Assembly (NCBI GenBank): GCA_964187785.1
Contig: OZ076420.1
Span: forward strand, 8,494,001 to 8,558,000
Reading direction: 5' to 3'
Length of the DNA: 64,000 bases
DNA from: Amphiscolops sp. MND2022
Lineage: Eukaryota
The position numbers and the translations under genes are program-made. Positions 1-64,000 of the stretch are shown here, piece after piece. Within the stretch, counting starts at the first letter, position 1. Each line of letters begins with the position of its first letter. The notes below the pieces were generated by a model. It was not told the origin of the DNA. It worked only from the letters and a program-made list of their open reading frames with translations, and searched no databases.

Positions 1-840
1 TTTGCATTGGCCGGACTTGACCTAAGTTCTTTTAGTAATTTCTGGAAAAAAGTGGACCAATCAGTGTGAGGTCTGTGGTTTGAAGAAAAAAAGATCACTG
101 TAAGAGTCGTGCAATTTTCCTTCAAAAGGAAAATGCGCCGACTAAAAAAGTGTCGTAGGTATCATTGCAGAAGGAAAATGGGATAGGTGTAAAAAGGGAA
201 TGGAGTTGGGGTCAGGGAAACGGAGAAGCAACAATTTTTTAAGACAACAATGAGAAGCATCGAAATACTAGCATTGAAAAAATGTAACACGAGAAAAAAG
301 ACTATGATAACACTTTCAGTGAGAAATGTTGAAGAAAACCGGAAGTTCACCGAGGGATGAAATCAAGAAGGAAATTTTCGACAACAAGAGCAACGAGCAA
401 CGAGTGAAAGAAGGCCAAAGAAATATAAAAACATCAACGAAAAGAACATAATCAGTAACACCATTTGAAATAGGAATGAAAAAATTTGATTTTTACTGTA
501 CCGACAAAAATGTCAGACCAAAGAAATTTGGTTACTACTGGAGAAGGTTGTACGGACAAAAAGCCGAACCAAACGAATTGGTTAGTACAGAAAGAGATGT
601 ACCGACACAGTGTCGAACCATTTTTGATAATTACAGAGGAAATGTGCACCATTAGGTATGTCGAATCACGTTTATGTCACTAGTACAAAAAGTATAAAGT
701 TGTACCGTTAGAAAACGTCGAACCAGTTTTTGATAAAAGCAGAAATGGTAGAAGTCGGAACGGTAAGAGATGAAGTGGTGGGACCAGTTAGAGTAGCATT
801 TGGTGTTATGTTTGTTGTCTAGTTCTTTTGTCTATCAGAT
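1..840 (-). mobile_element. 5' end of a diverged family-A Gypsy relative (LTR tail ~789-840, PBS-like site, leader repeat array, small hydrophobic ORF)
   Basis: The minus strand reads ...ACTCTA-AC-TGGTCCCACC (789-777), the same LTR-end/AC/TGG layout as 2328-2340. It carries the same TGTAC-hairpin-hairpin-GTACA units (497-745). ORF 162-350 shares FLTE and ATGCTTCTCATTG with sORF 2907-3020. Confidence 0.7.
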
Positions 841-2013
841 CCTCACATTGACTGTTGAACGGGCGATGTTGAGTTTTGATGCTGCATCCGCTGTGATAAA
901 GTATGTTTGAGACCCAGAGTCCAGCAAGGCTCAAAACATCAATGTCTCTCCTGCTGCATCATATATGCCAACCATTGCTGTTGTTGCTGTGTGTTGCCAA
1001 CCACTGAATGTAGCCCCACTCGTCACACCACTTTGCTGCTCGACTGGACAATCAAAATGCAGCGATGTGTGATGCCTCCCGTTGCAATTGCGGCAGCTGA
1101 ACTTCGATGGACAATCAGCCACGAAATGCCGCCCCAAACAGTTCCTGCACAGTTTGAGCTTCCCCACGCTGCCTTTCTCTCACGCGTGCCCAACTGCTTG
1201 TAGCGATCGCACTGGGAGATTAAATGTGATCCACTGCATTCTTTCATCTGACAACTCGCTGAGTGCTCAACAATTGAGGAGTAGGCTTCCTGACGCACCT
1301 TCTTGGGAGTCGTCTTGGGGGTAGAGACCTCATGCTGGTCACCAGTGGATTCCAATGCGCGGCTTCGTCTATCCCTGAATGTAGTTAACTCCTTGAATGT
1401 TAACAAATCTGTGCCGGGATGACCCAATTCAAATTGCTTCCTTGATTCAGCATCAAATTGCTCCAGCAGCTAGTACACTAGTATTGCATCCCATTGATTG
1501 ACGGAAAGCCTCAAAGCTTCTAGTGCTTGGACATGTTCGTTCGTCGATTCCAACAGTTTTCGCACCTGGACATTTGACTCCTTCTTTTTGGCTGGTAGGG
1601 CATCAATTGTAGCTAAGTGCGCCTTCACGATTGAACGCTTGTTGTTGTAACGCTCCTCTAGCTTTCGCTTCGCGATGTCGTTGTTTGCATCAGTGACCAA
1701 CAGGGATGAAACTATCTGAGCTGCATCACCCTTTAGCGACAACTTCAACGTTGGTCATGTCAACTTTACTGTTAACCAGTGTTGAGAATTGGTCCCAGAA
1801 AGAGACCCACTGTGTGTATTCACCGCTGAGTGAAGGAAGGGTCAGCTTAGGGAGCTTCGTGGACAGACTGCAGCGTGATGGTACCGCTACGCCGCTGGGG
1901 CTTTGAGGCTGCAACACCTTGATCTTGCTATGACACCACCTGACTGCCCTTTCTGCTGCCATGAACACATCAGCTGCTTCCTCCATATGTCTTCAATGAG
2001 TTGTTGGATCTGC
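841..2013 (-). pseudogene. gag: BEL/Pao gag-protease remnant (BEL-1), 3' part
   Basis: LPKLTLPSLSGEYTQWVSFWDQF (BEL gag DUF1759-like); knuckles CQMKECSGSHLISQC, CRNCLGRHFVADC and CRNCNGRHHTSLH; ALLDSGSQ protease motif near 900-930; frameshifts and stops. Confidence 0.9.
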
Positions 2014-2017
2014 GAAT

Positions 2018-2328
2018 TGATATACCAGATATCTATATGTTGCTTAATCTTATATCATTCCCCCAACCCCCGTATGTCTAGACTTTATAACAAATGCACT
2101 TCATTAATGTAACTGAATAATATTCTAGATGTAAACTCGATGTACCTACTTTATATTCTGTACGATGCATTTTGATTTAGAACACAACTTGAATTCATTC
2201 TACACCATCCAGTTGTCTTCGCTTAAGGCCTAATATCTGCAGCTCTATTAGTGTCTCTTAAAGTACTAACATCAAATGAACATTCTATCCATATCCCAAT
2301 AATCCCTAGTAAAAACACAAGTACATTA
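2018..2328 (+). repeat. 5' LTR of A-1 (TGATATACC...GTACATTA)
   Basis: Matches 20397-20707 with about 5 substitutions and 2 single-base indels (~98%). Confidence 0.95.
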
Positions 2329-2330
2329 AC

Positions 2331-2340
2331 TGGTGCGACC
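2331..2340 (+). promoter_or_regulatory. Putative primer-binding site TGGTGCGACC
   Basis: TGG starts 2 nt after the LTR end; the cognate tRNA was not identified. Confidence 0.55.
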
Positions 2341-2408
2341 ATCTCGTTTCTTTCCTTTTCTAAAACCAATTTTGTAATACATATTTTCTCCTCTTTCCCA
2401 AACTTTTC

Positions 2409-2612
2409 GGTACTAATCACCCAAAGTGATTCGACCTCGTAGTAGGTACAAACGCAATTCTTCTTCTGTACTAATCACACATTGTGGCTCGACCTAGTAG
2501 TCGGTACATCAAAACTTTCTGTACTAATCACCCTTTGTGATTCAGCTACGCGCTGGTACACTATTTTCTTCTGTACTAATCACCTTTTGTGATTCAGCTC
2601 CATGCTGGTACA
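2409..2612 (+). repeat. Four-unit (~52-58 bp period) structured leader array
   Basis: Units at 2409-2450, 2467-2508, 2520-2560 and 2572-2612 each read (T/G)GTAC-T-AATCAC-N5-GTGATT-CAGC/CGAC-N5-6-GCTG/GTCG-GTACA, with a few mismatches in units 1-2. Confidence 0.9.
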
Positions 2613-2750
2613 CCCGTTTCTTCTCTTATAGTCATTTTTCATATTGTAACTCCCTATTATACCTTCCTTTTCATTTTTGTCTCTCTTATTTTTCCAAACC
2701 ACATTTCTTCACCATAACTTCCTTCTTTTCACAATCCTCCATATTTTTTC

Positions 2751-2897
2751 ATGCCTTCTTTGAATGACTCCGTTTGTATTTGTTTAATTCTCCTCTACAT
2801 TTTTGGTCTTTGCGCAATTGTTTTGCTCCTTGTTGACAAATTCATTCTTCCTTTTATTCCACACGCTTTTGATCAATACCGAACATCATCACTCTAA
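2751..2897 (+). CDS. Small hydrophobic leader ORF a (48 aa, one TM-like segment)
   Basis: Manual translation: MPSLNDSVCICLILLYIFGLCAIVLLLVDKFILPFIPHAFDQYRTSSL*. Confidence 0.4.
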   Translation: MPSLNDSVCICLILLYIFGLCAIVLLLVDKFILPFIPHAFDQYRTSSL

Positions 2898-2906
2898 TAA
2901 TTATTT

Positions 2907-3020
2907 ATGTTCCTCACCGAAAATCTTGCCACTATTATTCTTTTCGTTTCCTATATCTTTGCCATGATGGTTTTTTTAATGCTTCTCATTGAAAAAATCG
3001 TTGAATCTCTTTTCAACTAA
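2907..3020 (+). CDS. Small hydrophobic leader ORF b (37 aa)
   Basis: MFLTENLATIILFVSYIFAMMVFLMLLIEKIVESLFN*; similar segment in ORF 162-350 (-) of the relative. Confidence 0.45.
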   Translation: MFLTENLATIILFVSYIFAMMVFLMLLIEKIVESLFN

Positions 3021-3137
3021 CTTCCTTTTCTTTCCCACTTTCCCTTTTTTTCTTTCCCTATCCCCTCCTTGATTTCTCCGCTTATTTTATTAACACCTTT
3101 CCTACCTTTAACACCATTCTCCTTTTCCCCAATTTGT

Positions 3138-3374
3138 ATGAAACTCCTCTTCCTTCACCCCACTCCCATCCTTGCTCTTTTCCAACTTCTTTTTCTTTCC
3201 CTTTTCCTCATAACTACATCCATATATTTTTATCCCTCTCTCTTCTACTTTTACACTTATCTTCGCCTCAAAAACCATCGCTATTTTCACCCTCCTCCTA
3301 CTGAACCATCTATTCACCCTGACGTTATTATGGATTGGATTTGGCTACATTTCAATCCTCATAAACACTCCTAA
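3138..3374 (+). CDS. Small hydrophobic leader ORF c (78 aa); its stop overlaps the gag ATG (TAATG)
   Basis: MKLLFLHPTPILALFQLLFLSLFLITTSIYFYPSLFYFYTYLRLK...; TAA at 3372-3374 and ATG at 3374-3376. Confidence 0.45.
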   Translation: MKLLFLHPTPILALFQLLFLSLFLITTSIYFYPSLFYFYTYLRLKNHRYFHPPPTEPSIHPDVIMDWIWLHFNPHKHS

Positions 3375-6300
3375 TGACTGATTCACAACTCCTTATCCCT
3401 CTTCCTTTCGCCTCAAACCCCTCCCAACGTATTACCCGTGATATTTCTCACACTCTTCTCCAATTTCTCAACAACCTTATCTATAATTCAACCACTCCTT
3501 TTCTTTTGAAACCTACCCGGAAGATATTTACACTACCCCATTAATTCGTGAACATCATGATTCTTATTTATAATATATTGACACCCATTCGCTCCTTCCA
3601 AATTCTGACGAACCTCCATTTTCTATTCTTTTCACTTCTCCCACAACTCACTCTGATACTTTTCAAAAAAATATCCATCCCGAAAATATTCAAATTCCAA
3701 TCGCCCATGTTTTTACAACTTTCCTAAACAATCTCCAAGAAAAAAATAACCTTTTACCTACACATGTTTTTAACCCTTCCTCCATTCAAGAACTTCTCCA
3801 GAAAGATTCTCTTTTTGACATTCCTAATATTGAACAATTTTGCACAGTTGAAAATATTCCTCACCATTGGCTTACCACCGATATACTTCAAATTCATCAA
3901 TTTCAATATCAATTTTTCCGAAATATTACCATCAATAAAAATACCAAAGAACAAATTCAAATATACTCCCTTTTTCTTCGAAAATTCTTCCGCCATAATT
4001 ACCAACTAGTTTGGCATTCAAAATTTCCAAATGCTTGCAAAAATTTTCCTCAACAATTTACTAATGATGAACTTCTACCTTTTCTCGATACTCTTGATAA
4101 CCAACATCCCCTTGTTTTATAATCTTCTTGATTTTCCTTCTTCTCATTTTGTATATCTTACCTATGACTCTAATAGTATTAACAAAAGCCTCAATCTTCC
4201 TCCTCCTGTTCGTCCTTATTTCCATCAATACAATACCCCTCCTGCGAATGAGACAATTTCTACAGTTTCTATTCAAAATCTCCCTTCCTCGTCCAATCCT
4301 GTGACAAATCCTACTTCATCCTTAACTCAACAAATTTCTCCTCCTACTTTTCAAAACACATCTTTACACCACATCAACCCTCCTTCGACTTCCCAAACTA
4401 CAACCATTAAAAACAATCCCCCTCTTTCTCATTCACCAAATCAATATACTGCCCCTTCTAACACTCCACCTGCTGCTATTAGTAATCCTATTCAACATTC
4501 AACTTTCCAAATTCCTCCATTAAACCCAATTCCACTTTCTTTAAATACTACTATTCCCACTCAATTTCTTTCTCAAAACCCTCCATCTTCTTCTACCCAA
4601 AATCATTCCAACTTTCAAACAACTTCTTCTACTACTCAATCTACCACATATAACCCTTATATTTCTCTTTACCCTACTTTTCAAAACTTCCCCACTACTT
4701 CTTTTCAACCCCCTCCAAATCCTCATAATACCCTTCCTCCTACTTCCACATATCTTTCAACCCTTCTTCCTCTTACCCTTCATTTCCTTTTCCAACCACT
4801 CCTTCTGTTCCTTTTGCTGCCCTCTCCGACCCTATTAAACTTTTTGATGGCTTAGATCATACTTATCCTCCAGAAAAATTCTTAGCCCACCTCAGTGCAC
4901 GTGTAACATTTCAACTTGGACCTCAACCTGTAGATATTCAATCATATTTAACTTGGCATTCTCGTCGAACGTCTCTCCTTTATTGTTCCCTCACAGGAAC
5001 TGCTTCCAATTGGTATGACCGTCTTCCACAAGTTTATAAAGATGATTGGTCATCTTTTCTTCAAATTTTTAAGAAACAATTTTACTCCCAAAAACACGCA
5101 TATCATGCTCAAATTGAAGCCCTTTCCCTTCTTGAAAAGGATAATGAAAATGTCCGTCACTTCGCTCTTAAAGTCGAAACCCTTGTAAAACAAGGTTGGT
5201 ACAATGAATATCCTTCAACGATTAATCTTAAATGTAATGAAATTTTTACTCGTGGTCTCCCCAAAAAATTAAAAGATTTCGCTAACAAACGTCAAGTTAA
5301 ACATATTTCAAGTTCATTAGAACCGTCAATCCCATTTCATTCTCTCGTTAATATGGTTGATTCCGAAGATCTTACTCTTGAAAAAATAAAAACTCAAGAA
5401 CTTTCCGTTGAAATTAATAATTTGTCTAATACCTTCCAACAGAATACAACAAATCTAGATTCTCCTCCAGAACCTCCACAAGTTCAAGTAATGGATCCTA
5501 ATAATAAATCAAAACCTCAATTCAAAAAAAATTGTTCATTTTGCCATAAAAATAACCACTCTGTTTCAACTTGTTTCCGCTGTCTTAATATGCTTAAAGA
5601 ATCAAAACCACAATCTAGATCTCCGACTCCCACATTTTATCAACATTTTAAAAATCCTTCCAATAAACTTCATTATTCTCGCCACCGTAGTCGAAGTTAT
5701 AGTAACCCTCCTCGCAAATCTTCTCGCGACACTCGATATCAATCTCGTTCCTATTTACGTTCACATTCACGTCCCCGTTACAATACTAAAACCCACTCCC
5801 GAACATATTCGCCTTATCACAACCGTGATAGATCTCGATATGATAAACATTATAATCATACTCCATATAAACCATATTCTTCTACACGCTCATATTATAA
5901 TTCTAATTCCTCCCGTAGTCCATCTAAATATTACCCGCGTTCTCGTGAACGTTCCTCAAATTTTAACACTTCTACTTTCAACAGATACAATTCTCCTTAT
6001 CGTCCTCCTTCAAAACAACGTAATGATCGCTATCGTAGTAGATCTCATTCAAACTCACACAACCATTCTCAAACCCAATATAAACCATCTATAAACCTTA
6101 CACATCCATCTACACCGCCTCCTCAAACAAACTCTCAAACAGAATCTATTTTTGAAATCAATATGTATCACCCTAATGTTTCCTCACCTCAATCTTCGTC
6201 CACTTCCACTGAATATGCTAACGCTATTACACCTTCCACTTGGTTCGTTAATTTATATATTTTCAAACCTAGTGAAGATACCTCTATCCCTTCTAAATTA

Positions 6301-7026
6301 AAACTCTTATTTCTCCTCGATAGTGGTGCATCCATTTGTGTTTTAAATTTACCCACTTTTACCATTTTAGCTGAACACTTCTTAAAATGTTCAACACATT
6401 CTCCATATCAAACTGAATACAAAACGTTAACTGTTGCCAATAAATCCGAAGTACCTATTCTTCATAATATAATACTTACACTCCATACCTCTCTTAATGG
6501 AAATACTCGTACCCTTGTTATTCCTTTTGCAGTCGCAAACATTAAATACAATATACTTGGAACTCCTTTCTTTGAAAAATATGTTAAAACTCTTAATATT
6601 GAAAACATTTCCCTCACATTTAATACACCACACGAATCTCGTATTAACACTCTCCCTTTTACAGCTCATAAAGAAAAAGATTATCCACCTTTTTCATATA
6701 TATACACAATTAATGTTAAAAACAAAATTTATTTTAAACCCAACGCCTCGCAACTTATTCATTTTCCTATTCAACCGACACTCCCTCTCACATTTAAAAC
6801 TTCCGATAATGAAGTTATATTTCCTTCTACACCTATCTATTTTTTAACACACGCTTCAATTCCACCTTTAATTTTCTTCAAGTATATCAAAATGTTAACA
6901 CTGAACCTTCAAACTGTTCTGTTATCATTCAAAATATTACACATAACTCTGCTACCCTTCCTCCTGGATACATTGGATATATTGAAGTTCCTGCCGCTAA
7001 TATTCAACCCCTTCACCATAAAGTAA
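3374..7026 (+). pseudogene. gag: gag-protease polyprotein of A-1 (frameshifts near 3505 and 4750, one stop near 3570)
   Basis: Capsid-like LLYCSLTGTASNWYDRLPQVYKDDWSSFLQIFKKQF (~4975-5090); CCHC knuckle CSFCHKNNHSVSTC at 5533; Arg/Ser/Tyr-rich tract ~5680-6075; protease FLLDSGAS (D at 6319) and ILGTPFF. Confidence 0.9.
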
Positions 7027-10000
7027 ATGATGTAAACTCTTTTATCCATACCGTATTTCATTCTTATTATACCGATCTTTCTGAACCAAAACCTCCCCGT
7101 AGACGTTCTTCTCTCCGCAATCCTCACGTTGAAATAAACAATTTGCAGCCTTCCCAAGTTTTAACACGACCTCTTCCACCATTACCATATTCACCTGATA
7201 CCAAACAATTTCTTAACAAAGTTAAATTTCAATATTCAGATGTTTCTGATGAAGAATATTTACAACTTTGTTCCATCCTTGTCAAATATCGAACATGCTA
7301 TGCAACACATAAAAATGATGTTGGCCAAATAGCTACCCCTTTTAGAATTCGCCTTAAACCCAAAGCTAAACTTCAAACTCAACGTCCTACCAAAGTTCCT
7401 ATTCATTATAGAGAAAAACTGAAAAAACTCCTTGATGAACTAGAAAAACACAATATTATTCGCCAAATTGGTTCCACCACCTCTGACAAATCCATCTATG
7501 GTACCACGTTTTTAAATCCTCTCATTATTATCCCCAAAGGAGATACTATTAAAGTTGTTTTAGACGCACGTCATCTTAACTCTAATACCGATCGATCTTT
7601 TGAATCTTGGCCTATTGAAACTTTAGCTCCCCAACTTGCACGCGCTAACAAAAAATTCAAATCCGCTATTGATCTTATGTATGCTTATGCCCACGCTCCC
7701 TTAGATGAAGAAACTATTACTTTAACCAGCTTCTCCTCCGGTGACAAACTTTACGCTTTTATTCGTGGATTTTATGGTCTTAAAGGCCTACCTAATTTTT
7801 TTACCAAACAAATGTATTCATTTTTTCAAAAACTTGTTGACCAAGGCTTTTCATTGGTTTATATCGATGACATTCTTCTTCTCGCCCACACCAAACCTCA
7901 TATGTTAAATTTAATTGAACAACTTCACCAAATTTGTCAAACAAATAATCTTAAAATTGCTCCTGAAAAATCCTTCTATATTCTTCTCACTGTCAAATTT
8001 CTCGGACATGAAATTGGCAATAACACCATTAAACCTATTTCCTCCAAAATTGATGCTATTCACCAATTAAAAACACCTACCTCTAAAACTGAATTAATGC
8101 GCTTCATTGGATCAATGAATTTTTACTCTAAATTTATCAATAAACTCCATATTTCTTTGAAACCTTTTTACACTCTTCTCCATGATGATATTTCATTTGA
8201 ATGGACTCCTGATTTAGACAAACTCTTTAATCAAATTAAACTTTCTCTTTCCAAAGATGCAGAACTTGCTATTCCCAACACTACCCATCCATTCTACATA
8301 ACAGTAGACGCCTCTTTAATAGGTTTAGGCGCAGTTTTATTTCAACCAAACTCCAAAAACAAAATGCAAATAATTTCATATAACTCCCGTATTTTAACAA
8401 CCCAAGAACAAAAACTCTCTACTTATGACAGAGAACTTTGTGCTATTACTTTTGCTCTTTCACAATACGAATTTATTATTATTGGCTCCAAATTTCCTAT
8501 AACTGTTTTTACAGATCATAACCCCATACTTTTCCTCTTCACACGCAAAGGCAACCTAACTCCTAGACAATATAAAGCTCAAATGTTATTAACCAAATTT
8601 TCAAACTTGCAAATCATTCATACCGCTGGTACAAACCTTACTGTAGCTGATATGCTCAGTAGAGATTTTTCAATTATCAATGCTAAAACTTGCCAACTTC
8701 ACCATAAAACTCTTCCTCCTCATATTGATTTCTTACAACTCAAACAAAATAATATTTTGAAACCTATTCATTATCTCGTAAAACATGAAGATGTACTCCC
8801 TACACAAAAAAATGATTCACACTTAATCTTAGCCGATTATGGTGATGATCAATTTACACTCCGTATCCAAGATAAAGGCAATATTGTTAAATATACTCCT
8901 CTTGACTCCTTTTCTTTTCAATCTGTTTTCTCATTTTTAAATAAATACAAAAATCCTGTCAAAAACAAATTTAAAACTCTCCTCCAAGAAAACCCTCTTT
9001 TAAACGAAACTGATTTATATGACACAGACGATCCTGTTCTTAAACGAATTCCTCAACAATATTCACAAACATATCATGAACTTCACACCCTTTTTACAGA
9101 AGTACAACATCATTATTTTAACGACATTAACCTGTCACAAGATATCCTAACCAACTTTATAAACTCCCCTCCTATTATTAATCATACTCTTCATAGTAAT
9201 GCTATAACACCAACTTCCCCAAAAACCATAAATACTCAATCTTTGCCATTTTTTGACCCTTCCTTCTTTGCCCACCGTAAGGCATTTGACAATTTTTTCC
9301 TTCCTTCTGACACTTTCTTAACATTACCCATCTTACTTCAAGCTCAAAAGGATGATCCTGTTCTTTCTACAGTATATACATGGTTAAAACAAAAACAGAG
9401 ACCTCACTCTTTGACTCCAAGTATTAAAGCAAATTCCTTTTTATATACATATTACAAACAATTCCAACATTTATATATAGACCCAAACTCTCACCTCATA
9501 CAATATTATACCCCCAATTCCCGAATTTTTGAAGAAATTTTTAATAAAACTCAACCCTCTATTAACCAGACACGTATATGTTTACCATTTAAACTTTTCT
9601 ATGCCGCATTTAGTAAAACACATTCTCATGGCCATTCCGGTGAAAAACTCTCCATTAAAACATTTAATCAATTTTATTTTATTCCTCACCTTTATGGTTC
9701 TCAATCTTCATTCATGACTGCATTGACTGCCAGACAAAAAAGCATTTTCCAATTAAACCACAAAACATTTCTCCTCCTCTTCCGTTTTATGAAAGCGCTA
9801 CTCACTTTAATTACCGAATTTCAATGGACACTAAAGGTCCTATTGCCCCATCTTCTCAAAACAACTCCTATATCTTTGTTATTATTGACGCATTTAGTCA
9901 TTTCGTCGTTACTAACCCAGCTCTTAACATTACTTCTAAAAATGCAATTCAAACTCTTCTCCATCATTGGATCACAAAGTTCGGTCCCTCTCAGTATCTT

Positions 10001-11284
10001 GTTACAGATCGAGGTACTGAATATAATAATCAAGATATGGCTCATCTCTGTCCTCTCTTTCATATTAACCATTCACCTCGAACTCCTTATTCACCATGGA
10101 CCAACGGTTTGGTCGAAGTCCAAAACCGAAATCTTGGAACTCATCTCCGGATATTTTTACAAAACCCTCCTACTAATTGGTCATTTCAAACTCAAATGTA
10201 CGCATATGCTCATAACACAACACCTCTCTCTCAACTTAAACTTTCTCCATACCAGATTGTTTTCCATACTCATCCTCGTATTCCTCTCACCTTTTCCCTT
10301 AATCTACCTCGAGATGCTCAAAAAAATTGTATTGCAACTTATTGCGAATCTCTTTCTCCTCATTCACATTATGGTACTCAAGATCTTAACCCCTTTTTCC
10401 ATTCTCTTCTTGACAAACCAATCTCCTCATGGCTTTTAGCAGCTGAAACTGCAATGTTAGAAATATATTCGACTGTTCACCGCCATTTAAACCATAAACT
10501 CAATTCCCAAAGTTCTACTTTTGAAACAACTCACTTGAAACAACTACCTCTTAATACCTTCGTAATCCATACAAATTTTAAACCCATTAATTTTTCAAAA
10601 AAGCTCAAACCTCTCCGAATTTGCCCATATAAAATACTTAAACATCTTTCTGAAGTAACATATGAACTCTTTTCTCAAGATGGCTCTACATTTCAAACTC
10701 ATCGAAATCATATTCTACCATATTACCCTAAAGAACCTATAATTTTCCCATACATTAAACACTACCATTCTACCCCTTCTCTTATCAACAACCCTGATAC
10801 TGACTCTTACCAAGATACCTTTTCTCATTTCTCCTCCTTAGATTTACAACACCATTCTAATTCTCCTCAAACTCCTCCTTCCTCAAAATATAAACAATTT
10901 AACAGCTCTCCCCCTTCCATTCCTAACTACCAAAACCTTTCACATTATTCTTCCTTACAAGATCAATTAAACCATACTCCTTCCTCTACCAACAATCCTT
11001 TACAATCTTCTTCCTTTCAAGATAATCTTGATACTACAATAGACTCTCACGATTCGGATTTTGAAATGCTTCCAAATCCTATTTATTATTCAAACTCCTC
11101 AACTAATTCTTTCCCTCAGTTCTTCGCTCGTGTTGCTGATTCTCCTGATATTTCTTCCTCTCCTTCACTTGAATCCCCAAGTGAATCAACTTACCAACGA
11201 GCTCCTCATTCCCCATACAATCTACGTTCACTCCCCCTTCGACATTATAATTCATCCAAACCAAACATTAGCTTCCCTCCTTGA
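6798..11284 (+). pseudogene. pol: pol (RT, RNase H, integrase) of A-1, frameshift near 9690
   Basis: VVLDARHLN, IDLMYAY, YIDD (7860), KFLGH, TVDAS and RELCA; HSHGH...CIDC zinc domain; MDTKGP, IDAFS, TDRGTE and NGLVEVQNR (DDE core). Confidence 0.95.
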
Positions 11285-11644
11285 TTAATATTCATTTTTA
11301 ATTGGATTTTCTGCCTCCTATTGTCCTCAGTCTAGACTTTTCTTAAGTTTGACATATGACAATCTAATTAACCACTTTCTTCTAGTTCTATCTCTCCATT
11401 CTATCTCAACAAACACAAGCTGAACAGTTGCTTTCATTGAAACTTGCTGTCATACGAAAACATAAAGAATCTAATCTTCAACTCTTTTTCTTTCGACAAC
11501 ATAAAGAATCTAATCTTCAACTCTTTTTCTTTAATTCATTCATCATTGTATCTACTTCCAATATTAATCTCTTCTCATCCCTTCCTATTTAATAGTCATC
11601 TTTGAAAATCTTCCTTTGTTTCCATCCTGGATCTCACTGTCTTT

Positions 11645-12967
11645 TTGTCCGACTCCTCCTCTCAAACCTCTTCTACCGTTTCAACTGATACTATACCTTC
11701 TTCACAAACTTCTGTACCAACTCAACAACCTTATTTAAATTCTATCCCAATCACCCCTTCTTTAGATACCACCCCTGTTAATACTCCAACCCACACTCCT
11801 CTCCAAACTTCTGTACCTCAACAAACTCAGACTTCTTTAACTCTTCCACTTTCTGATACAGAATTTCCTTTTGACATCAACCCTACTCATTCTCCACCTC
11901 CCTCTTCTTTTCATATTCTTGATCCGAGTGACATTAACCCTCCTCTTCTTCGGAATATTAATAAACCCACTCTTCCTCGATTAAAACTTATCCCTACTTC
12001 TATAAAATCTTTTCGCCGTCGCTCCCAATTAGATAATTCTCTTTCTATTCCTCCACCTTGTTCTCATACCTCTACTCAGTTTTCATTACCTCCTCCTAAA
12101 TCTCTTAAAATTCCCGCACTTGAATCTCTTGACTCACTCCAGAGAAAATCAGATTTAAGTGAAATCGATTCAGCTACTTCCTCTCTTCTTTACCCACGTC
12201 TTCCGCCTTCAATTTCTGCTTCTAAATATACAACTTCTTCCTTAGATAATCTTCTTGACACTTCCTCTGAATCTACTATTCGCCATCCACTTCGCCACAG
12301 ATATAATCTTCGTAATAATCGTCGTCCTTCTCCTTCCCTTGCAAGTACTAACTCTTCTCTTTTACGCCACCACGCTCAATCTCTTTCTTCAGACTCTCTT
12401 TCAAACGCAGAAAACACTCCTACTTCTGGAATCGACACTGTCTTTTCCCAACGTTCCTCTATTTCTTCTTATACTCATACTGGTCACCTTTTCTCTCGCC
12501 CAACTTCTCAAAATCCCAGTATTCTTTCATCTGACGATCACTTACTTAACATTGATCTTACCACTGATCAATATTCTACTCCTCCTACACCTAATCGTGT
12601 CGATTATCCTCTAATTGTAAATCACACACTTGTTAACAGCCCCCGCCAAGATCCTCGCTTTCTTTATCTTGCCACTCACAAACTCAATAACAATCCTCAT
12701 ATTTCCGACACACGCCGTCGTAAAGAATTTCTCCGCCTCGAAGAAACAAATTTAGAACTTAAATTTGAAATTAACGTCAAATTCCAAAACTTAAGTCCTC
12801 ATCTCATTCCTTCACATACAACAGTAAATTTTAAATCTCTTCCCCATCCTTTTATTGCCACCAATCTTAGTCTTTTTGTTAGTGATCATCCACCATTTCG
12901 TCTTTTACACGGTTCTATTACTTTTCTTAACACCCTCACCTTTTTGAAATACACTGCCCAATTTTAA
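11645..12967 (+). CDS. Accessory ORF4, Ser/Pro/Thr-rich 440 aa, function unknown (no ATG seen; TTG start in track)
   Basis: Long open frame between integrase and env; contains RHRYNLRNNRR and a less biased C-terminal ~110 aa. Confidence 0.6.
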   Translation: MSDSSSQTSSTVSTDTIPSSQTSVPTQQPYLNSIPITPSLDTTPVNTPTHTPLQTSVPQQTQTSLTLPLSDTEFPFDINPTHSPPPSSFHILDPSDINPPLLRNINKPTLPRLKLIPTSIKSFRRRSQLDNSLSIPPPCSHTSTQFSLPPPKSLKIPALESLDSLQRKSDLSEIDSATSSLLYPRLPPSISASKYTTSSLDNLLDTSSESTIRHPLRHRYNLRNNRRPSPSLASTNSSLLRHHAQSLSSDSLSNAENTPTSGIDTVFSQRSSISSYTHTGHLFSRPTSQNPSILSSDDHLLNIDLTTDQYSTPPTPNRVDYPLIVNHTLVNSPRQDPRFLYLATHKLNNNPHISDTRRRKEFLRLEETNLELKFEINVKFQNLSPHLIPSHTTVNFKSLPHPFIATNLSLFVSDHPPFRLLHGSITFLNTLTFLKYTAQF

Positions 12968-12968
12968 A

Positions 12969-15740
12969 ATGTTCTCCCTTTTCTTTCACTCACTTTATTA
13001 TTTCCTTTCTCCCCTTCTCTTGGTAGTTTCTCGAACTACTCCATCGTCCGATCATGTAGATCCAAATGACCCTCATATTTCAGACCTTTAAGTCTCTCAT
13101 TATGATTGCTCTAAACAACACAATTTAAGACAGTTTAGTCTTACTCGAGTCCAACCATGCGTTCAAGCCCCCTCTGCTTTTGAAACAACACGCGCTATTG
13201 TAAATGTTTTTGTTCGTGCTAAAGCTAAACGCCTTCGAGCTTGGACCTGTGAAGCCTACGTAAAACGCGAAAAATTTGTTTGTGCCCAATCTGATTACAA
13301 ATATCGTCGTCATGATCGTACGGACTATCACCGAAATACCATGGAACGTCCTCGTACTCTTGACCCAATAGAATGTAAACACGCTATTCGTCATTTAAAC
13401 GGAACTCATAATCCTCAACTCGATGCTTTTAATTGTTCTAATTCCTTTACCTTTTTTAATGATATTCAAAAACAACGCCTTTTAGAAACAAAACAACCTC
13501 CTTTTCGTATTACTAAACTCAATACTTATCACTATGGTGCTTTTGCTTGGATCACCAATTCACAATTAGTATTAAACTCAACTCTGAAAGAAAAAGCTGT
13601 TTGCTGGGACCGCTATGAATATATTATTGAAAAAGATAGTTGGTCTCTCATCGTAAAAGAAATTGAAATTACTTATGATGACAAAGAAAATAAACTAATA
13701 TATCATGGACATACTTTACCTTGTCTCCACGACGATGGTTTCTGTAAACCAACAATATTAACACCTTTCACCATTGTTTGGTTTCCTGAAGACCTTTGTT
13801 TAATTTTCTCCATTCATTCCTTTATTGGTAGAATGTCTAAACTTAATAATCGTTATTGGCTCGAAACTGAACATTTTTTTAATAATCATTCCTCTACTGT
13901 GTCAACCAATACTCCTTATCATGATACCAAATCCCAAACACGTCTTTCTCGCTTTGAAATCTTCCCTGAAAACAAAATGTTTTGTATTAAACCTACTCCT
14001 CTACATCTTACACAATATCCTGACCTGTTCATAACATATAACGAAGATTTTAATATGCAAACTGGTAAACCTAATCCTCTTCAACTTCCACAAGACGAAC
14101 AATACAACCAACTAACTACCCAGTTAATATCTGGAAGATTAATTCATACTAAAGATAAACTTCTTTTCCCTGCTCTAAATTCTTCAAATAACTTTGCCAC
14201 CATTGATTACGAAGCTCATATTAACACTAAACTCGACTATTCAATAAATCATGTATTTAAAAGCATGTCTGTTGCTGAACTTAACACTCTTCACACTATA
14301 TGTGAAGTCGAACGTACTCAACTTTTAACCATACTCGCTATGTCTGTTAAAAACCCACAATTTGCTGGTTTCCTCTTAACCCAAAATCGTAGCAATTTTT
14401 TATATGTTGAAGGCTCTACTGCCTGGTTATACGACTGTCCTCATCACCTTTCACCCCTTTACATTGCTGACCAATGTTATGACAAGACTCCTGTCAATTA
14501 TCTTGATACTGTCATGTATGTAGATCCTATTACACGTCAGACCTTTGAATATGCTAACCAAATACCTTGTGAAAATAATCCTCAAAATGTTATTTCTCTT
14601 GACCCAGACACTGATCAATATTACGTTTTAACTCCTCAACCTATTAAAAAAGATCCCCCTCTTCTTTTTGAACCAACTCAAATTCAAACCGCTATCAGCT
14701 CGAATACTTTCACCGCTCAGGACGCTGGCATTTATTCACAAAAAGAATTAAAACATTTTTGGAATCGAGTTTTATTTACTAAACACTCTGACCATACTCT
14801 TCAGCTTCTTGGAAAAGCTATCAGCTATGAATTTATGAATCAACATTCTGACAATTCCTTTCCTAGTTATCCCTATCGATCACTCAGAATTGGTCTTCAT
14901 GACTACATGTTAAATCTGACTCCATTTTTCTCTCCTGATTGGTTTACTGATGCTTTTATAAAACTTTTTGGCTATCCATGCTATATTTTAACCCAATGTG
15001 GAATATACTTCTCTACTGCTCTCTTCCTACAATTCGCTTTCAATACACTCTTTAGTATTTACCGTTCATTCACTGTTCGAAATCTACTTAAAAAACAAAT
15101 TTCCGTAATAACTGCCTTAGGATTTGGTTTCTTTGGCACTATTACCAAAACCATGATGACTGCTATGATTAAATCAACTCATTCATCATCAGATTCTGAC
15201 GATTCTGATTCCCCTCATTCACCATTAGCAAAAAATAATACCACATCTTCCAGTCCTAAACCTCGTCCTCCTAAATATCGTACTAATATTAAAACAAAAC
15301 TTCCTAATTTAAAAAACAAAAATCCCATGCCAAGATCTTCACCAAACTCTTCACCTATTAAACCCCTCTCTTCCTCGGTATTTCATGCTCCTCCCATTAA
15401 CCCTACACAACCCCCTAACACCGAAGATTATTCACCTCCACCTCCAAATTATAATTCTCACCTTTCACCTCATAACAATCTCTCTTTACAACACTCCCAA
15501 TTACCTTAATTATCTTCTTCTCCATATTTTCATAATTCTCCTCTTCCTGATGACACTAATTGTGATAACTCTTCTACTGATTCCCCCATTCATAATCTCT
15601 GGCAATCTACAAAAATTTACCCTCCTACTCCGCCACCAATTAAAACTAATGACATTCCGTTAACTCCTGTCAATAATATTTTCGACCCACCTGACAGTCC
15701 TGTCAAAGTTTATTTTTCTTGTCGCTTCCCTCCAGAATAA
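12969..15740 (+). pseudogene. env: env-like class III fusion glycoprotein (herpes gB / chuvirus G-like), in-frame TAA at 13089 and 15507
   Basis: Signal-like N-terminus MFSLFFHSLYYFLSPLLLVV; HYDC; WTCEAYVKREKFVC; DPIECKHAI; ICEVERTQLLTILAMSVKNPQFAGFLLTQNRSNFLYVEGSTAWLYDC (gB central-helix pattern); C-terminal hydrophobic segments and a long Pro/Ser tail. Confidence 0.75.
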
Positions 15741-16073
15741 TATATTTACCTTTAACTTTTTTGATTCTCACTCTGAATCTTAAATACCCCAACTTAATTA
15801 AACTTACAGACTAATATTGTACCTCTTTTGTATAATAATTATAGTTCTTTTAAAACTACTTCCTTTTTCATTTGTCATCATTCTTGCTTTCACTCTGGTC
15901 ACTCCTACTCACCTTCGCCAAAAAATTTTCTTGAACTTTTCTATACATCTTACTTTCATCTACACTCATATAATCTTTTCTAAAAACGCACATCCGTATA
16001 ACTTTACCCAAAACGCACATTCGTATAATTTTCACCCTTTGAACTATTCATTTTTACTTTCTCTCCAAACAAA

Positions 16074-17549
16074 ATGGCCACTATCAATCCTGATGAAGAA
16101 CTTCTTTCTAGTATCGCATCTTTGTCACCCCCTCTTTCTCTTAAATCTGGTACGCTTGATCTTCCTCTTGCAAATGATTCCCTTCCTCTTAATTCTAACA
16201 CTACTCCAGAACCTACTGTAAATAGTAATTCCACCACTTCTCAATCTAATAAACCATCTTCTAATAATCTTAAATCTCGTCATTCTCCCACTCTGCCTCA
16301 AAATAAACTTCATATTACTATTGATAATCATCCCATTCCTCCTAAAAAGAAATATAATATTCTCGAAGATCCTGTCTTCATTGATTCTGGTATTCTACCT
16401 CCAACTCTTCACCCATTAAAAACTCCTACTCAATCTAATTCAATGACTGACGAATTCCTCCGTATTCATCCTAATTTTAAAGCTAACCTCCCTTCATTGT
16501 ACATGACTCCTACTTCTTATAAATTTCGCTTTCCTCAAGATCGTAGTTTTGACCACTATGTTGCTTATGCTTCCAAAAATTTACCACAACTCGCCTATTG
16601 GCAAAACAATCGTGTTCGTTTCTTCCAATTTCATTTCAACCTTCTTAAACCAACCCAACATGATTTAAATACCAACCCCAATGATATCACCACAACTCCT
16701 TCTGTTAAAAAACTTCACAATCGAACCTATCAACTTTTTCTTGAACAAAAACATCCTCAAAACTTCATCTTCCGAAATCATAAATTTACTTCTCCATTTT
16801 CATATCATTCTCACTATTCTTTGAACCACCTCTTCACTATTGGAACAATTCGTAACTATGATCCTGTCAAACAATATTTTGTTCTCTCTTCCTATCACGA
16901 TCCTACTCGTCCGTTATTTGTTCCTAAAGAAGCACTTAATGTCAATGATGATTTTCTCCTTCCTACACACATACCTAACACTGTTCCAAATTTCTTCCCA
17001 AAAATGAATAAATTAGTAGAAACGCCTCCTGATGATCATTCTCGTTCACTCTATACTGCATTAGTTCACAAACACTATTCACTTGCACAACTCAATTTTA
17101 TTATTGCAAAACTTTCCTCTTTTATTCTCAAAAAACAATACAAACATTTCTCACTAAACATCTCTGATGAAATTCTCCAAACTCTTCCTAAACATACTCC
17201 TCCTAATACTACATCTGAACCTTCTCACACTACAGCAATTCCTCCTCCATCTACTTCGTATGTTCTTCAAACTGCCAATCCTAATGTTTGCATCAATTCC
17301 TTCTCTTGTCCCACAGACAAATTCGTATCGGAAATACTTACTCTTCTCCGTCCACATGTTGAAATTGCTCCTAATACTGATCCTTTTGTTATTTTAAACC
17401 ACATCTTTGACACCTTCCGTAATCTTCAATCTCTACTCCAACTGCACTCAACTGATATTCAAAATTTAACACTCTCTACAATCCATGTTAACTATTTTCT
17501 TAAAAAACTTGTTTTACTTGAAACTCCTCCTCAGTTCACTTCCTATTAA
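16074..17549 (+). CDS. Accessory ORF5, 491 aa, intact, function unknown
   Basis: ATG-initiated open frame; homologues at 61381-62859 (-) and 22480-22990 (+). Confidence 0.85.
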   Translation: MATINPDEELLSSIASLSPPLSLKSGTLDLPLANDSLPLNSNTTPEPTVNSNSTTSQSNKPSSNNLKSRHSPTLPQNKLHITIDNHPIPPKKKYNILEDPVFIDSGILPPTLHPLKTPTQSNSMTDEFLRIHPNFKANLPSLYMTPTSYKFRFPQDRSFDHYVAYASKNLPQLAYWQNNRVRFFQFHFNLLKPTQHDLNTNPNDITTTPSVKKLHNRTYQLFLEQKHPQNFIFRNHKFTSPFSYHSHYSLNHLFTIGTIRNYDPVKQYFVLSSYHDPTRPLFVPKEALNVNDDFLLPTHIPNTVPNFFPKMNKLVETPPDDHSRSLYTALVHKHYSLAQLNFIIAKLSSFILKKQYKHFSLNISDEILQTLPKHTPPNTTSEPSHTTAIPPPSTSYVLQTANPNVCINSFSCPTDKFVSEILTLLRPHVEIAPNTDPFVILNHIFDTFRNLQSLLQLHSTDIQNLTLSTIHVNYFLKKLVLLETPPQFTSY

Positions 17550-18181
17550 ACTTCTCTCTAATTGGTAAACACTTTTCCTTTTTAATTCCCTTCTCAAAAA
17601 TTTCTTTTTTTCCAATCAATTTGATAACACAATTTCATCTCCTCTCTCTTATCTTTTTCAACCTCTTATCCAATTAACATATTTATTACATCTTTCACTC
17701 CTTATTAACATATATCATCTCTCTTTCTTCCCCTTTTGACACTTCTTCCTATTGTTTCCTTTATTCTTTGAGAAATTCACGTGACATTTTCACTTGTTCT
17801 TTTAATAAACATTGACACTATACTCTTATTTTCTTTAGCTTCTCCAACTCTCTCAAGATCACTACTTTCTTAAACATCAAATTTTCAGTCTTCACCTTCG
17901 TCACACTTATACTATTAGGTATAATATATTTCAAATACCTTTCAACATTTCCTTCATCACACTTATACTATTAGGTATAATATATTTCAAATATCTTTCA
18001 ACATTTTTAACACAAAGAAGTATTTTCACTCACTTCCTTTCTTTTTTCACATTTTCCATTCCATCACATCTTCCTCTTTCAGAATCAATAAATTCACCAC
18101 AACACTCTCTCTATATTAAATTGCTCCACATACTATAAAAATAAATCATAATACAAATTCATCAATCATTTTGTTTCAGTA

Positions 18182-19082
18182 ATGACATCTTATCCTCCTT
18201 CAACATTGGCATATCCTCTTCTCAATCAACTTCTGGACTCTTCGCTGCCATTTCCTGTTTCTTCCACTTCTTCGACATTCACTCTTCCAACTGTTGCCCC
18301 TACATCTTCATCACTCCCCACTTCTTCATCATCCGCCTCACCCACTGTCGTATCTGTGACATCATCCAATGTTGCATCTGTAACATCTGTTTCACTAACA
18401 CCCATTTCTTCTTTCGTCAATACTACAGCTTCAAATACATCTGCTTCAACTACATCTCCGGTACTTTCTTCTTCTATTTCGTCTCCAGTTTCTTCGATCG
18501 AGTCTTCTTTCTTCCTCCATCCCAAAGATGCTGTTGCCACTTCTCCACATTTCCAACAATATTCAGCCGTCCGCCAATTAACTCGTGATCTTCAACAGAA
18601 AAAACCCAAGCATCCCAGACGTCCACCGTTGCCTTCCGATGTAATTGGTAAACCTGTTCGTCGACTGGTCCACACAGTGGCCTTCCAACAAAAGTTGAAC
18701 CAGTATATAGATGCACTCAAATTGTATGAAAAACACATCGATGAACTTATTGAACAAACAACTTTTGAACTGAATAAGCTTAATAATAAACCCCCCTTCC
18801 AAATTGAGAAAATTCAAAACGCCTCAGCCCATACAATTATCCCCTCTCTCTATTCAAATCCCCTCCCATAATTGCTATATTCATTATAATTGCTTCTCCT
18901 ATAATACTCCCCATTGTTCACATGTTCCTGTCAACTATGCTATTCATTCACATTTTCCTCCCCATTCACCTTCCCCGGCCTTAATTCCCATTCGCATTGA
19001 AGCCATAACCCCCACTTTGCAACCCCCCTCCCCTTTAAATGATTTGGACCCATTGGTAACTTCGTTAAATGATGTTGACTAA
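18182..19082 (+). pseudogene. Accessory ORF6 (Ser/Thr-rich N-terminus, coiled-coil-like core, Cys/His segment), frameshift near 18805
   Basis: Track ORFs 18182-18871 and 18804-19082 together align with 59640-60514 (-); relic homologue at ~31060-31450. Confidence 0.8.
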
Positions 19083-20396
19083 AGAGTCTCTGCTTAAATA
19101 ATCTTTTGAATTTTCTATATACAAATCTTGAACCTGTTAACTTTGTCTGTTTTCTAACAAATACCTTACCCCCCATGTTTTTCTTGACCCTTATCATCTC
19201 TATTTTTGTGCTATACATTCCATTTTTAGTAATTCTTTCAAAATTTTCCATCTAAAATTTCTAATTTTCTTTGCCGAAATCTGCTTGTAACTTCGGTTCT
19301 ACCCAATCAGTTTTTCCAAATTCTATCTGAGCATGATGCGTTTGACCTACTTACTCTTACGTGCTGGAGCTATCCGTTTTTTTCCCTTTTCTTAACCATT
19401 AATAAACTTTTTAAACCATAATTCCATTTTTTTAACCTTCTTCCCACCAAATTTTTTGACTTTACTCCTCTTTAACTTCAATTCAAAAAAATCTCTCTTT
19501 TTTAATCTTCCTCCTACTAAATTGTATGTTCAAAATTACGTACCTCGGTATCTAACTCTTCTTCACTTGCTTTTTGATCAACTGAATTTGCGTGATCAAA
19601 AATTTTTTCTCTTTTCTCAATTGAAAAAATACCTGCCACGTGACATAATTTTGAACACATATTGACTCATATGGCTTTGTTTTCGCTTCCACTTTGTTTT
19701 TTTTCACGCCGCCTTTTTTGCTTTGAAATTCTGACATCTCATTTTAGTTAATTAAAAAGGCCAATAAGACAAACGCTTAGTTCGAAACAACTAAGAATCT
19801 TAGGCTTCCTGCATGAATTTCTTTGTCAATCCAGCTGTCATTTTTTTGCCCTATTTGACTTTTCACGCTTTCCTCCTTGTCGATCAAATCTTTTTACCGC
19901 CTCGGAAGATACTAAAGTTACTAACTCATTCGTCCTGTATAAACTTTTCATGAAATCTGAAACAATTCTGCTGAATTCGTAACAAACATGAACATGTCGA
20001 TTTTAAAAAAAATTGAACTTAAAATAAACCAAAAATTTCTTTCTCTCTTCTCTCATGTATTCCTGACCTATTAATTAAAGTGAATACCTCAATCCCTTGA
20101 AGATACTTTCATCTACACTAAACATCGAAAAATGCCCGTAACTCACGAAAGGAAAGATATGAAGACAACTCTATAATTAAAAATTTTTTTTTGTTTTATT
20201 ATTATTCACAAATATATGAAGACAACTTTTCAAACGAAAACCCCTATTGCAAGATTATTAAAATTCCTCCTTTTTCGCTCTCTGAACCTATTGAACTAAA
20301 CTCCAACCATTTTTAATGGAACCCCAATTTTTAACATACACTTTAACAATAAATCCAAAATTTTTTTCTTTTCTCTTTTTTCAAAACCCGGTCGGA

Positions 20397-20707
20397 TTAT
20401 ATACCAGATATCTATATGTTGCTTAATCTTATATCATTCCCCCAACCCCCCGTATGTCTAGACTTTATAGCAAATGCACTTCATTAATGTAACTGATTAT
20501 TATTCTAGATGTAAACTCGATGTACCTACTTTATATTCTGTACGATGCATTTTGATTTAGAACACAACTTGAATTCATTCTACACATCCAGTTGTCTTCG
20601 CTTAAGGCCTAATATCTGCAGCTCTATTAGTGTCTCTTAAAGTACTAACATCAAATGAACATTCTATCCATATCCCAATAATCCCTAGTAAAAACACAAG
20701 TACTTTA
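20397..20707 (+). repeat. 3' LTR of A-1
   Basis: Copy of 2018-2328 followed by the GAAT TSD. Confidence 0.95.
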
Positions 20708-20711
20708 GAAT

Positions 20712-20906
20712 CCAACTATGTCAGCATCTTGCGGCGATCAATCAGGAACTCCAATGTGACTTCAACGTCCTCGCCGGATTGCTGTTGCCCGTCTTGTGAA
20801 GACGCCTCGATGAGCCCCTCTTGATCGTTCGAGCTGAGGCAACTTCATCTCACCACCGTCTGAACCTCCTGATCCATCTGCTGTTGACATTACGTCGAGG
20901 TCGCCA
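20712..20906 (-). pseudogene. gag: BEL-1 gag 5' part and tRNA-Trp-like PBS (20889-20906)
   Basis: TGGCGACCTCGACGTAAT resembles the complement of the tRNA-Trp 3' end (TGGTGACCCCGACGTGAT). The ATG at 20890 leads into sequence that continues at 2013 across the A-1 insertion (LDSQIQQLIE). Confidence 0.8.
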
Positions 20907-20907
20907 A

Positions 20908-21145
20908 TGTTTCGGGGTAGCTCTCAAGCTAAAGAAAGAGTTTAAACTAAGAAGATTGTAGGAACTCAAAGAGAGAGTTCAAACTATTGTGATTTGGGTC
21001 TTGACTCATTGCAAGAGATCTATATTCGAGAACGTTTATTGGCGGTGTGAATGAACGGTATTGATCTCAAGAAGTGAGAGTTAGATGACAGGTCAATAAC
21101 AGGCTATTGAATAACATAATGGCACACTTACAGCTCATGGCAACA
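20908..21145 (-). repeat. 5' LTR of BEL-1 (238 bp, TGTT...AACA)
   Basis: Inverted TGTT/AACA termini, adjacent PBS, and AATAAA on the minus strand near 21035. Confidence 0.8.
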
Positions 21146-21399
21146 TAAAGGTCCAAAACGGGTTGTTTTCATATGCGTTTACAATAGTGAGCAATGGATT
21201 GTCAATTTATTACATGAAATGAGCAATATTACTAATGTCAAGCAAAGTGATCGATCCATCTTAAGGCCAATATTAAAGGTCAAAAACTAAGGGAATGAAA
21301 AAAAAGCACTGTCGCAGATTTGAAGTCGCGCAGGCCGGTTCGCAGACAAAGACTGATCCACTGTGCTAAGTGGACTAATAATTACTGCGCGATCACTGT

Positions 21400-23074
21400 G
21401 ATGTCATGCGCCAACACCTTGAACAAGACTCTAAATATCATACTCATCGCCTCTCTCGTTTCGAAGTTTACTCAGAACACAAACTATTTTGTAATGAACC
21501 CACACCATTATACTCAACTCAAAACACAGACATTTTTAAAACCTATAAAGAGGTATTCTGTATGCATTCTGGTCAACGTAATCCTCTTCATCTACCTCAA
21601 AATGGAGACTTTAATCACTTTTCGACTCAACTCGTTAATTGAAAACTGATGCAAAATGACCAACACAAACTCTTCCTTCCTTCAGTAAAATCTTCTAATA
21701 CATCTGCAACTACTGGTTACGAAGCTCATGGAAATACAAAAAGCTACTTTTTTATGAACCAACTTTTTGTAATAATGACTGTCTCTGAACGTAAGACCCT
21801 TCACACCAAATATGAAGTTGTGCGTTTTCACAAAATTCCTATTAACTATCATGATACGGTCATGTATATAGACTCTATTACACGACAAACATTTGAACAT
21901 ACCATCATCATATCCCTTGTGAAATCAAACCTCAAATTGTTATTGCTTTTGCTCGCGATTTCGGCCAAGATTATGTTTTAACACCTTAACACCTTAAAGA
22001 CCCTCGATTTTAGTTGAAAAAAAACTAATTCCTACTGCCATTAGCGCAAACATATTCACTGCTCAAGATGCAGACGTTTATTCACAAAAAGAACCTAAAC
22101 AATTCTGGAGTCGTGTTCTTATTACTCCGATATTAATTTGCAACTCCTTGGGAATGCTAAGAGCTATGAACTGAGTAAACAGTCTCCGAATTGCTTCCTA
22201 AGAATCCTTATCAATCACTCCGAATAGGCTTTCATAGTTAAATGTTAAACCTAACTCCCCTTTTAACAAACGAAAGGTTTGCTGCGGGTTTCATTACACG
22301 CTTTAGTTATCCATGCTCTAGTGTAACCCAATATGGAATCGTTTTTCCCGCAGCACGATGCCGTTCCAACAGTTCGAGGCCAATTGGGGAATTTTTGCCA
22401 CTTGCTCAAGATCTATAGTCCACTTTCTCGTAACGTCTTTTTAAAATACAAAACTCAAAGTTATACTGATGACTGGAAATTTACTCCTCAAAATGTCGAA
22501 GAAGAGCTACTTTCCAGTATTGCGTCTCTGTCACCGACACTTTCCCCAACGTCTGCTGTTCTTGAAATTACCAGTGTTTCTCAGGATTCATCCACCTCAT
22601 GGTAACGCAACTTCTGAAACTACAATCTCTACTATTTCTGAAACTAATCAACAAAGTAATCCCACGTATACTCCTCTTTTGACAGCAATTTCTACAACTA
22701 ACCATAAACCTACGTCTTCCACTCTTAACACTCCTCATTCATCAACACCTCCGCCTAAAAGTCTCCATGTCACAATTGATAATGATGTAATACCTCAAAA
22801 GAAGAAAAAGGAGATGCTCAATGCTCCTTCTTTCAACAACTCCGGAATTTTGCCTCATTCTCAGTTTTTAGGTAACCTCTTTTCATTGTATCTGAAACTT
22901 CACTCGTACACATTTCGGGCTCCCACGGATCAAAATCTTAATCATTACGTCGCATATGCATCAAAACAACTAACTCATCAGTAACAAACAGGACTTGTTA
23001 TTCGGCCAATGACATTTTGTCCTTTACCAAATGACTTACTCAACCTATTTCATTTATTTACTATTGACACATGC
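21400..23074 (+). pseudogene. env: Old family-A relic: internally deleted env plus ORF5 N-terminus
   Basis: RLSRFEVYSEHKLFC, YEAHGNTK and HDTVMYIDSITRQTFE match env; EEELLSSIASLSP and HYVAYASK match ORF5. Confidence 0.85.
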
Positions 23075-26000
23075 TGTTGAGAAACAACAATATCAAGTGA
23101 CAACTGATGACTGATAGTTCTTTTAAATCATCAGACCTCTGAAGTTAAGCTGATTGGCAACAATTTTTGTCCTTTTACAAAACAGACTGGTGTTTTCGAG
23201 TCTGGATAGGACTTTGTTCGAGAATAAAGCCCTTACAATTCTTTCATATGGAACTTGAGAAACTCGCGAGCACCAAAGCCGTTCATGTAAAAGGTTGCCA
23301 CTCCATTCGATCACTACAGGAAAATAACCCTTCAAATTTTATCTTTTAACAGTGAAGTTCTGGTGCGGCAATTCAATTTACCAAACGTTGTCCCAAATTA
23401 TTCATCCTCAAACCAAGGAAAGATCCATCCGCCAATTGAGTGAAAATGCATCCTCCAATCGCGGAAATATAGATGATCTAACGAAGGGAATAATTCTGGA
23501 ACCCGCTGTTTCTGGGCCTGCAGTGTGGGGTCGCTGGGCTGTCCCAGGGTCTCCCGTGCTGCAACGAAGAAGTCAAACCACGTTCGAAGAGTTGTGAGTA
23601 AAACACGCAACCAAAAATAAACTTTTTAAAATATAAGGTTTTTTTTATTCTCTGAGGCACAAGCACCTTTCCCTCCTTTTTGCTTTTCTAACACTTGCGA
23701 AGTCAAAAAACCATAGGCAAAAGTGTAACAAGACCTTGATTTGATACTGATATTTGATTCGTCGATAGTGTACTTCACCGCCGCAAGCGGACTCGCTGGA
23801 TTGTTTCAAAAATTTTCTTTTGCAGAAAAACGCCAGAAAAACGAAGCTCTTCGCCATTGGTGGCTTACGTTTTATTCCAAAAGGAAGCAACAGGTTGCAA
23901 ACCTTACAACATTTGCTTAGACAATGCCCCCTGCGAAGTAGGCGGGACATTGTAATTTGGCACGGGTTCTTTAGCTACACTGTCTCTGCACATTCAACAA
24001 ACAGTTTTCAAGCTGACACTTGCTGAATTTGAAGACCGCATTGCAGTATTATTTTACATCCAACGCACTAGTGAAAGGATAAACATCGCTCAAAAACGCT
24101 TCCAAAGTAAACTTTCAACTTTGGAGGTTGGCAGACACATGATATCCCGCTTCAAAGGGAGAAACAACCCTATATGGGAAAAGTAAACCATAGTGTACAC
24201 TGTGAAAAACGTCCTTTTGAAACAATCCTCCGTCATAAAAAAGTCATCATTGAAAGTCTTTTCGTTTCAGAGCAGAAACCGAACGCTATTCAAAGGGGAA
24301 AAGAGCGAGACTAAATTCAAAAGTCTTTTAGGAAATATATAGCTTTTTTGATAAGAACAATTCATCAATCCAGCCCGTTCTTTTTTCTAGCGCTTTCCTT
24401 TTTTGGTTTACTTTTCCCCAATTCATTGGACACTAGACCACCTAAAACGACCGTGGCCTACAGAGTTGGGAATTGAGAAACATCCCCTCAGGTCCGCAGT
24501 TTCCTGTTTGGTAACGTTCTCTCTTCTCAACGGGCAATAGACCGCTTAAGACGATCGTGGCCTACTGGTTTGAGAGTCCTCTTTTTTCTCGTTCTTTCGA
24601 CTTTTTTCAAAAGCAAATGATGGCAGCGAGTTCTAAACCGTTCTGAACTAAAAGTAGTTCTAAACCGGGATCAGTGCTTGAAACAGCTTTCGTAACAATT
24701 TTGAGAATGAGCTCAGAAGCACATATGAAGATGTCGAAGCTGTGTTGATATCTCAGATCAAACGGAAATCGAAGATCAAAAGCCTTTTAAATTGCACCGA
24801 AGCAATGTTGAAAAAATCTACTATCACTATCAACCAACTGAAAGACCTTGCCCCAAACACGAGGACAAATGGCTCCAAAATTCAAAGCTCCATGATGATG
24901 GCTCGGGTTTACTTGGAGGGTAGTAGCCATAGGGCGACGTACGATGCTAACTCTGTGCCATCTCAAGAAAGCACTGGCCAAAGACTCGGGAGCAATGGTC
25001 AATGCACAAAAAAGTAAACGACATGCTGCGATCTATGCTCATTGAGTTTAACGATTGGCTCCAACGAAAACCAGTTGGCCATGAGCGATTGAACGTCTCA
25101 GGAACCAGCAAGTCGAAAGTCGTAGAAGTCAAAACTAGCAGTATGTCTCTTTCTGTCACTGCATTGGCTACTGGGTCCCAATTTGTCGATTACTCCCAGG
25201 CATCCGCAAAGGACCAACCCGGAAAGTAACTTTTTGCCCTGCCCATCTTGCAAAGGCAAGCACCCAATGTGGAAGTGTGATGAATTCAAACCAAATCACC
25301 TACGCAACGCGCGAAACTTGTCGCTGATATCAATTTCTGCTTTCGATGCGTGAATGGTGTACAGAATGCCCCTGAAAGCGACAAGAACATAAAATGTACA
25401 TCTCCAGACTGTCAAAGTTTTTAGCAGCACCGTTGCACGGCGCATGTCGAATCTTTCCATTGCGTCAAAAAAAGACTTCTTCTGAAGAATCCAGCTAACA
25501 TTACTGTCTCGAGCGGTAGCACTTGCGAAGTCAAAAAACCATAGGCAAAAGTGTAACAAGACCTTGATTTGATACTGATATTTGATTAGTCGATAGTGTA
25601 CTTCACCGCCGCAAGCGGACTCGCTGGATTGTTTCAAAAATTTTCTTTTGCAGAAAAACGCCAGAAAAACGAAGCTCTTCGCCATTGGTGGCTTACGTTT
25701 TATTCCAAAAGGAAGCAACAGGTTGCAAACCTTACAACATTTGCTTAGACAATGCCCCCTGCGAAGTAGGCGGGACATTGTAATTTGGCACGGGTTCTTT
25801 AGCTACACTGTCTCTGCACATTCAACAAACAGTTTTCAAGCTGACACTTGCTGAATTTGAAGACCGCATTGCAGTATTATTTTACATCCAACGCACTAGT
25901 GAAAGGAAAAACATCGCTCAAAAACGCTTCCAAAGTAAACTTTCAACTTTGGAGGTTGGCAGACACATGATATCCCGCTTCAAAGGGCGAAACAACCCTA

Positions 26001-29000
26001 TATGGGAAAAGTAAACCATAGTGTACACTGTGAAAAACGTCCTTTTGAAACAATCCTCCGTCATAAAAAAGTCATCATTGAAAGTCTTTTCGAATCAGAG
26101 CAGAAACCGAACGCTATTCAAAGGGGAAAAGAGCGAGACTAAATTCAAAAGTCTTTTAGGAAATATATAGCTTTTTTGATAAGAACAATTCATCAATCCA
26201 GCCCGTTCTTTTTTCTAGCGCTTTCCTTTTTTGGTTTACTTTTCCCCAATTCATTGGACACTAGACCACCTAAAACGACCGTGGCCTACAGAGTTGGGAA
26301 TTGAGAAACATCCCCTCAGGTCCGCAGTTTCCTGTTTGGTAACGTTCTCTCTTCTCAACGGGCAATAGACCGCTTAAGACGATCGTGGCCTACTGGTTTG
26401 AGAGTCCTCTTTTTTCTCGTTCTTTCGACTTTTTTCAGAAGCAAATGATGGCAGCGAGTTCTAAACCGTTCTGAACTGAAAGTAGTTCTAAACCGGGATC
26501 AGTGCTTGAAACAGCTTTCGTAACAATTTTGAGAATGAGCTCAGAAGCACATATGAAGATGTCGAAGCTGTGTTGATATCTCAGATCAAACGGAAATCGA
26601 AGATCGAAAGCCTTTTAAATTGCACCGAAGCAATGTTGAAAAAATCTACTATCACTATCAACCAACTGAAAGACCTTGCCCCAAACACGAGGACAAATGG
26701 CTCCAAAATTCAAAGCTCCATGATGATGGCTCGGGTTTACTTGGAGGGTAGTAGCCATAGGGCGACGTACGATGCTAACTCTGTGCCATCTCAAGAAAGC
26801 ACTGGCCAAAGACTCGGGAGCAATGGTCAATGCACAAAAAAGTAAACGACATGCTGCGATCTATGCTCATTGAGTTTAACGATTGGCTCCAACGAAAACC
26901 AGAGGGCCATGAGCGATTGAACGTCTCAGGAACCAGCAAGTCGAAAGTCGTAGAAGTCAAAACTAGCAGTATGTCTCTTTCTGTCACTGCATTGGCTACT
27001 GGGTCCCAATTTGTCGATTACTCCCAGGCATCCGCAAAGGACCAACCCGGAAAGTAACTTTTTGCCCTGCCCATCTTGCAAAGGCAAGCATCCAATGTGG
27101 AAGTGTGATGAATTCAAACCAAATCACCTACGCAACGCGCGAAACTTGTCGCTGATATCAATTTCTGCTTTCGATGCGTGAATGGTGTACAGAATGCCCC
27201 TGAAAGCGACAAGAACATAAAATGTACATCTCCAGACTGTCAAAGTTTTTAGCAGCACCGTTGCACGGCGCATGTCGAATCTTTCCATTGCGTCAAAAAA
27301 AGACTTCTTCTGAAGAATCCAGCTAACATTACTGTCTCGAGCGGTAGCAAATCTGCCTGTAGTTATGCGCGACGGATATTAACACGCTGTGGGCGACCAG
27401 ACAACTTAATGCTTTCTAACAAATACCACGTTTCGCTGGTCCAGCTGAAATCATTTTGAGAGACTGAAAAAGGATCCATAACAAAAATTGAATTATATCA
27501 AATATTTCCACAATGATGTTCAAAAAGATTATGTTATCCCCGTCGGTGAGTTTAACCCGACTGTCGTACATCGCGAGAATGGTATTTGCCACAAAACCTC
27601 GTGGTAAACACTAAGATTTTGTAAAATATTGGTCGGTACTAGACGGTGCGTCAAAGTTTCACGGCAAGTGGCTCAATAGCTGCTTGTTTACAGGCCCTGA
27701 TCTCTTGAAAGACCTCTAAACGTCCTCCGTCGCTTCCGGCAGTATCAGAATGCTGTTTCGGCAGATATTGAAGGAAAGATAATTACAACCGGTGTGCCAC
27801 CTTCAGACCAAACATATGTTTGCGTTTTTTTGCTGCGGGAGGACCCCAAGAATGTGGAGACACTATATGAGACGCTTTTTTGGAGCAAGAGACTCGCCGA
27901 CGTGCGCTATTTTTGCTGTGCGAAAAGGAGCCACCTGGAAGTTCTATTTGGACGACTACCTCGAGTCTGTTGAGTGTCCTGAAATCACTTTAAAACTGAG
28001 TCAAGAGCTGATTGCAATGCTCAAACTGGCGGGCTTTGCGTAAAGCGAGTTCAATAAAAACGTGAACTATGTATCTGAAACACTTGAGCCGTCCCTTCCT
28101 GTCCGGAGTTAAAGAAACAATCCAAAACCAACGATCTCATCGCTTGTATTAGGTCTCCAATCAGTTCACAAAGACAACAATTTGAATGTAAGCCGAGGCG
28201 TTAAATTGAAGGAAAATCGACCCTGCACACAACGCACAGTGTTGAGCATGGTCTCTGCCGGTTTCTATCAGCTGAGATTTGTCCCACCCTTTACCGTTGT
28301 CGATCGCGTGCTTTTGAAAGATATTTGGAAAGGAAAGTCAAAGAGCTACAGTGGGTTGTTCCACTGCCCGAAGACCGCTCTTGCCGAATTGATGATTGGT
28401 GTTCCGGAATACCGTTCCTTCAACACTTGACAATCCCTCGCACGTAGTTTTCTTCTCCAGTCGAAAAAATTGAGCAGCATATGTTCGGTCACTGCTCCAC
28501 GGATATCTGCGCTGTGGGTTTTAATGTAGCTAAATGTGAAGGCTCGAATACCAAAGGCCTTAGTAGGCAAAGCACGTGTTGCGCCTGTGAAACCAATAAC
28601 CATTCCCAAACTCGAATTGCAAGCTGCGCTCCTCGCTGCACATCTACGTCAGAAAGTTCACGGTGCTTTAACATTTGATGTACCAGAGTCATTCATGTAG
28701 AATGATAGCAGCACAGTGCTTCAATGGCTTGCTTTAGCAGGTAAACAGTCTGTTTTTGTGGCGAACCGCGTAGCAGACTATTTGGAAACCTCATCAAGTG
28801 ACGAATAGATTCACGTCCCTACTGCCAATAACCCTGTAGACGCTAGAACGCAGGGACTGTCTGCAGCAGGTTTTCCGAATTGTTGCTGGTTAAAGGGCTT
28901 AATTTCCTTCGGACATTTCACTGGCCATTTAAAACGTAACCACCTGCCATCTACATTGATAAACCAAAGTAAACGTGTGCAACTGACATAGGACTGTACA

Positions 29001-30665
29001 ACTCGCTGGCAGCGACGTTGTCGCATGACTCCCCCGTTAACATTTGGAGTGAAGATTCGCCTCGATATACTTTCGCCTCGATACCGGCATTTGCGTTCCA
29101 TGAAATCAAGGACCCGAGGGCATTAGAAAATGCCGGAAAGAAACTACTCTATTTGTCGCAAGTAGACTCTTACCCGAAAAATCTTCTCGCTGCCAATGGT
29201 CAAAAGTCCCGGAACTCCACCTTCTATCATATTCCTTTTTCGTTGGGCTCGACAATTTGGTACGCTCACTGAGCCAACTGCAGCGTCTTTCAGACATTAG
29301 ATACGACACCATATACCCCTTACTATTAGATGGCAAACATCTTTTCATCAAATTATTGCTAATACATCTGTATCAAAGTTACCATCAGCAGGACTTTGAC
29401 TATGTAAGAGCCCACGTTTGCCATAAGTACATCCTTCTACCGATGCATTACTTGTTGAAAACGTGACGCCGTAATCCTAATCCCCATGATGGCTAGCTTA
29501 CCGAAAGAAAGACTTGGCTATCTGGAGCCAGCCTTCAGTAACTGCGAGGTGGAAAACTGTGGCCCTTTTTTCTTTCAATTCGACGCACCTCGGAAAAAAG
29601 ATGGAAGTTCCTGTTTACGTTTCTCACCACTTGAGCAATACACCTGGAAATAGTTACACCTTGCCCCAATTGAACGCTTTAGTGCGCGGCGAGGAATGCA
29701 CAATGTAATTTAGTCCGACAATGGAACTAGTTTTGTTGGAGCCGAGACCGAGCTCCGTGCTGAAATGACTACGTGCCCGACGAACTCGTGAGCAAGGGTA
29801 TCCGGATAAAGTTCAATCCGTCTAGCGCCCCGAATCAAGGTGTGTCGTTGAAAAGAACAGAGCTGAGTTGCAAGAGTGTCTTCAATAGTATCCTCCGGAA
29901 CCGAAAAACGACAGATGAGGCTCTGAGCCCCACCTTCTGCCTGGTTGAAAAAGCATTGAATAACCGCCCTCTGACTCTCGTAAGTGGCAATCCGAACAAG
30001 TTGGAAGCACTAACGCCATATCACTTTCTTTTAGGTTGATCATTCCAGGCATTACCAAGGCTAGCTCTGGGAGATGGACACGATCTTCATCGACGATACA
30101 CTAAAGCCCAAGTCTATGCCAATACAATATGAGTCAGGTGGATGAAAGGTTTACGTACCATCGTTGCATAAACGTGGTGAGTGAAACAAGCATTCTAAGG
30201 TTAGCTTGAAAGCAGGGGATCTCGTGTGAGTTGTTGATAGTGCAAACCCACGAGGTTGTTATCCGCTCACTCGCATACCTTGATCGCGTTACGGAGTTGA
30301 TTCCGTGTTCCGCCGAATGTCCCAACTCTACGGGCTCACTTGTTTGTCCGCTTGTCAAGCTTGCTCCTGTCATTGGGCCACCTTCTTCGTTAGGGGCTGC
30401 GTATGTTGTTTACAAACAACATAAGCAAGTGACAACTAATGATTGGCCGTTCTTTTAGAACTCTGAAACTAATATGGTTGACAACAAATGTGACAACAAC
30501 TGGTGATTTTGCATAGGGTAGGGTTTTGTTTGATAATAAATCCTCTACAAACTTTTCATATGGAACTCGTGTGGAGTAACGCCATTCATGTAAATGATTA
30601 CCCATTTCATTTGGTATCACTACATCTTGAAATTAATCCTTCGAGTTTTTACTTTTTACTGTCGT
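23075..30665 (+). mobile_element. Old decayed BEL/Pao element (BEL-2) inserted in the family-A relic; right boundary approximate
   Basis: Homologous TGTTG-initiated segments at 23075-23351 (ending TTAACA, TGG at 23361) and 30404-~30660; gag knuckle CPSCKGKHPMWKC; RT FYLDD (YLDD at 27945); PIPKLELQAALL; FVANRV; LNNRPLT and LTPYHFLLG. Confidence 0.8.
23692..27347 (+). repeat. Head-to-tail tandem duplication, 1828-bp unit (23692-25519 / 25520-27347)
   Basis: About a dozen base differences seen by eye (~99%); duplicated ORFs in the track are offset by 1828. Confidence 0.95.
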
Positions 30666-30669
30666 CATA

Positions 30670-31450
30670 AAAAACAAAAAATCCCTCATTCAAAAACAAT
30701 ATTATTTTTCTGCTACATTATTAGCACAAATGATGAAATGTTCTCTTGAATCATGCCAATTTTGGAATCTTCCGTCATTAAAAAATTTTGTACTTTTAAC
30801 TCTTCCGTGTATTCTATCTTTGTTCATATTAACAGTTTCTGCAAGAAAAGCAATCAAATAAAATAACTTTCATCACTTTTTTTGTAAAAAGTTGAGCAGA
30901 CATTTCACTTACCTAACTTTTCACTAGCTTTTACTCGTCTTTCAATGTCTCTAAGCGTTTGGTAAACAAGATTGTTTCTCACATCTTTTTTTCTATCACT
31001 CTAACTTCTAACAGAACTGCTGACTGCTGCATCACACCTACAACATTTCGGTCTTTGACTTGACTTCGATTTCTCCTATGGTGAACTCTTCTCCATCTTC
31101 GCCCACATATTCTGCAACAACTCATTCTTCAAACACGTCTTCTACGACACCTGTCGTCAACAGTGTTCCTCACATCCCTCCACAAGATGCTGTTGCAACC
31201 AATGCCCGCCTTTAACAATGTCAGACCATTCTACACTTGAAAACTCATCTCCAAACTTACAATCCCTGGGATCCGAAACAATTCCATGTGTCCCTCTCTT
31301 GAAGTAGGATCGCTGCCCCAAAAAGTCGCCAGTCCACAAACACAACTGACTTTTTATAATGAAGCACTAAAACAATCTGAACAATAATTAGATTCTCTTC
31401 ATATTCACTTGCACGAACTTAATCGAATTGATAAAAGAAGTACTACAATT
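30670..31450 (+). pseudogene. Continuation of the family-A relic (ORF5 end and ORF6 homologue)
   Basis: PPQDAVAT...FYNEALKQSEQ*LDSL..ELNRID aligns with ORF6 HPKDAVAT...YIDALKLYEKHIDEL..ELNKLN. Confidence 0.65.
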
Positions 31451-31619
31451 TCTAACCTTTATTACCCTCCTCGCTCAGTGCGGAGTTTTGAATGCTTAGA
31501 CAAACATTTTTTAAATTTAACAGGCCTAACTTCATCCGAGTCAAAACTATGCTTTATCTAATTAGAGCTGCTTACAACAAAATAATTACTATAAAAGCTT
31601 TCCGTCCTATTATTGACCT

Positions 31620-33800
31620 TCCCCTTTTCCATATTATTCACGTTCAAACAACTCGAACAACGGGAAATACATTAAACATGTACACGAACGACCGTACAAA
31701 AGAAAATGGACAGAAAACTCGAATGCAGACAGAACAAAAAAAGACCGGAATACCAAAAGGAAAAGCAGAGAGACAACCGGTGTGGACAATGTGGTGCATC
31801 AAATTGGACGAGACAACACAGAGGAGATGTGCGGGTCAGTAAAAAGAGTACAAAGAACAATTTCAACGGCAGAAGAAGACGATAGGAAGTACGATAGAAC
31901 TCAGAAAACAAATAAAACAAAACAGAAGACAGTTGTTAACAATGCCACATTATTGGTCAACAACGTATCAATCAAATACACCATCGATAGTTGTTCGCCA
32001 GTCACACTTATTCCGAAATGCCTATTCACCAATATAATAACCATCGAAACACTTAAGAACACTAATTAGGATGAGAAAAATCAAAAGATCAATTTCGTTG
32101 GACAAACGAAAGCAACGGTCAAAAGAAACAAAGAAACAATCGCCTTGCCAATACTGGGATCGCGTTGGATGCGACGGCTAAACATAAACTTGAGTTCAAA
32201 TAACATATTCAAAACACTATTTAAAACTGGACAAAACGGAAAAGAGAATAACGAACTCCTGAACGACTTCAAAATTTCAACTTACAATAACAAAGAGATC
32301 AAACACCTCTCAGTTAAAATGAATCTGAAAGATGGAGCATAAATAATACAACAAAAAGGGCGACCAATTCCGAAACATCTTCAGGACGAAGTGGCACAAG
32401 ATTGCAAACGATCGATAAAACACGGACATCTGAGAAGAGCAACAGAAATTACCGAAGAGTGTTTTGTGAGCCTAGCTGTAATAACTGTTCAGAAAAACAG
32501 ATCAGTAAACGTTGCTCTTGACGCCAGAAGATTAAACGAAGTAACAGTGAAAATAAAAACACAAACGCCCAACATTGAAGAACTATTAGCACGAAGATCA
32601 AGAGAAACATCTGAAGGAACAGATGGAGAGTTCTTGTCAACAAAATTCGATTTCGACTACGCATATGATCAAATGAAACTGGACGAAAACACAAAAAACC
32701 TCTGTATATTTAACGTTACTGGGGGAAACTACTGTTTCCTGAAAAAGATTCTACGGACTGGCCGATAACCCAACAAAATTCCAAAAACGGAAAGATACCC
32801 CACTGGAACACAAACACTCGGCATGGGTAGACGACATCATATTAGTCACCAAAGGAAATATGGAAAAACCCGAAGCAGAAGTGGAACAAGCGAACAAGCT
32901 GACTACAGACTAAACCCAAAAACGTACGACTTTTCCAAAAAAGAAATTGAACGGATGGGACACAAAATAGATCAACAATGAATATGACCACTACAAAACA
33001 AAATGGAAGCAATCAAAAAAATCAACATACCCCAAAAGCGAAATTGAGTTAAAAATATTCCTTTGCGCAATACAATAGCTATTCAAATGCATTGGCACTT
33101 TTTCTGCAAACACCGACATACTAAGAAACGTTTTGAAGAATCATAATCAATGGATAAGGTCAGACGAACACACAAAAGCGTTCAACAAACTAAAAGAAAG
33201 GTATCATCAAAACTCCTCGTCTGGCACACTACAACGCCCAGCGCGAAAACATCATTACAACAGACGCCAGTACAAAAGGATTGGGAGCAACACTGTGGCA
33301 AAACCAAAAAAATAGAGAATTAAAACCGATCGGATTCGCGAGCAGATTTTTATCAGGTCCCGAAAAATGCATTGAACGTGTAAGAACTTTCGACAATAGT
33401 AAAGTTAAGAAAGTGAAACGGAAAATAATTAGCATTAACTGCTTATTTGAGCAAAAACTCAATATCAAAACCAGAACTGATCGAAAATTACGACGAGGAG
33501 TACGAAGTTAATTGCGATATACCATCACTTGAGTTCATCAAAACCTACGGCAGCGTCGCAAGTCAAAAGAAAACAGATGCGCGAACTGATCAGAATGAGC
33601 GGTGTGAACAAAACACAAACCAATAAGCAACGACCAAAGTGAACCAACAGAAATCGCAAAAGGGCAAACCAAACAAGCGCAGTTTGTCGCTACCACATCT
33701 AAACACAGTGGATTACGCAAAAATCAATTTCCTTTTTTTACAAAATTTGCCAAGCAGCAAACTTATAATAGAATTGAAAGGTGTCACCCACAGAATTCAA
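31620..33800 (+). pseudogene. pol: Decayed Ty3/Gypsy gag-pol fragment
   Basis: CGQCGASNW knuckle, YTIDSCSP protease, ALDARRLN, WVDD at 32824, TTDAS-like and GATLWQ, KPIGFASRFL. Confidence 0.85.
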
Positions 33801-33949
33801 CTCACATAAAAGTAGTTTTGTGCGATATGTATTGGTAGCGATTTTTGGACTTCTTCAAGAATGACAAAAAAGACCCCGTAATGACCCAAAATGACCCCCA
33901 TTAGAGTGCATAGGCAAGCTTAAGTTGCTCAAAGCGCAACTTTGTGATT

Positions 33950-34710
33950 TCAATACCCCGGATTCCACGACCAAACCTTTAACTGTGCAAAATTGGCAAA
34001 TTACGTCATAAGTCCCGGATTCCACAAACAAGCATTCCACGGACAAGCAGCGGAATTTTCGTGTCCCGGATTCCACGACAAGCACAAAAATAGCTTGCCT
34101 ATGCACTGTAATGCCTAATAGACCAAAAGTTCCAAAATTTGGCAATTTTTAACGTTTACAAGCAATTCAATTTTTGTCAAAGGTTTAGGAGTTATCGTGG
34201 ATTTGAATGTTGAAAACTTCCAAGAAGGCAAGAATTCGTTGTTCAGTAGACTTTTCCGAAGATATGAGATAAGTGCTGTTATCTAAACGAAGAAAAAAAA
34301 CTCAAATTGACACCAAAAATGACACAAAGATTTTGTTTTTTGCAACGTTTTAACGATGCAATTATCCACGTTTTTATTGAACGTTTGTCATTGTTTTGAC
34401 AGACATCGTGGAATAAAATGTTCAAAACGTTCAACAAGGCAGGATTTCGTTGTCCAAGAGTCTTTTCCGAAGAGATAAAGTGCTGTTTTTGAAATGAATA
34501 ATCTCAAATTGACATTAAAAACGACACACAGTTTCAAAATTTTTTAATTTTCAAAGTTGCATACTATCCAGTCAAATTTTTGACAAACTTCGTGGATTGG
34601 AATGGTAAAACTGTTGAGCGATGAAAAAAAATGTTGTTTCAAAAGCATTTTGTTAAGAGATAAAAACTTTTTGTGAACCAAACAGACATCGAATTGACGC
34701 CGAAAATGTC
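33950..34710. repeat. Degenerate non-coding repeats (CCCGGATTCCAC x3; ~200-230 bp unit x3)
   Basis: CCCGGATTCCAC near 33957, 34015 and 34065; similar tcgtgga...ttttccgaaga...aattgac blocks near 34190, 34400 and 34590. Confidence 0.6.
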
Positions 34711-37700
34711 ATATATTTATTTTGCGGACCTTTGTTAGAAAATGGCTAAAATTGACCGCAAAAAGTCTAAAATGTCAAAACTGTTGCTGATTTCTGACAC
34801 TTTCAGTGGTTCATTTTTTGATATACGAAAAATTTGGTGAAACAAAAGCTTCGGAAAGCTCCAGTTGGTATAACTAGGTCCGCAGTTTTCTTTTTAAAAA
34901 ATTGCACTTTCCAGGAATGACCTAATTTTTGCAAACAAATGACAGCACGTGTGCATAAAATAGTTAAAAAACTCAGCAACGACAAATTCTGTTGTCCGGT
35001 AGGCGTTTTGGAAGATGTTACTGCAATTTGTGGTTGGAAATGAGCCCAGACCCACCCCAAAAACCAAAAAGCACCCTAATGACACTTCTATCTCACCTTT
35101 TGTTCAAACCAAAAAATTTTGTTGAGGAAAAAACACTCCTTGACCTTAAATTGAAACAAGAGTGTATTCAAAACGCAATTTGTGAAAGAAAGTGACTAAA
35201 GTTCCTCGAATTCGACAACAAAGGTGCCAAACATTATTTTATCAGAGTGTTTAGCTACCAAGTGTTTCGAAGTAGTGGACAAGTTTATCAGTAAAATTAT
35301 CAAAAAACTTATTAACGAATTTTTTCTGTCAAATATTCATCATCCAAGAAACTGCGAGCAAAATCACTAGGTATGGTATACGCCTTTCAAAGTAGATTGT
35401 TTCTGCAGTTCCCTGCGAAAACCCGAGGATTACCCAAAAGTCAATAAGTTTTCGGCGTTTTTTGGAAATTTTTTAGTACAATTTTAGAGCTACTTCTGAT
35501 TTAGAATGGTATAACCATTCAACAACTAAAAGCGGTTTCGATGAGGCTTTTTAGAGGAGAGATATGTAGTTTCGTGTCAAACATGTTTGTCAAATAGACC
35601 CCAAATTTGTCACAAATATCAAATTTCTATTTTTACACTTCTGGTGACGTTATGAGAAATATTAAAACAAGCTGTGACTGCCCAAGTTGGCGCCCCGCTC
35701 AACTTTCTTAAACTTGCTAAGACACTAGTTTCAAACTTTTACCTTTTTCTCAGTGCCAGAAATTACCCCAGAAAATGCGTGGGAAACCACTTTCACCAGA
35801 ACTCAAAAAACCACAATTGCAAAAAAAGTTATCGGAAGTTGTTTCTGTAGAAATTTTTCAGAAACTTTCGCTTAACTGTCGCAGAAAGTCGCACAAAAAA
35901 AACAAAAACTGGCCAGTTAAGCTTGCAAAACGCTGTGGTTTTTGCTGAAAATCAAGCGAGGGAGTTTTTGTTTGCAAAAAAATGTTAAAAACGTCACATA
36001 GTCCCGAGAAGTATCTAAAGGCGGAGCCTTTGGTCCCTCCCTACGTTTCCAACATAAAACCTCTTTTGGTTGAGTGTGACACTCGAACCCACGTACCTTT
36101 GGTTCTAGCATTGCAGGAAATCCGCGTTATCTGATAGATCAAATCGTCCTGAGAAACGTAACTTGAAACACACGAGTCGGTACCTGAAACACACAAGTAG
36201 TTACTAGATCAGGTGTTATCGAAAGATATACTGACAAAAAGCCATTACTATTGTCCTCTTTTCCTGACAAAAAACGCACACTGATAATTTGGTATGTTAG
36301 GTACTGGAATCCACATACTTCAACAACAAAACTATTAGGTATTTAGCGTGTTTATAAACTAGACATTTGCTTTAAAAGTGGGCTTAAAAATGAATCAAAT
36401 CTTTCTTCCATTCTTGTATTTTCTTTCTTTGCATTTTCATAAGTGTATTGGCTATTCTTGAGCCTCGTATTTATCAGTTGTAGAACAGCTTGGGGCCAAT
36501 ATCTCGCTGCTCAGCGGGCGTCTTGTTAACGTTTTGACCAGTTTGTTCATATGTTGTACATTTCCTGAACTTTTTCGTATATATCACAACCTCTAGAATT
36601 CCACGAAAAAATTTTTATTAAAGACATCATACCTTTTGAAGGCTCTTCAGGCCGAAAAACATACCAGTCCTCAGCAGCTGGGTTCGTTTGAAAGTGTCTT
36701 GTTTTTTGTTTACTCCAAGAAAATCATCGAAGTTTTAGTCGGATGATTTTGAAGTTTTTTTTCAGATTATCGTTACAGACAACCTGTTCACCCTGAACAT
36801 GCTCCTGTTGGTCAAGCTGACCGGAATCTGACCCCGGCACAACGAAATCACCCGACATTTCTTTGACCCGTTCATGACGTGTACAGAGTTCAGTTGCAAG
36901 CCCCGTCGGTATCCACTAACCCAGCCAAAATTGTTGACAAACAATCGACCAATTAAACCGCTGTTTCGAATATCCTTGTATCCGAACTGAACTATGATGA
37001 ACGTTTATTCTGACGTGACGTATATACAAAAATAAAAAACGGTTTAATTGATACTTCGACGTTATTTCCTCAAAATAATGCGTCCTGATGGGAACAAGAT
37101 TGGATCCGAACTCAACCATAAAAAAATACTTGTCATTTACCAAACAAATATTTCCTTCCAACGATAGAAAATGAGAAATATCCACGTTATTCACGTTTTC
37201 TTCCAAACTAGGTTTGTTCAAAGGTGTTGAAAAAATCTTTTCTGAACGGCTACTTTGGATTATTATATGCATTTACACTATTGTTCACTAAAGCTGTTGA
37301 CAAATGCAATCTCAAGTGCTTGTAAACTTGTCAACAGCTTTAGTGAACAATAGTGTATCATTGATTCGTTTTTCAAATTTGCTGAATTTTGAGCTGCATT
37401 TTGAGTAGAAAAACAGGCGTCTTGTGGTTCAAAAGAAAAGAGGCAATGAACAAAACGATTCTCTCCCAATGCCGTCTTTTAACAGCATATCGAAATACCG
37501 CTATGTACTGCGTCTCTTGTTGAATTTTAAGAATTAGAGACGCTTGAAACGTTTCTTCAAGTTATAACGCCAAGGTATGTGCCACAAATACCTGTGAACT
37601 AAGCCAACACATCAGAATCAGTAGTTTGAGAAAGACAACCCACTGAATAGAAATAGTGACATAGAATTAAATATCCCGTTCACCTTTCTGAAACGTTTCC

Positions 37701-37763
37701 GGCTTCGTCAAGTTGTAGAATTTTCAAGGAAAAGGGAGGAAACAGGTTTGCTTGGGAAGCTCC

Positions 37764-38225
37764 TGAAACGGCAAGCGCTAAGCGGTTGTATCATAACATT
37801 GGAGTGGAGGAACTGGTACCATGGATATGGTCTGGGACAAACCACCATGATATCAGCTCACTTTGTCCTCCTAAGGATAGCCGATCCCGAGGAGGGGGAA
37901 CCGTCTCTAGGGACGCTCTCTGGCCTGACACCAGTCTGTAACTGCTAAAAATCACGGGAATTGTACTTTCTTCTCACACCCACCGCGTAAATAGCTCGTA
38001 AAAACGACAAGATAGTTTAGAACTGAATTTCATCAGTATGGATCTTTGTAAAAGCATATCGTAAGAGTAGCCCTCGAGCTAATGATTAATCAAACAAATT
38101 GCTGTCTCTCAATCATTACTGCTGACAGGTACTTTGCCAAAATCATGTTCAAGTGCCACGTCAGCTTTGAACGAATTTTTCAAAATTTGCCAAACTTTCG
38201 TTGATCAGAGGATGACGTTATATCA
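37764..38225 (-). repeat. 3' LTR of family B
   Basis: The minus strand reads TGATATAAC...CGTTTCA, preceded by CAGAAGCCCGGGGAG (38240-38226), a PPT-like tract. Confidence 0.75.
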
Positions 38226-39016
38226 CTCCCCGGGCTTCTGGCTTGTCGTCACCGGCAAGCATTGCAGGACCTCGCCCAGGAACAGGATGCTGCCCACGCT
38301 GTTGATACGTCTTGAAACAAGGACGAATCCTTGTCAAAGAGCTGTTGTAGGAATGGCGCCGTCTGGAATCCTATGAAATACTACCTTGAAACTTCGTATT
38401 TTTACAAAAAATAAATCGTGACGGTTCTAGCGCCAGCTCGAGAGCTAGGAGTCTTTAGGCACCTTTCGCCACTTTCAAGCACCTTTTGAGGTTAAATCGT
38501 TTCTTTTATGGCAAATGCCAGCTAAAAAATTTTTTTCTCTAGTTTCTTAAAGTTCCATTTTTCTCAATTTTTTGGTTAATTTTTTTACTGGGAGCGCGCG
38601 AGCTCCACTACAGGAAAGACAGTAGATGGAATGCACACGACTCAACGAAAGATTAGCAATTCTGTTTAAAAGATCTTTTCAAGTTTCTTTTCGCCTTTAG
38701 GCCTGGAACTGCTTTTGGGGACACCACTCGAAGTGTTAGGAGTGAAGAAAAATGTATTTTCTTGGTTGCCTTTTGGACACTTGATTTAATTCAGCCCAAA
38801 CACGCGGGGCAAGCGCACTCTGAGGCCATACACCCACGGCATACTATCAAATAGTACTAAATAACAACAAACTAAAATTGCACCAATTTAGGAGGTAGCA
38901 CCAATGTGAGGTAACAGGTAATTGGGCTAAGTTTTGGCAGTTTCGTGTGCTATGAGCCCTCAAGCTCCGTGTGTGATTGGTGAGCCCTGGAAGGCACCGT
39001 ATTGTTGGCAGTTGAT

Positions 39017-41092
39017 TCATTGTATAGCCGATTTGCGGTGGCTACTGTGTGAAAATTCTGTGGATGGAGAGGTTTCATTCGTCGAGGCACGTCTGGTAGG
39101 GGACGGCACAATAGTGCCCGTGTCGGTGTTGATTGTGAGTCCTCCGATCGGGTCCACGATCGCTGCCTTCGGTGTTAGCTCCGCGGCATGCTCGCCGGAC
39201 TGATCGGGTATAAGAGGCATAGCTGCATCTTCCCGGACCTCATCTGCCGGAGCTGCTTCCACAGTCAGTGGCTGTTCCAACGACATTGCCATTGTAGGGG
39301 TTGGATAAGGTGGTGCAAAGGTTCGTGAGCGCCGTGTTTCAGCTCTGTGTTTCAGCCGGCCTGTTTCCAGCGCCCGCAAGCTCTGTTCCATTTTTTGAAG
39401 TCACTGACCTCTAGATTCAAACATTCCTCGTCCCATTCAGCTCGTAGTCCAGGACCTAAGACGAAAAGTACTACGTCCAGTAGCACCAAAGGCATGTCGC
39501 CAGACATCGTCATTTTTCCTTGTGGGTACCAGGCAGGTTCGTACTGCACTGGAGCCTTGCGGTGAGAGAAATTGCGTTTTCGTACTTGTGCGGCCATTTC
39601 AATCCATTGGTGGACGCGTACAAAGTCCAGATATTGTAACTGGTGATCCAGCATTCTTGCCCTCGAGCAATAGGGCGCGCGCGGGGTCAACCCACGGGCT
39701 CCTTCCAATACCGGTTGGGGATCGGGATAAATTTGAACTTGTAGTCGGCTCGTGCATTGGGACTAGCCCTCAAGCTAGCATTAATAATCGTGCGCAGAGT
39801 TTCTGTGGACGATGGGGATCTGAATGCTTGCCCCTGCAGGTCGACGGGAGCATTATACCAGTTGACTGTCCGAATTCTCTAGGTAGCACAGTTGCTTTTC
39901 GCGTGCGTGCCCTAATGATTCCTATCATGTTTTCATCTGACTGTTGTTTGGTCTTGATGGTGGTGAAAACCTGCCGCACTTCACTGCTAAGGAGTTCTTT
40001 GAAAACATATTCATAGTCCATGGGAGGTCTTCCTGTAAATACGTGAAGATTGAGGACCGTGGCCACCTGCACATCCATGGACTCGGGTTTCGTCAGTAGT
40101 CCTAAAGGTCCAAAAATGGGAACTAGCACCGGGCGATGACTGGGACCAAGTCCTCGACCTCGGCCAGTGTTAGGTCCGCCAGTTGTTGTGTCATGGCCAA
40201 TCCAGCATTCTCGTTGGGGAGCTGGGTGTCTGGATTATGGAGTGACTGTGATCATGTAGGCCGGACGCGAAGACCAGCGCCGAAAACAGCCAATGCTGCA
40301 GAGAACCTCTCAGTTTCAGCGAAGGTTCAGTATAGTTCTACTTGTCTTGCATGAACAATACTTCGCTCAAGCCAATCAGTCCATTCATCTTGCCTTGAGC
40401 CAGTACTAGGTAAGTATTGAACTCTAGCAAGCCTCCGGCAGCTACTACGTCCACGATTATGGCTAGAGGACCAGCGACAAATCTGAGAGGTCCCAAAGCT
40501 AGCGCGAAAGATAGTATCCCAATTACGATCATGAGTTCCAGTGTATCTGTGAGTTTCTTCACCTGCGAACAACTCAAATTGAGCTCGTCGGTTACCACAT
40601 CTAAGTTCCAGCCTATGCCGAAACTCCTCAATAAAGCTGGAAAAGAGATAGACAGCGCTCGAGCTGCCATTGAAGGGTGACTTTTGGCAGCCGGTCCTAA
40701 TACCACCCACCGTAGGTGATTTCGCGGGCTTGTGTATAGCCTGATCCAGGGTAACCGCTTCATGGGCTACAATGTGTCGCAAAACCAAGGGTAGTCTGAT
40801 AATCCCTGTGTTTTCAGCAAAATGGATCTGAGGGATGGTACGTTCCACCTCGCCATTGGCCGGCCACTTGCCGATTTGATCCCACACTGCGACTAGGTCT
40901 GCCTTTAACCGTGATGCGGTGGGCCTCGCTGACCAACCAGTTGTATCGGCGCGTAATTGCGCGCTCCGTCAGGGTTGCATCGGGAAGAAGGCGGTTGCCT
41001 TCCTCATCAAATGTGAAACGACCCAGACGCATGCCGTGATCATAATTGATGACGTCATCCCATGTCAAATGCGCAATTCTATTTTTCTCCAT
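39017..41092 (-). pseudogene. Family B accessory ORF4 (~690 codons, fragmented), function unknown
   Basis: Consecutive minus-strand ORFs 40814-41122 (ATG at 41092), 40338-40763, 39770-40129, 39352-39708 and 39017-39391 tile the interval. Confidence 0.55.
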
Positions 41093-41363
41093 TACAATAC
41101 ATATGACGCAACGAACTAGCAAGGTCGATTAACAGCCATTAAAAACGCGTTCTTATTTCAGATACCCGTTACGAGTTTTACTCGTTACACTGTGTGATTT
41201 GGCGTTACGCGTAATGATCAAACTACAGTAAATGATTACTTTACACTCTCTACAATTACGTACTTGGACTGGTTTCCACTTCACACATGAATGGAAGCAT
41301 CGTTTGGAGTTATTTTTACTCACCGTGTGTACCAAGATGTGACTGGTTTCCACTTTTCTCTAA

Positions 41364-43692
41364 TTACGTACGCTCAATGATCACAATCCGCAATTTCTGA
41401 TTACACAGTGCATCACAATCCATGATTAACACGGTGAACTGTTTGACTAGAATACGGTTCGCTCTAGTTTCACGGAAAATACAGTTTATACTTGATGATA
41501 AATTCCACTTTTGCGGCATATGTATCGTTACGTCCAGTGTCTGCAGCAGACGAGACATCGCTGCCAAATATGCATGAACTGACAGCGCTGCTGGACGCAA
41601 ATCATTTTGTCCAATGCGCAGGTTGGGAGCACACAAGTCGATGTTTCTTGCCAGGCAGATGTCGCTCAACATGTTCACGAACAGCTGGAACGCGCTTCCC
41701 CAGTACAACATGCCTGGAGGCAACACGAAGAGCACAAGAGTGATCAACTGCGTGCGGAGCAGTTCTGCAGTTCTTTCCATGGCTGTTGCTACTTGATGTA
41801 ATACTCGTGCTACTTCATTCCTGGCTGCCTCGCGATTAGGCATTTCGCGCAGGATCCTTGGTAGTAGTAGGTCTTGTAACAGACCATCACAGGCCATGAA
41901 TTGACCAAGTTGGCGAAGATGAATAGCTTGGGGGTGGTTCTTTTTGGAGGCCCTAGAGATCCGGGGCAAACAATTCCGCAGCAACCTCCGCCATCTCTGG
42001 CAGACGATGAAGGTGCATGGTAACCACCAATAGGTCTGGCACAATGTTGTCTACTGGTAGGTCGCATGGGACCGTGGAGTCTGTCATTACTCAGAATCGC
42101 GTGCGCTGCACCAAGTTTTTGGGTATGGGCTTCAAGGATTCTAGACTCCTGGGGTTTTCCGCTGTGTGTTTCCCAGGTCTTAGCAAGGAGTATCTCGCTT
42201 TGAATTGTTCATTCAAGTTGTTCTGCATTGGTCGCAAATAGTTATCATGGGCGAGCGCCAGTCGTGCTACAACACGCTGCTCCCATACCTGCTCGCCAAT
42301 GTCGACGTCAAAGGCACGAAGTGTTCTCGACAAGTGAGCCACTATTGATAGTTTTCTCAATTGCGCCTGATCCGCAGTAGAGGGAGGAACACGCTGGCAA
42401 TCTCTGAAATGTCTATCCAATTTTCGTGGGGCTACCTGCCAGATTCTATTTGCATCTCTGATCACCAGCGAACCAACCACGTCTTTTGAAGGCGGGTAGT
42501 ACGGCGGGACCTTAGTTGCTGTCCCCGCCGTTGAGGTAAAAATGGAGGACGCGGTGTTTGCTGTGCCCTCGAGCACAGAAGACGGACTGGGAGCGCAACG
42601 TTCCATCACCTCACTCATCGACGGCTGGGGCTCAGGAACTCCTTGGTAGCACAGCTTTGGGGGCTCTGGAATTACTACCGAATGTGGTGCGTTGTTCCGT
42701 TTGTCGGGGGAGGACGACTGGTAGGGCTTTCACTCGTACTTGCTGCTCCCGTTAGTTCGTGGGGCAGACACCCTTTTACGCCTGGCTGTTCGTCTGAGAC
42801 GGGCGACAGCCCTTGAACTGGAGATACACGTGGTGTGGTGGTGCTGGGTCCTGGAGCTTGACTAGTCCTTGTCGACATAGAGCCTTCGAACTGAAAAAGT
42901 GCGTCTATCAATGATTGTAGGCCAGGAAGACTGCGAGATACAGTCTCTACAAAGCCTCTGGACTCTGGGTAATTGGCTACATCTTGCAAGGCTTGGATTA
43001 CCGCTTGCTCGCTTGGCGTTCGTTTAGACATGTTGAGTGCTACTAGTGGGCGGGTTAACGAGGGCGCCGAAGACTGAGCCGATTCTACTCTGGCGCTGGA
43101 TACCTGGCGCTGACTGGAACCTGCGAGTTCCGAATTAGAGGACAAGCTAACAGTGTGCAGTGTCATGTGTGGAGCATGTACAGCGGCAGGAGCACCAGCA
43201 TACGGTGCCTGAGTGTTAGGTGCCACTGAAGCAAGTGTGGGCAGCAATTGCTGCACATTTGGCGAGTAGATTGAGAAAGGATGAGGTTGTGGCTGGATTA
43301 CCATATGAGCCGGCGGCAGTGGCTGGGGTGCTGGTACGCTAGAAGGCACGCGCAGCGTAGCCTCCTGCTCAAAGGTGGTTTGCGTGCGAGGGCCATAGAC
43401 TGCAGTGGACCGGCCATCCAGGAAGGGGTGCGTTAAATCGTAGCCATGCCATACTTCATTGCGGCAGGTCATGGTAGGCTTGTACCCAGCTTCGTCGGTG
43501 ACTGTTGATACCGCCATTCTCGGCAACGTGGTCTGCGTCTCCAATTGGGCCAACAAGGCGAAATTGCATTACGTAGCCTTTCCTCAGTGAATCGTACCTG
43601 AATGGTACGCTGCCCTCGAGCAGAGTCATGCATTGGTGCGGTATTAGCGGGCACTGATGAAGAGGCTGTGTGATGGTAAGGCAATTTATCAT
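41364..43692 (-). pseudogene. Family B accessory ORF3 (~775 codons, fragmented) with a Pro/Gln-rich middle and SGNH-like C-terminus
   Basis: ORFs 43456-43692, 42675-43556, 42091-42618 and 41364-42044 tile the interval; motifs RF*VMTDSTV, PDLLVV, LVLFVLPPG and NDLRP. Confidence 0.55.
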
Positions 43693-43992
43693 GGGTCTAA
43701 AACCAAGTACTCATCAGACCTGCTTCGTCTCATTAACTGTTAAGCAATAAAATGAAAATTATGAGCTCCTTAGGGGAACTCGGTAACTGTCGATGAATAA
43801 TGTAACATTAAGTAGAAGTAAGCGACTGGGAAACTAAGGAGATACCAGGTATCAATACTTCGTATTTTAATGTAAAGTTACTAAGAATTAAAAGAAGCGC
43901 TTAAGGCACTTCTGAAGGTAAACTCCATAAACATGAAACCGTGGTTCACGGCAGAATTCCTGCCGGTCATGGTACCATCATTTGGGATTGTT

Positions 43993-46132
43993 CTATGGTA
44001 GTTCATTGCCTACCTCAATGCCCAAAATTGACACATTCACGCGAATGTGTAGTAATACATTGACATTATTTCCCGCGAACAGATCCATCATCACTAGATA
44101 AAGGTTGGCCAAAGAGTGCACTGGCCTTTCAGGATCCAGTATTGGAAAGTGAATAGTAGAGATTCCCCTGTCTTCCCCTGCCACGCTATCAGTTTCCAGC
44201 CAGAGTAGAAAGTAATCTGCTACCAGCGACGCACGCTGATTTGCACGGGTTATCATTAGGCGGATCATTTGAGATGGTTTTTTCGTGATCTAGGGGGTTA
44301 GCGTTAGTATCTCCCCCACTTGCGGACGCAAGGGGAAGACCTGTTCCAGGTCACATTCACGCAGCACATAGCGCAGCGCAGCTGAACTAGTCTCTAAGTC
44401 AGCGGGGCATGGCAAAGCAATGTGACCTTCAGCTTGCAGGAAATCAGTGTCTCGTACAGAATGCATTCCACTAGATTAGGACGTAGATTGCATAGGTAGA
44501 CTATATCTCGTCCAGGTCCGTTGTCAGGAGGTAGGCACACACGTGGGGTACGCCCTTGTATTGCGACCAGATCTTGCCATACGGAACGTGGCAATGCTTG
44601 ATTATCCACATTCGCCCGGACCCATGTGTCCAGTGCCATAACCTGCAGGGGTTCTTCGAATGTGTGGATCCACTCATCTAACAGTCGAATTCGCAGGTAG
44701 TTGACAAAGCACGTGATGATTATTTCTAACCACCAGCGAAACTTCACTTTACCCCTATACCTATCGATAAGGCGGAAGCACAAGATTAGCTCTTCCGTGG
44801 TTGAAGTCCTCAGACTTTCCAAGCATAATAACAAGTGCTGTGGGTTTACTAACGTATCAGCTCGTGGGGCAGTCACCAGTAGCCACCAGTACGGGGCGGG
44901 GCTGTAGAAGCCACCCGGCTCGACTTCTACCCCATATCGGTCAAGTAGCAGGCCAGCAGAGATGCACCTGGCCATTTGCATTGGCTCTCGCTCGAAATTG
45001 AACGGGCGGAATTCTTTGTATCGGAGACAGGGCGCTTTGGCGAAACCTGGTACTGCGAGTTGCTGTAGAATTGTTTCAGCGGAGTGGTTGCTAGTTCTTT
45101 CTACACCAGCGAAGGTCTTTTCCGCTCGTACAACAATGCGGTGAACTAAATACTCGTTCTGTCGTCTTTCCGGGGCGACTCTCCGGGCTCCAATAGGAAC
45201 CTCCCGGTTCTCATTCACAGCTGATATGCAGACGCAGTCGGGTAGACCACACGTTCCACATTTGTTTCTAGGCCACCGTTTTTGCCTTAGTTGATACCGC
45301 GAAGCTTGAGACTCTGCCTGCTTCTCCGTCGGAGCCTAGTTACATCTGTAGCGTCTCTAGCCGATACTTTCCGTTGACGAGTCACCCGCGTTTTTTTCGA
45401 GCCCCCCCCTCACAGTGTGGAAGAAACAGCGGTGTGGTTTTGAGGAGCAACTACAGCGAAATCATCTACCGAAGGAGATGAAGGGCGCGACAAGGACATG
45501 TTAGAGTCCTCAGCCTGGTGAGGCCATTTGGATAGTTGCTGAGGTAATCAGTGAGGGATGGATGAGTCAGCAAGGAGGCAGGCGTACCAACCGGGGATTG
45601 CTCTTGTGGGTTGTCTGAAGGCAACAGTTGTAGCAACAGTGAGCGCGCGAGCTCGTGGTGAGAAACCAACTGAGGCAGGCAGTGAATAAAAGAGACGTCA
45701 GACATTGGATCTGTGGGTCTAGACTCAACAGGTAGGTCGGGAGGCAAGGTGGCTTGGTCCCGGTCCTGAGGATAAGTGGGGATGGGGAGCATAGTCCCGG
45801 AAGGTTTATCGTCTAGTTCTAACGTGGAGTAGTCAAATTGCTGATAATGTGGTTGTGATTGTCCGGCACGGAGTTTAGTGCGGAGTCTTGTATTCATCCA
45901 GTGCTGTCGACGGGAGGGCAATGACACATTCGACGCTTCTGAAAGAAATTGTTCATATTTGTAAAAGGATTGGGACATTTCATCAATTATAGGTTCAACA
46001 GAGCGCTCCGGCTCCGGATCCAAGACGTTGGCGACTTCGCCGGTGTCAAAGGGGTTAGTGGCGAACTCTGTTGGGCCACTGTGATGCGGTTTAGGACGTT
46101 CAGAGTGCATCTTTTGCCCAATATTTAAGTCC
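43993..46132 (-). pseudogene. Long C-terminal extension of family B pol (or a separate ORF), unknown domains
   Basis: 45466-46110 is in frame with the integrase C-terminus across one TAG. RYQLR...KCGTCGLPDCVC (45260-45228) runs in frame into ORF 44394-45218, and 43993-44268 continues after a frameshift. Confidence 0.55.
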
Positions 46133-49100
46133 TAGACACGTCCTTCTTGTGAAACAAGGGCAACGCGGAGGGGGCCGCGCCAAGCGCGCATCAATTTAGG
46201 AGAAACTTTTCTTGGAACATATTGACAAAAAACCCATACGAGATCGCCGTGCTTGTACGCTTTGGCACGTATGGCAGAATTGTACATGAGTTTGTGACGC
46301 AACTGAGCTTGGTGGGTGTTGCGAAGCACTAGGTCATGAATTTCTTGTTGGCGGGCCAACAAATGGTCCACATAGGCGGCATGAGTTTCAAATGACTGAG
46401 TCGCAAACTCAGGGTAAAGGTATGTGAGCGGTATTGCTTTCTCAGTATCACGCCTCAACATGTAGGGAGAAAACCCTGTTGTTGCGCATCGGGTGGAGTT
46501 TTATGCACCAAGGATTTCATCTAGGTGCCTATCCCAGTACCGCATTCGGCAGGAACAAAACTCTCGCAGCAACGTTAGCAGTGTGCGATTCCGACGCTCC
46601 ACCAATCCATTGGGACGCGGGTGACCCGCGGTAGAAGTAACCTTGGTGACTTGCGAGGCCTTCATAAACTCCTTCGCGACATCGGCGGTCAAATTGGGAG
46701 CGTTGTCAGGTTGCATGCGTGAGGGCGTGCCATGTAGGGCAAACCAATTTTGAAGCAGTAGACGAGACGTAGTGCTGGCGTCACACTCTTCGTGACTGCA
46801 AGGTACAGGTTCAGCGAATTTGGAATAGTGGTCAATGTTGACCGAGATTCCCGTGTTGCTATCATCGGAGAGGCAGAGCTTCATGTGATCATATTGGACC
46901 AGCTCATTGAATTACCCACTCTGGATGTTCTTGAGATGAAAACGGACGTCGCCAGGTTTGTCTCGTACTTGCTGACAAGTAGGGCATTGACTGACGTATT
47001 GCCCTACAGTGCGACGAAGCCCAGGCCGCGTGTGGCGTTCTTGGATGCGTGCGACAACTTTCTTGATGCTTTGGTGACCCATTCCATAGTGTGCACGAAC
47101 GAGAATCTCATGCTGGTACAACTGGGACATCACAATCATGGAAGGCCGTTCATGCAGTAGTCGCTGCGACGGAGGATACTTCACACAAAGAACTCCATTG
47201 GATTTCAAGAATATTAATTCCTTTTTTGTTTGAAAATAGTTGCGGGCAAAAGCTCGCATATCCTCCGGGAAGATGTCTTGGTCAATGTTTTCGTTGTTGA
47301 CTAATTTTTTTGAGTCTCAATAAATGAACGTCTCCATTCTGGGCTAACAGCAAGTCCTTCATTCCAGGGACAGTTTTGGAATGCTCGTTAAGATCAGTGC
47401 TAATGCTTCGATTAGCAAACCTTACCTGTCTAACGTTATTTGGAGCAATTTGAAACACAGCTCCACTGGCCTCGGCCAGCGGGTAGGTTGTAGGCGCTGC
47501 GACATTTGTCACGTGGGTCGGCAGCAAGTAAAAGTGGCTTGCTTCTTCGGTTACATCTATCCAGTCTTCGGGATAGTCTGGATAGAAATCTTCGTGTGCG
47601 TGTAGCATGGGTGGGGGAGACGGCGGCAATGATGCCTGCCAAGCCTCTCTTTGTTTTCCCGTCGTTTGGTCCGCTGTGTGCATTTGGACCGTGTTAGGAA
47701 GGGTTGGTTGCACTTTTCGTACGTGCGATGGCAGGTCAGGGTGGTTTGATAGTTTTCGGCCTAGTACGTCAAACCATGGTGCGATGAGCAATCGTTCGTA
47801 CTCATCCTGAGAAAGGAAGTTTCAACGTTCAGCTACAGGAGGTAGCTTTTCTAGCAGTTGTCCTTGCCATCGATAGCCATTAGTTCGTTTGGACAAACCA
47901 TCGGCATTGCGATGTTGTGTCCATGGTAGGTGTTCCACGCGGAAGTGGTACTTCTCTAGTGCTTTTAGCCATCGACCAATGAGAGCCTGATCGGTTTAAT
48001 AGGTTTTCAACCACGACAGTGCTTGATAGTCCACTCGCAAAGTGAACTTTCGTGGACATAATTAGCTGTGGTTTTCGACAATGAAGTGGTAAGCGGCGTA
48101 CAATTCCAATTTGGGAGCTCCGTATTTTGCCTGGGTAGCGGTCAGCTTCTTGCTGCCGTAGAAAATAGGGCGGAGACTTCTATCCCCTGAAGGACCTTGC
48201 CACTGGTGCAGAATACCAGAAATTGCCACTGCGCCAACTTCACTATCCAGCACAATATAGCCTTCCGAGTCTGGCTGCGCGAGAACAGTCGCCTCGATGA
48301 GTGCCTTCTTGATTTCATTGAAGGGATGTTGTTGTTCAGACCCCCACGTGAAAGTGGTATTCACTCCAGGAGCAACAAGTATGGCTTGCCAAGGAATGAA
48401 CTCGCGATAGTAGTTGGCAAAGCCGAGAAAGCTTTGCATTTCCACTTTGCTGCGGCGAATGTCCCTGTCTCACAATTCTGCGACGGCTTTGGGGTCAGGT
48501 TTTACGCCCTCCGTTGATACTACGCGACCCAAGTATTTGATTTCAGACTTCATGAAAACTCATTTGGCAACTTTCATTTTGAACTCAGCTTCACGCAGCT
48601 TCACAATTTTGCGTAGCGCTCAAGCTATCGCTCCCTAAAAAGTGGCGGAAGCGTTACACATGCCAAACGGCATGCGCCTCCACTCGAAAAGCCCTAGCTT
48701 CCAAGCAAATGCGGTCTTCTGGCGGTCAGCCTTTCTGACAGGGATTTGCCAGAAAACCCCAGCCAAGTCAATGCTGGTGTAAGTTTTTGCTTTGCCCAGT
48801 CTGGCTAGTCTTTCGTCAATACGGGTAACGGGTAGTCGTTTTTGACGGTTACCTCATTCAGCAGGACCGTAACTAACCGTTCTTCTTCCTAACTCTGACG
48901 ATACCGCAGGTCCAAGGTGAGAATGAGGGTTGGATCATTCCAAGTGCAAGCAGGTTGCGCACTTCCTGAATGGCACGTGCTGCCTTTTCAGGAGACTTGC
49001 GCCTGGCATCTTCACGGTGTGGCACATCACCTGGTTCTACCTCCACCGGGTGTTTGGCTATGGTGCATCGACCAATATCAGCTCTATGTTTCATGAACTT

Positions 49101-49647
49101 ATCGTCGAACTCAGTTTAGATATTGTCTGAAGAAGTGCTAGCTTCAGAACCCCACAGGTTCTCTACCTCCTGTAGCTGCGACTCTGGCCCCGGTATGGGA
49201 GCCATTAGCTCAAGACCCGTGAGTTTCTGCTTTTCTCGGTCTGAAAGACCTTCCTCAGTAGGATCTGTTGATGACAAAAACTCGAATTCGGATGAAGAAG
49301 TTAATTGCGAGTCAGTACTGAGATTAATTTCCTAATAAATTTTATGAACACGTTCAAAATAGTCTTTATCGACCTGAGTTTTTGGTTTTATGTTATCCAC
49401 TCGCTGGGGTATAGCTGGGTACACTAGGGATACGAGTACCACAGATCCTAAGTGGGTGTTGCTACGGATACTTTGTGGGCTGCTCGTGAGGTTCATCACG
49501 CTCATAAAGAAATGGCCTGTCTCACTGACAGTGGCAACGCAGTCCTCTAAAAATACAATAGTTTGTAGTGACACGTCCGCAAGAGCGACGTTCAACACTA
49601 ACTTTTGAAACACTAGTGGCTCCAAGTTCGTAGTAACCACTTTGGCT
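46132..49647 (-). pseudogene. pol: Family B pol (RT with YxDD region deleted, RNase H, integrase)
   Basis: IQPSFSPW, IDLAGVFWQ and MPFGMCNASATF, then directly KLREA (no YxDD); FLGFANYYREFI; RAHYGMGH...CPTC; GTPSRMQPDN and NGLVERRNRTL. Confidence 0.9.
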
Positions 49648-52600
49648 TTCACGACAGTGCGTTCAAACAGCTGCAGCACCAAGTCGCCGTCTCGAGCGAA
49701 GGGAACTGCTGAAGTGGCGTCACCTACCTGAGTGTGGGCATGGTGCCATACTGGTGGAACTGGCGCACGGACCACGATCTTCATCGATGTCAGGTCAACA
49801 AGGACCTGATAAGTTCGTTGAAAGTTGCGGCCTAGCAGGAAGTCTTCGACTCCCATTGCATCGTCCACTACAACGAAGTTCGTTTTTCACTCGTATCCTC
49901 TTAATTGGAAGCGCACACGCTCCGCCAATCCAAATGTTTTGATGGTTTTGCCATTGGCAGCGTACAAGTCATTCTGGTAAGGTTTTAGCGACTCGGTTGA
50001 AGGCTGAGAATGTCAAAATAGACACTCCGGAACCGGTGTTTATCAAACCCCGCAAAGGGATTGGTGCCGCTTGGGGCAAGATAAAGAATACAACGAGCGA
50101 TGTACGCTCGTCTATTCGTGCTTCGCCGGTGGGTTCCTGGCGATTGATGATGTAGCATTTGATCTCTTGGGGTCACAGACATGTGCCAGGATGGAATACG
50201 TCCACTACCAGGCAAGCATTGAAGTTCACGTCAACGCCGTCCATCGTAGCAAAAATGAGCACTGGAGAATACGTAGTCAATGTGTCCGATTCTCCAGGGA
50301 CATACCATTTCTTCCGGCGAGGAAATTTCCACTTTCTTGTACGAGATGGATAGTTCAACCCAGTAATTGGCGAGAGTTAACGTCGGGCGACGCAATTGCT
50401 CTGCAGCCAACATCAAATGGTCGAAGGTCGATGGCTCTGGGTGCGTTTGCACTTGCTTGGCACCGCAAGTTATGGTGAGGGGTGTATAAAATTCGGGAGG
50501 TTCCGCGTGGTGGAGAATCAACACGCGGTCGTCCTCTAACGGCACAGAATGGGCAGCTGCAGCAGGCGCCTTAACTTCCGCCCATCGCCTGTAAGCGAGG
50601 TCGTCACACACAAGATTTTCCGCGCATTGTGAAGCCACATGATCTATCAGGCCACTATTGACGCAAAAGCAGACCCCGGAGCAGTTCTCCGCTATGCGTT
50701 CTACGACGTATTCAGTAGTGGTTTTACAGCTTCAGGCGCTGGCACCACAGTGGGTGAACGAGCCTGATCTCGGGTAGGACAATCTCGGGCAGAGTGACCT
50801 ATCTGGCAACAATTGACACAGGCACCTAGCGGCACGCGTACAACTGGTGGCGCCGCCGCAGGGTCAGCAGGTGCATTACTCGAGGGTGGAGGCAATACTC
50901 TCTGCGGCAATACCATCTTGTTTGGTGGCAATGGTACGAAAGGATGAGGGCTTGACCTCATGGCGTGAAGGGGATGTGAAGGTTTGGGCCAACTAAGCTG
51001 CTGTTGCCTGGTGGTGAATTGCAAGGATTCCACAGTGGGTGGGTCAGTTACGGTAGTTTCTGAAGTATAGATGATGGAGAGTTCCCGTCGCATCGTGGTG
51101 TCACGAGCACCCTCGATGAAGCGTTGCAGTCTTTCATAACGCTTAGTAGCTACGAGCTCATCAGGAAATTCCTGACTACGGAGCCTTTCCAAGGCGTCTA
51201 GGTACTGCATCCAATCTACTTTTTCAGATTGTTGTCGAGTAGGAAAGACTTGACGCACTTGCATTATGTTGCCTCTAGTTCCATTTCGACTGACTAGCAA
51301 CTCGAATACTGTTTCAGGCGTGTCCCGTCCGGGTGATTATGTAATTACGCGCTTCGCCTTTCAAGTGACTGATGATGCTCCAAGCTCTGTCATCTAGAAT
51401 TGCTTTGGCCTGAGTGCGTTGCAGATAGCGGCGCATGGCTAGGATCCAGTCATCAATGGAACCTTTTTAAGACCCTCGGTAAACACTAGGTCTGGCTTGT
51501 ATGGGGTCGCGCCTAGCTAGTAAGCGGGCTAGTACCTTCGACATGGCTTTTGATAATGCAGCGGTGAATCGCAGTTGCTCAGGGGAGATGACCTCCCCCT
51601 CGTCGCTGGCTGCTGGGGAATTGTCTCAACTACCTTTGGTAGCCTGCATGGACAGTTCTCCATTTGGATTATCCTTTTTGCGAGTGCTGTTAGCCCAAGG
51701 GTTGCCTCTGAGTTCTCCTTCACTAGACGTCAGGAACCGTTAACCAGTTCCAGCGGTCTTGACCTTGACGGTGGCGTACGTATCATCTTCCACACTAATG
51801 GTTTGAGACCCAGTCGTTGCCTTCGTGTCGGTCAGATCTATGACAAGCGAGGTGGTGGTCAAAGGATTCACGACAGTGCGTTCAAACAGCTGCAGCACCA
51901 GGTCGCCGTCTCGAGCGAAGGGAACTGCTGAAGTGGCGTCACCTACCTGAGTGTGGGCATGGTGCCAGACTGGTGGAACTGGCGCGCGGACCACGATCTT
52001 CATCGATGTCAGGTCAACAAGGACCTGATAAGTTCGTTGAAAGTTGCGGCCTAGCAGGAAGTCTTCGACTCCCATTGCATCGTCCACTACAACGAAGTTC
52101 GTTTTTCACTCGTATCCTCCTAATTGGAAGCGCACACGCTCCGCCAATCCAAATGTTTTGATGGTTTTGCCATTGGCGGCGTACAATTCAATCTGGTAAG
52201 GTTTTAACACTACTCCAGTCTGAACAGCGACTCGGTTGAAGGCTGAGAATGTCAAAATAGACACTCCGGAACCGGTGTCTATCAAACCCCGCAAAGGGAT
52301 TGGTGCCGCTTGGGGCAAGATAAAGAATACAACGAGCGACGTACGCTCGTCTATTCGTGCTTCGCCGGTGGGTTCCTGGCGATTGATGTTGTAGCATTTG
52401 ATCTCTTGGGGTCACAGACATGTGCCAGGATGGAATACGTCCACTACCAGGCAAGCATTGAAGTTCACGTCAACGCCGTCCATCGTAGCAAAAATGAGCA
52501 CTGGAGAATACGTAGTCAATGTGTCCGATTCTCCAGGGACATACCATTTCTTCGGGCGAGGAAGTTCCACTTTCTTGTACGAGATGGATTGTTCAACCCA

Positions 52601-54104
52601 GTAATTGGCGAGAGTTAACGTCGGGCGACGCAATTGCTCTGCAGCCAACATCAAATGGTCGATGGTCGATGGCTCTGAGTGCTTTTGCACTTGCTTGGCA
52701 CCGCAAGTTATGGTGAGGGGTGTATAAAATTCGGCAGGTTCCGCGTGGTGGAGAATCAACACGCGGTCGTCCTCTAACGGCACAGAATGGGCGGCTGCAG
52801 CAGGCGCCTTAACTTCCGCCCATCGGCTGTAAGCGAGGTTGTCACACACAAGATTTTCCGCGCATTGTGAAGCCACATGATCTATCAGGCCACTATTGAT
52901 GCAAAAGCGGACCCCGGAGCAGTTCTCCGCTATGCGTTCTACGACGTATTCAGTAGTGGTTTTACAGCTTCAGGCGCTGGCACCACAGTGGGTGAACGAG
53001 CCTGATCTCGGGTAGGACAATCTCGGGCAAAGTGACCTATCTGGCAACAATTGACACAGGCACCTAGCGGCACGCGTACAACTGGTGGCGCCGCCGCAGG
53101 GTCAGCAGGTGCATTACTCGAGGGTGGAGGCAATACTCTCTGCGGCAATACCATCTTGTTTGGTGGCAATGGTACGAAAGGATGAGGGCTTGACCTCATG
53201 GCGTGAAGGGGATGTGAAGGTTTGGGCCAACTAAGCTGCTGTTGCCTGGTGGTGAATTGCAAGGATTCCACAGTGGGTGGGTCAGTTACGGTAGTTTCTG
53301 AAGTATAGATGATGGAGAGTTCCCGTCGCATCGTGGTGTCACGAGCACCCTCGATGAAGCGTTGCAGTCTTTCATAACGCTTAGTAGCTACGAGCTCATC
53401 AGGAAATTCCTGACTACGGAGCCTTTCCAAGGCGTCTAGGTACTGCATCCAATCTACTTTTTCAGATTGTTGTCGAGTAGGAAAGACTTGACGCACTTGC
53501 ATTATGTTGCCTCTAGTTCCATTTCGACTGACTAGCAACTCGAATACTGTTTCAGGCGTGTCCCGTCCGGGTGATTATGTAATTACGCGCTTCGCCTTTC
53601 AAGTGACTGATGATGCTCCAAGCTCTGTCATCTGGAATTGCTTTGGCCTGAGTGCGTTGCAGATAGCGGCGCATGGCTAGGATCCAGTCATCAATGGAAC
53701 CTTTTTAAGACCCTCGGTAAACACTAGGTCTGGCTTGTATGGGGTCGCGCCTAGCTAGTAAGCGGGCTAGTTCCTTCGACATGGCTTTTGATAATGCAGC
53801 GGTGAATCGCAGTTGCTCAGGGGAGATGACATCCCCCTCGTCGCTGGCTGCTGGGGAATTGTCTCAACTACCCTTGGTAGCCTGCATGGACAGTTCTCCA
53901 TTTGGATTATCCTTTTTGCGAGTGCTGTTAGCCCAAGGGTTGCCTCTGAGTTCTCCTTCACTAGACGTCAGGAACCTTGAACCAGTTCCAGCGGTCTTGA
54001 CCTTGACGGTGGCGTACGTATCGTCTTCCACACTAATGGTTTGAGACCCAGTCGTTGCCTTCGTGTCGGTCAGATCTATGACAAGCGAGGTGGTGGTCAA
54101 AGGA
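49648..54104 (-). repeat. Tandem duplication of gag-protease (2238-bp unit; left copy 2219 bp after a 19-bp deletion)
   Basis: TTCAC microhomology at 49648, 51867 and 54105; near-identical 199-aa ORFs 50701-51300 and 52939-53538. Confidence 0.95.
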
Positions 54105-55393
54105 TTCACTCCTCGATCCAGAGTTCGAGTAAGTGTCAGTGTGGGTGGCATCTGAATGGTGCTCAGTGAGTTTGGCTCGCACACGTGTACCTTGGTGTGC
54201 TTCTTAGCCATCTCTGAACGCTGGGGTGCTTTGGTCATCGTATTGGCTAGCCTTCAGTATCAAAGGTGGGTCAGGGGTGGGCGCGGGCACCACCTTACTA
54301 CTGGATGAAGCATGTTCGTCTGCTCTAGCTTGGTCACTGCTTTGGGTTGCAGAACTCAGTGTGTTCATTTTGGTGTTGAGTTCAGCCATTTGCACTTCCA
54401 TACGAAGTTCGCGTTAAAGGAATAAATCCTTCATTTCTTCTATACGATATCCCATAGCATCCACTTTGGCAGACTGCACCGTGTGTTGTTGATTAGTAGC
54501 CCTCAGGCTACCTTTTACAGGGCTTTGCATGGCTTCAGTCTCCGCTTGCAACATCGCGGTTCTGGCTGGTTCCGCCTCCTCTACAGCGCGATACGCTGAT
54601 GATTTTCGTGACGAGGCAATAGAGGTGGTGCCGTCACGTATCGACTGTGCATTGTCACGGTTCGATTCATCCTGCATGTACAATGTGGGAGAACGCACCT
54701 TCTTTGATTTCCTGAGCCCTTCATCCGACTGGCTTCCAAACGATCCTTGGCATAAACCATGCCACATACGTATGTCATGCTTTCAAGAATAGCATCAGTG
54801 TCTTTGCTACCAGGACTGCTATCTTCGTCGGGTGCCCTCGAGCAGCCTTCGTGTAAAAGCGTGGCACCAATAGCCTCAAAAGAGCTTTCATTCGAAGTGG
54901 GCCAAAATCCACCTGTTGAAGGTGACACCAACCCGCTCCAGGTACCATGTATCCATTGTCCAGTGCGGAGGAATTCCTCCGAAACTGGTGAGCTGTCTCG
55001 AACAAGAGTCGTGACATCTTGCTCTTCCTTTCTCTGTTGATCGATAGTTACTTTATCAGAACCGGTCACTAAAGATTATACAGAGGGCCATTATCGAATG
55101 CTGAAGTTGCTAACGGAACTTTCCCATTGGATTGAGCTTGTTTCCTGGGTCCCTTTCGTTCCACTGATTCCGGACGTACATGATTCGCTCGTTTCGCTCG
55201 TGACTGTTGCATGGCGTGTAAGTGTTTTAGCAATAGCTATTAAATTAGCCCAAAACATGGTGTAACGATGGTTTATTTCATGAGAAGGTACACCGAGGTA
55301 AACGTGGACTATCAACGAATGCACCATTCGGTTCTCAGCGAGGCCCACGTAATTACGATCGCTGATAACAAGACTGCGCGTTGCTTTGCTCAA
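51867..55393 (-). pseudogene. gag: Family B gag-protease (upstream copy)
   Basis: IDDWILAMRRYL...HLKGEARNY capsid-like segment; CVNCCQIGHFARDC knuckle; LIDTGSGVSIL protease (the left copy has NTG). Confidence 0.85.
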
Positions 55394-57907
55394 TACACTA
55401 GGCAGCCAGGTATGACCAAAAGCTGCAGTATTCGTACCTAGGGGTCCCTAGAGAGTACGCGACCACTGGTCGTTCCGGCGAAATTTTAACCAAATTTCAG
55501 TCTTAGCACGCTTCCAAACAGCCGAAATTGCTTCTAGTGGTCGTAGCTAGTTCAAACTCGCTCCCGCAAAACACTCCAGCAAAACCAAAAATAGGCTCTG
55601 TTAGCTTTTACGTGTTCGTTGGACCGAGCACGAGGCACTTACAATAATTTGTGAAATTTTTGGACAGTACAAAAAAACACAAGTGGCTCGTACTCGTCAC
55701 TGAAGAGTGGGATTCAGCTCAAAGTTAGCCAGCGGATCTTGCACACACGTAGGTATACGAAACTGAGCACTGATTTGGGCCCCGAGACTTGTATACTGTT
55801 TCGCCTCAGTACAAACGTGCGGTACGCCTACGTGTCAGAAGGAGGGAGTCTAAATGAACGCTTTTCACGTAACTTCTAAGCACTGAGTTCAGTTAGCGAT
55901 TCGATTTTCTCGCTGGCAGTGCACTAACTAGCACAAATTACGTTAGTGGGTTGCAATTTGTCCCACTTTTCAGCTAAGGTGTTCAGGCACTTCCAAAAAG
56001 TTCAAAAAAGTTGCCTTTTTGCACCTCTTTTTGTACAGTACGTTTTCGTCAATTTCTCTACAACTACCTCACCGATCGGTACAAAACTTGATAGATGCTG
56101 CCAGTGGGCACCTACAATGCTGGTTCGAATGTCCGACGGAAGCTCGCGAGCTTTCCTGGGATTCCGAGTGAATACAGACACTATTTTGGCAAAACAGTCT
56201 TTTTTGACACTCTTTTTACAAATTGGCTAAGAGGGTCGAACTACAAGTGGTACGACAGGCAATATAAAGTGAACGTGTTGCCCCACTAATCACAGCACTG
56301 CCACAAGCCTTCAATTAGCCGTGCCCGTTAGGTATGAGACACTGTCGGTCTTACAGTTTTGGCTTTTTTGGCTAATATAACACTTTCTGAGTTCAAAACG
56401 TCAGAGAACTTTTCTCGACTTTGGTTAGCACTAGGCTCACCAAACTTTCGGTTTCCGGCAGTAACGTTTATTTCAGTGGTGGTTGAAAAAATGCAACCAC
56501 TTTTTAGCTAGGGATCAGGAATCAATGTCCCGACCCGGTTTTATAGACAGTCCGGTTTTTTTGAAATTTTGTCAAATTCAGTGCGTTTTTCCATTTTTCT
56601 CAGCACTGAAGGGGAATTTTCACATGCTGTTTCCACCGCCACACAGTAATTTTACTCCAAAAAAAGGATAATTATAGCGCGCGAGCTCTCTCGTACAATC
56701 TAAAGTTGGCTCTGCAGAGTTTTTACTATCCACTCTACACGGTGCAAAAACGGCCAAAATCACAAGACTTTTGCTTATCCGCGATTTCTTTCAGGAGCGG
56801 CTAAATTGGCTACAAAAGAAAGTTCTAGTGCCCAGGGGTTGTGTTTTGCTCGAGAAACTACTTCACAACAGTTCCCTGGCTTTTACACCTGGTTGCACCT
56901 GTAATTTTGGGTGAATTTTCGCCCATTTTTCCACTTTTTGCACTTTTTCATCACAAATCACGTCTTTTTTACATGAAGGAGCCACGGGAACAGTCTATCT
57001 TTTTTCCCGACTCCCTCAGGGCTTTAGGTTACTTTTGCCCCAGTTTTTACAAGGCTACGTTGCACTTACGGAGCACTCATGCTCCAACCAAGAACAAACA
57101 CCAAAAAAACACGAAAAATCGTTATTTTTGCAAAAAAAACTCTGTTTTCTTCGCTCAAAAGCGTTGCAAAGGGTTGTATTTACATTGCAAAAAATTGTCA
57201 CTGACCTGCACCAACGACCTCCCGATGAAAAAAGGTGCATGTTCAAAATTTTCGCGAACCATAACCCATCTGAGTGACACTTCTGGTCTAAGGGGACGTG
57301 CCTTCGCCACGCAATTTTTCCACATCCAGACCAGCTAGAGACTTGCGGTTTGAACCGTTAGCACCGTCAGCACTTGCACTCGCTGTCCATTATATTTCGT
57401 CCCTCTCGGACCATAGCACTCCATTTTGAACCCCCATCGCTCTGGTGGAGAATGGCGTTTCCTCCATCATAGCTTGAATAGTCTTGCATAGCTCAGAAAG
57501 CTGAAAATAGCTAGAAACACCTGTTTTACACACGTAGCAACGCCATTGCACCCGTAGCAACACCCGTAGCAAACACCTGTTTTACCGCTACGGTAACTAT
57601 CTCCTGCAAAACACATACCCGCTGATGGGTCAACATATCACAACATCACAAAATATGCATTTACTGGTTTTTCTCCCCGAAAATGCCATAACCACACCTG
57701 AAAACGTGTTTTTTTTGGTTTTTAAGGGTTCATTCCGTTCCAGCTTCCAAGGCAACATGCAGTCGTTAAAAAAGGCAAAACTCTCGCTTCTCCCACAGAG
57801 TCGAAACTGTCTTGGCGCTGAACACCGGTGGGCCAGATTTTTAATAACCATGCAGGAAAGCTTCCCAAAAACTATCCCTCTGTTGTGGCCAAAAAAATGA
57901 TGTTCCA

Positions 57908-58001
57908 TGTAACGCCAAGCGCTAAGCGGTTGTATCGTAACATTGAAGTGGAGGAACTGGTACCACGGATACGGACCGGGACAAACCACCATGATATCAG
58001 C
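57908..58001 (-). repeat. Exposed 94 bp of the family B 5' LTR
   Basis: Homologous to 37764-37857; TGG (PBS-like, tRNA not identified) follows immediately on the minus strand. Confidence 0.75.
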
Positions 58002-59639
58002 TAAAGTACTTGGTTAGTGTTGTTATTTAATGTTAAGATAGAATTGAGCCTTTCTATCGAAATTACGATTAGTACTTTAAGAGACGCTAACAGAGCTGCA
58101 GTTATTAGGTCTTAAGGTGAAGACAACTAATCGGTGAAGATTCAATTCAAGTTGTGTTCTACAAATCAGAATTCATGGTATTGAATACAAAGTAGTTACA
58201 TCAATCAATTCATTTTACATCTAGAATATTAATCGAGTACATTCATAAATGAGGTGCACTGTTCTAAAGTCTAGACATATAGGGGGCGGGGGATAATTAT
58301 AAATCATGAAGTATTTGGTACATCATCTGGTATATCATCCGACCGGGTTTTGAAAAAAAAATTTAATTAAATTTGGTGTTGATTTTAAAATTTATTGGTG
58401 TAAATTTTGGAATTGGAGGTTTCATTCAAATTGTCGGAGGTTAGTTTAATACGTATGAAGAGAAAGAATAATAAGAGAAGGTTTGGCAGTCTCTGATATA
58501 AAGTTTTATGAAAGAAAAAAATTTTTGATTGGAATTTTTTTTCACTTATATTATTAGAAAGTTGTCTTCATTTCTTTCCTTTCGTGAGTTACGGGCAGTA
58601 TCGGGTCTTAGCCTAGGTGAGATTATTTCAGAAAGTAGTTAAGTACATTTGTTTAATCAGTAGGCCAGAGGATGTATTTAGAAATTACAAGAGAAAAATT
58701 TTGAATTTTTGAGGGTGATTTGCATATTCATATTGGTGATGATTTTGTAGTTTAATCTTTTCGAGGTCTATGAATATTTCATATAAGATCTATTCTAAGT
58801 TTCTTCCGAGGCGGTAAAAAATTTGAGTGACAGGCAGAAAATTGTAAAAAATAAAAGATTGGCAAGAAATGGCAGCCTGATCGACAAAGAAGATCAGAGT
58901 GAAAGACTAAGATTCTTAGTTGTCTGCTAACTAAGCATTTACCTTTTTAGTCTTTTGAACAATTAAAATGGAATGGCGGAGCTTCAAAGCAAGAAGGTGG
59001 CGTGATCAAAACGAATTTGGAAGCCAAAACAAATCCATGAGTCAACATGTGTTATAAATTCTATCGTGTGGCAGGTAATTTTTTTTCAATTGAGAAAAGG
59101 CAAAAAAATTTGATCAAGCAAATTTATTTGCAAAATTAGCAAGTGACGAAGAGTTAGATGCTGAGGTGAGTGAGTTTTAATATGTGATTCGGTAAGAGTA
59201 GGAAGAAAAAGGAAAGGGTGTTAGAACTGGAGTTATAGAGAAGCAAAGTTAAAATTTTTGGGAGAAAGATTAAAAAAATGGAATCTTGTTTGAAAAAAGG
59301 TTTATTAAAGCGGCAGAAAGGAGAAAAGAAAAAGAAAGGTAGCTCCACAATTTAGGAGAAATTGAGGCGAGAGCAACATGTTAAGATGGAATTTGTAAAA
59401 TTTTATCTGTTAGAACCGAAGTTAAAAGGAAATTTTACAAAGAAAATTGTGTGACGTTAGGGGGGAAATTTTGAAACAAAATGGAAAAAGGAAGGGTAGC
59501 ATAAAAGTAGAAGGTGGGGGGGGGGGTTAAAAGCAATATAGGGAGGGGGTGAGATTGTTGTACTCAAAACATAAGAACATAGACAGTTTTAAACAAAATG
59601 TACAAAAATATGTAGGGGAAAACGAACATATGAAACATT

Positions 59640-60514
59640 TTAATCGACATCATTTAATGAAGTTACTAAGTTATCTAAATCATTTAAGGGGGTAGGTGGT
59701 TGAGAGGATGGTGTTATGGGTTAAATACGAATGGGAATTGATGCGGGGAAAAAGAGAGGGGAGGTAAAGGAGAATGGATTGTGTATTTGACTGGTACATG
59801 CGAACAATGGGGGGTATTGCATTGAAAGTAATTATGATAATTAGAGCAATTATGGGAGGGGATTTGAATATTTAAAGGGGATAAATGCCTAGATTTCGAC
59901 TGAGTCGATTTAAATTTACGCACTTTTGAAGGGAGGAGTTTATCATTAAAATTATCCATTTCAAGAGTAGTTTGTTGAATAAGTTCGTCAAGATGTGTTT
60001 CATAAAGTTTTAATGCATCAATATATTGTGCGAGTTTCTGTTTATAGACAGCTGTGTGGACCAGTCGACGGACAGGTGTACCAATTCCATCTAGAGGTCG
60101 CTGTGGACGTCTGGGGTGCCGTGGTTTCTTTAGTTGAAGATCATTGGTCAATTGACGGACGGCTGAATATTGTTGAAGATTGGGAGAAGTAGCAACAGCA
60201 TCTTTGGGATGAAGAAAAGGAGTGGGGTCTGTCATCGAACCTGGAGTTTGAAGAGAAGAAGAAAGCACTGGAAGAGTAGTAGAAGCAGTTGTTGTCAAGA
60301 GAGAAGAGATGGGTGGCAATTGAACAGCAGATGTTGAAGAAACAAGTGATGCCACAGGAGTAGTTTGTGATGAAGTTGAAGACAAAGTTGAAGAAGTATC
60401 AATGGATGAAAGAGTGAACGTCGAAGAAGTAGAAGAGACGGGGAATGACAGAAAGGAGTCGAGGAGTTGATTAAGAAGAGGATATGCCAGAGTGGAAAGA
60501 GGATAAGATGACAT
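59640..60514 (-). pseudogene. ORF6 of A-2 (frameshift near the C-terminus)
   Basis: MSSYPLSTLAYPLLNQLLDS...HPKDAVATSP...LNDLDNLVTSLNDVD*. Confidence 0.8.
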
Positions 60515-61380
60515 TACTGAAACAAAATTATTGCTGAGTTATTTTGTATCAATGTTAAATATTTCGGAGCAATTTAATATAGATACAGAGAATGTTGTGA
60601 TCAAATTTACTGATGTCAGAGAAGGAGAAATATGGTATGGAGATGAATTTTTGAATTAAAAGAGGAAGGTGTTCAAAAGCAGTTTGATACTATTTGAAAT
60701 TTTAAGACTTGTTTAAGGTTTTTCATTTTTGAAATAAAAGAGGAAGGTGTTCAAAAGCAGTTTGATACTATTTGAATTTTTAGGACTTGTTTAAGGTATT
60801 TATATAGGACAACTTTGTATTTATGTTGGACAAAGTTGAAATTGGAAAATTGATATCCGTTGAAGTAGTGAATTTGAGAGAGTTTGAAAGAGGAAGTGAA
60901 AAAGAGAAATTAAAGAAGAAAAAATACTTTAGAGATAATGGAGTTATAAAAGTTTAGGAGTAGGTTGTCAAAACTCATGAAGGAAGAACAAGTGAAAATG
61001 TCAAGTGAATAGGTCGAAGAACAAAAGAAACAATAGGAAGAAGTGTCAAGAGAAAAAAGGAAAAGGAGTGATATATGTTAATTAGGAGTGAAAGATATAA
61101 TTGTGTAAGAAGTCAATGAAAGATAAGATATAGGAAGTGGAAAGAGTCTTTGTCAAAACAATTGAGAAGGTTTCAGTTATGATTGATAAGAGATTCGACA
61201 TTGGAAAGACAAGAAGTCTGTGAGATAGGAAAGAATTCTAAAGGGAAGGAAGAAAATTTTCAAAGTATTGGTAGTTACGTTTGAAAGTGTGAACGGGAGT
61301 AATTACCGAAGTAGCTGAAGTCAAATAAAATTGATTAAAAAATGCAGTTAAAGAAAACTTACCAATAGGAGAGAAAAATT

Positions 61381-62859
61381 CTAAGATGAAGTGAATTGAG
61401 GAGGAGTTTCAAGTAAAACAAGTTTATTAAGAAAGTCGTTACCATGAATTGGAGAGAGTGTCAAATTTTGAATATCTGTTGAATGAAGTTGAAGTAAAGA
61501 TTGGAGATTACGGAACGTGTCAAAAATGTGGTTTAAAATAACAAAAGGATCGGAATTAGGAGCAATTTCAACATGAGGACGGAGGAGAGTAAGAATTTCT
61601 GACACGAATTTGTAAGTAGGACAGGAGAAGGAGTTGATACAAACGTTAGGATTTGCAGTTTGGAGAACATAAGAAGTGGATCGAGGAGGGATTGTTGAAG
61701 AAGGAGCCTGAGAAGGTTCAGATACAGTATTAGGAGGAGCATGTGTAGGAAGAGACTGAAAAATTTCATCTGAGACATTCAAAGAGAAGTATTTATATTG
61801 TTTTTTCCTATGAGGAGAGTTTTGCAATAATGAAATTGAGTTGGGCGAGAGAATAATGTTTGTGAATTAGAGCTGTATATAGGGAGCGGGAATGATCATC
61901 AAGAGGGGTTTCCACTAATTTGTTCATTTTCGGAAAGAAATCGGGAACGGCATTAGGGATGTGGGTTGGAAGAAGAAAATCATCATTAACATTAAGAGCT
62001 TCTTGAGGAACGAATAATGGACGAGTAGGGTCATGGTATGACGAGAGAATAAAATACTGTTTAACAGGGTCATAATTACGAATTGTTCCGATTGTGAAGA
62101 GATGGTTTAAGGAATAGTGAGAGTGGTATGAAAGCGGGGAAGTAAATTTATGATTTTGAAAAATGAAATTTTCGGGGTGTTTTTGTTCGAGAAAGAGTTG
62201 ATAAGTCTGATGGTGAAGTTTTTTAACAGAAGGAGTTGTGGTTATATCATTAGGATTAGTATTTAAATCATTGTGAGTCGGTTTAAGAAAATTGAATTGG
62301 AATTGAAAGAAACGAATACGATTATTTTGCCAGATGGCGAGCTGTGATAAGTTTTTGGAAGCATATGCAACATAGTGGTCACAATTACAATCTTGAGGGA
62401 AGCGAAATTTATAACTAGTAGGGGTCATATATAGTGAAGGAAGGTTAGCTCTAAAATTCGGATGGGTACGGAATAATTCATCTGTCATCGTATTGGATTG
62501 AGAAGTAGTTTTTAATGGATGAAGAGTAGGGGGTAAGATACCAGAATCAATGAAGACAGGATCTTCAAGAATATTGTATTTCTTTTTAGGAGGAATTGGA
62601 TGATTATTGATAGTAATATGAAGATTATTTGGAGGCGGGTAGGAGAGTGGCGAGTTTTAAGATTAGCAGAGGGTGGTTAATTAAGAGATTGAGAAGTAGT
62701 AGAATTGTCATTTACAGTACGTTCTGGAGTATTGTTAGTATCAAGAGGAAGTGAATCATTGACAAGGGGAATATCAAAAGTACCAGATTTGAGAGAAAGA
62801 GGGGGCGACAAGGAAGCGATGCTTGACAGAAGTTCTTCCTCAGGATTTATAGTTACCCT
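61381..62859 (-). pseudogene. ORF5 of A-2 (start ATG>AGG, frameshifts)
   Basis: The 226-aa core (61808-62488) is roughly 85-90% identical by eye to A-1 ORF5. Confidence 0.85.
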
Positions 62860-63212
62860 TTTGGAATCAGAAACAAAAGGAAGAAAAGGTGTGAAAAAGG
62901 TAAGTTAAAATGAGCAAAAAAGAAAGTGAAGGTGATACAAGTGTGCGTTGTGTGGTTAATAGAAAAGATTATATAGATTTAGAGGTAAGTAAGATTTTCG
63001 TGAAAAGTTCAAGACAAATGGATTTGAGAAAGTAAGGAGAAGTGACCAAAGGAAAAGCGAGAATGATGACAAATGAAATGGGAAGTAAGTTAAGATAACA
63101 GTAATTATTATGTAAAGGAAGTGAAATATTAATATTCAAAATCAATTCGTAGGTAATTAAGTTTGAGTATTAATATTCAGGATCGAAAATGATGAAATTA
63201 AAAGTTGATGGA

Positions 63213-64000
63213 TTATTCAGGAGGAAAACAGCAAGAAAAATAAACTTTGACAGGACTGTCAGATGGGTCAAAAATATTATTGACAGAAGTTAACGGGATG
63301 TCATTAGTTTTAATTGGCGGCGGAGTAGGGGATAAATTTTAGTGGATTGCCAGAGGTTATGTATGGGGGAACCATTGGAAGAATTATCACAATTGGTGTC
63401 ATCAGGAAGAGGAGAATTATGCAAAGTTAGGGGAGAAGATAATGGAGATATTTGAGGGGGTCGAGTTGAAAGATTATTATGAGGGGGAAGGTGAGAATTA
63501 TAATTTGGAGATGGGGGTGAATAATCTTCGGTGTTAGAGGATTGTGCATGATCAGTGGGAGTAGAATGAAGAACAGAAGAAGAGAGAGGTTTGATCGGGG
63601 AAGAATTAGGTGAAGATCTTTGCATTGGGTTTATATTTTTTATATTAGGGAGTTTCGTTTTAATATTAGTATGATACTTAGGAGGACGAGGTTTGAGACT
63701 AGAAGAAATAGTGTGAGTTTTCGCTAATGGGGAGTGGGGTGAAACTGAATCGTCAGATTCTGATTGTGAATTAGATGATTTAATCATAGCGGTCATCATT
63801 GTTTGAGTAATAGTTCCAAAGAAACCAAATCCTAAGGCAGTTATAACAGAAATTTGTTTTTAAAGTAAATTTCGAACAGTGAATGAACGATAAATACTAA
63901 AGAGTGTGTTGAAAGCGAATTGTAAGAAAAGAGCGGTAGAGAAAAAGATTCCACATTGGGTTAAAATATAGCACGGATAGCTAAAAAGTTTTATAAAAGC
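63213..64000 (-). pseudogene. env: env C-terminus of A-2
   Basis: YPCYIL...GFGFFGTITQTMMTAMIKS..., ending FSCCFPPE*; matches the A-1 env tail. Confidence 0.9.

Follow-up and report, generated by a model that had tools for sequence, protein, structure and literature searches.

Tandem RNA Modules Predicted to Fold as Three-Way Junctions in the Leaders of Giant env-Bearing Ty3/Gypsy Elements

The Locus and Its Host Element

The window analyzed here is a stretch of 64,000 nucleotides (G000:C12:8,494,001-8,558,000) within a eukaryotic genome of 1.07 Gb that, to judge by the env-bearing element, probably belongs to an animal. The window harbors an env-bearing Ty3/Gypsy element of 18.7 kb (2018-20707), in which we found gag, a reverse transcriptase (RT), an RNase H and an integrase together with a fusion-type env (PF24664). 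The main parts of this element are as follows.

2018..2328, plus strand: 5′ LTR; starts with TG; 4-bp target duplication GAAT
2331..2341, plus strand: primer-binding site (PBS), complementary to the last 11 nt (including CCA) of host tRNA-Met(CAT)
3374..11284, plus strand: gag-pol region, whose frame is shifted in the present copy; domains Retrotrans_gag, RVT_1, RNase H and rve
5533..5574, plus strand: single Gag zinc knuckle, CX2CX4HX4C; candidate reader of the modules described below
13092..15509, plus strand: env-like ORF; PF24664 Monjiviricetes_fusion
20397..20707, plus strand: 3′ LTR, 98% identity with the 5′ LTR

The family to which this copy belongs is part of a clade of giant env-bearing Ty3/Gypsy elements. 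It is young, with a single gag-pol frame of 2,640 codons intact in many copies. The PBS matches the 3′ end of a genomic tRNA-Met(CAT) that, judged by its sequence, we take to be of the elongator and not the initiator type. Gag begins with a long N-terminal extension of no known family, and a Pfam search of its knuckle returned no knuckle match above the cutoff. Further long ORFs surround env (11606-12967, 16029-17549 and 18152-18871); they matched no Pfam family above the cutoff. Two palindromes of the type AAGTACT(T) lie in U5 of the 5′ LTR (2259-2265 and 2319-2326). They are about 55-65 nt apart, are retained in most of the 19 leaders examined, and could form a stem beside the PBS; a CTGCAG palindrome upstream is also conserved. 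Elsewhere the window contains two head-to-tail duplications, at 23689-27349 (1.8 kb, 99.3%) and 49648-54109 (2.2 kb, 97.7%).

Four Units in the Leader

The leader of this copy contains four tandem units of about 42 nt, beginning 78 nt past the tRNA-Met PBS and followed by three small ORFs.

2409..2450, plus strand: module 1; P3 of the CGAC type; two changes private to this copy
2467..2508, plus strand: module 2; P3 CGAC/GTCG; inherited U·G in P2; one private change
2520..2560, plus strand: module 3; P3 CAGC/GCTG, which is CAGT/ACTG in 15 of 30 sister copies
2572..2612, plus strand: module 4; P3 CAGC/GCTG
2751..2897, plus strand: small hydrophobic ORF1, 48 aa; its AUG is the first conserved one past the array
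2907..3020, plus strand: small hydrophobic ORF2, 37 aa; conserved
3138..3374, plus strand: small ORF3, 78 aa; stop and following start overlap as UAAUG

An initial annotation of this DNA had described four tandem units, each with two hairpins inside an outer stem, and this arrangement is what we observe. Each unit consists of the 5′ arm of a 5-bp stem (P1), a single U, a hairpin of 5-6 bp (P2), a 4-bp hairpin (P3) and the 3′ arm of P1, with no spacer nucleotide at either the P2/P3 or the P3/P1 boundary. The P3 switch noted in that annotation, between CAGC/GCTG in units 3 and 4 and CGAC/GTCG in unit 2, is present as stated. Its assignment of TGTAC/GTACA and AATCAC/GTGATT to every unit holds for units 3 and 4, the only perfectly paired ones in this copy. 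Unit 1 starts with GGTAC and has CGAC/GTAG as its P3, and unit 2 reads GTGGCT where GTGATT is expected. One of these departures is a U·G wobble common to 26 of 30 copies; the three others are absent from the 29 sister copies, and therefore likely arose after insertion. The array folds with a z score of −2.73, which 2 of 200 shuffled sequences equaled. Rfam 15 gave no match at E ≤ 5 in window positions 1-5000, and on other loci its one sub-threshold match, CRISPR-DR47 in 4 loci, fell outside the array.

Distribution across Copies and Families

A degenerate module motif matches the genome exactly at 1,158 places, compared with none for a reversed-pattern control. All of 40 copies chosen by their gag (hand-picked from 150 gag matches) carry 3-8 modules between the PBS and the first AUG, with the array starting 73-79 nt 3′ of the PBS. 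The order of the modules is also maintained: two of the CGAC type precede one to six of the CAGC type in 38 of these copies, and the remaining two copies have one or three of the CGAC type. Among 30 loci picked by their PBS alone, a model search found modules in 10 of the 11 TAAC-PBS leaders of this clade, 5 of these 10 having fed the model, and in none of 19 leaders of another Gypsy clade that uses the same tRNA. The PBS of this second, abundant clade without modules (L091-L120) is an 18-nt match to the same tRNA-Met.

In young copies, 187 of 201 modules belong to three fully paired core types, and older families line up as many as seven module types in order, each with loops of its own. Families bearing modules diverge to about 50% identity in the N-terminal region of Gag, a value that derives from decayed copies and is therefore an underestimate. 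A diverged relative has left a second array in the window:

495..690, minus strand: decayed array in a diverged relative's leader; 4 model matches; PBS-like site near 780

The end of the window (58069-64000, minus strand) is occupied by the 3′ part of a related element with 70-82% identity. Five modules about 9 kb past this end (L262:8883-9139) may be the leader of that element. The module pattern had no match in viral or JGI metagenome contigs. Searches of these contigs with RT yielded two distant loci, one of which (L148) comes without a leader and shows no module. Relatives by RT with 65-96% identity occur in ENA assemblies; the modules were seen in one genome only.

Selection on the Module Core

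We mapped substitutions on a tree of 30 copies, which were the best BLAST matches to the region and are biased toward overall similarity, not toward particular sites. Inherited substitutions affect 3 of 124 core sites as opposed to 69 of 195 sites in loops, linkers and flanks (p = 7e-12). All three core changes preserve pairing: they comprise a U·G/U-A exchange and a double change from C-G to U-A that co-segregates in 15 of the 30 copies. The sole inherited wobble in young copies is a U·G on the sense strand, found in 36 of 201 modules. For the junction pairs and the single U there is no inherited substitute, and the loops vary in length. The array is real and under purifying selection.

Pairing within or between Units

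P2 and P3 were clear at an early stage. RNAalifold retained both helices and lost P1 when applied to alignment A2, which holds 60 hand-picked, mostly intact units of 156. The P1 arm contains GUAC, which is its own complement and so permits a competing register in which arms of different units pair with each other; the initial annotation had assigned P1 within the unit without taking this palindrome and its rival register into account. Calculated with ViennaRNA for the four-unit array, a between-unit rosette (−51.9 kcal/mol) is preferred over four junctions (−44.0 kcal/mol) and an open chain (−41.4 kcal/mol), and the probability of within-unit P1 in whole arrays is 0.00-0.27. This ranking flips under other multiloop parameters, with the multiloop terms swapped by arithmetic. 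Since the ranking depends on these terms, energy cannot decide between the registers. The same fold is likewise stable when calculated for the opposite strand or with parameters for DNA.

The distinction comes from a diverged family (the L196 family). In its first module CUAC is matched by a GUAG arm of the same unit (11 of 15 distinct sites), and in its last module GCAC is matched by a GUGC arm, again of the same unit (5 of 7 distinct sites; overlapping and tandemly duplicated loci removed in both counts), while the arms of neighboring modules remain GUAC. Both variants keep the within-unit helix and break the between-unit helices. At the level of sequence comparison, these double changes decide for the within-unit three-way junction, the only fold that they would fit. 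In P2, too, two pairs of this family have changed from A-U to G-C. Genome-wide, double changes are present in P1, P2 and P3, which supports the structural reading of the initial annotation (tandem three-way junctions with compensatory changes in the leader 3′ of the PBS) as well as its within-unit P1. The lack of covariation across the genome that this annotation had named as a refuting outcome is thus not what we see.

Covariation in P1, absent from A2, appeared only once the L196 family was added; the resulting alignment A3 comprises A2 and 64 of 69 parsed L196-family units, with the duplicate locus L199 and the A2 row repeating L196 omitted. Across 121 distinct units, 89.8% of cells pair, double changes occur at 11 of 15 pairs (for two of these in one row only), and covariation scores 0.246 compared with 0.142 after shuffling (reached in 0 of 500 trials). 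Covariation of the whole structure amounts to 332.6 against a maximum of 144.4 under a tree null (0/200), and 0 of 100,000 re-pairings did as well. The top 19 of 946 column pairs include 8 structural ones. Under our home-made tree null no single pair was significant (best E of 0.7 and 6.8 in two runs), because each compensatory change arose about once.

We looked for loop-loop kissing complementarity in the module loops and found none. Two known types of structured RNA were considered and, on the features compared, rejected. Flavivirus-type xrRNAs have a pseudoknot between the P3 loop and downstream sequence and unpaired junction bases that receive the 5′ end. In our modules the duplex between loop and downstream sequence scores 2.37, compared with 2.43 in shuffled sequences (875 of 1000 as high), and there is no nucleotide between P3 and P1. 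Hammerhead ribozymes, including those of retrozymes, hold an unpaired conserved catalytic core within a three-way junction; here the junction has only one unpaired U, and Rfam gave no such match.

A Satellite and a Sister Lineage as Natural Controls

One module unit has been amplified to a satellite of 35 kb (G000:C10:9,751,550-9,786,765) with more than 600 monomers of roughly 55 bp and an inverted block that extends to about 9,790,100 (L190-L194). About 3.5 kb farther downstream there is a related, decayed element of the same orientation. All 13 core pairs are kept in 1 of 391 distinct monomers, compared with 50 of 62 units of young elements and 51 of 152 units of a set with decayed leaders among its members. 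Much of this loss goes back to one mismatch in the founder, although other pairs have also fallen to 54-77%. As read from these sequences, the pairing of the module decays once it is amplified as a satellite.

A sister lineage with 37% Gag N-terminal identity uses the same primer and has a related first small ORF. Its leaders contain no junction modules. In the same slot after the PBS we found tandem hairpins with a conserved 6-nt 3′ bulge and covarying stems.

L265-L289, for example L266:2601-2817, minus strand: sister-lineage array of bulged tandem hairpins

We parsed 54 such modules in 21 of 23 loci. Their free outer pairs are 89-94% paired, with several pair types. A base in the 5′ flank is complementary to a base of the bulge in 52 of the 54 modules, which may be a hint of a small pseudoknot; as these modules are of two types, a single event could account for it. 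By eye, the sister unit resembles the junction unit minus P3. A different tandem fold in the sister's same slot is expected if the partner of the modules is element-encoded.

What the Modules May Do

Packaging and dimerization signals of retroelements lie just 3′ of the PBS. The invariant core, the free loops, the minimum of three copies and the lineage-specific fold argue for repeated recognition by an element-encoded protein, and the position of the array together with the CCHC knuckle of Gag makes packaging our first choice and export by an accessory protein our second. The modules may well be multivalent sites that let the Gag of the same element choose the genomic RNA, package it and possibly dimerize it; we would put the chances of this reading at about even. 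In such a mechanism each unit would fold as a compact three-way junction in the sense RNA, the invariant junction and not the variable loops would be recognized, and Gag would read the modules, with repetition providing avidity. The palindromic GUAC arms might exchange strands and thereby offer a route to RNA dimers. Dimerization by palindrome would not be required in every module, because two inherited P1 variants are non-palindromic: most modules have GUAC/GUAC, and CUAC/GUAG and GCAC/GUGC are inherited in one family. By analogy with retroviruses one observation speaks against packaging by a classical knuckle, which would favor exposed G (PMC7599994): our junction exposes no G, and the G content of the loops is 0.06-0.09 compared with an element background of 0.086. 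The dinucleotide CG is found in 49 of 156 P3 loops and in 10 of 156 P2 loops.

We tentatively consider a bolder idea that is less probable than packaging as such, namely that the array is a modular RNA bar code for self-recognition. A junction repeated three to eight times would be remodeled between lineages along with its own reader, and the palindromic arms would zip two genomes into a dimer. The idea draws on the comparison of the three-way junction with the bulged, possibly pseudoknotted sister hairpin, which derives from apparently homologous sequence.

The second choice, which we regard as rather unlikely, is that an accessory protein of the element reads the same fold and thereby exports unspliced genomic RNA from the nucleus or stabilizes it, in the manner of Rev/RRE or of CERV in Cer1. 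An env-bearing element must export its unspliced RNA from the nucleus, and this one has several accessory ORFs as well as the unassigned Gag extension. A lineage-specific fold would suit any element-encoded partner. Against this reading, Pfam detects no RNA-binding domain in the accessory ORFs and the array sits in the classical packaging slot. There is a Gypsy precedent for an export protein, although a term search of the paper gave no defined RNA target (PMC10309623).

A function in translation appears improbable. The initial annotation had offered an IRES-like element as the alternative to a packaging or Gag-binding signal; the latter is our best guess, and the former is weakened at least for Gag. 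An IRES or shunt could serve the first small ORF, or the array could act as a brake that separates translated from packaged RNA. The linkers are pyrimidine-rich, UUC precedes 113 of 156 modules, and the stretch from the PBS to ORF1, which begins 138 nt after the array, is free of AUG in most close-family copies. The Gag-Pol start lies about 760 nt downstream of the array, past three conserved small ORFs, and coincides with the ORF3 stop in a UAAUG overlap that recurs in several subfamilies, suggesting termination-reinitiation at this start. The three ORFs and the overlap argue against an IRES for Gag. Furthermore, the distance from the array to the first AUG is not constant across families, and a number of modules that varies freely between three and eight would be unlike a single folded IRES domain.

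We see little chance for a signal at the level of DNA, either as enhancer or insulator repeats or as a structure that acts in single-stranded cDNA during reverse transcription. The leaders of Drosophila gypsy and ZAM contain enhancer or insulator repeats in the same slot. The stability of the fold on the opposite strand and with DNA parameters would also accord with such a role, as would an inherited C·A at P2-3, which is G·T on the minus strand. Variable loop lengths and compensatory changes are unexpected for sites in duplex DNA, however, and the only inherited wobble in young copies is the U·G of the sense strand.

The prospects are scant for a reading in which tandem branch points serve as decoys, or STAR proteins (SF1/QKI) bind the modules, so as to prevent splicing or hold the RNA back. 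The 5′ strand of most modules reads UACUAAY, the SF1/QKI consensus, and tandem ACUAAC sites repress splicing via QKI (PMC13004596). In modules of the CAGC type, a CAG also follows the putative branch A at a distance of about 18 nt. However, UACUAAY is buried in P1 and P2, its partner strands are equally conserved, one inherited module has ACUAGU with pairing kept, and ACUAAY occurs only twice in 10 sister-lineage leaders. With ACUAAY neither single-stranded nor in every module, we downgraded a STAR-binding element.

Neutral tandem duplication, with the stems as a by-product of homogenization or template-switch repair, can practically be dismissed: the arrays do expand and contract and one became a satellite, but strong site-specific purifying selection already largely refutes this explanation, the arrays persist across families as distant as about 50% in Gag (an underestimate), and pairing decays in the satellite, even if the founder mismatch explains much of that decay.

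Relation to Known Systems

Among known signals the array seems most like retroviral psi, by analogy in position and structure only. HIV-1's core encapsidation signal is a tandem three-way junction (PMC7599994; PMC7395439) that shares with our array the location in the leader 3′ of the PBS and the CCHC knuckle in Gag. It offers many nucleocapsid sites (PMC7599994; PMC7395439), which here would correspond to the repeated candidate sites. The HIV-1 junctions are unique, nested and G-exposing, whereas here one free-standing junction of 40-45 nt is repeated 3-8 times and combines variable loops with a core that is invariant and fully paired. In Ty1, the palindromes PAL1 and PAL2 of SL1 form intramolecular pairs in the monomer and intermolecular ones in the dimer (PMC6844567). 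Most of our modules likewise have short self-complementary arms, which would pair inside one RNA and might swap between two. The Ty1 structure is a single hairpin on the 5′ side of the PBS; here there are 6-16 four-base arms 3′ of the PBS, each pair of which closes a two-hairpin junction, and, unlike the Ty1 palindromes, two inherited P1 variants are non-palindromic. For Ty1 and Ty3, the cis-acting sequences for packaging have been placed at the 5′ end of the RNA, with sequences and structures not clearly defined (PMC4974528). The 5′ location is alike, and the sections consulted of this source describe no repeated structured motif.

Short, structured, lineage-specific repeats have also been proposed to drive capsid assembly in coronaviruses (PMC8206606). 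These viruses are unrelated, and we saw no three-way junction in the sections consulted of that work. Metazoan Ty3/gypsy elements with env (PMC13524379), among them the Tor elements (PMC4402516), share with this one the gag-pol-env organization, the tRNA primer and an env of fusion type. With 18.7 kb and extra ORFs, the present element differs from those in the metazoan survey, which left out LTR pairs more than 14 kb apart and in the main text of which the word "untranslated" is absent (PMC13524379). Satellites derived from retrotransposon repeats (PMC7004042) are comparable to the 35-kb array, which is an amplified leader unit; unlike in those satellites, as described in the consulted part of that paper, the source unit is a structured RNA module that lost its pairing after amplification. 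A literature search confined to main texts, few of them from subscription journals, brought up no account of an array of this kind, and the module is an RNA motif absent from Rfam 15 and apparently undescribed.

Conclusion

Even in Ty1 and Ty3, according to the sections consulted of PMC4974528, there is no good definition of the signals by which LTR retrotransposons package and dimerize their RNA. The clade described here provides natural module variants and a dosage series of 3-8 copies; a sister lineage that folds differently can be set beside it, and the decayed satellite serves as a control. With a repeated, covarying module of 40 nt that evolution has isolated together with these variants and controls, the choice of RNA by a Metaviridae Gag becomes directly testable with short RNAs.

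What the first reader, a model, noticed from the sequence alone, without database searches (positions are those of the whole stretch)
16074..17549. ORF5: intact orphan protein under visible purifying selection
Between A-1 and A-2, the segment HYSLNHLFTIGTIRNYDPVKQYF...ALNVND differs mainly at third positions (TCT/TCC, TTG/TTA, CAC/CAT, ACT/ACA, ATT/ATC, AAC/AAT, GAT/GAC, GTC/GTT, CAA/CAG), while the flanking spacers are barely alignable. A third, older homologue exists at 22480-22990. GTIRNYDPVKQYFVL...PLFVPKEAL loosely resembles a small beta-barrel (Tudor/Sm-like); this is speculative. Accessory proteins of mobile elements often counter host silencing (inference).
Basis: partly seen in the sequence, partly recalled or inferred. 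Interest (0 to 1): 0.7.

Follow-up and report, generated by a model that had tools for sequence, protein, structure and literature searches.

The report
Orphan regulator gene in enveloped retrotransposons
A large, virus-like jumping gene that is abundant in this genome carries an extra gene with no named relative, whose core is kept as strictly as the reverse transcriptase and which likely encodes a protein that binds the element's own RNA or DNA to control its expression.

Summary
ORF5 (491 aa) lies right after env in an 18.7-kb Ty3/gypsy-type LTR element. dN/dS against the second window copy is 0.096 (CI 0.065-0.133). Against other genomic copies the core gives about 0.023, like reverse transcriptase. 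Three high-copy subfamilies (33-35% identical) and a decayed fourth keep it after env (64 of 66 loci). Distant homologues (down to ~30%) lack close copies in this genome. Selection acted while the element replicated: the second window copy is broken, and the open frame here fits chance.

No Pfam, PDB or BFVD match was found. The Tudor-like barrel is plausible but unproven (Foldseek E 7-8). A splice-donor-like site follows the stop in 36 of 37 copies. Best guess (0.4): an element-specific nucleic-acid-binding regulator working like Rev, CERV, Tas or VANC. A broad piRNA/RNAi suppressor is less likely; ORF6 is the fast-changing gene.

Orphan accessory genes under purifying selection are known in complex retroelements, so this is a new family of a known kind.

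The parts
16074..17549 (+). ORF5, 491-aa orphan accessory protein; no transmembrane stretch (max Kyte-Doolittle 19-mer 1.06)
16344..16355 (+). basic cluster KKKY (aa 91-94), NLS-like by recalled consensus; similar clusters in subfamilies 2 and 3, P0021, P0027; absent in P0023-P0025
16350..17144 (+). conserved core (aa 93-357); dN/dS 0.023; 28 residues invariant over 9 lineages
16809..16958 (+). most conserved segment (aa 246-295), predicted beta-rich, possible SH3/Tudor-like barrel; invariant Y248 G257 R260 N261 D263 K266 R279 P280 V283 P284 E286
17274..17546 (+). C-terminal helical domain (aa 401-491); dN/dS 0.025 within the subfamily, about 20% identity between subfamilies, absent in P0194
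17565..18179 (+). predicted intron: donor-like G|GTAA 15 nt after the ORF5 stop, pyrimidine-YAG acceptor 2 nt before the ORF6 ATG
   Evidence: splicing itself not shown
18182..18871 (+). ORF6, fast-evolving accessory ORF, not detectably homologous between subfamilies
12969..15740 (+). env, Pfam PF24664 Monjiviricetes_fusion (E 1.6e-22); two stops in this copy
11606..12967 (+). ORF3 between pol and env, orphan; C-terminal half kept in all three subfamilies (33-39%)
3374..11284 (+). gag-pol (N-terminal domain, capsid, CCHC-like knuckle, RT, RNase H, integrase with SH3-like tail), broken by frameshifts and a stop
2409..2612 (+). four tandem double-hairpin units in the 5' leader with compensatory changes; candidate packaging or protein-binding element
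   Evidence: (z -2.71)
2331..2340 (+). primer-binding-site-like TGG motif after the 5' LTR (tRNA not identified)
2018..2328 (+). 5' LTR (TG...TA), preceded by 4-bp target-site duplication GAAT
20397..20707 (+). 3' LTR, 98% identical to the 5' LTR, followed by GAAT
22492..22972 (+). decayed third ORF5 copy (N-terminal third), after an env remnant at 21448-22339
61381..62859 (-). ORF5 of element A-2, broken (start lost, one stop, two frameshifts) yet mostly synonymous differences

Best explanation
ORF5 is a long-kept accessory gene of a high-copy, envelope-bearing Ty3/gypsy-type LTR element, under strong purifying selection, and its soluble protein likely binds the element's own RNA or DNA to promote its expression, most likely the making or export of unspliced RNA. 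Shown: position after env in all subfamilies examined, RT-level constraint on the core, divergence that follows pol, no transmembrane stretch, conserved splice-like signals around the next spacer, and subfamily-specific tandem repeats in the leader. Inferred: translation from a subgenomic mRNA (internal promoter or splicing), nuclear entry through the basic cluster, nucleic-acid binding through a predicted SH3-like barrel with invariant Arg/Lys, and lock-and-key divergence with a cognate target.
For: Core dN/dS 0.023-0.024, against RT 0.020-0.023, capsid 0.031-0.034, env ectodomain 0.028-0.032, integrase 0.05 and ORF6 0.29 for the same copies. Within subfamilies the ratio is 0.06-0.14 for pairs with dS above 0.08 and 0.17-0.88 for the closest pairs, as expected when selection acts during replication. 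An env remnant lies upstream in 64 of 66 ORF5 loci examined, and three subfamilies share one gene order. Between subfamilies the core is 38-50% identical while RT is 70-79%, with the same closest pair; this fits co-evolution with an element-specific partner (inference). A donor-like GGTAA lies within 80 nt of the stop in 36 of 37 intact copies, against 1 of 370 background bins. A TAG/CAG acceptor sits 2 nt before the ORF6 ATG in 20 of 22 subfamily-1 copies. If these sites are used, genomic RNA carries an intron, which Rev- or CERV-type proteins deal with (PMC10309623, abstract and section 15 read). Leader repeats fold with compensatory changes and differ between subfamilies. R260, K266 and R279 are invariant.
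Against: There is no direct functional evidence. The fold is unresolved (pLDDT 37 full length, 55 core) and no fold match is significant. The basic cluster is missing in P0023-P0025. Subfamily 2 and 3 proteins are mildly acidic (pI 6.2-6.4), unlike typical RNA binders. No conserved export signal was seen by eye in the alignment. No conserved acceptor lies in the spacer upstream of ORF5 in subfamily 1. No spliced genomic copy matched the junction pattern. The copies are not independent: the donor count rests on about four positions in three lineages. Leader repeats could simply be the Gag packaging signal.
Confidence: 0.4

Rival explanations
1. ORF5 is a structural or assembly cofactor of the particle (matrix- or tegument-like) that links cores to the envelope protein or helps budding.
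For: It is always next to env (64 of 66 loci), is constrained like capsid and env, and has helical segments that could oligomerise.
Against: Gag already carries a conserved N-terminal domain that could serve as matrix (inference). There is no transmembrane stretch, no match in BFVD and no relative in viral contigs.
Confidence: 0.2
2. ORF5 is a broad suppressor of host silencing (piRNA/RNAi), for example a Tudor-like decoy for methylated PIWI proteins or histones; this is the first reader's idea.
For: Two of three Foldseek PDB rows are Tudor domains (UvrD C-terminal 6yi2, PHF1 6wav; E 7.1 and 8.0). The beta-strand pattern resembles, by eye, Tudor-like hits in this genome. The family reached very high copy number (6849 candidates).
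Against: The core shows no sign of fast change (0.023), whereas ORF6 does. Aromatic residues at the positions I recall as the cage vary across 9 lineages. No Tudor family was hit in Pfam for 15 members. HH-align scored below shuffled controls, with low power. The passages read in PMC6719617 state that TE anti-silencing factors described so far act narrowly.
Confidence: 0.15
3. ORF5 is an enzyme of unrecognised fold that modifies or protects element nucleic acid, like the enzymatic extra ORFs of rotifer elements.
For: Invariant polar residues (D99, S167, N235, T239, S240, R260, D263, E286). Precedent in PMC5408684 (abstract read).
Against: No invariant His or Cys set, and no Pfam or PDB sequence hit.
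Confidence: 0.12
4. ORF5 is a captured host-gene fragment, or this copy has been co-opted by the host.
For: The frame is open in an element whose gag-pol and env are broken.
Against: An open frame has about a 1-in-3 chance at this break density (my estimate). The homologues examined sit in element context. No named host protein appears among the listed hits.
Confidence: 0.03

Closest known systems
Accessory ORFs of fish foamy-like endogenous retroviruses (PMC5210030; passages read)
   Same: Elements over 17 kb with orphan ORFs between pol and env and downstream of env, dN/dS 0.1-0.26 for most, no domain match, no transmembrane motifs, function unknown.
   Different: Here Pol is closest to Ty3 among solved structures and env is PF24664-type. 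The ORF5 core is under tighter constraint (0.023). No homology was seen, but no direct comparison with those ORFs was run.
CERV of C. elegans Cer1 (PMC10309623; abstract and section 15 read)
   Same: A large novel protein of an LTR retrotransposon with splice signals, needed for export of unspliced RNA; the working model for ORF5.
   Different: CERV comes from a spliced mRNA shown by experiment and has a cysteine loop and a G-protein-like domain. ORF5 has no invariant cysteines, and its mRNA and localisation are untested.
Env-carrying Ty3/gypsy 'ancient errantiviruses' (PMC13524379; abstract, first parts of sections 5 and 6 read, supplements searched for host names only)
   Same: gag-pol-env order, multi-copy, invertebrate-type LTR elements with a viral fusion protein.
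   Different: The parts read do not describe extra ORFs; this element adds ORF3, ORF5 and ORF6. Whether this lineage is in their set was not tested.
VANC anti-silencing proteins of Arabidopsis VANDAL transposons (PMC6719617; passages read)
   Same: Accessory protein acting only on its own family through tandem motifs; ORF5 elements have subfamily-specific tandem leader repeats.
   Different: VANC belongs to plant DNA transposons and acts on DNA methylation. No homology or activity was shown for ORF5.
Foamy virus Tas/Bet and the Tor env internal promoter (PMC5210030 passages; PMC4402516 abstract and section 18 read)
   Same: Genes downstream of env or pol expressed from an internal promoter or by splicing.
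   Different: No promoter or transcript was mapped here, and there is no sequence similarity in Pfam.

Membership tests
Ty3/gypsy LTR retrotransposon (host element) | Two LTRs with a short target-site duplication and a primer-binding site | tested here: met
   LTRs 98% identical, 4-bp GAAT duplication, TGG motif after the 5' LTR; termini are TG...TA rather than TG...CA
Ty3/gypsy LTR retrotransposon (host element) | gag followed by pol in the order RT, RNase H, integrase | tested here: met
   Pfam order and Retrotrans_gag hit; best PDB match is Ty3 Gag-Pol, E 3.5e-48
Ty3/gypsy LTR retrotransposon (host element) | Placement within the clade in an RT tree | not tested
Env-carrying errantivirus-like elements | Viral fusion glycoprotein ORF after pol | tested here: met
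   PF24664, E 1.6e-22 and 6.3e-25 in two subfamilies
Env-carrying errantivirus-like elements | Env of F type or gB type by structure | tested here: inconclusive
   No PDB sequence match for env; env was not folded
Tudor / Royal-family methyl reader | Five-stranded SH3-like barrel | tested here: inconclusive
   Strands predicted at about aa 247-290 with pLDDT 45-58; Foldseek Tudor rows at E 7-8; not listed by VIA
Tudor / Royal-family methyl reader | Conserved aromatic cage | tested here: inconclusive
   Positions 253-255 and 274-276 vary over 9 lineages, while Y248, Y/F262 and F/Y269 are kept. The cage mapping is recalled and the model is weak; leans against.
Tudor / Royal-family methyl reader | Sequence-profile similarity to Tudor families | tested here: not met
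   No Tudor family in Pfam scans; none of the 20 fetched PF21743 loci or 3 PF18104 loci is ORF5
Rev/CERV/Tas-type regulators (functional class) | Expressed from a spliced or internally promoted subgenomic mRNA | tested here: inconclusive
   Conserved donor- and acceptor-like sites downstream; none conserved upstream in subfamily 1; no transcript data
Rev/CERV/Tas-type regulators (functional class) | Nuclear localisation and binding to cognate RNA or DNA | not testable with these tools
   Only a partly conserved basic cluster and invariant Arg/Lys
Rev/CERV/Tas-type regulators (functional class) | Homology to a described retroviral regulator | tested here: not met
   No Pfam or PDB match; the claim is 'works like', not membership
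VANC-type sequence-specific anti-silencing factor | Removes silencing marks only from cognate elements through tandem motifs | not testable with these tools
   Subfamily-specific tandem leader units exist; activity unknown

The most novel reading that the evidence does not exclude
ORF5 founds a new family of retroelement regulators with a new SH3-like-barrel-plus-helices architecture. It recognises subfamily-specific tandem RNA hairpins or LTR sequence, an independently evolved Rev/RRE- or VANC-like lock-and-key system, and is expressed with a swappable ORF6 from one spliced subgenomic mRNA. This would make these gypsy elements fully 'complex retrovirus'-like.
Probability: 0.2. Interest if true: 0.75.

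Novelty: new member of a known kind. Interest (0 to 1): 0.42.

Why it matters
Only a few accessory proteins of LTR retrotransposons have a known job. This one is constrained as tightly as reverse transcriptase and kept across lineages 20-30% apart in RT, so it probably performs a step these abundant elements cannot skip. Its function would show how non-retroviral elements solve regulated expression or host silencing. The natural subfamilies give ready specificity controls (cognate against non-cognate leader or LTR).

Full report
Setting. The window is part of a 1.07-Gb genome of 1929 contigs. ORF5 lies in element A-1, window 2018-20707: two LTRs 98% alike, a 4-bp GAAT duplication, gag-pol with RT, RNase H and integrase, an orphan ORF3, an env with Pfam PF24664 (E 1.6e-22), ORF5 and ORF6. 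Pol of a sister subfamily is closest to Ty3 among solved structures. A-1 is broken: at least 5 frameshifts and 3 stops in gag-pol and env.

Observation. ORF5 is open for 491 codons. Against the A-2 copy, 484 codons were compared and 7 dropped. Changes fall 47/24/152 on codon positions 1/2/3, and dN/dS is 0.096 by NG86 (bootstrap 0.065-0.133), 0.112 by LWL85 and 0.080 by YN00. A neutral simulation with the same mutation spectrum never exceeded 96 third-position changes in 1000 runs. The third copy at 22492-22972 is real but covers only the N-terminal third. Three corrections apply. A-2's ORF5 is broken. The first 230 bases of the upstream 'spacer' are the env tail. The open frame in A-1 is compatible with chance (about 1 in 3 from the break density, my estimate).

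Family. A search of the genome scored the best 150 of 6849 candidates, at 90-100% identity. Distant queries revealed a second and a third high-copy subfamily (102 and 139 scored matches) and a decayed fourth. Full-length identity between the window protein and subfamilies 2 and 3 is 33-35%. An env remnant lies upstream in 64 of the 66 loci examined, the window's own included. Stretches from two copies each of subfamilies 1, 2 and 3 show the same gene order. Protein searches gave 29 hits, then 125 with a profile, and 598 cluster representatives, mostly fragments, all unnamed in the rows listed. P0023, P0027 and P0194 have no close copy in this genome (best 50%, 48% and 33%). P0194 heads its own multi-copy family. 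The family is therefore old and probably not confined to one species (inference).

Selection. I used 37 intact copies; 29 broken or partial loci were left out, so the set is biased towards intact frames. Among them, dN/dS is 0.06-0.14 for pairs with dS above 0.08 and 0.17-0.88 for the closest pairs. This is the pattern of selection during element replication followed by neutral decay. For the same pairs of copies the ORF5 core gives 0.023-0.024, RT 0.020-0.023, capsid 0.031-0.034, env ectodomain 0.028-0.032, integrase 0.050-0.053 and ORF6 0.29. Between subfamilies the core is 38-50% identical and RT 70-79%, with subfamilies 2 and 3 closest in both. ORF6 is not detectably shared. ORF5 thus behaves as a vertically inherited, essential-like gene, and ORF6 as the fast, exchangeable one.

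Protein anatomy. A low-complexity N-terminus is followed by a basic cluster at aa 91-94, a core at aa 93-357 with 28 residues invariant over 9 lineages, a variable linker and a helical C-terminal domain that P0194 lacks. There is no transmembrane stretch. AlphaFold places beta strands there in both runs, but confidence is low (mean pLDDT 37 and 55). Foldseek returned three PDB rows, two of them Tudor domains, at E 7.1 and 8.0 with probability 0.02. BFVD and VIA gave nothing significant. Pfam and PDB sequence searches were blank. A profile comparison with Tudor-like domains from this genome was negative but underpowered. Aromatic residues at the loop positions I recall as the methyl-binding cage vary, while R260, K266 and R279 are invariant. 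An SH3-like barrel is plausible; a methyl reader is not supported.

Expression signals. A donor-like GGTAA lies within 80 nt after the ORF5 stop in 36 of 37 intact copies, against 1 of 370 background bins, at different offsets in three subfamilies. The copies are related, so this is about four independent positions. A TAG or CAG acceptor stands 2 nt before the ORF6 start in 20 of 22 subfamily-1 copies. Acceptor-like sites were also found before a downstream ORF in 4 of 7 and 4 of 8 copies of subfamilies 2 and 3. No acceptor is conserved in the spacer upstream of ORF5 in subfamily 1, so an internal promoter, as shown for Tor env (PMC4402516, section 18 read), is possible. No spliced genomic copy matched a junction pattern. 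The 5' leader holds four tandem double hairpins (six in L057), with z -2.71 and compensatory changes in 2 of 14 pairs; the other subfamilies have different tandem units.

Mechanism. I favour an element-specific nucleic-acid-binding regulator (0.4). It would be made from a subgenomic mRNA, enter the nucleus and promote transcription or export of unspliced RNA, as CERV does for Cer1 (PMC10309623, abstract and section 15 read). A VANC-like, family-specific anti-silencing role (PMC6719617, passages read) falls in the same class. All functional steps are inferred. Against it: weak fold evidence, a basic cluster missing in three lineages, mildly acidic subfamily 2 and 3 proteins, and no transcript data. 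Rivals are a particle or assembly cofactor (0.2), a broad silencing suppressor (0.15), a new enzyme (0.12) and host capture or co-option (0.03).

Comparison and novelty. Fish foamy-like ERVs over 17 kb carry orphan ORFs in the same positions, most with dN/dS 0.1-0.26 (PMC5210030, passages read). Extra ORFs downstream of env are a reviewed feature (PMC6431247, passages; PMC7264820 and PMC5408684, abstracts). Env-carrying gypsy elements are widespread (PMC13524379: abstract, first parts of sections 5 and 6, and supplements searched for five host names only; whether this lineage is listed there is open). PMC11673190 (first third) and PMC12440569 (abstract) were read and do not bear on ORF5. Nine paper searches listed no description of this family. 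The scan's notes gave no sequence look-alike. Note e1-9852443 describes a similar unnamed accessory gene in this genome, whose identity I could not test. Note e1-8577441 describes a gene-rich relative in another genome and led me to PMC13524379. Verdict: a real, new protein family of a known kind, with unusually strong constraint and a testable but unproven mechanism; interest 0.42.

Noticed in passing
window 2409-2612; L057:4461-4761: Four to six tandem double-hairpin units in the 5' leader with compensatory changes; subfamilies 2 and 3 carry different tandem units. Likely packaging or protein-binding elements.
   Followed up: partly
window 17565-18179: Predicted intron between the ORF5 stop and the ORF6 start; donor- and acceptor-like sites recur in three subfamilies with different spacer sequences.
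   Followed up: partly
window 18182-18871; L056:2580-3056; L117:1690-2142: ORF6 is fast-evolving (dN/dS 0.29-0.37) and non-homologous between subfamilies; a better candidate for a host-conflict gene.
   Followed up: partly
window 11606-12967: ORF3 between pol and env is a second orphan under purifying selection (0.07-0.14); its C-terminal half is kept across subfamilies.
   Followed up: partly
window about 2752-3020: A short, very hydrophobic frame, read by eye and interrupted by stops, lies before gag; possibly a small membrane-protein gene.
   Followed up: no
window 2018-2328 and 20397-20707; L057/L059; L060/L062: Subfamily-1 LTRs end in TA rather than CA, with 4-bp target-site duplications; subfamilies 2 and 3 end in CA.
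   Followed up: partly
window 15192-15740: The env cytoplasmic tail is long, Pro/Ser-rich, holds a PPxY-like motif (label recalled) and is under purifying selection (about 0.2).
   Followed up: no
window 15983-16030: A CpG-containing motif (AACGCAC-like) is duplicated just upstream of the ORF5 start and recurs in other copies in a G-poor spacer; possible promoter element.
   Followed up: no
L060/L062 and L057/L059 flanks: One copy is inserted in a long tandem array with a period of about 212 bp whose unit resembles a tRNA arm by eye; another sits in a shorter tandem repeat.
   Followed up: no
L118-L137: Other repeated sequences in this genome encode a PTM/DIR17-like Tudor domain (below the Pfam cut-off) at the end of an ORF; unrelated to ORF5.
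   Followed up: no
window 23689-27349 and 49648-54109: Two recent tandem duplications (1.8 kb at 99%, 2.2 kb at 98%); the second lies in a decayed minus-strand gypsy-like element at about 39000-55000.
   Followed up: no
window 2001-20000 and 58001-64000: Extreme strand bias (GC skew down to -0.7 on the coding strand) marks both elements.
   Followed up: no
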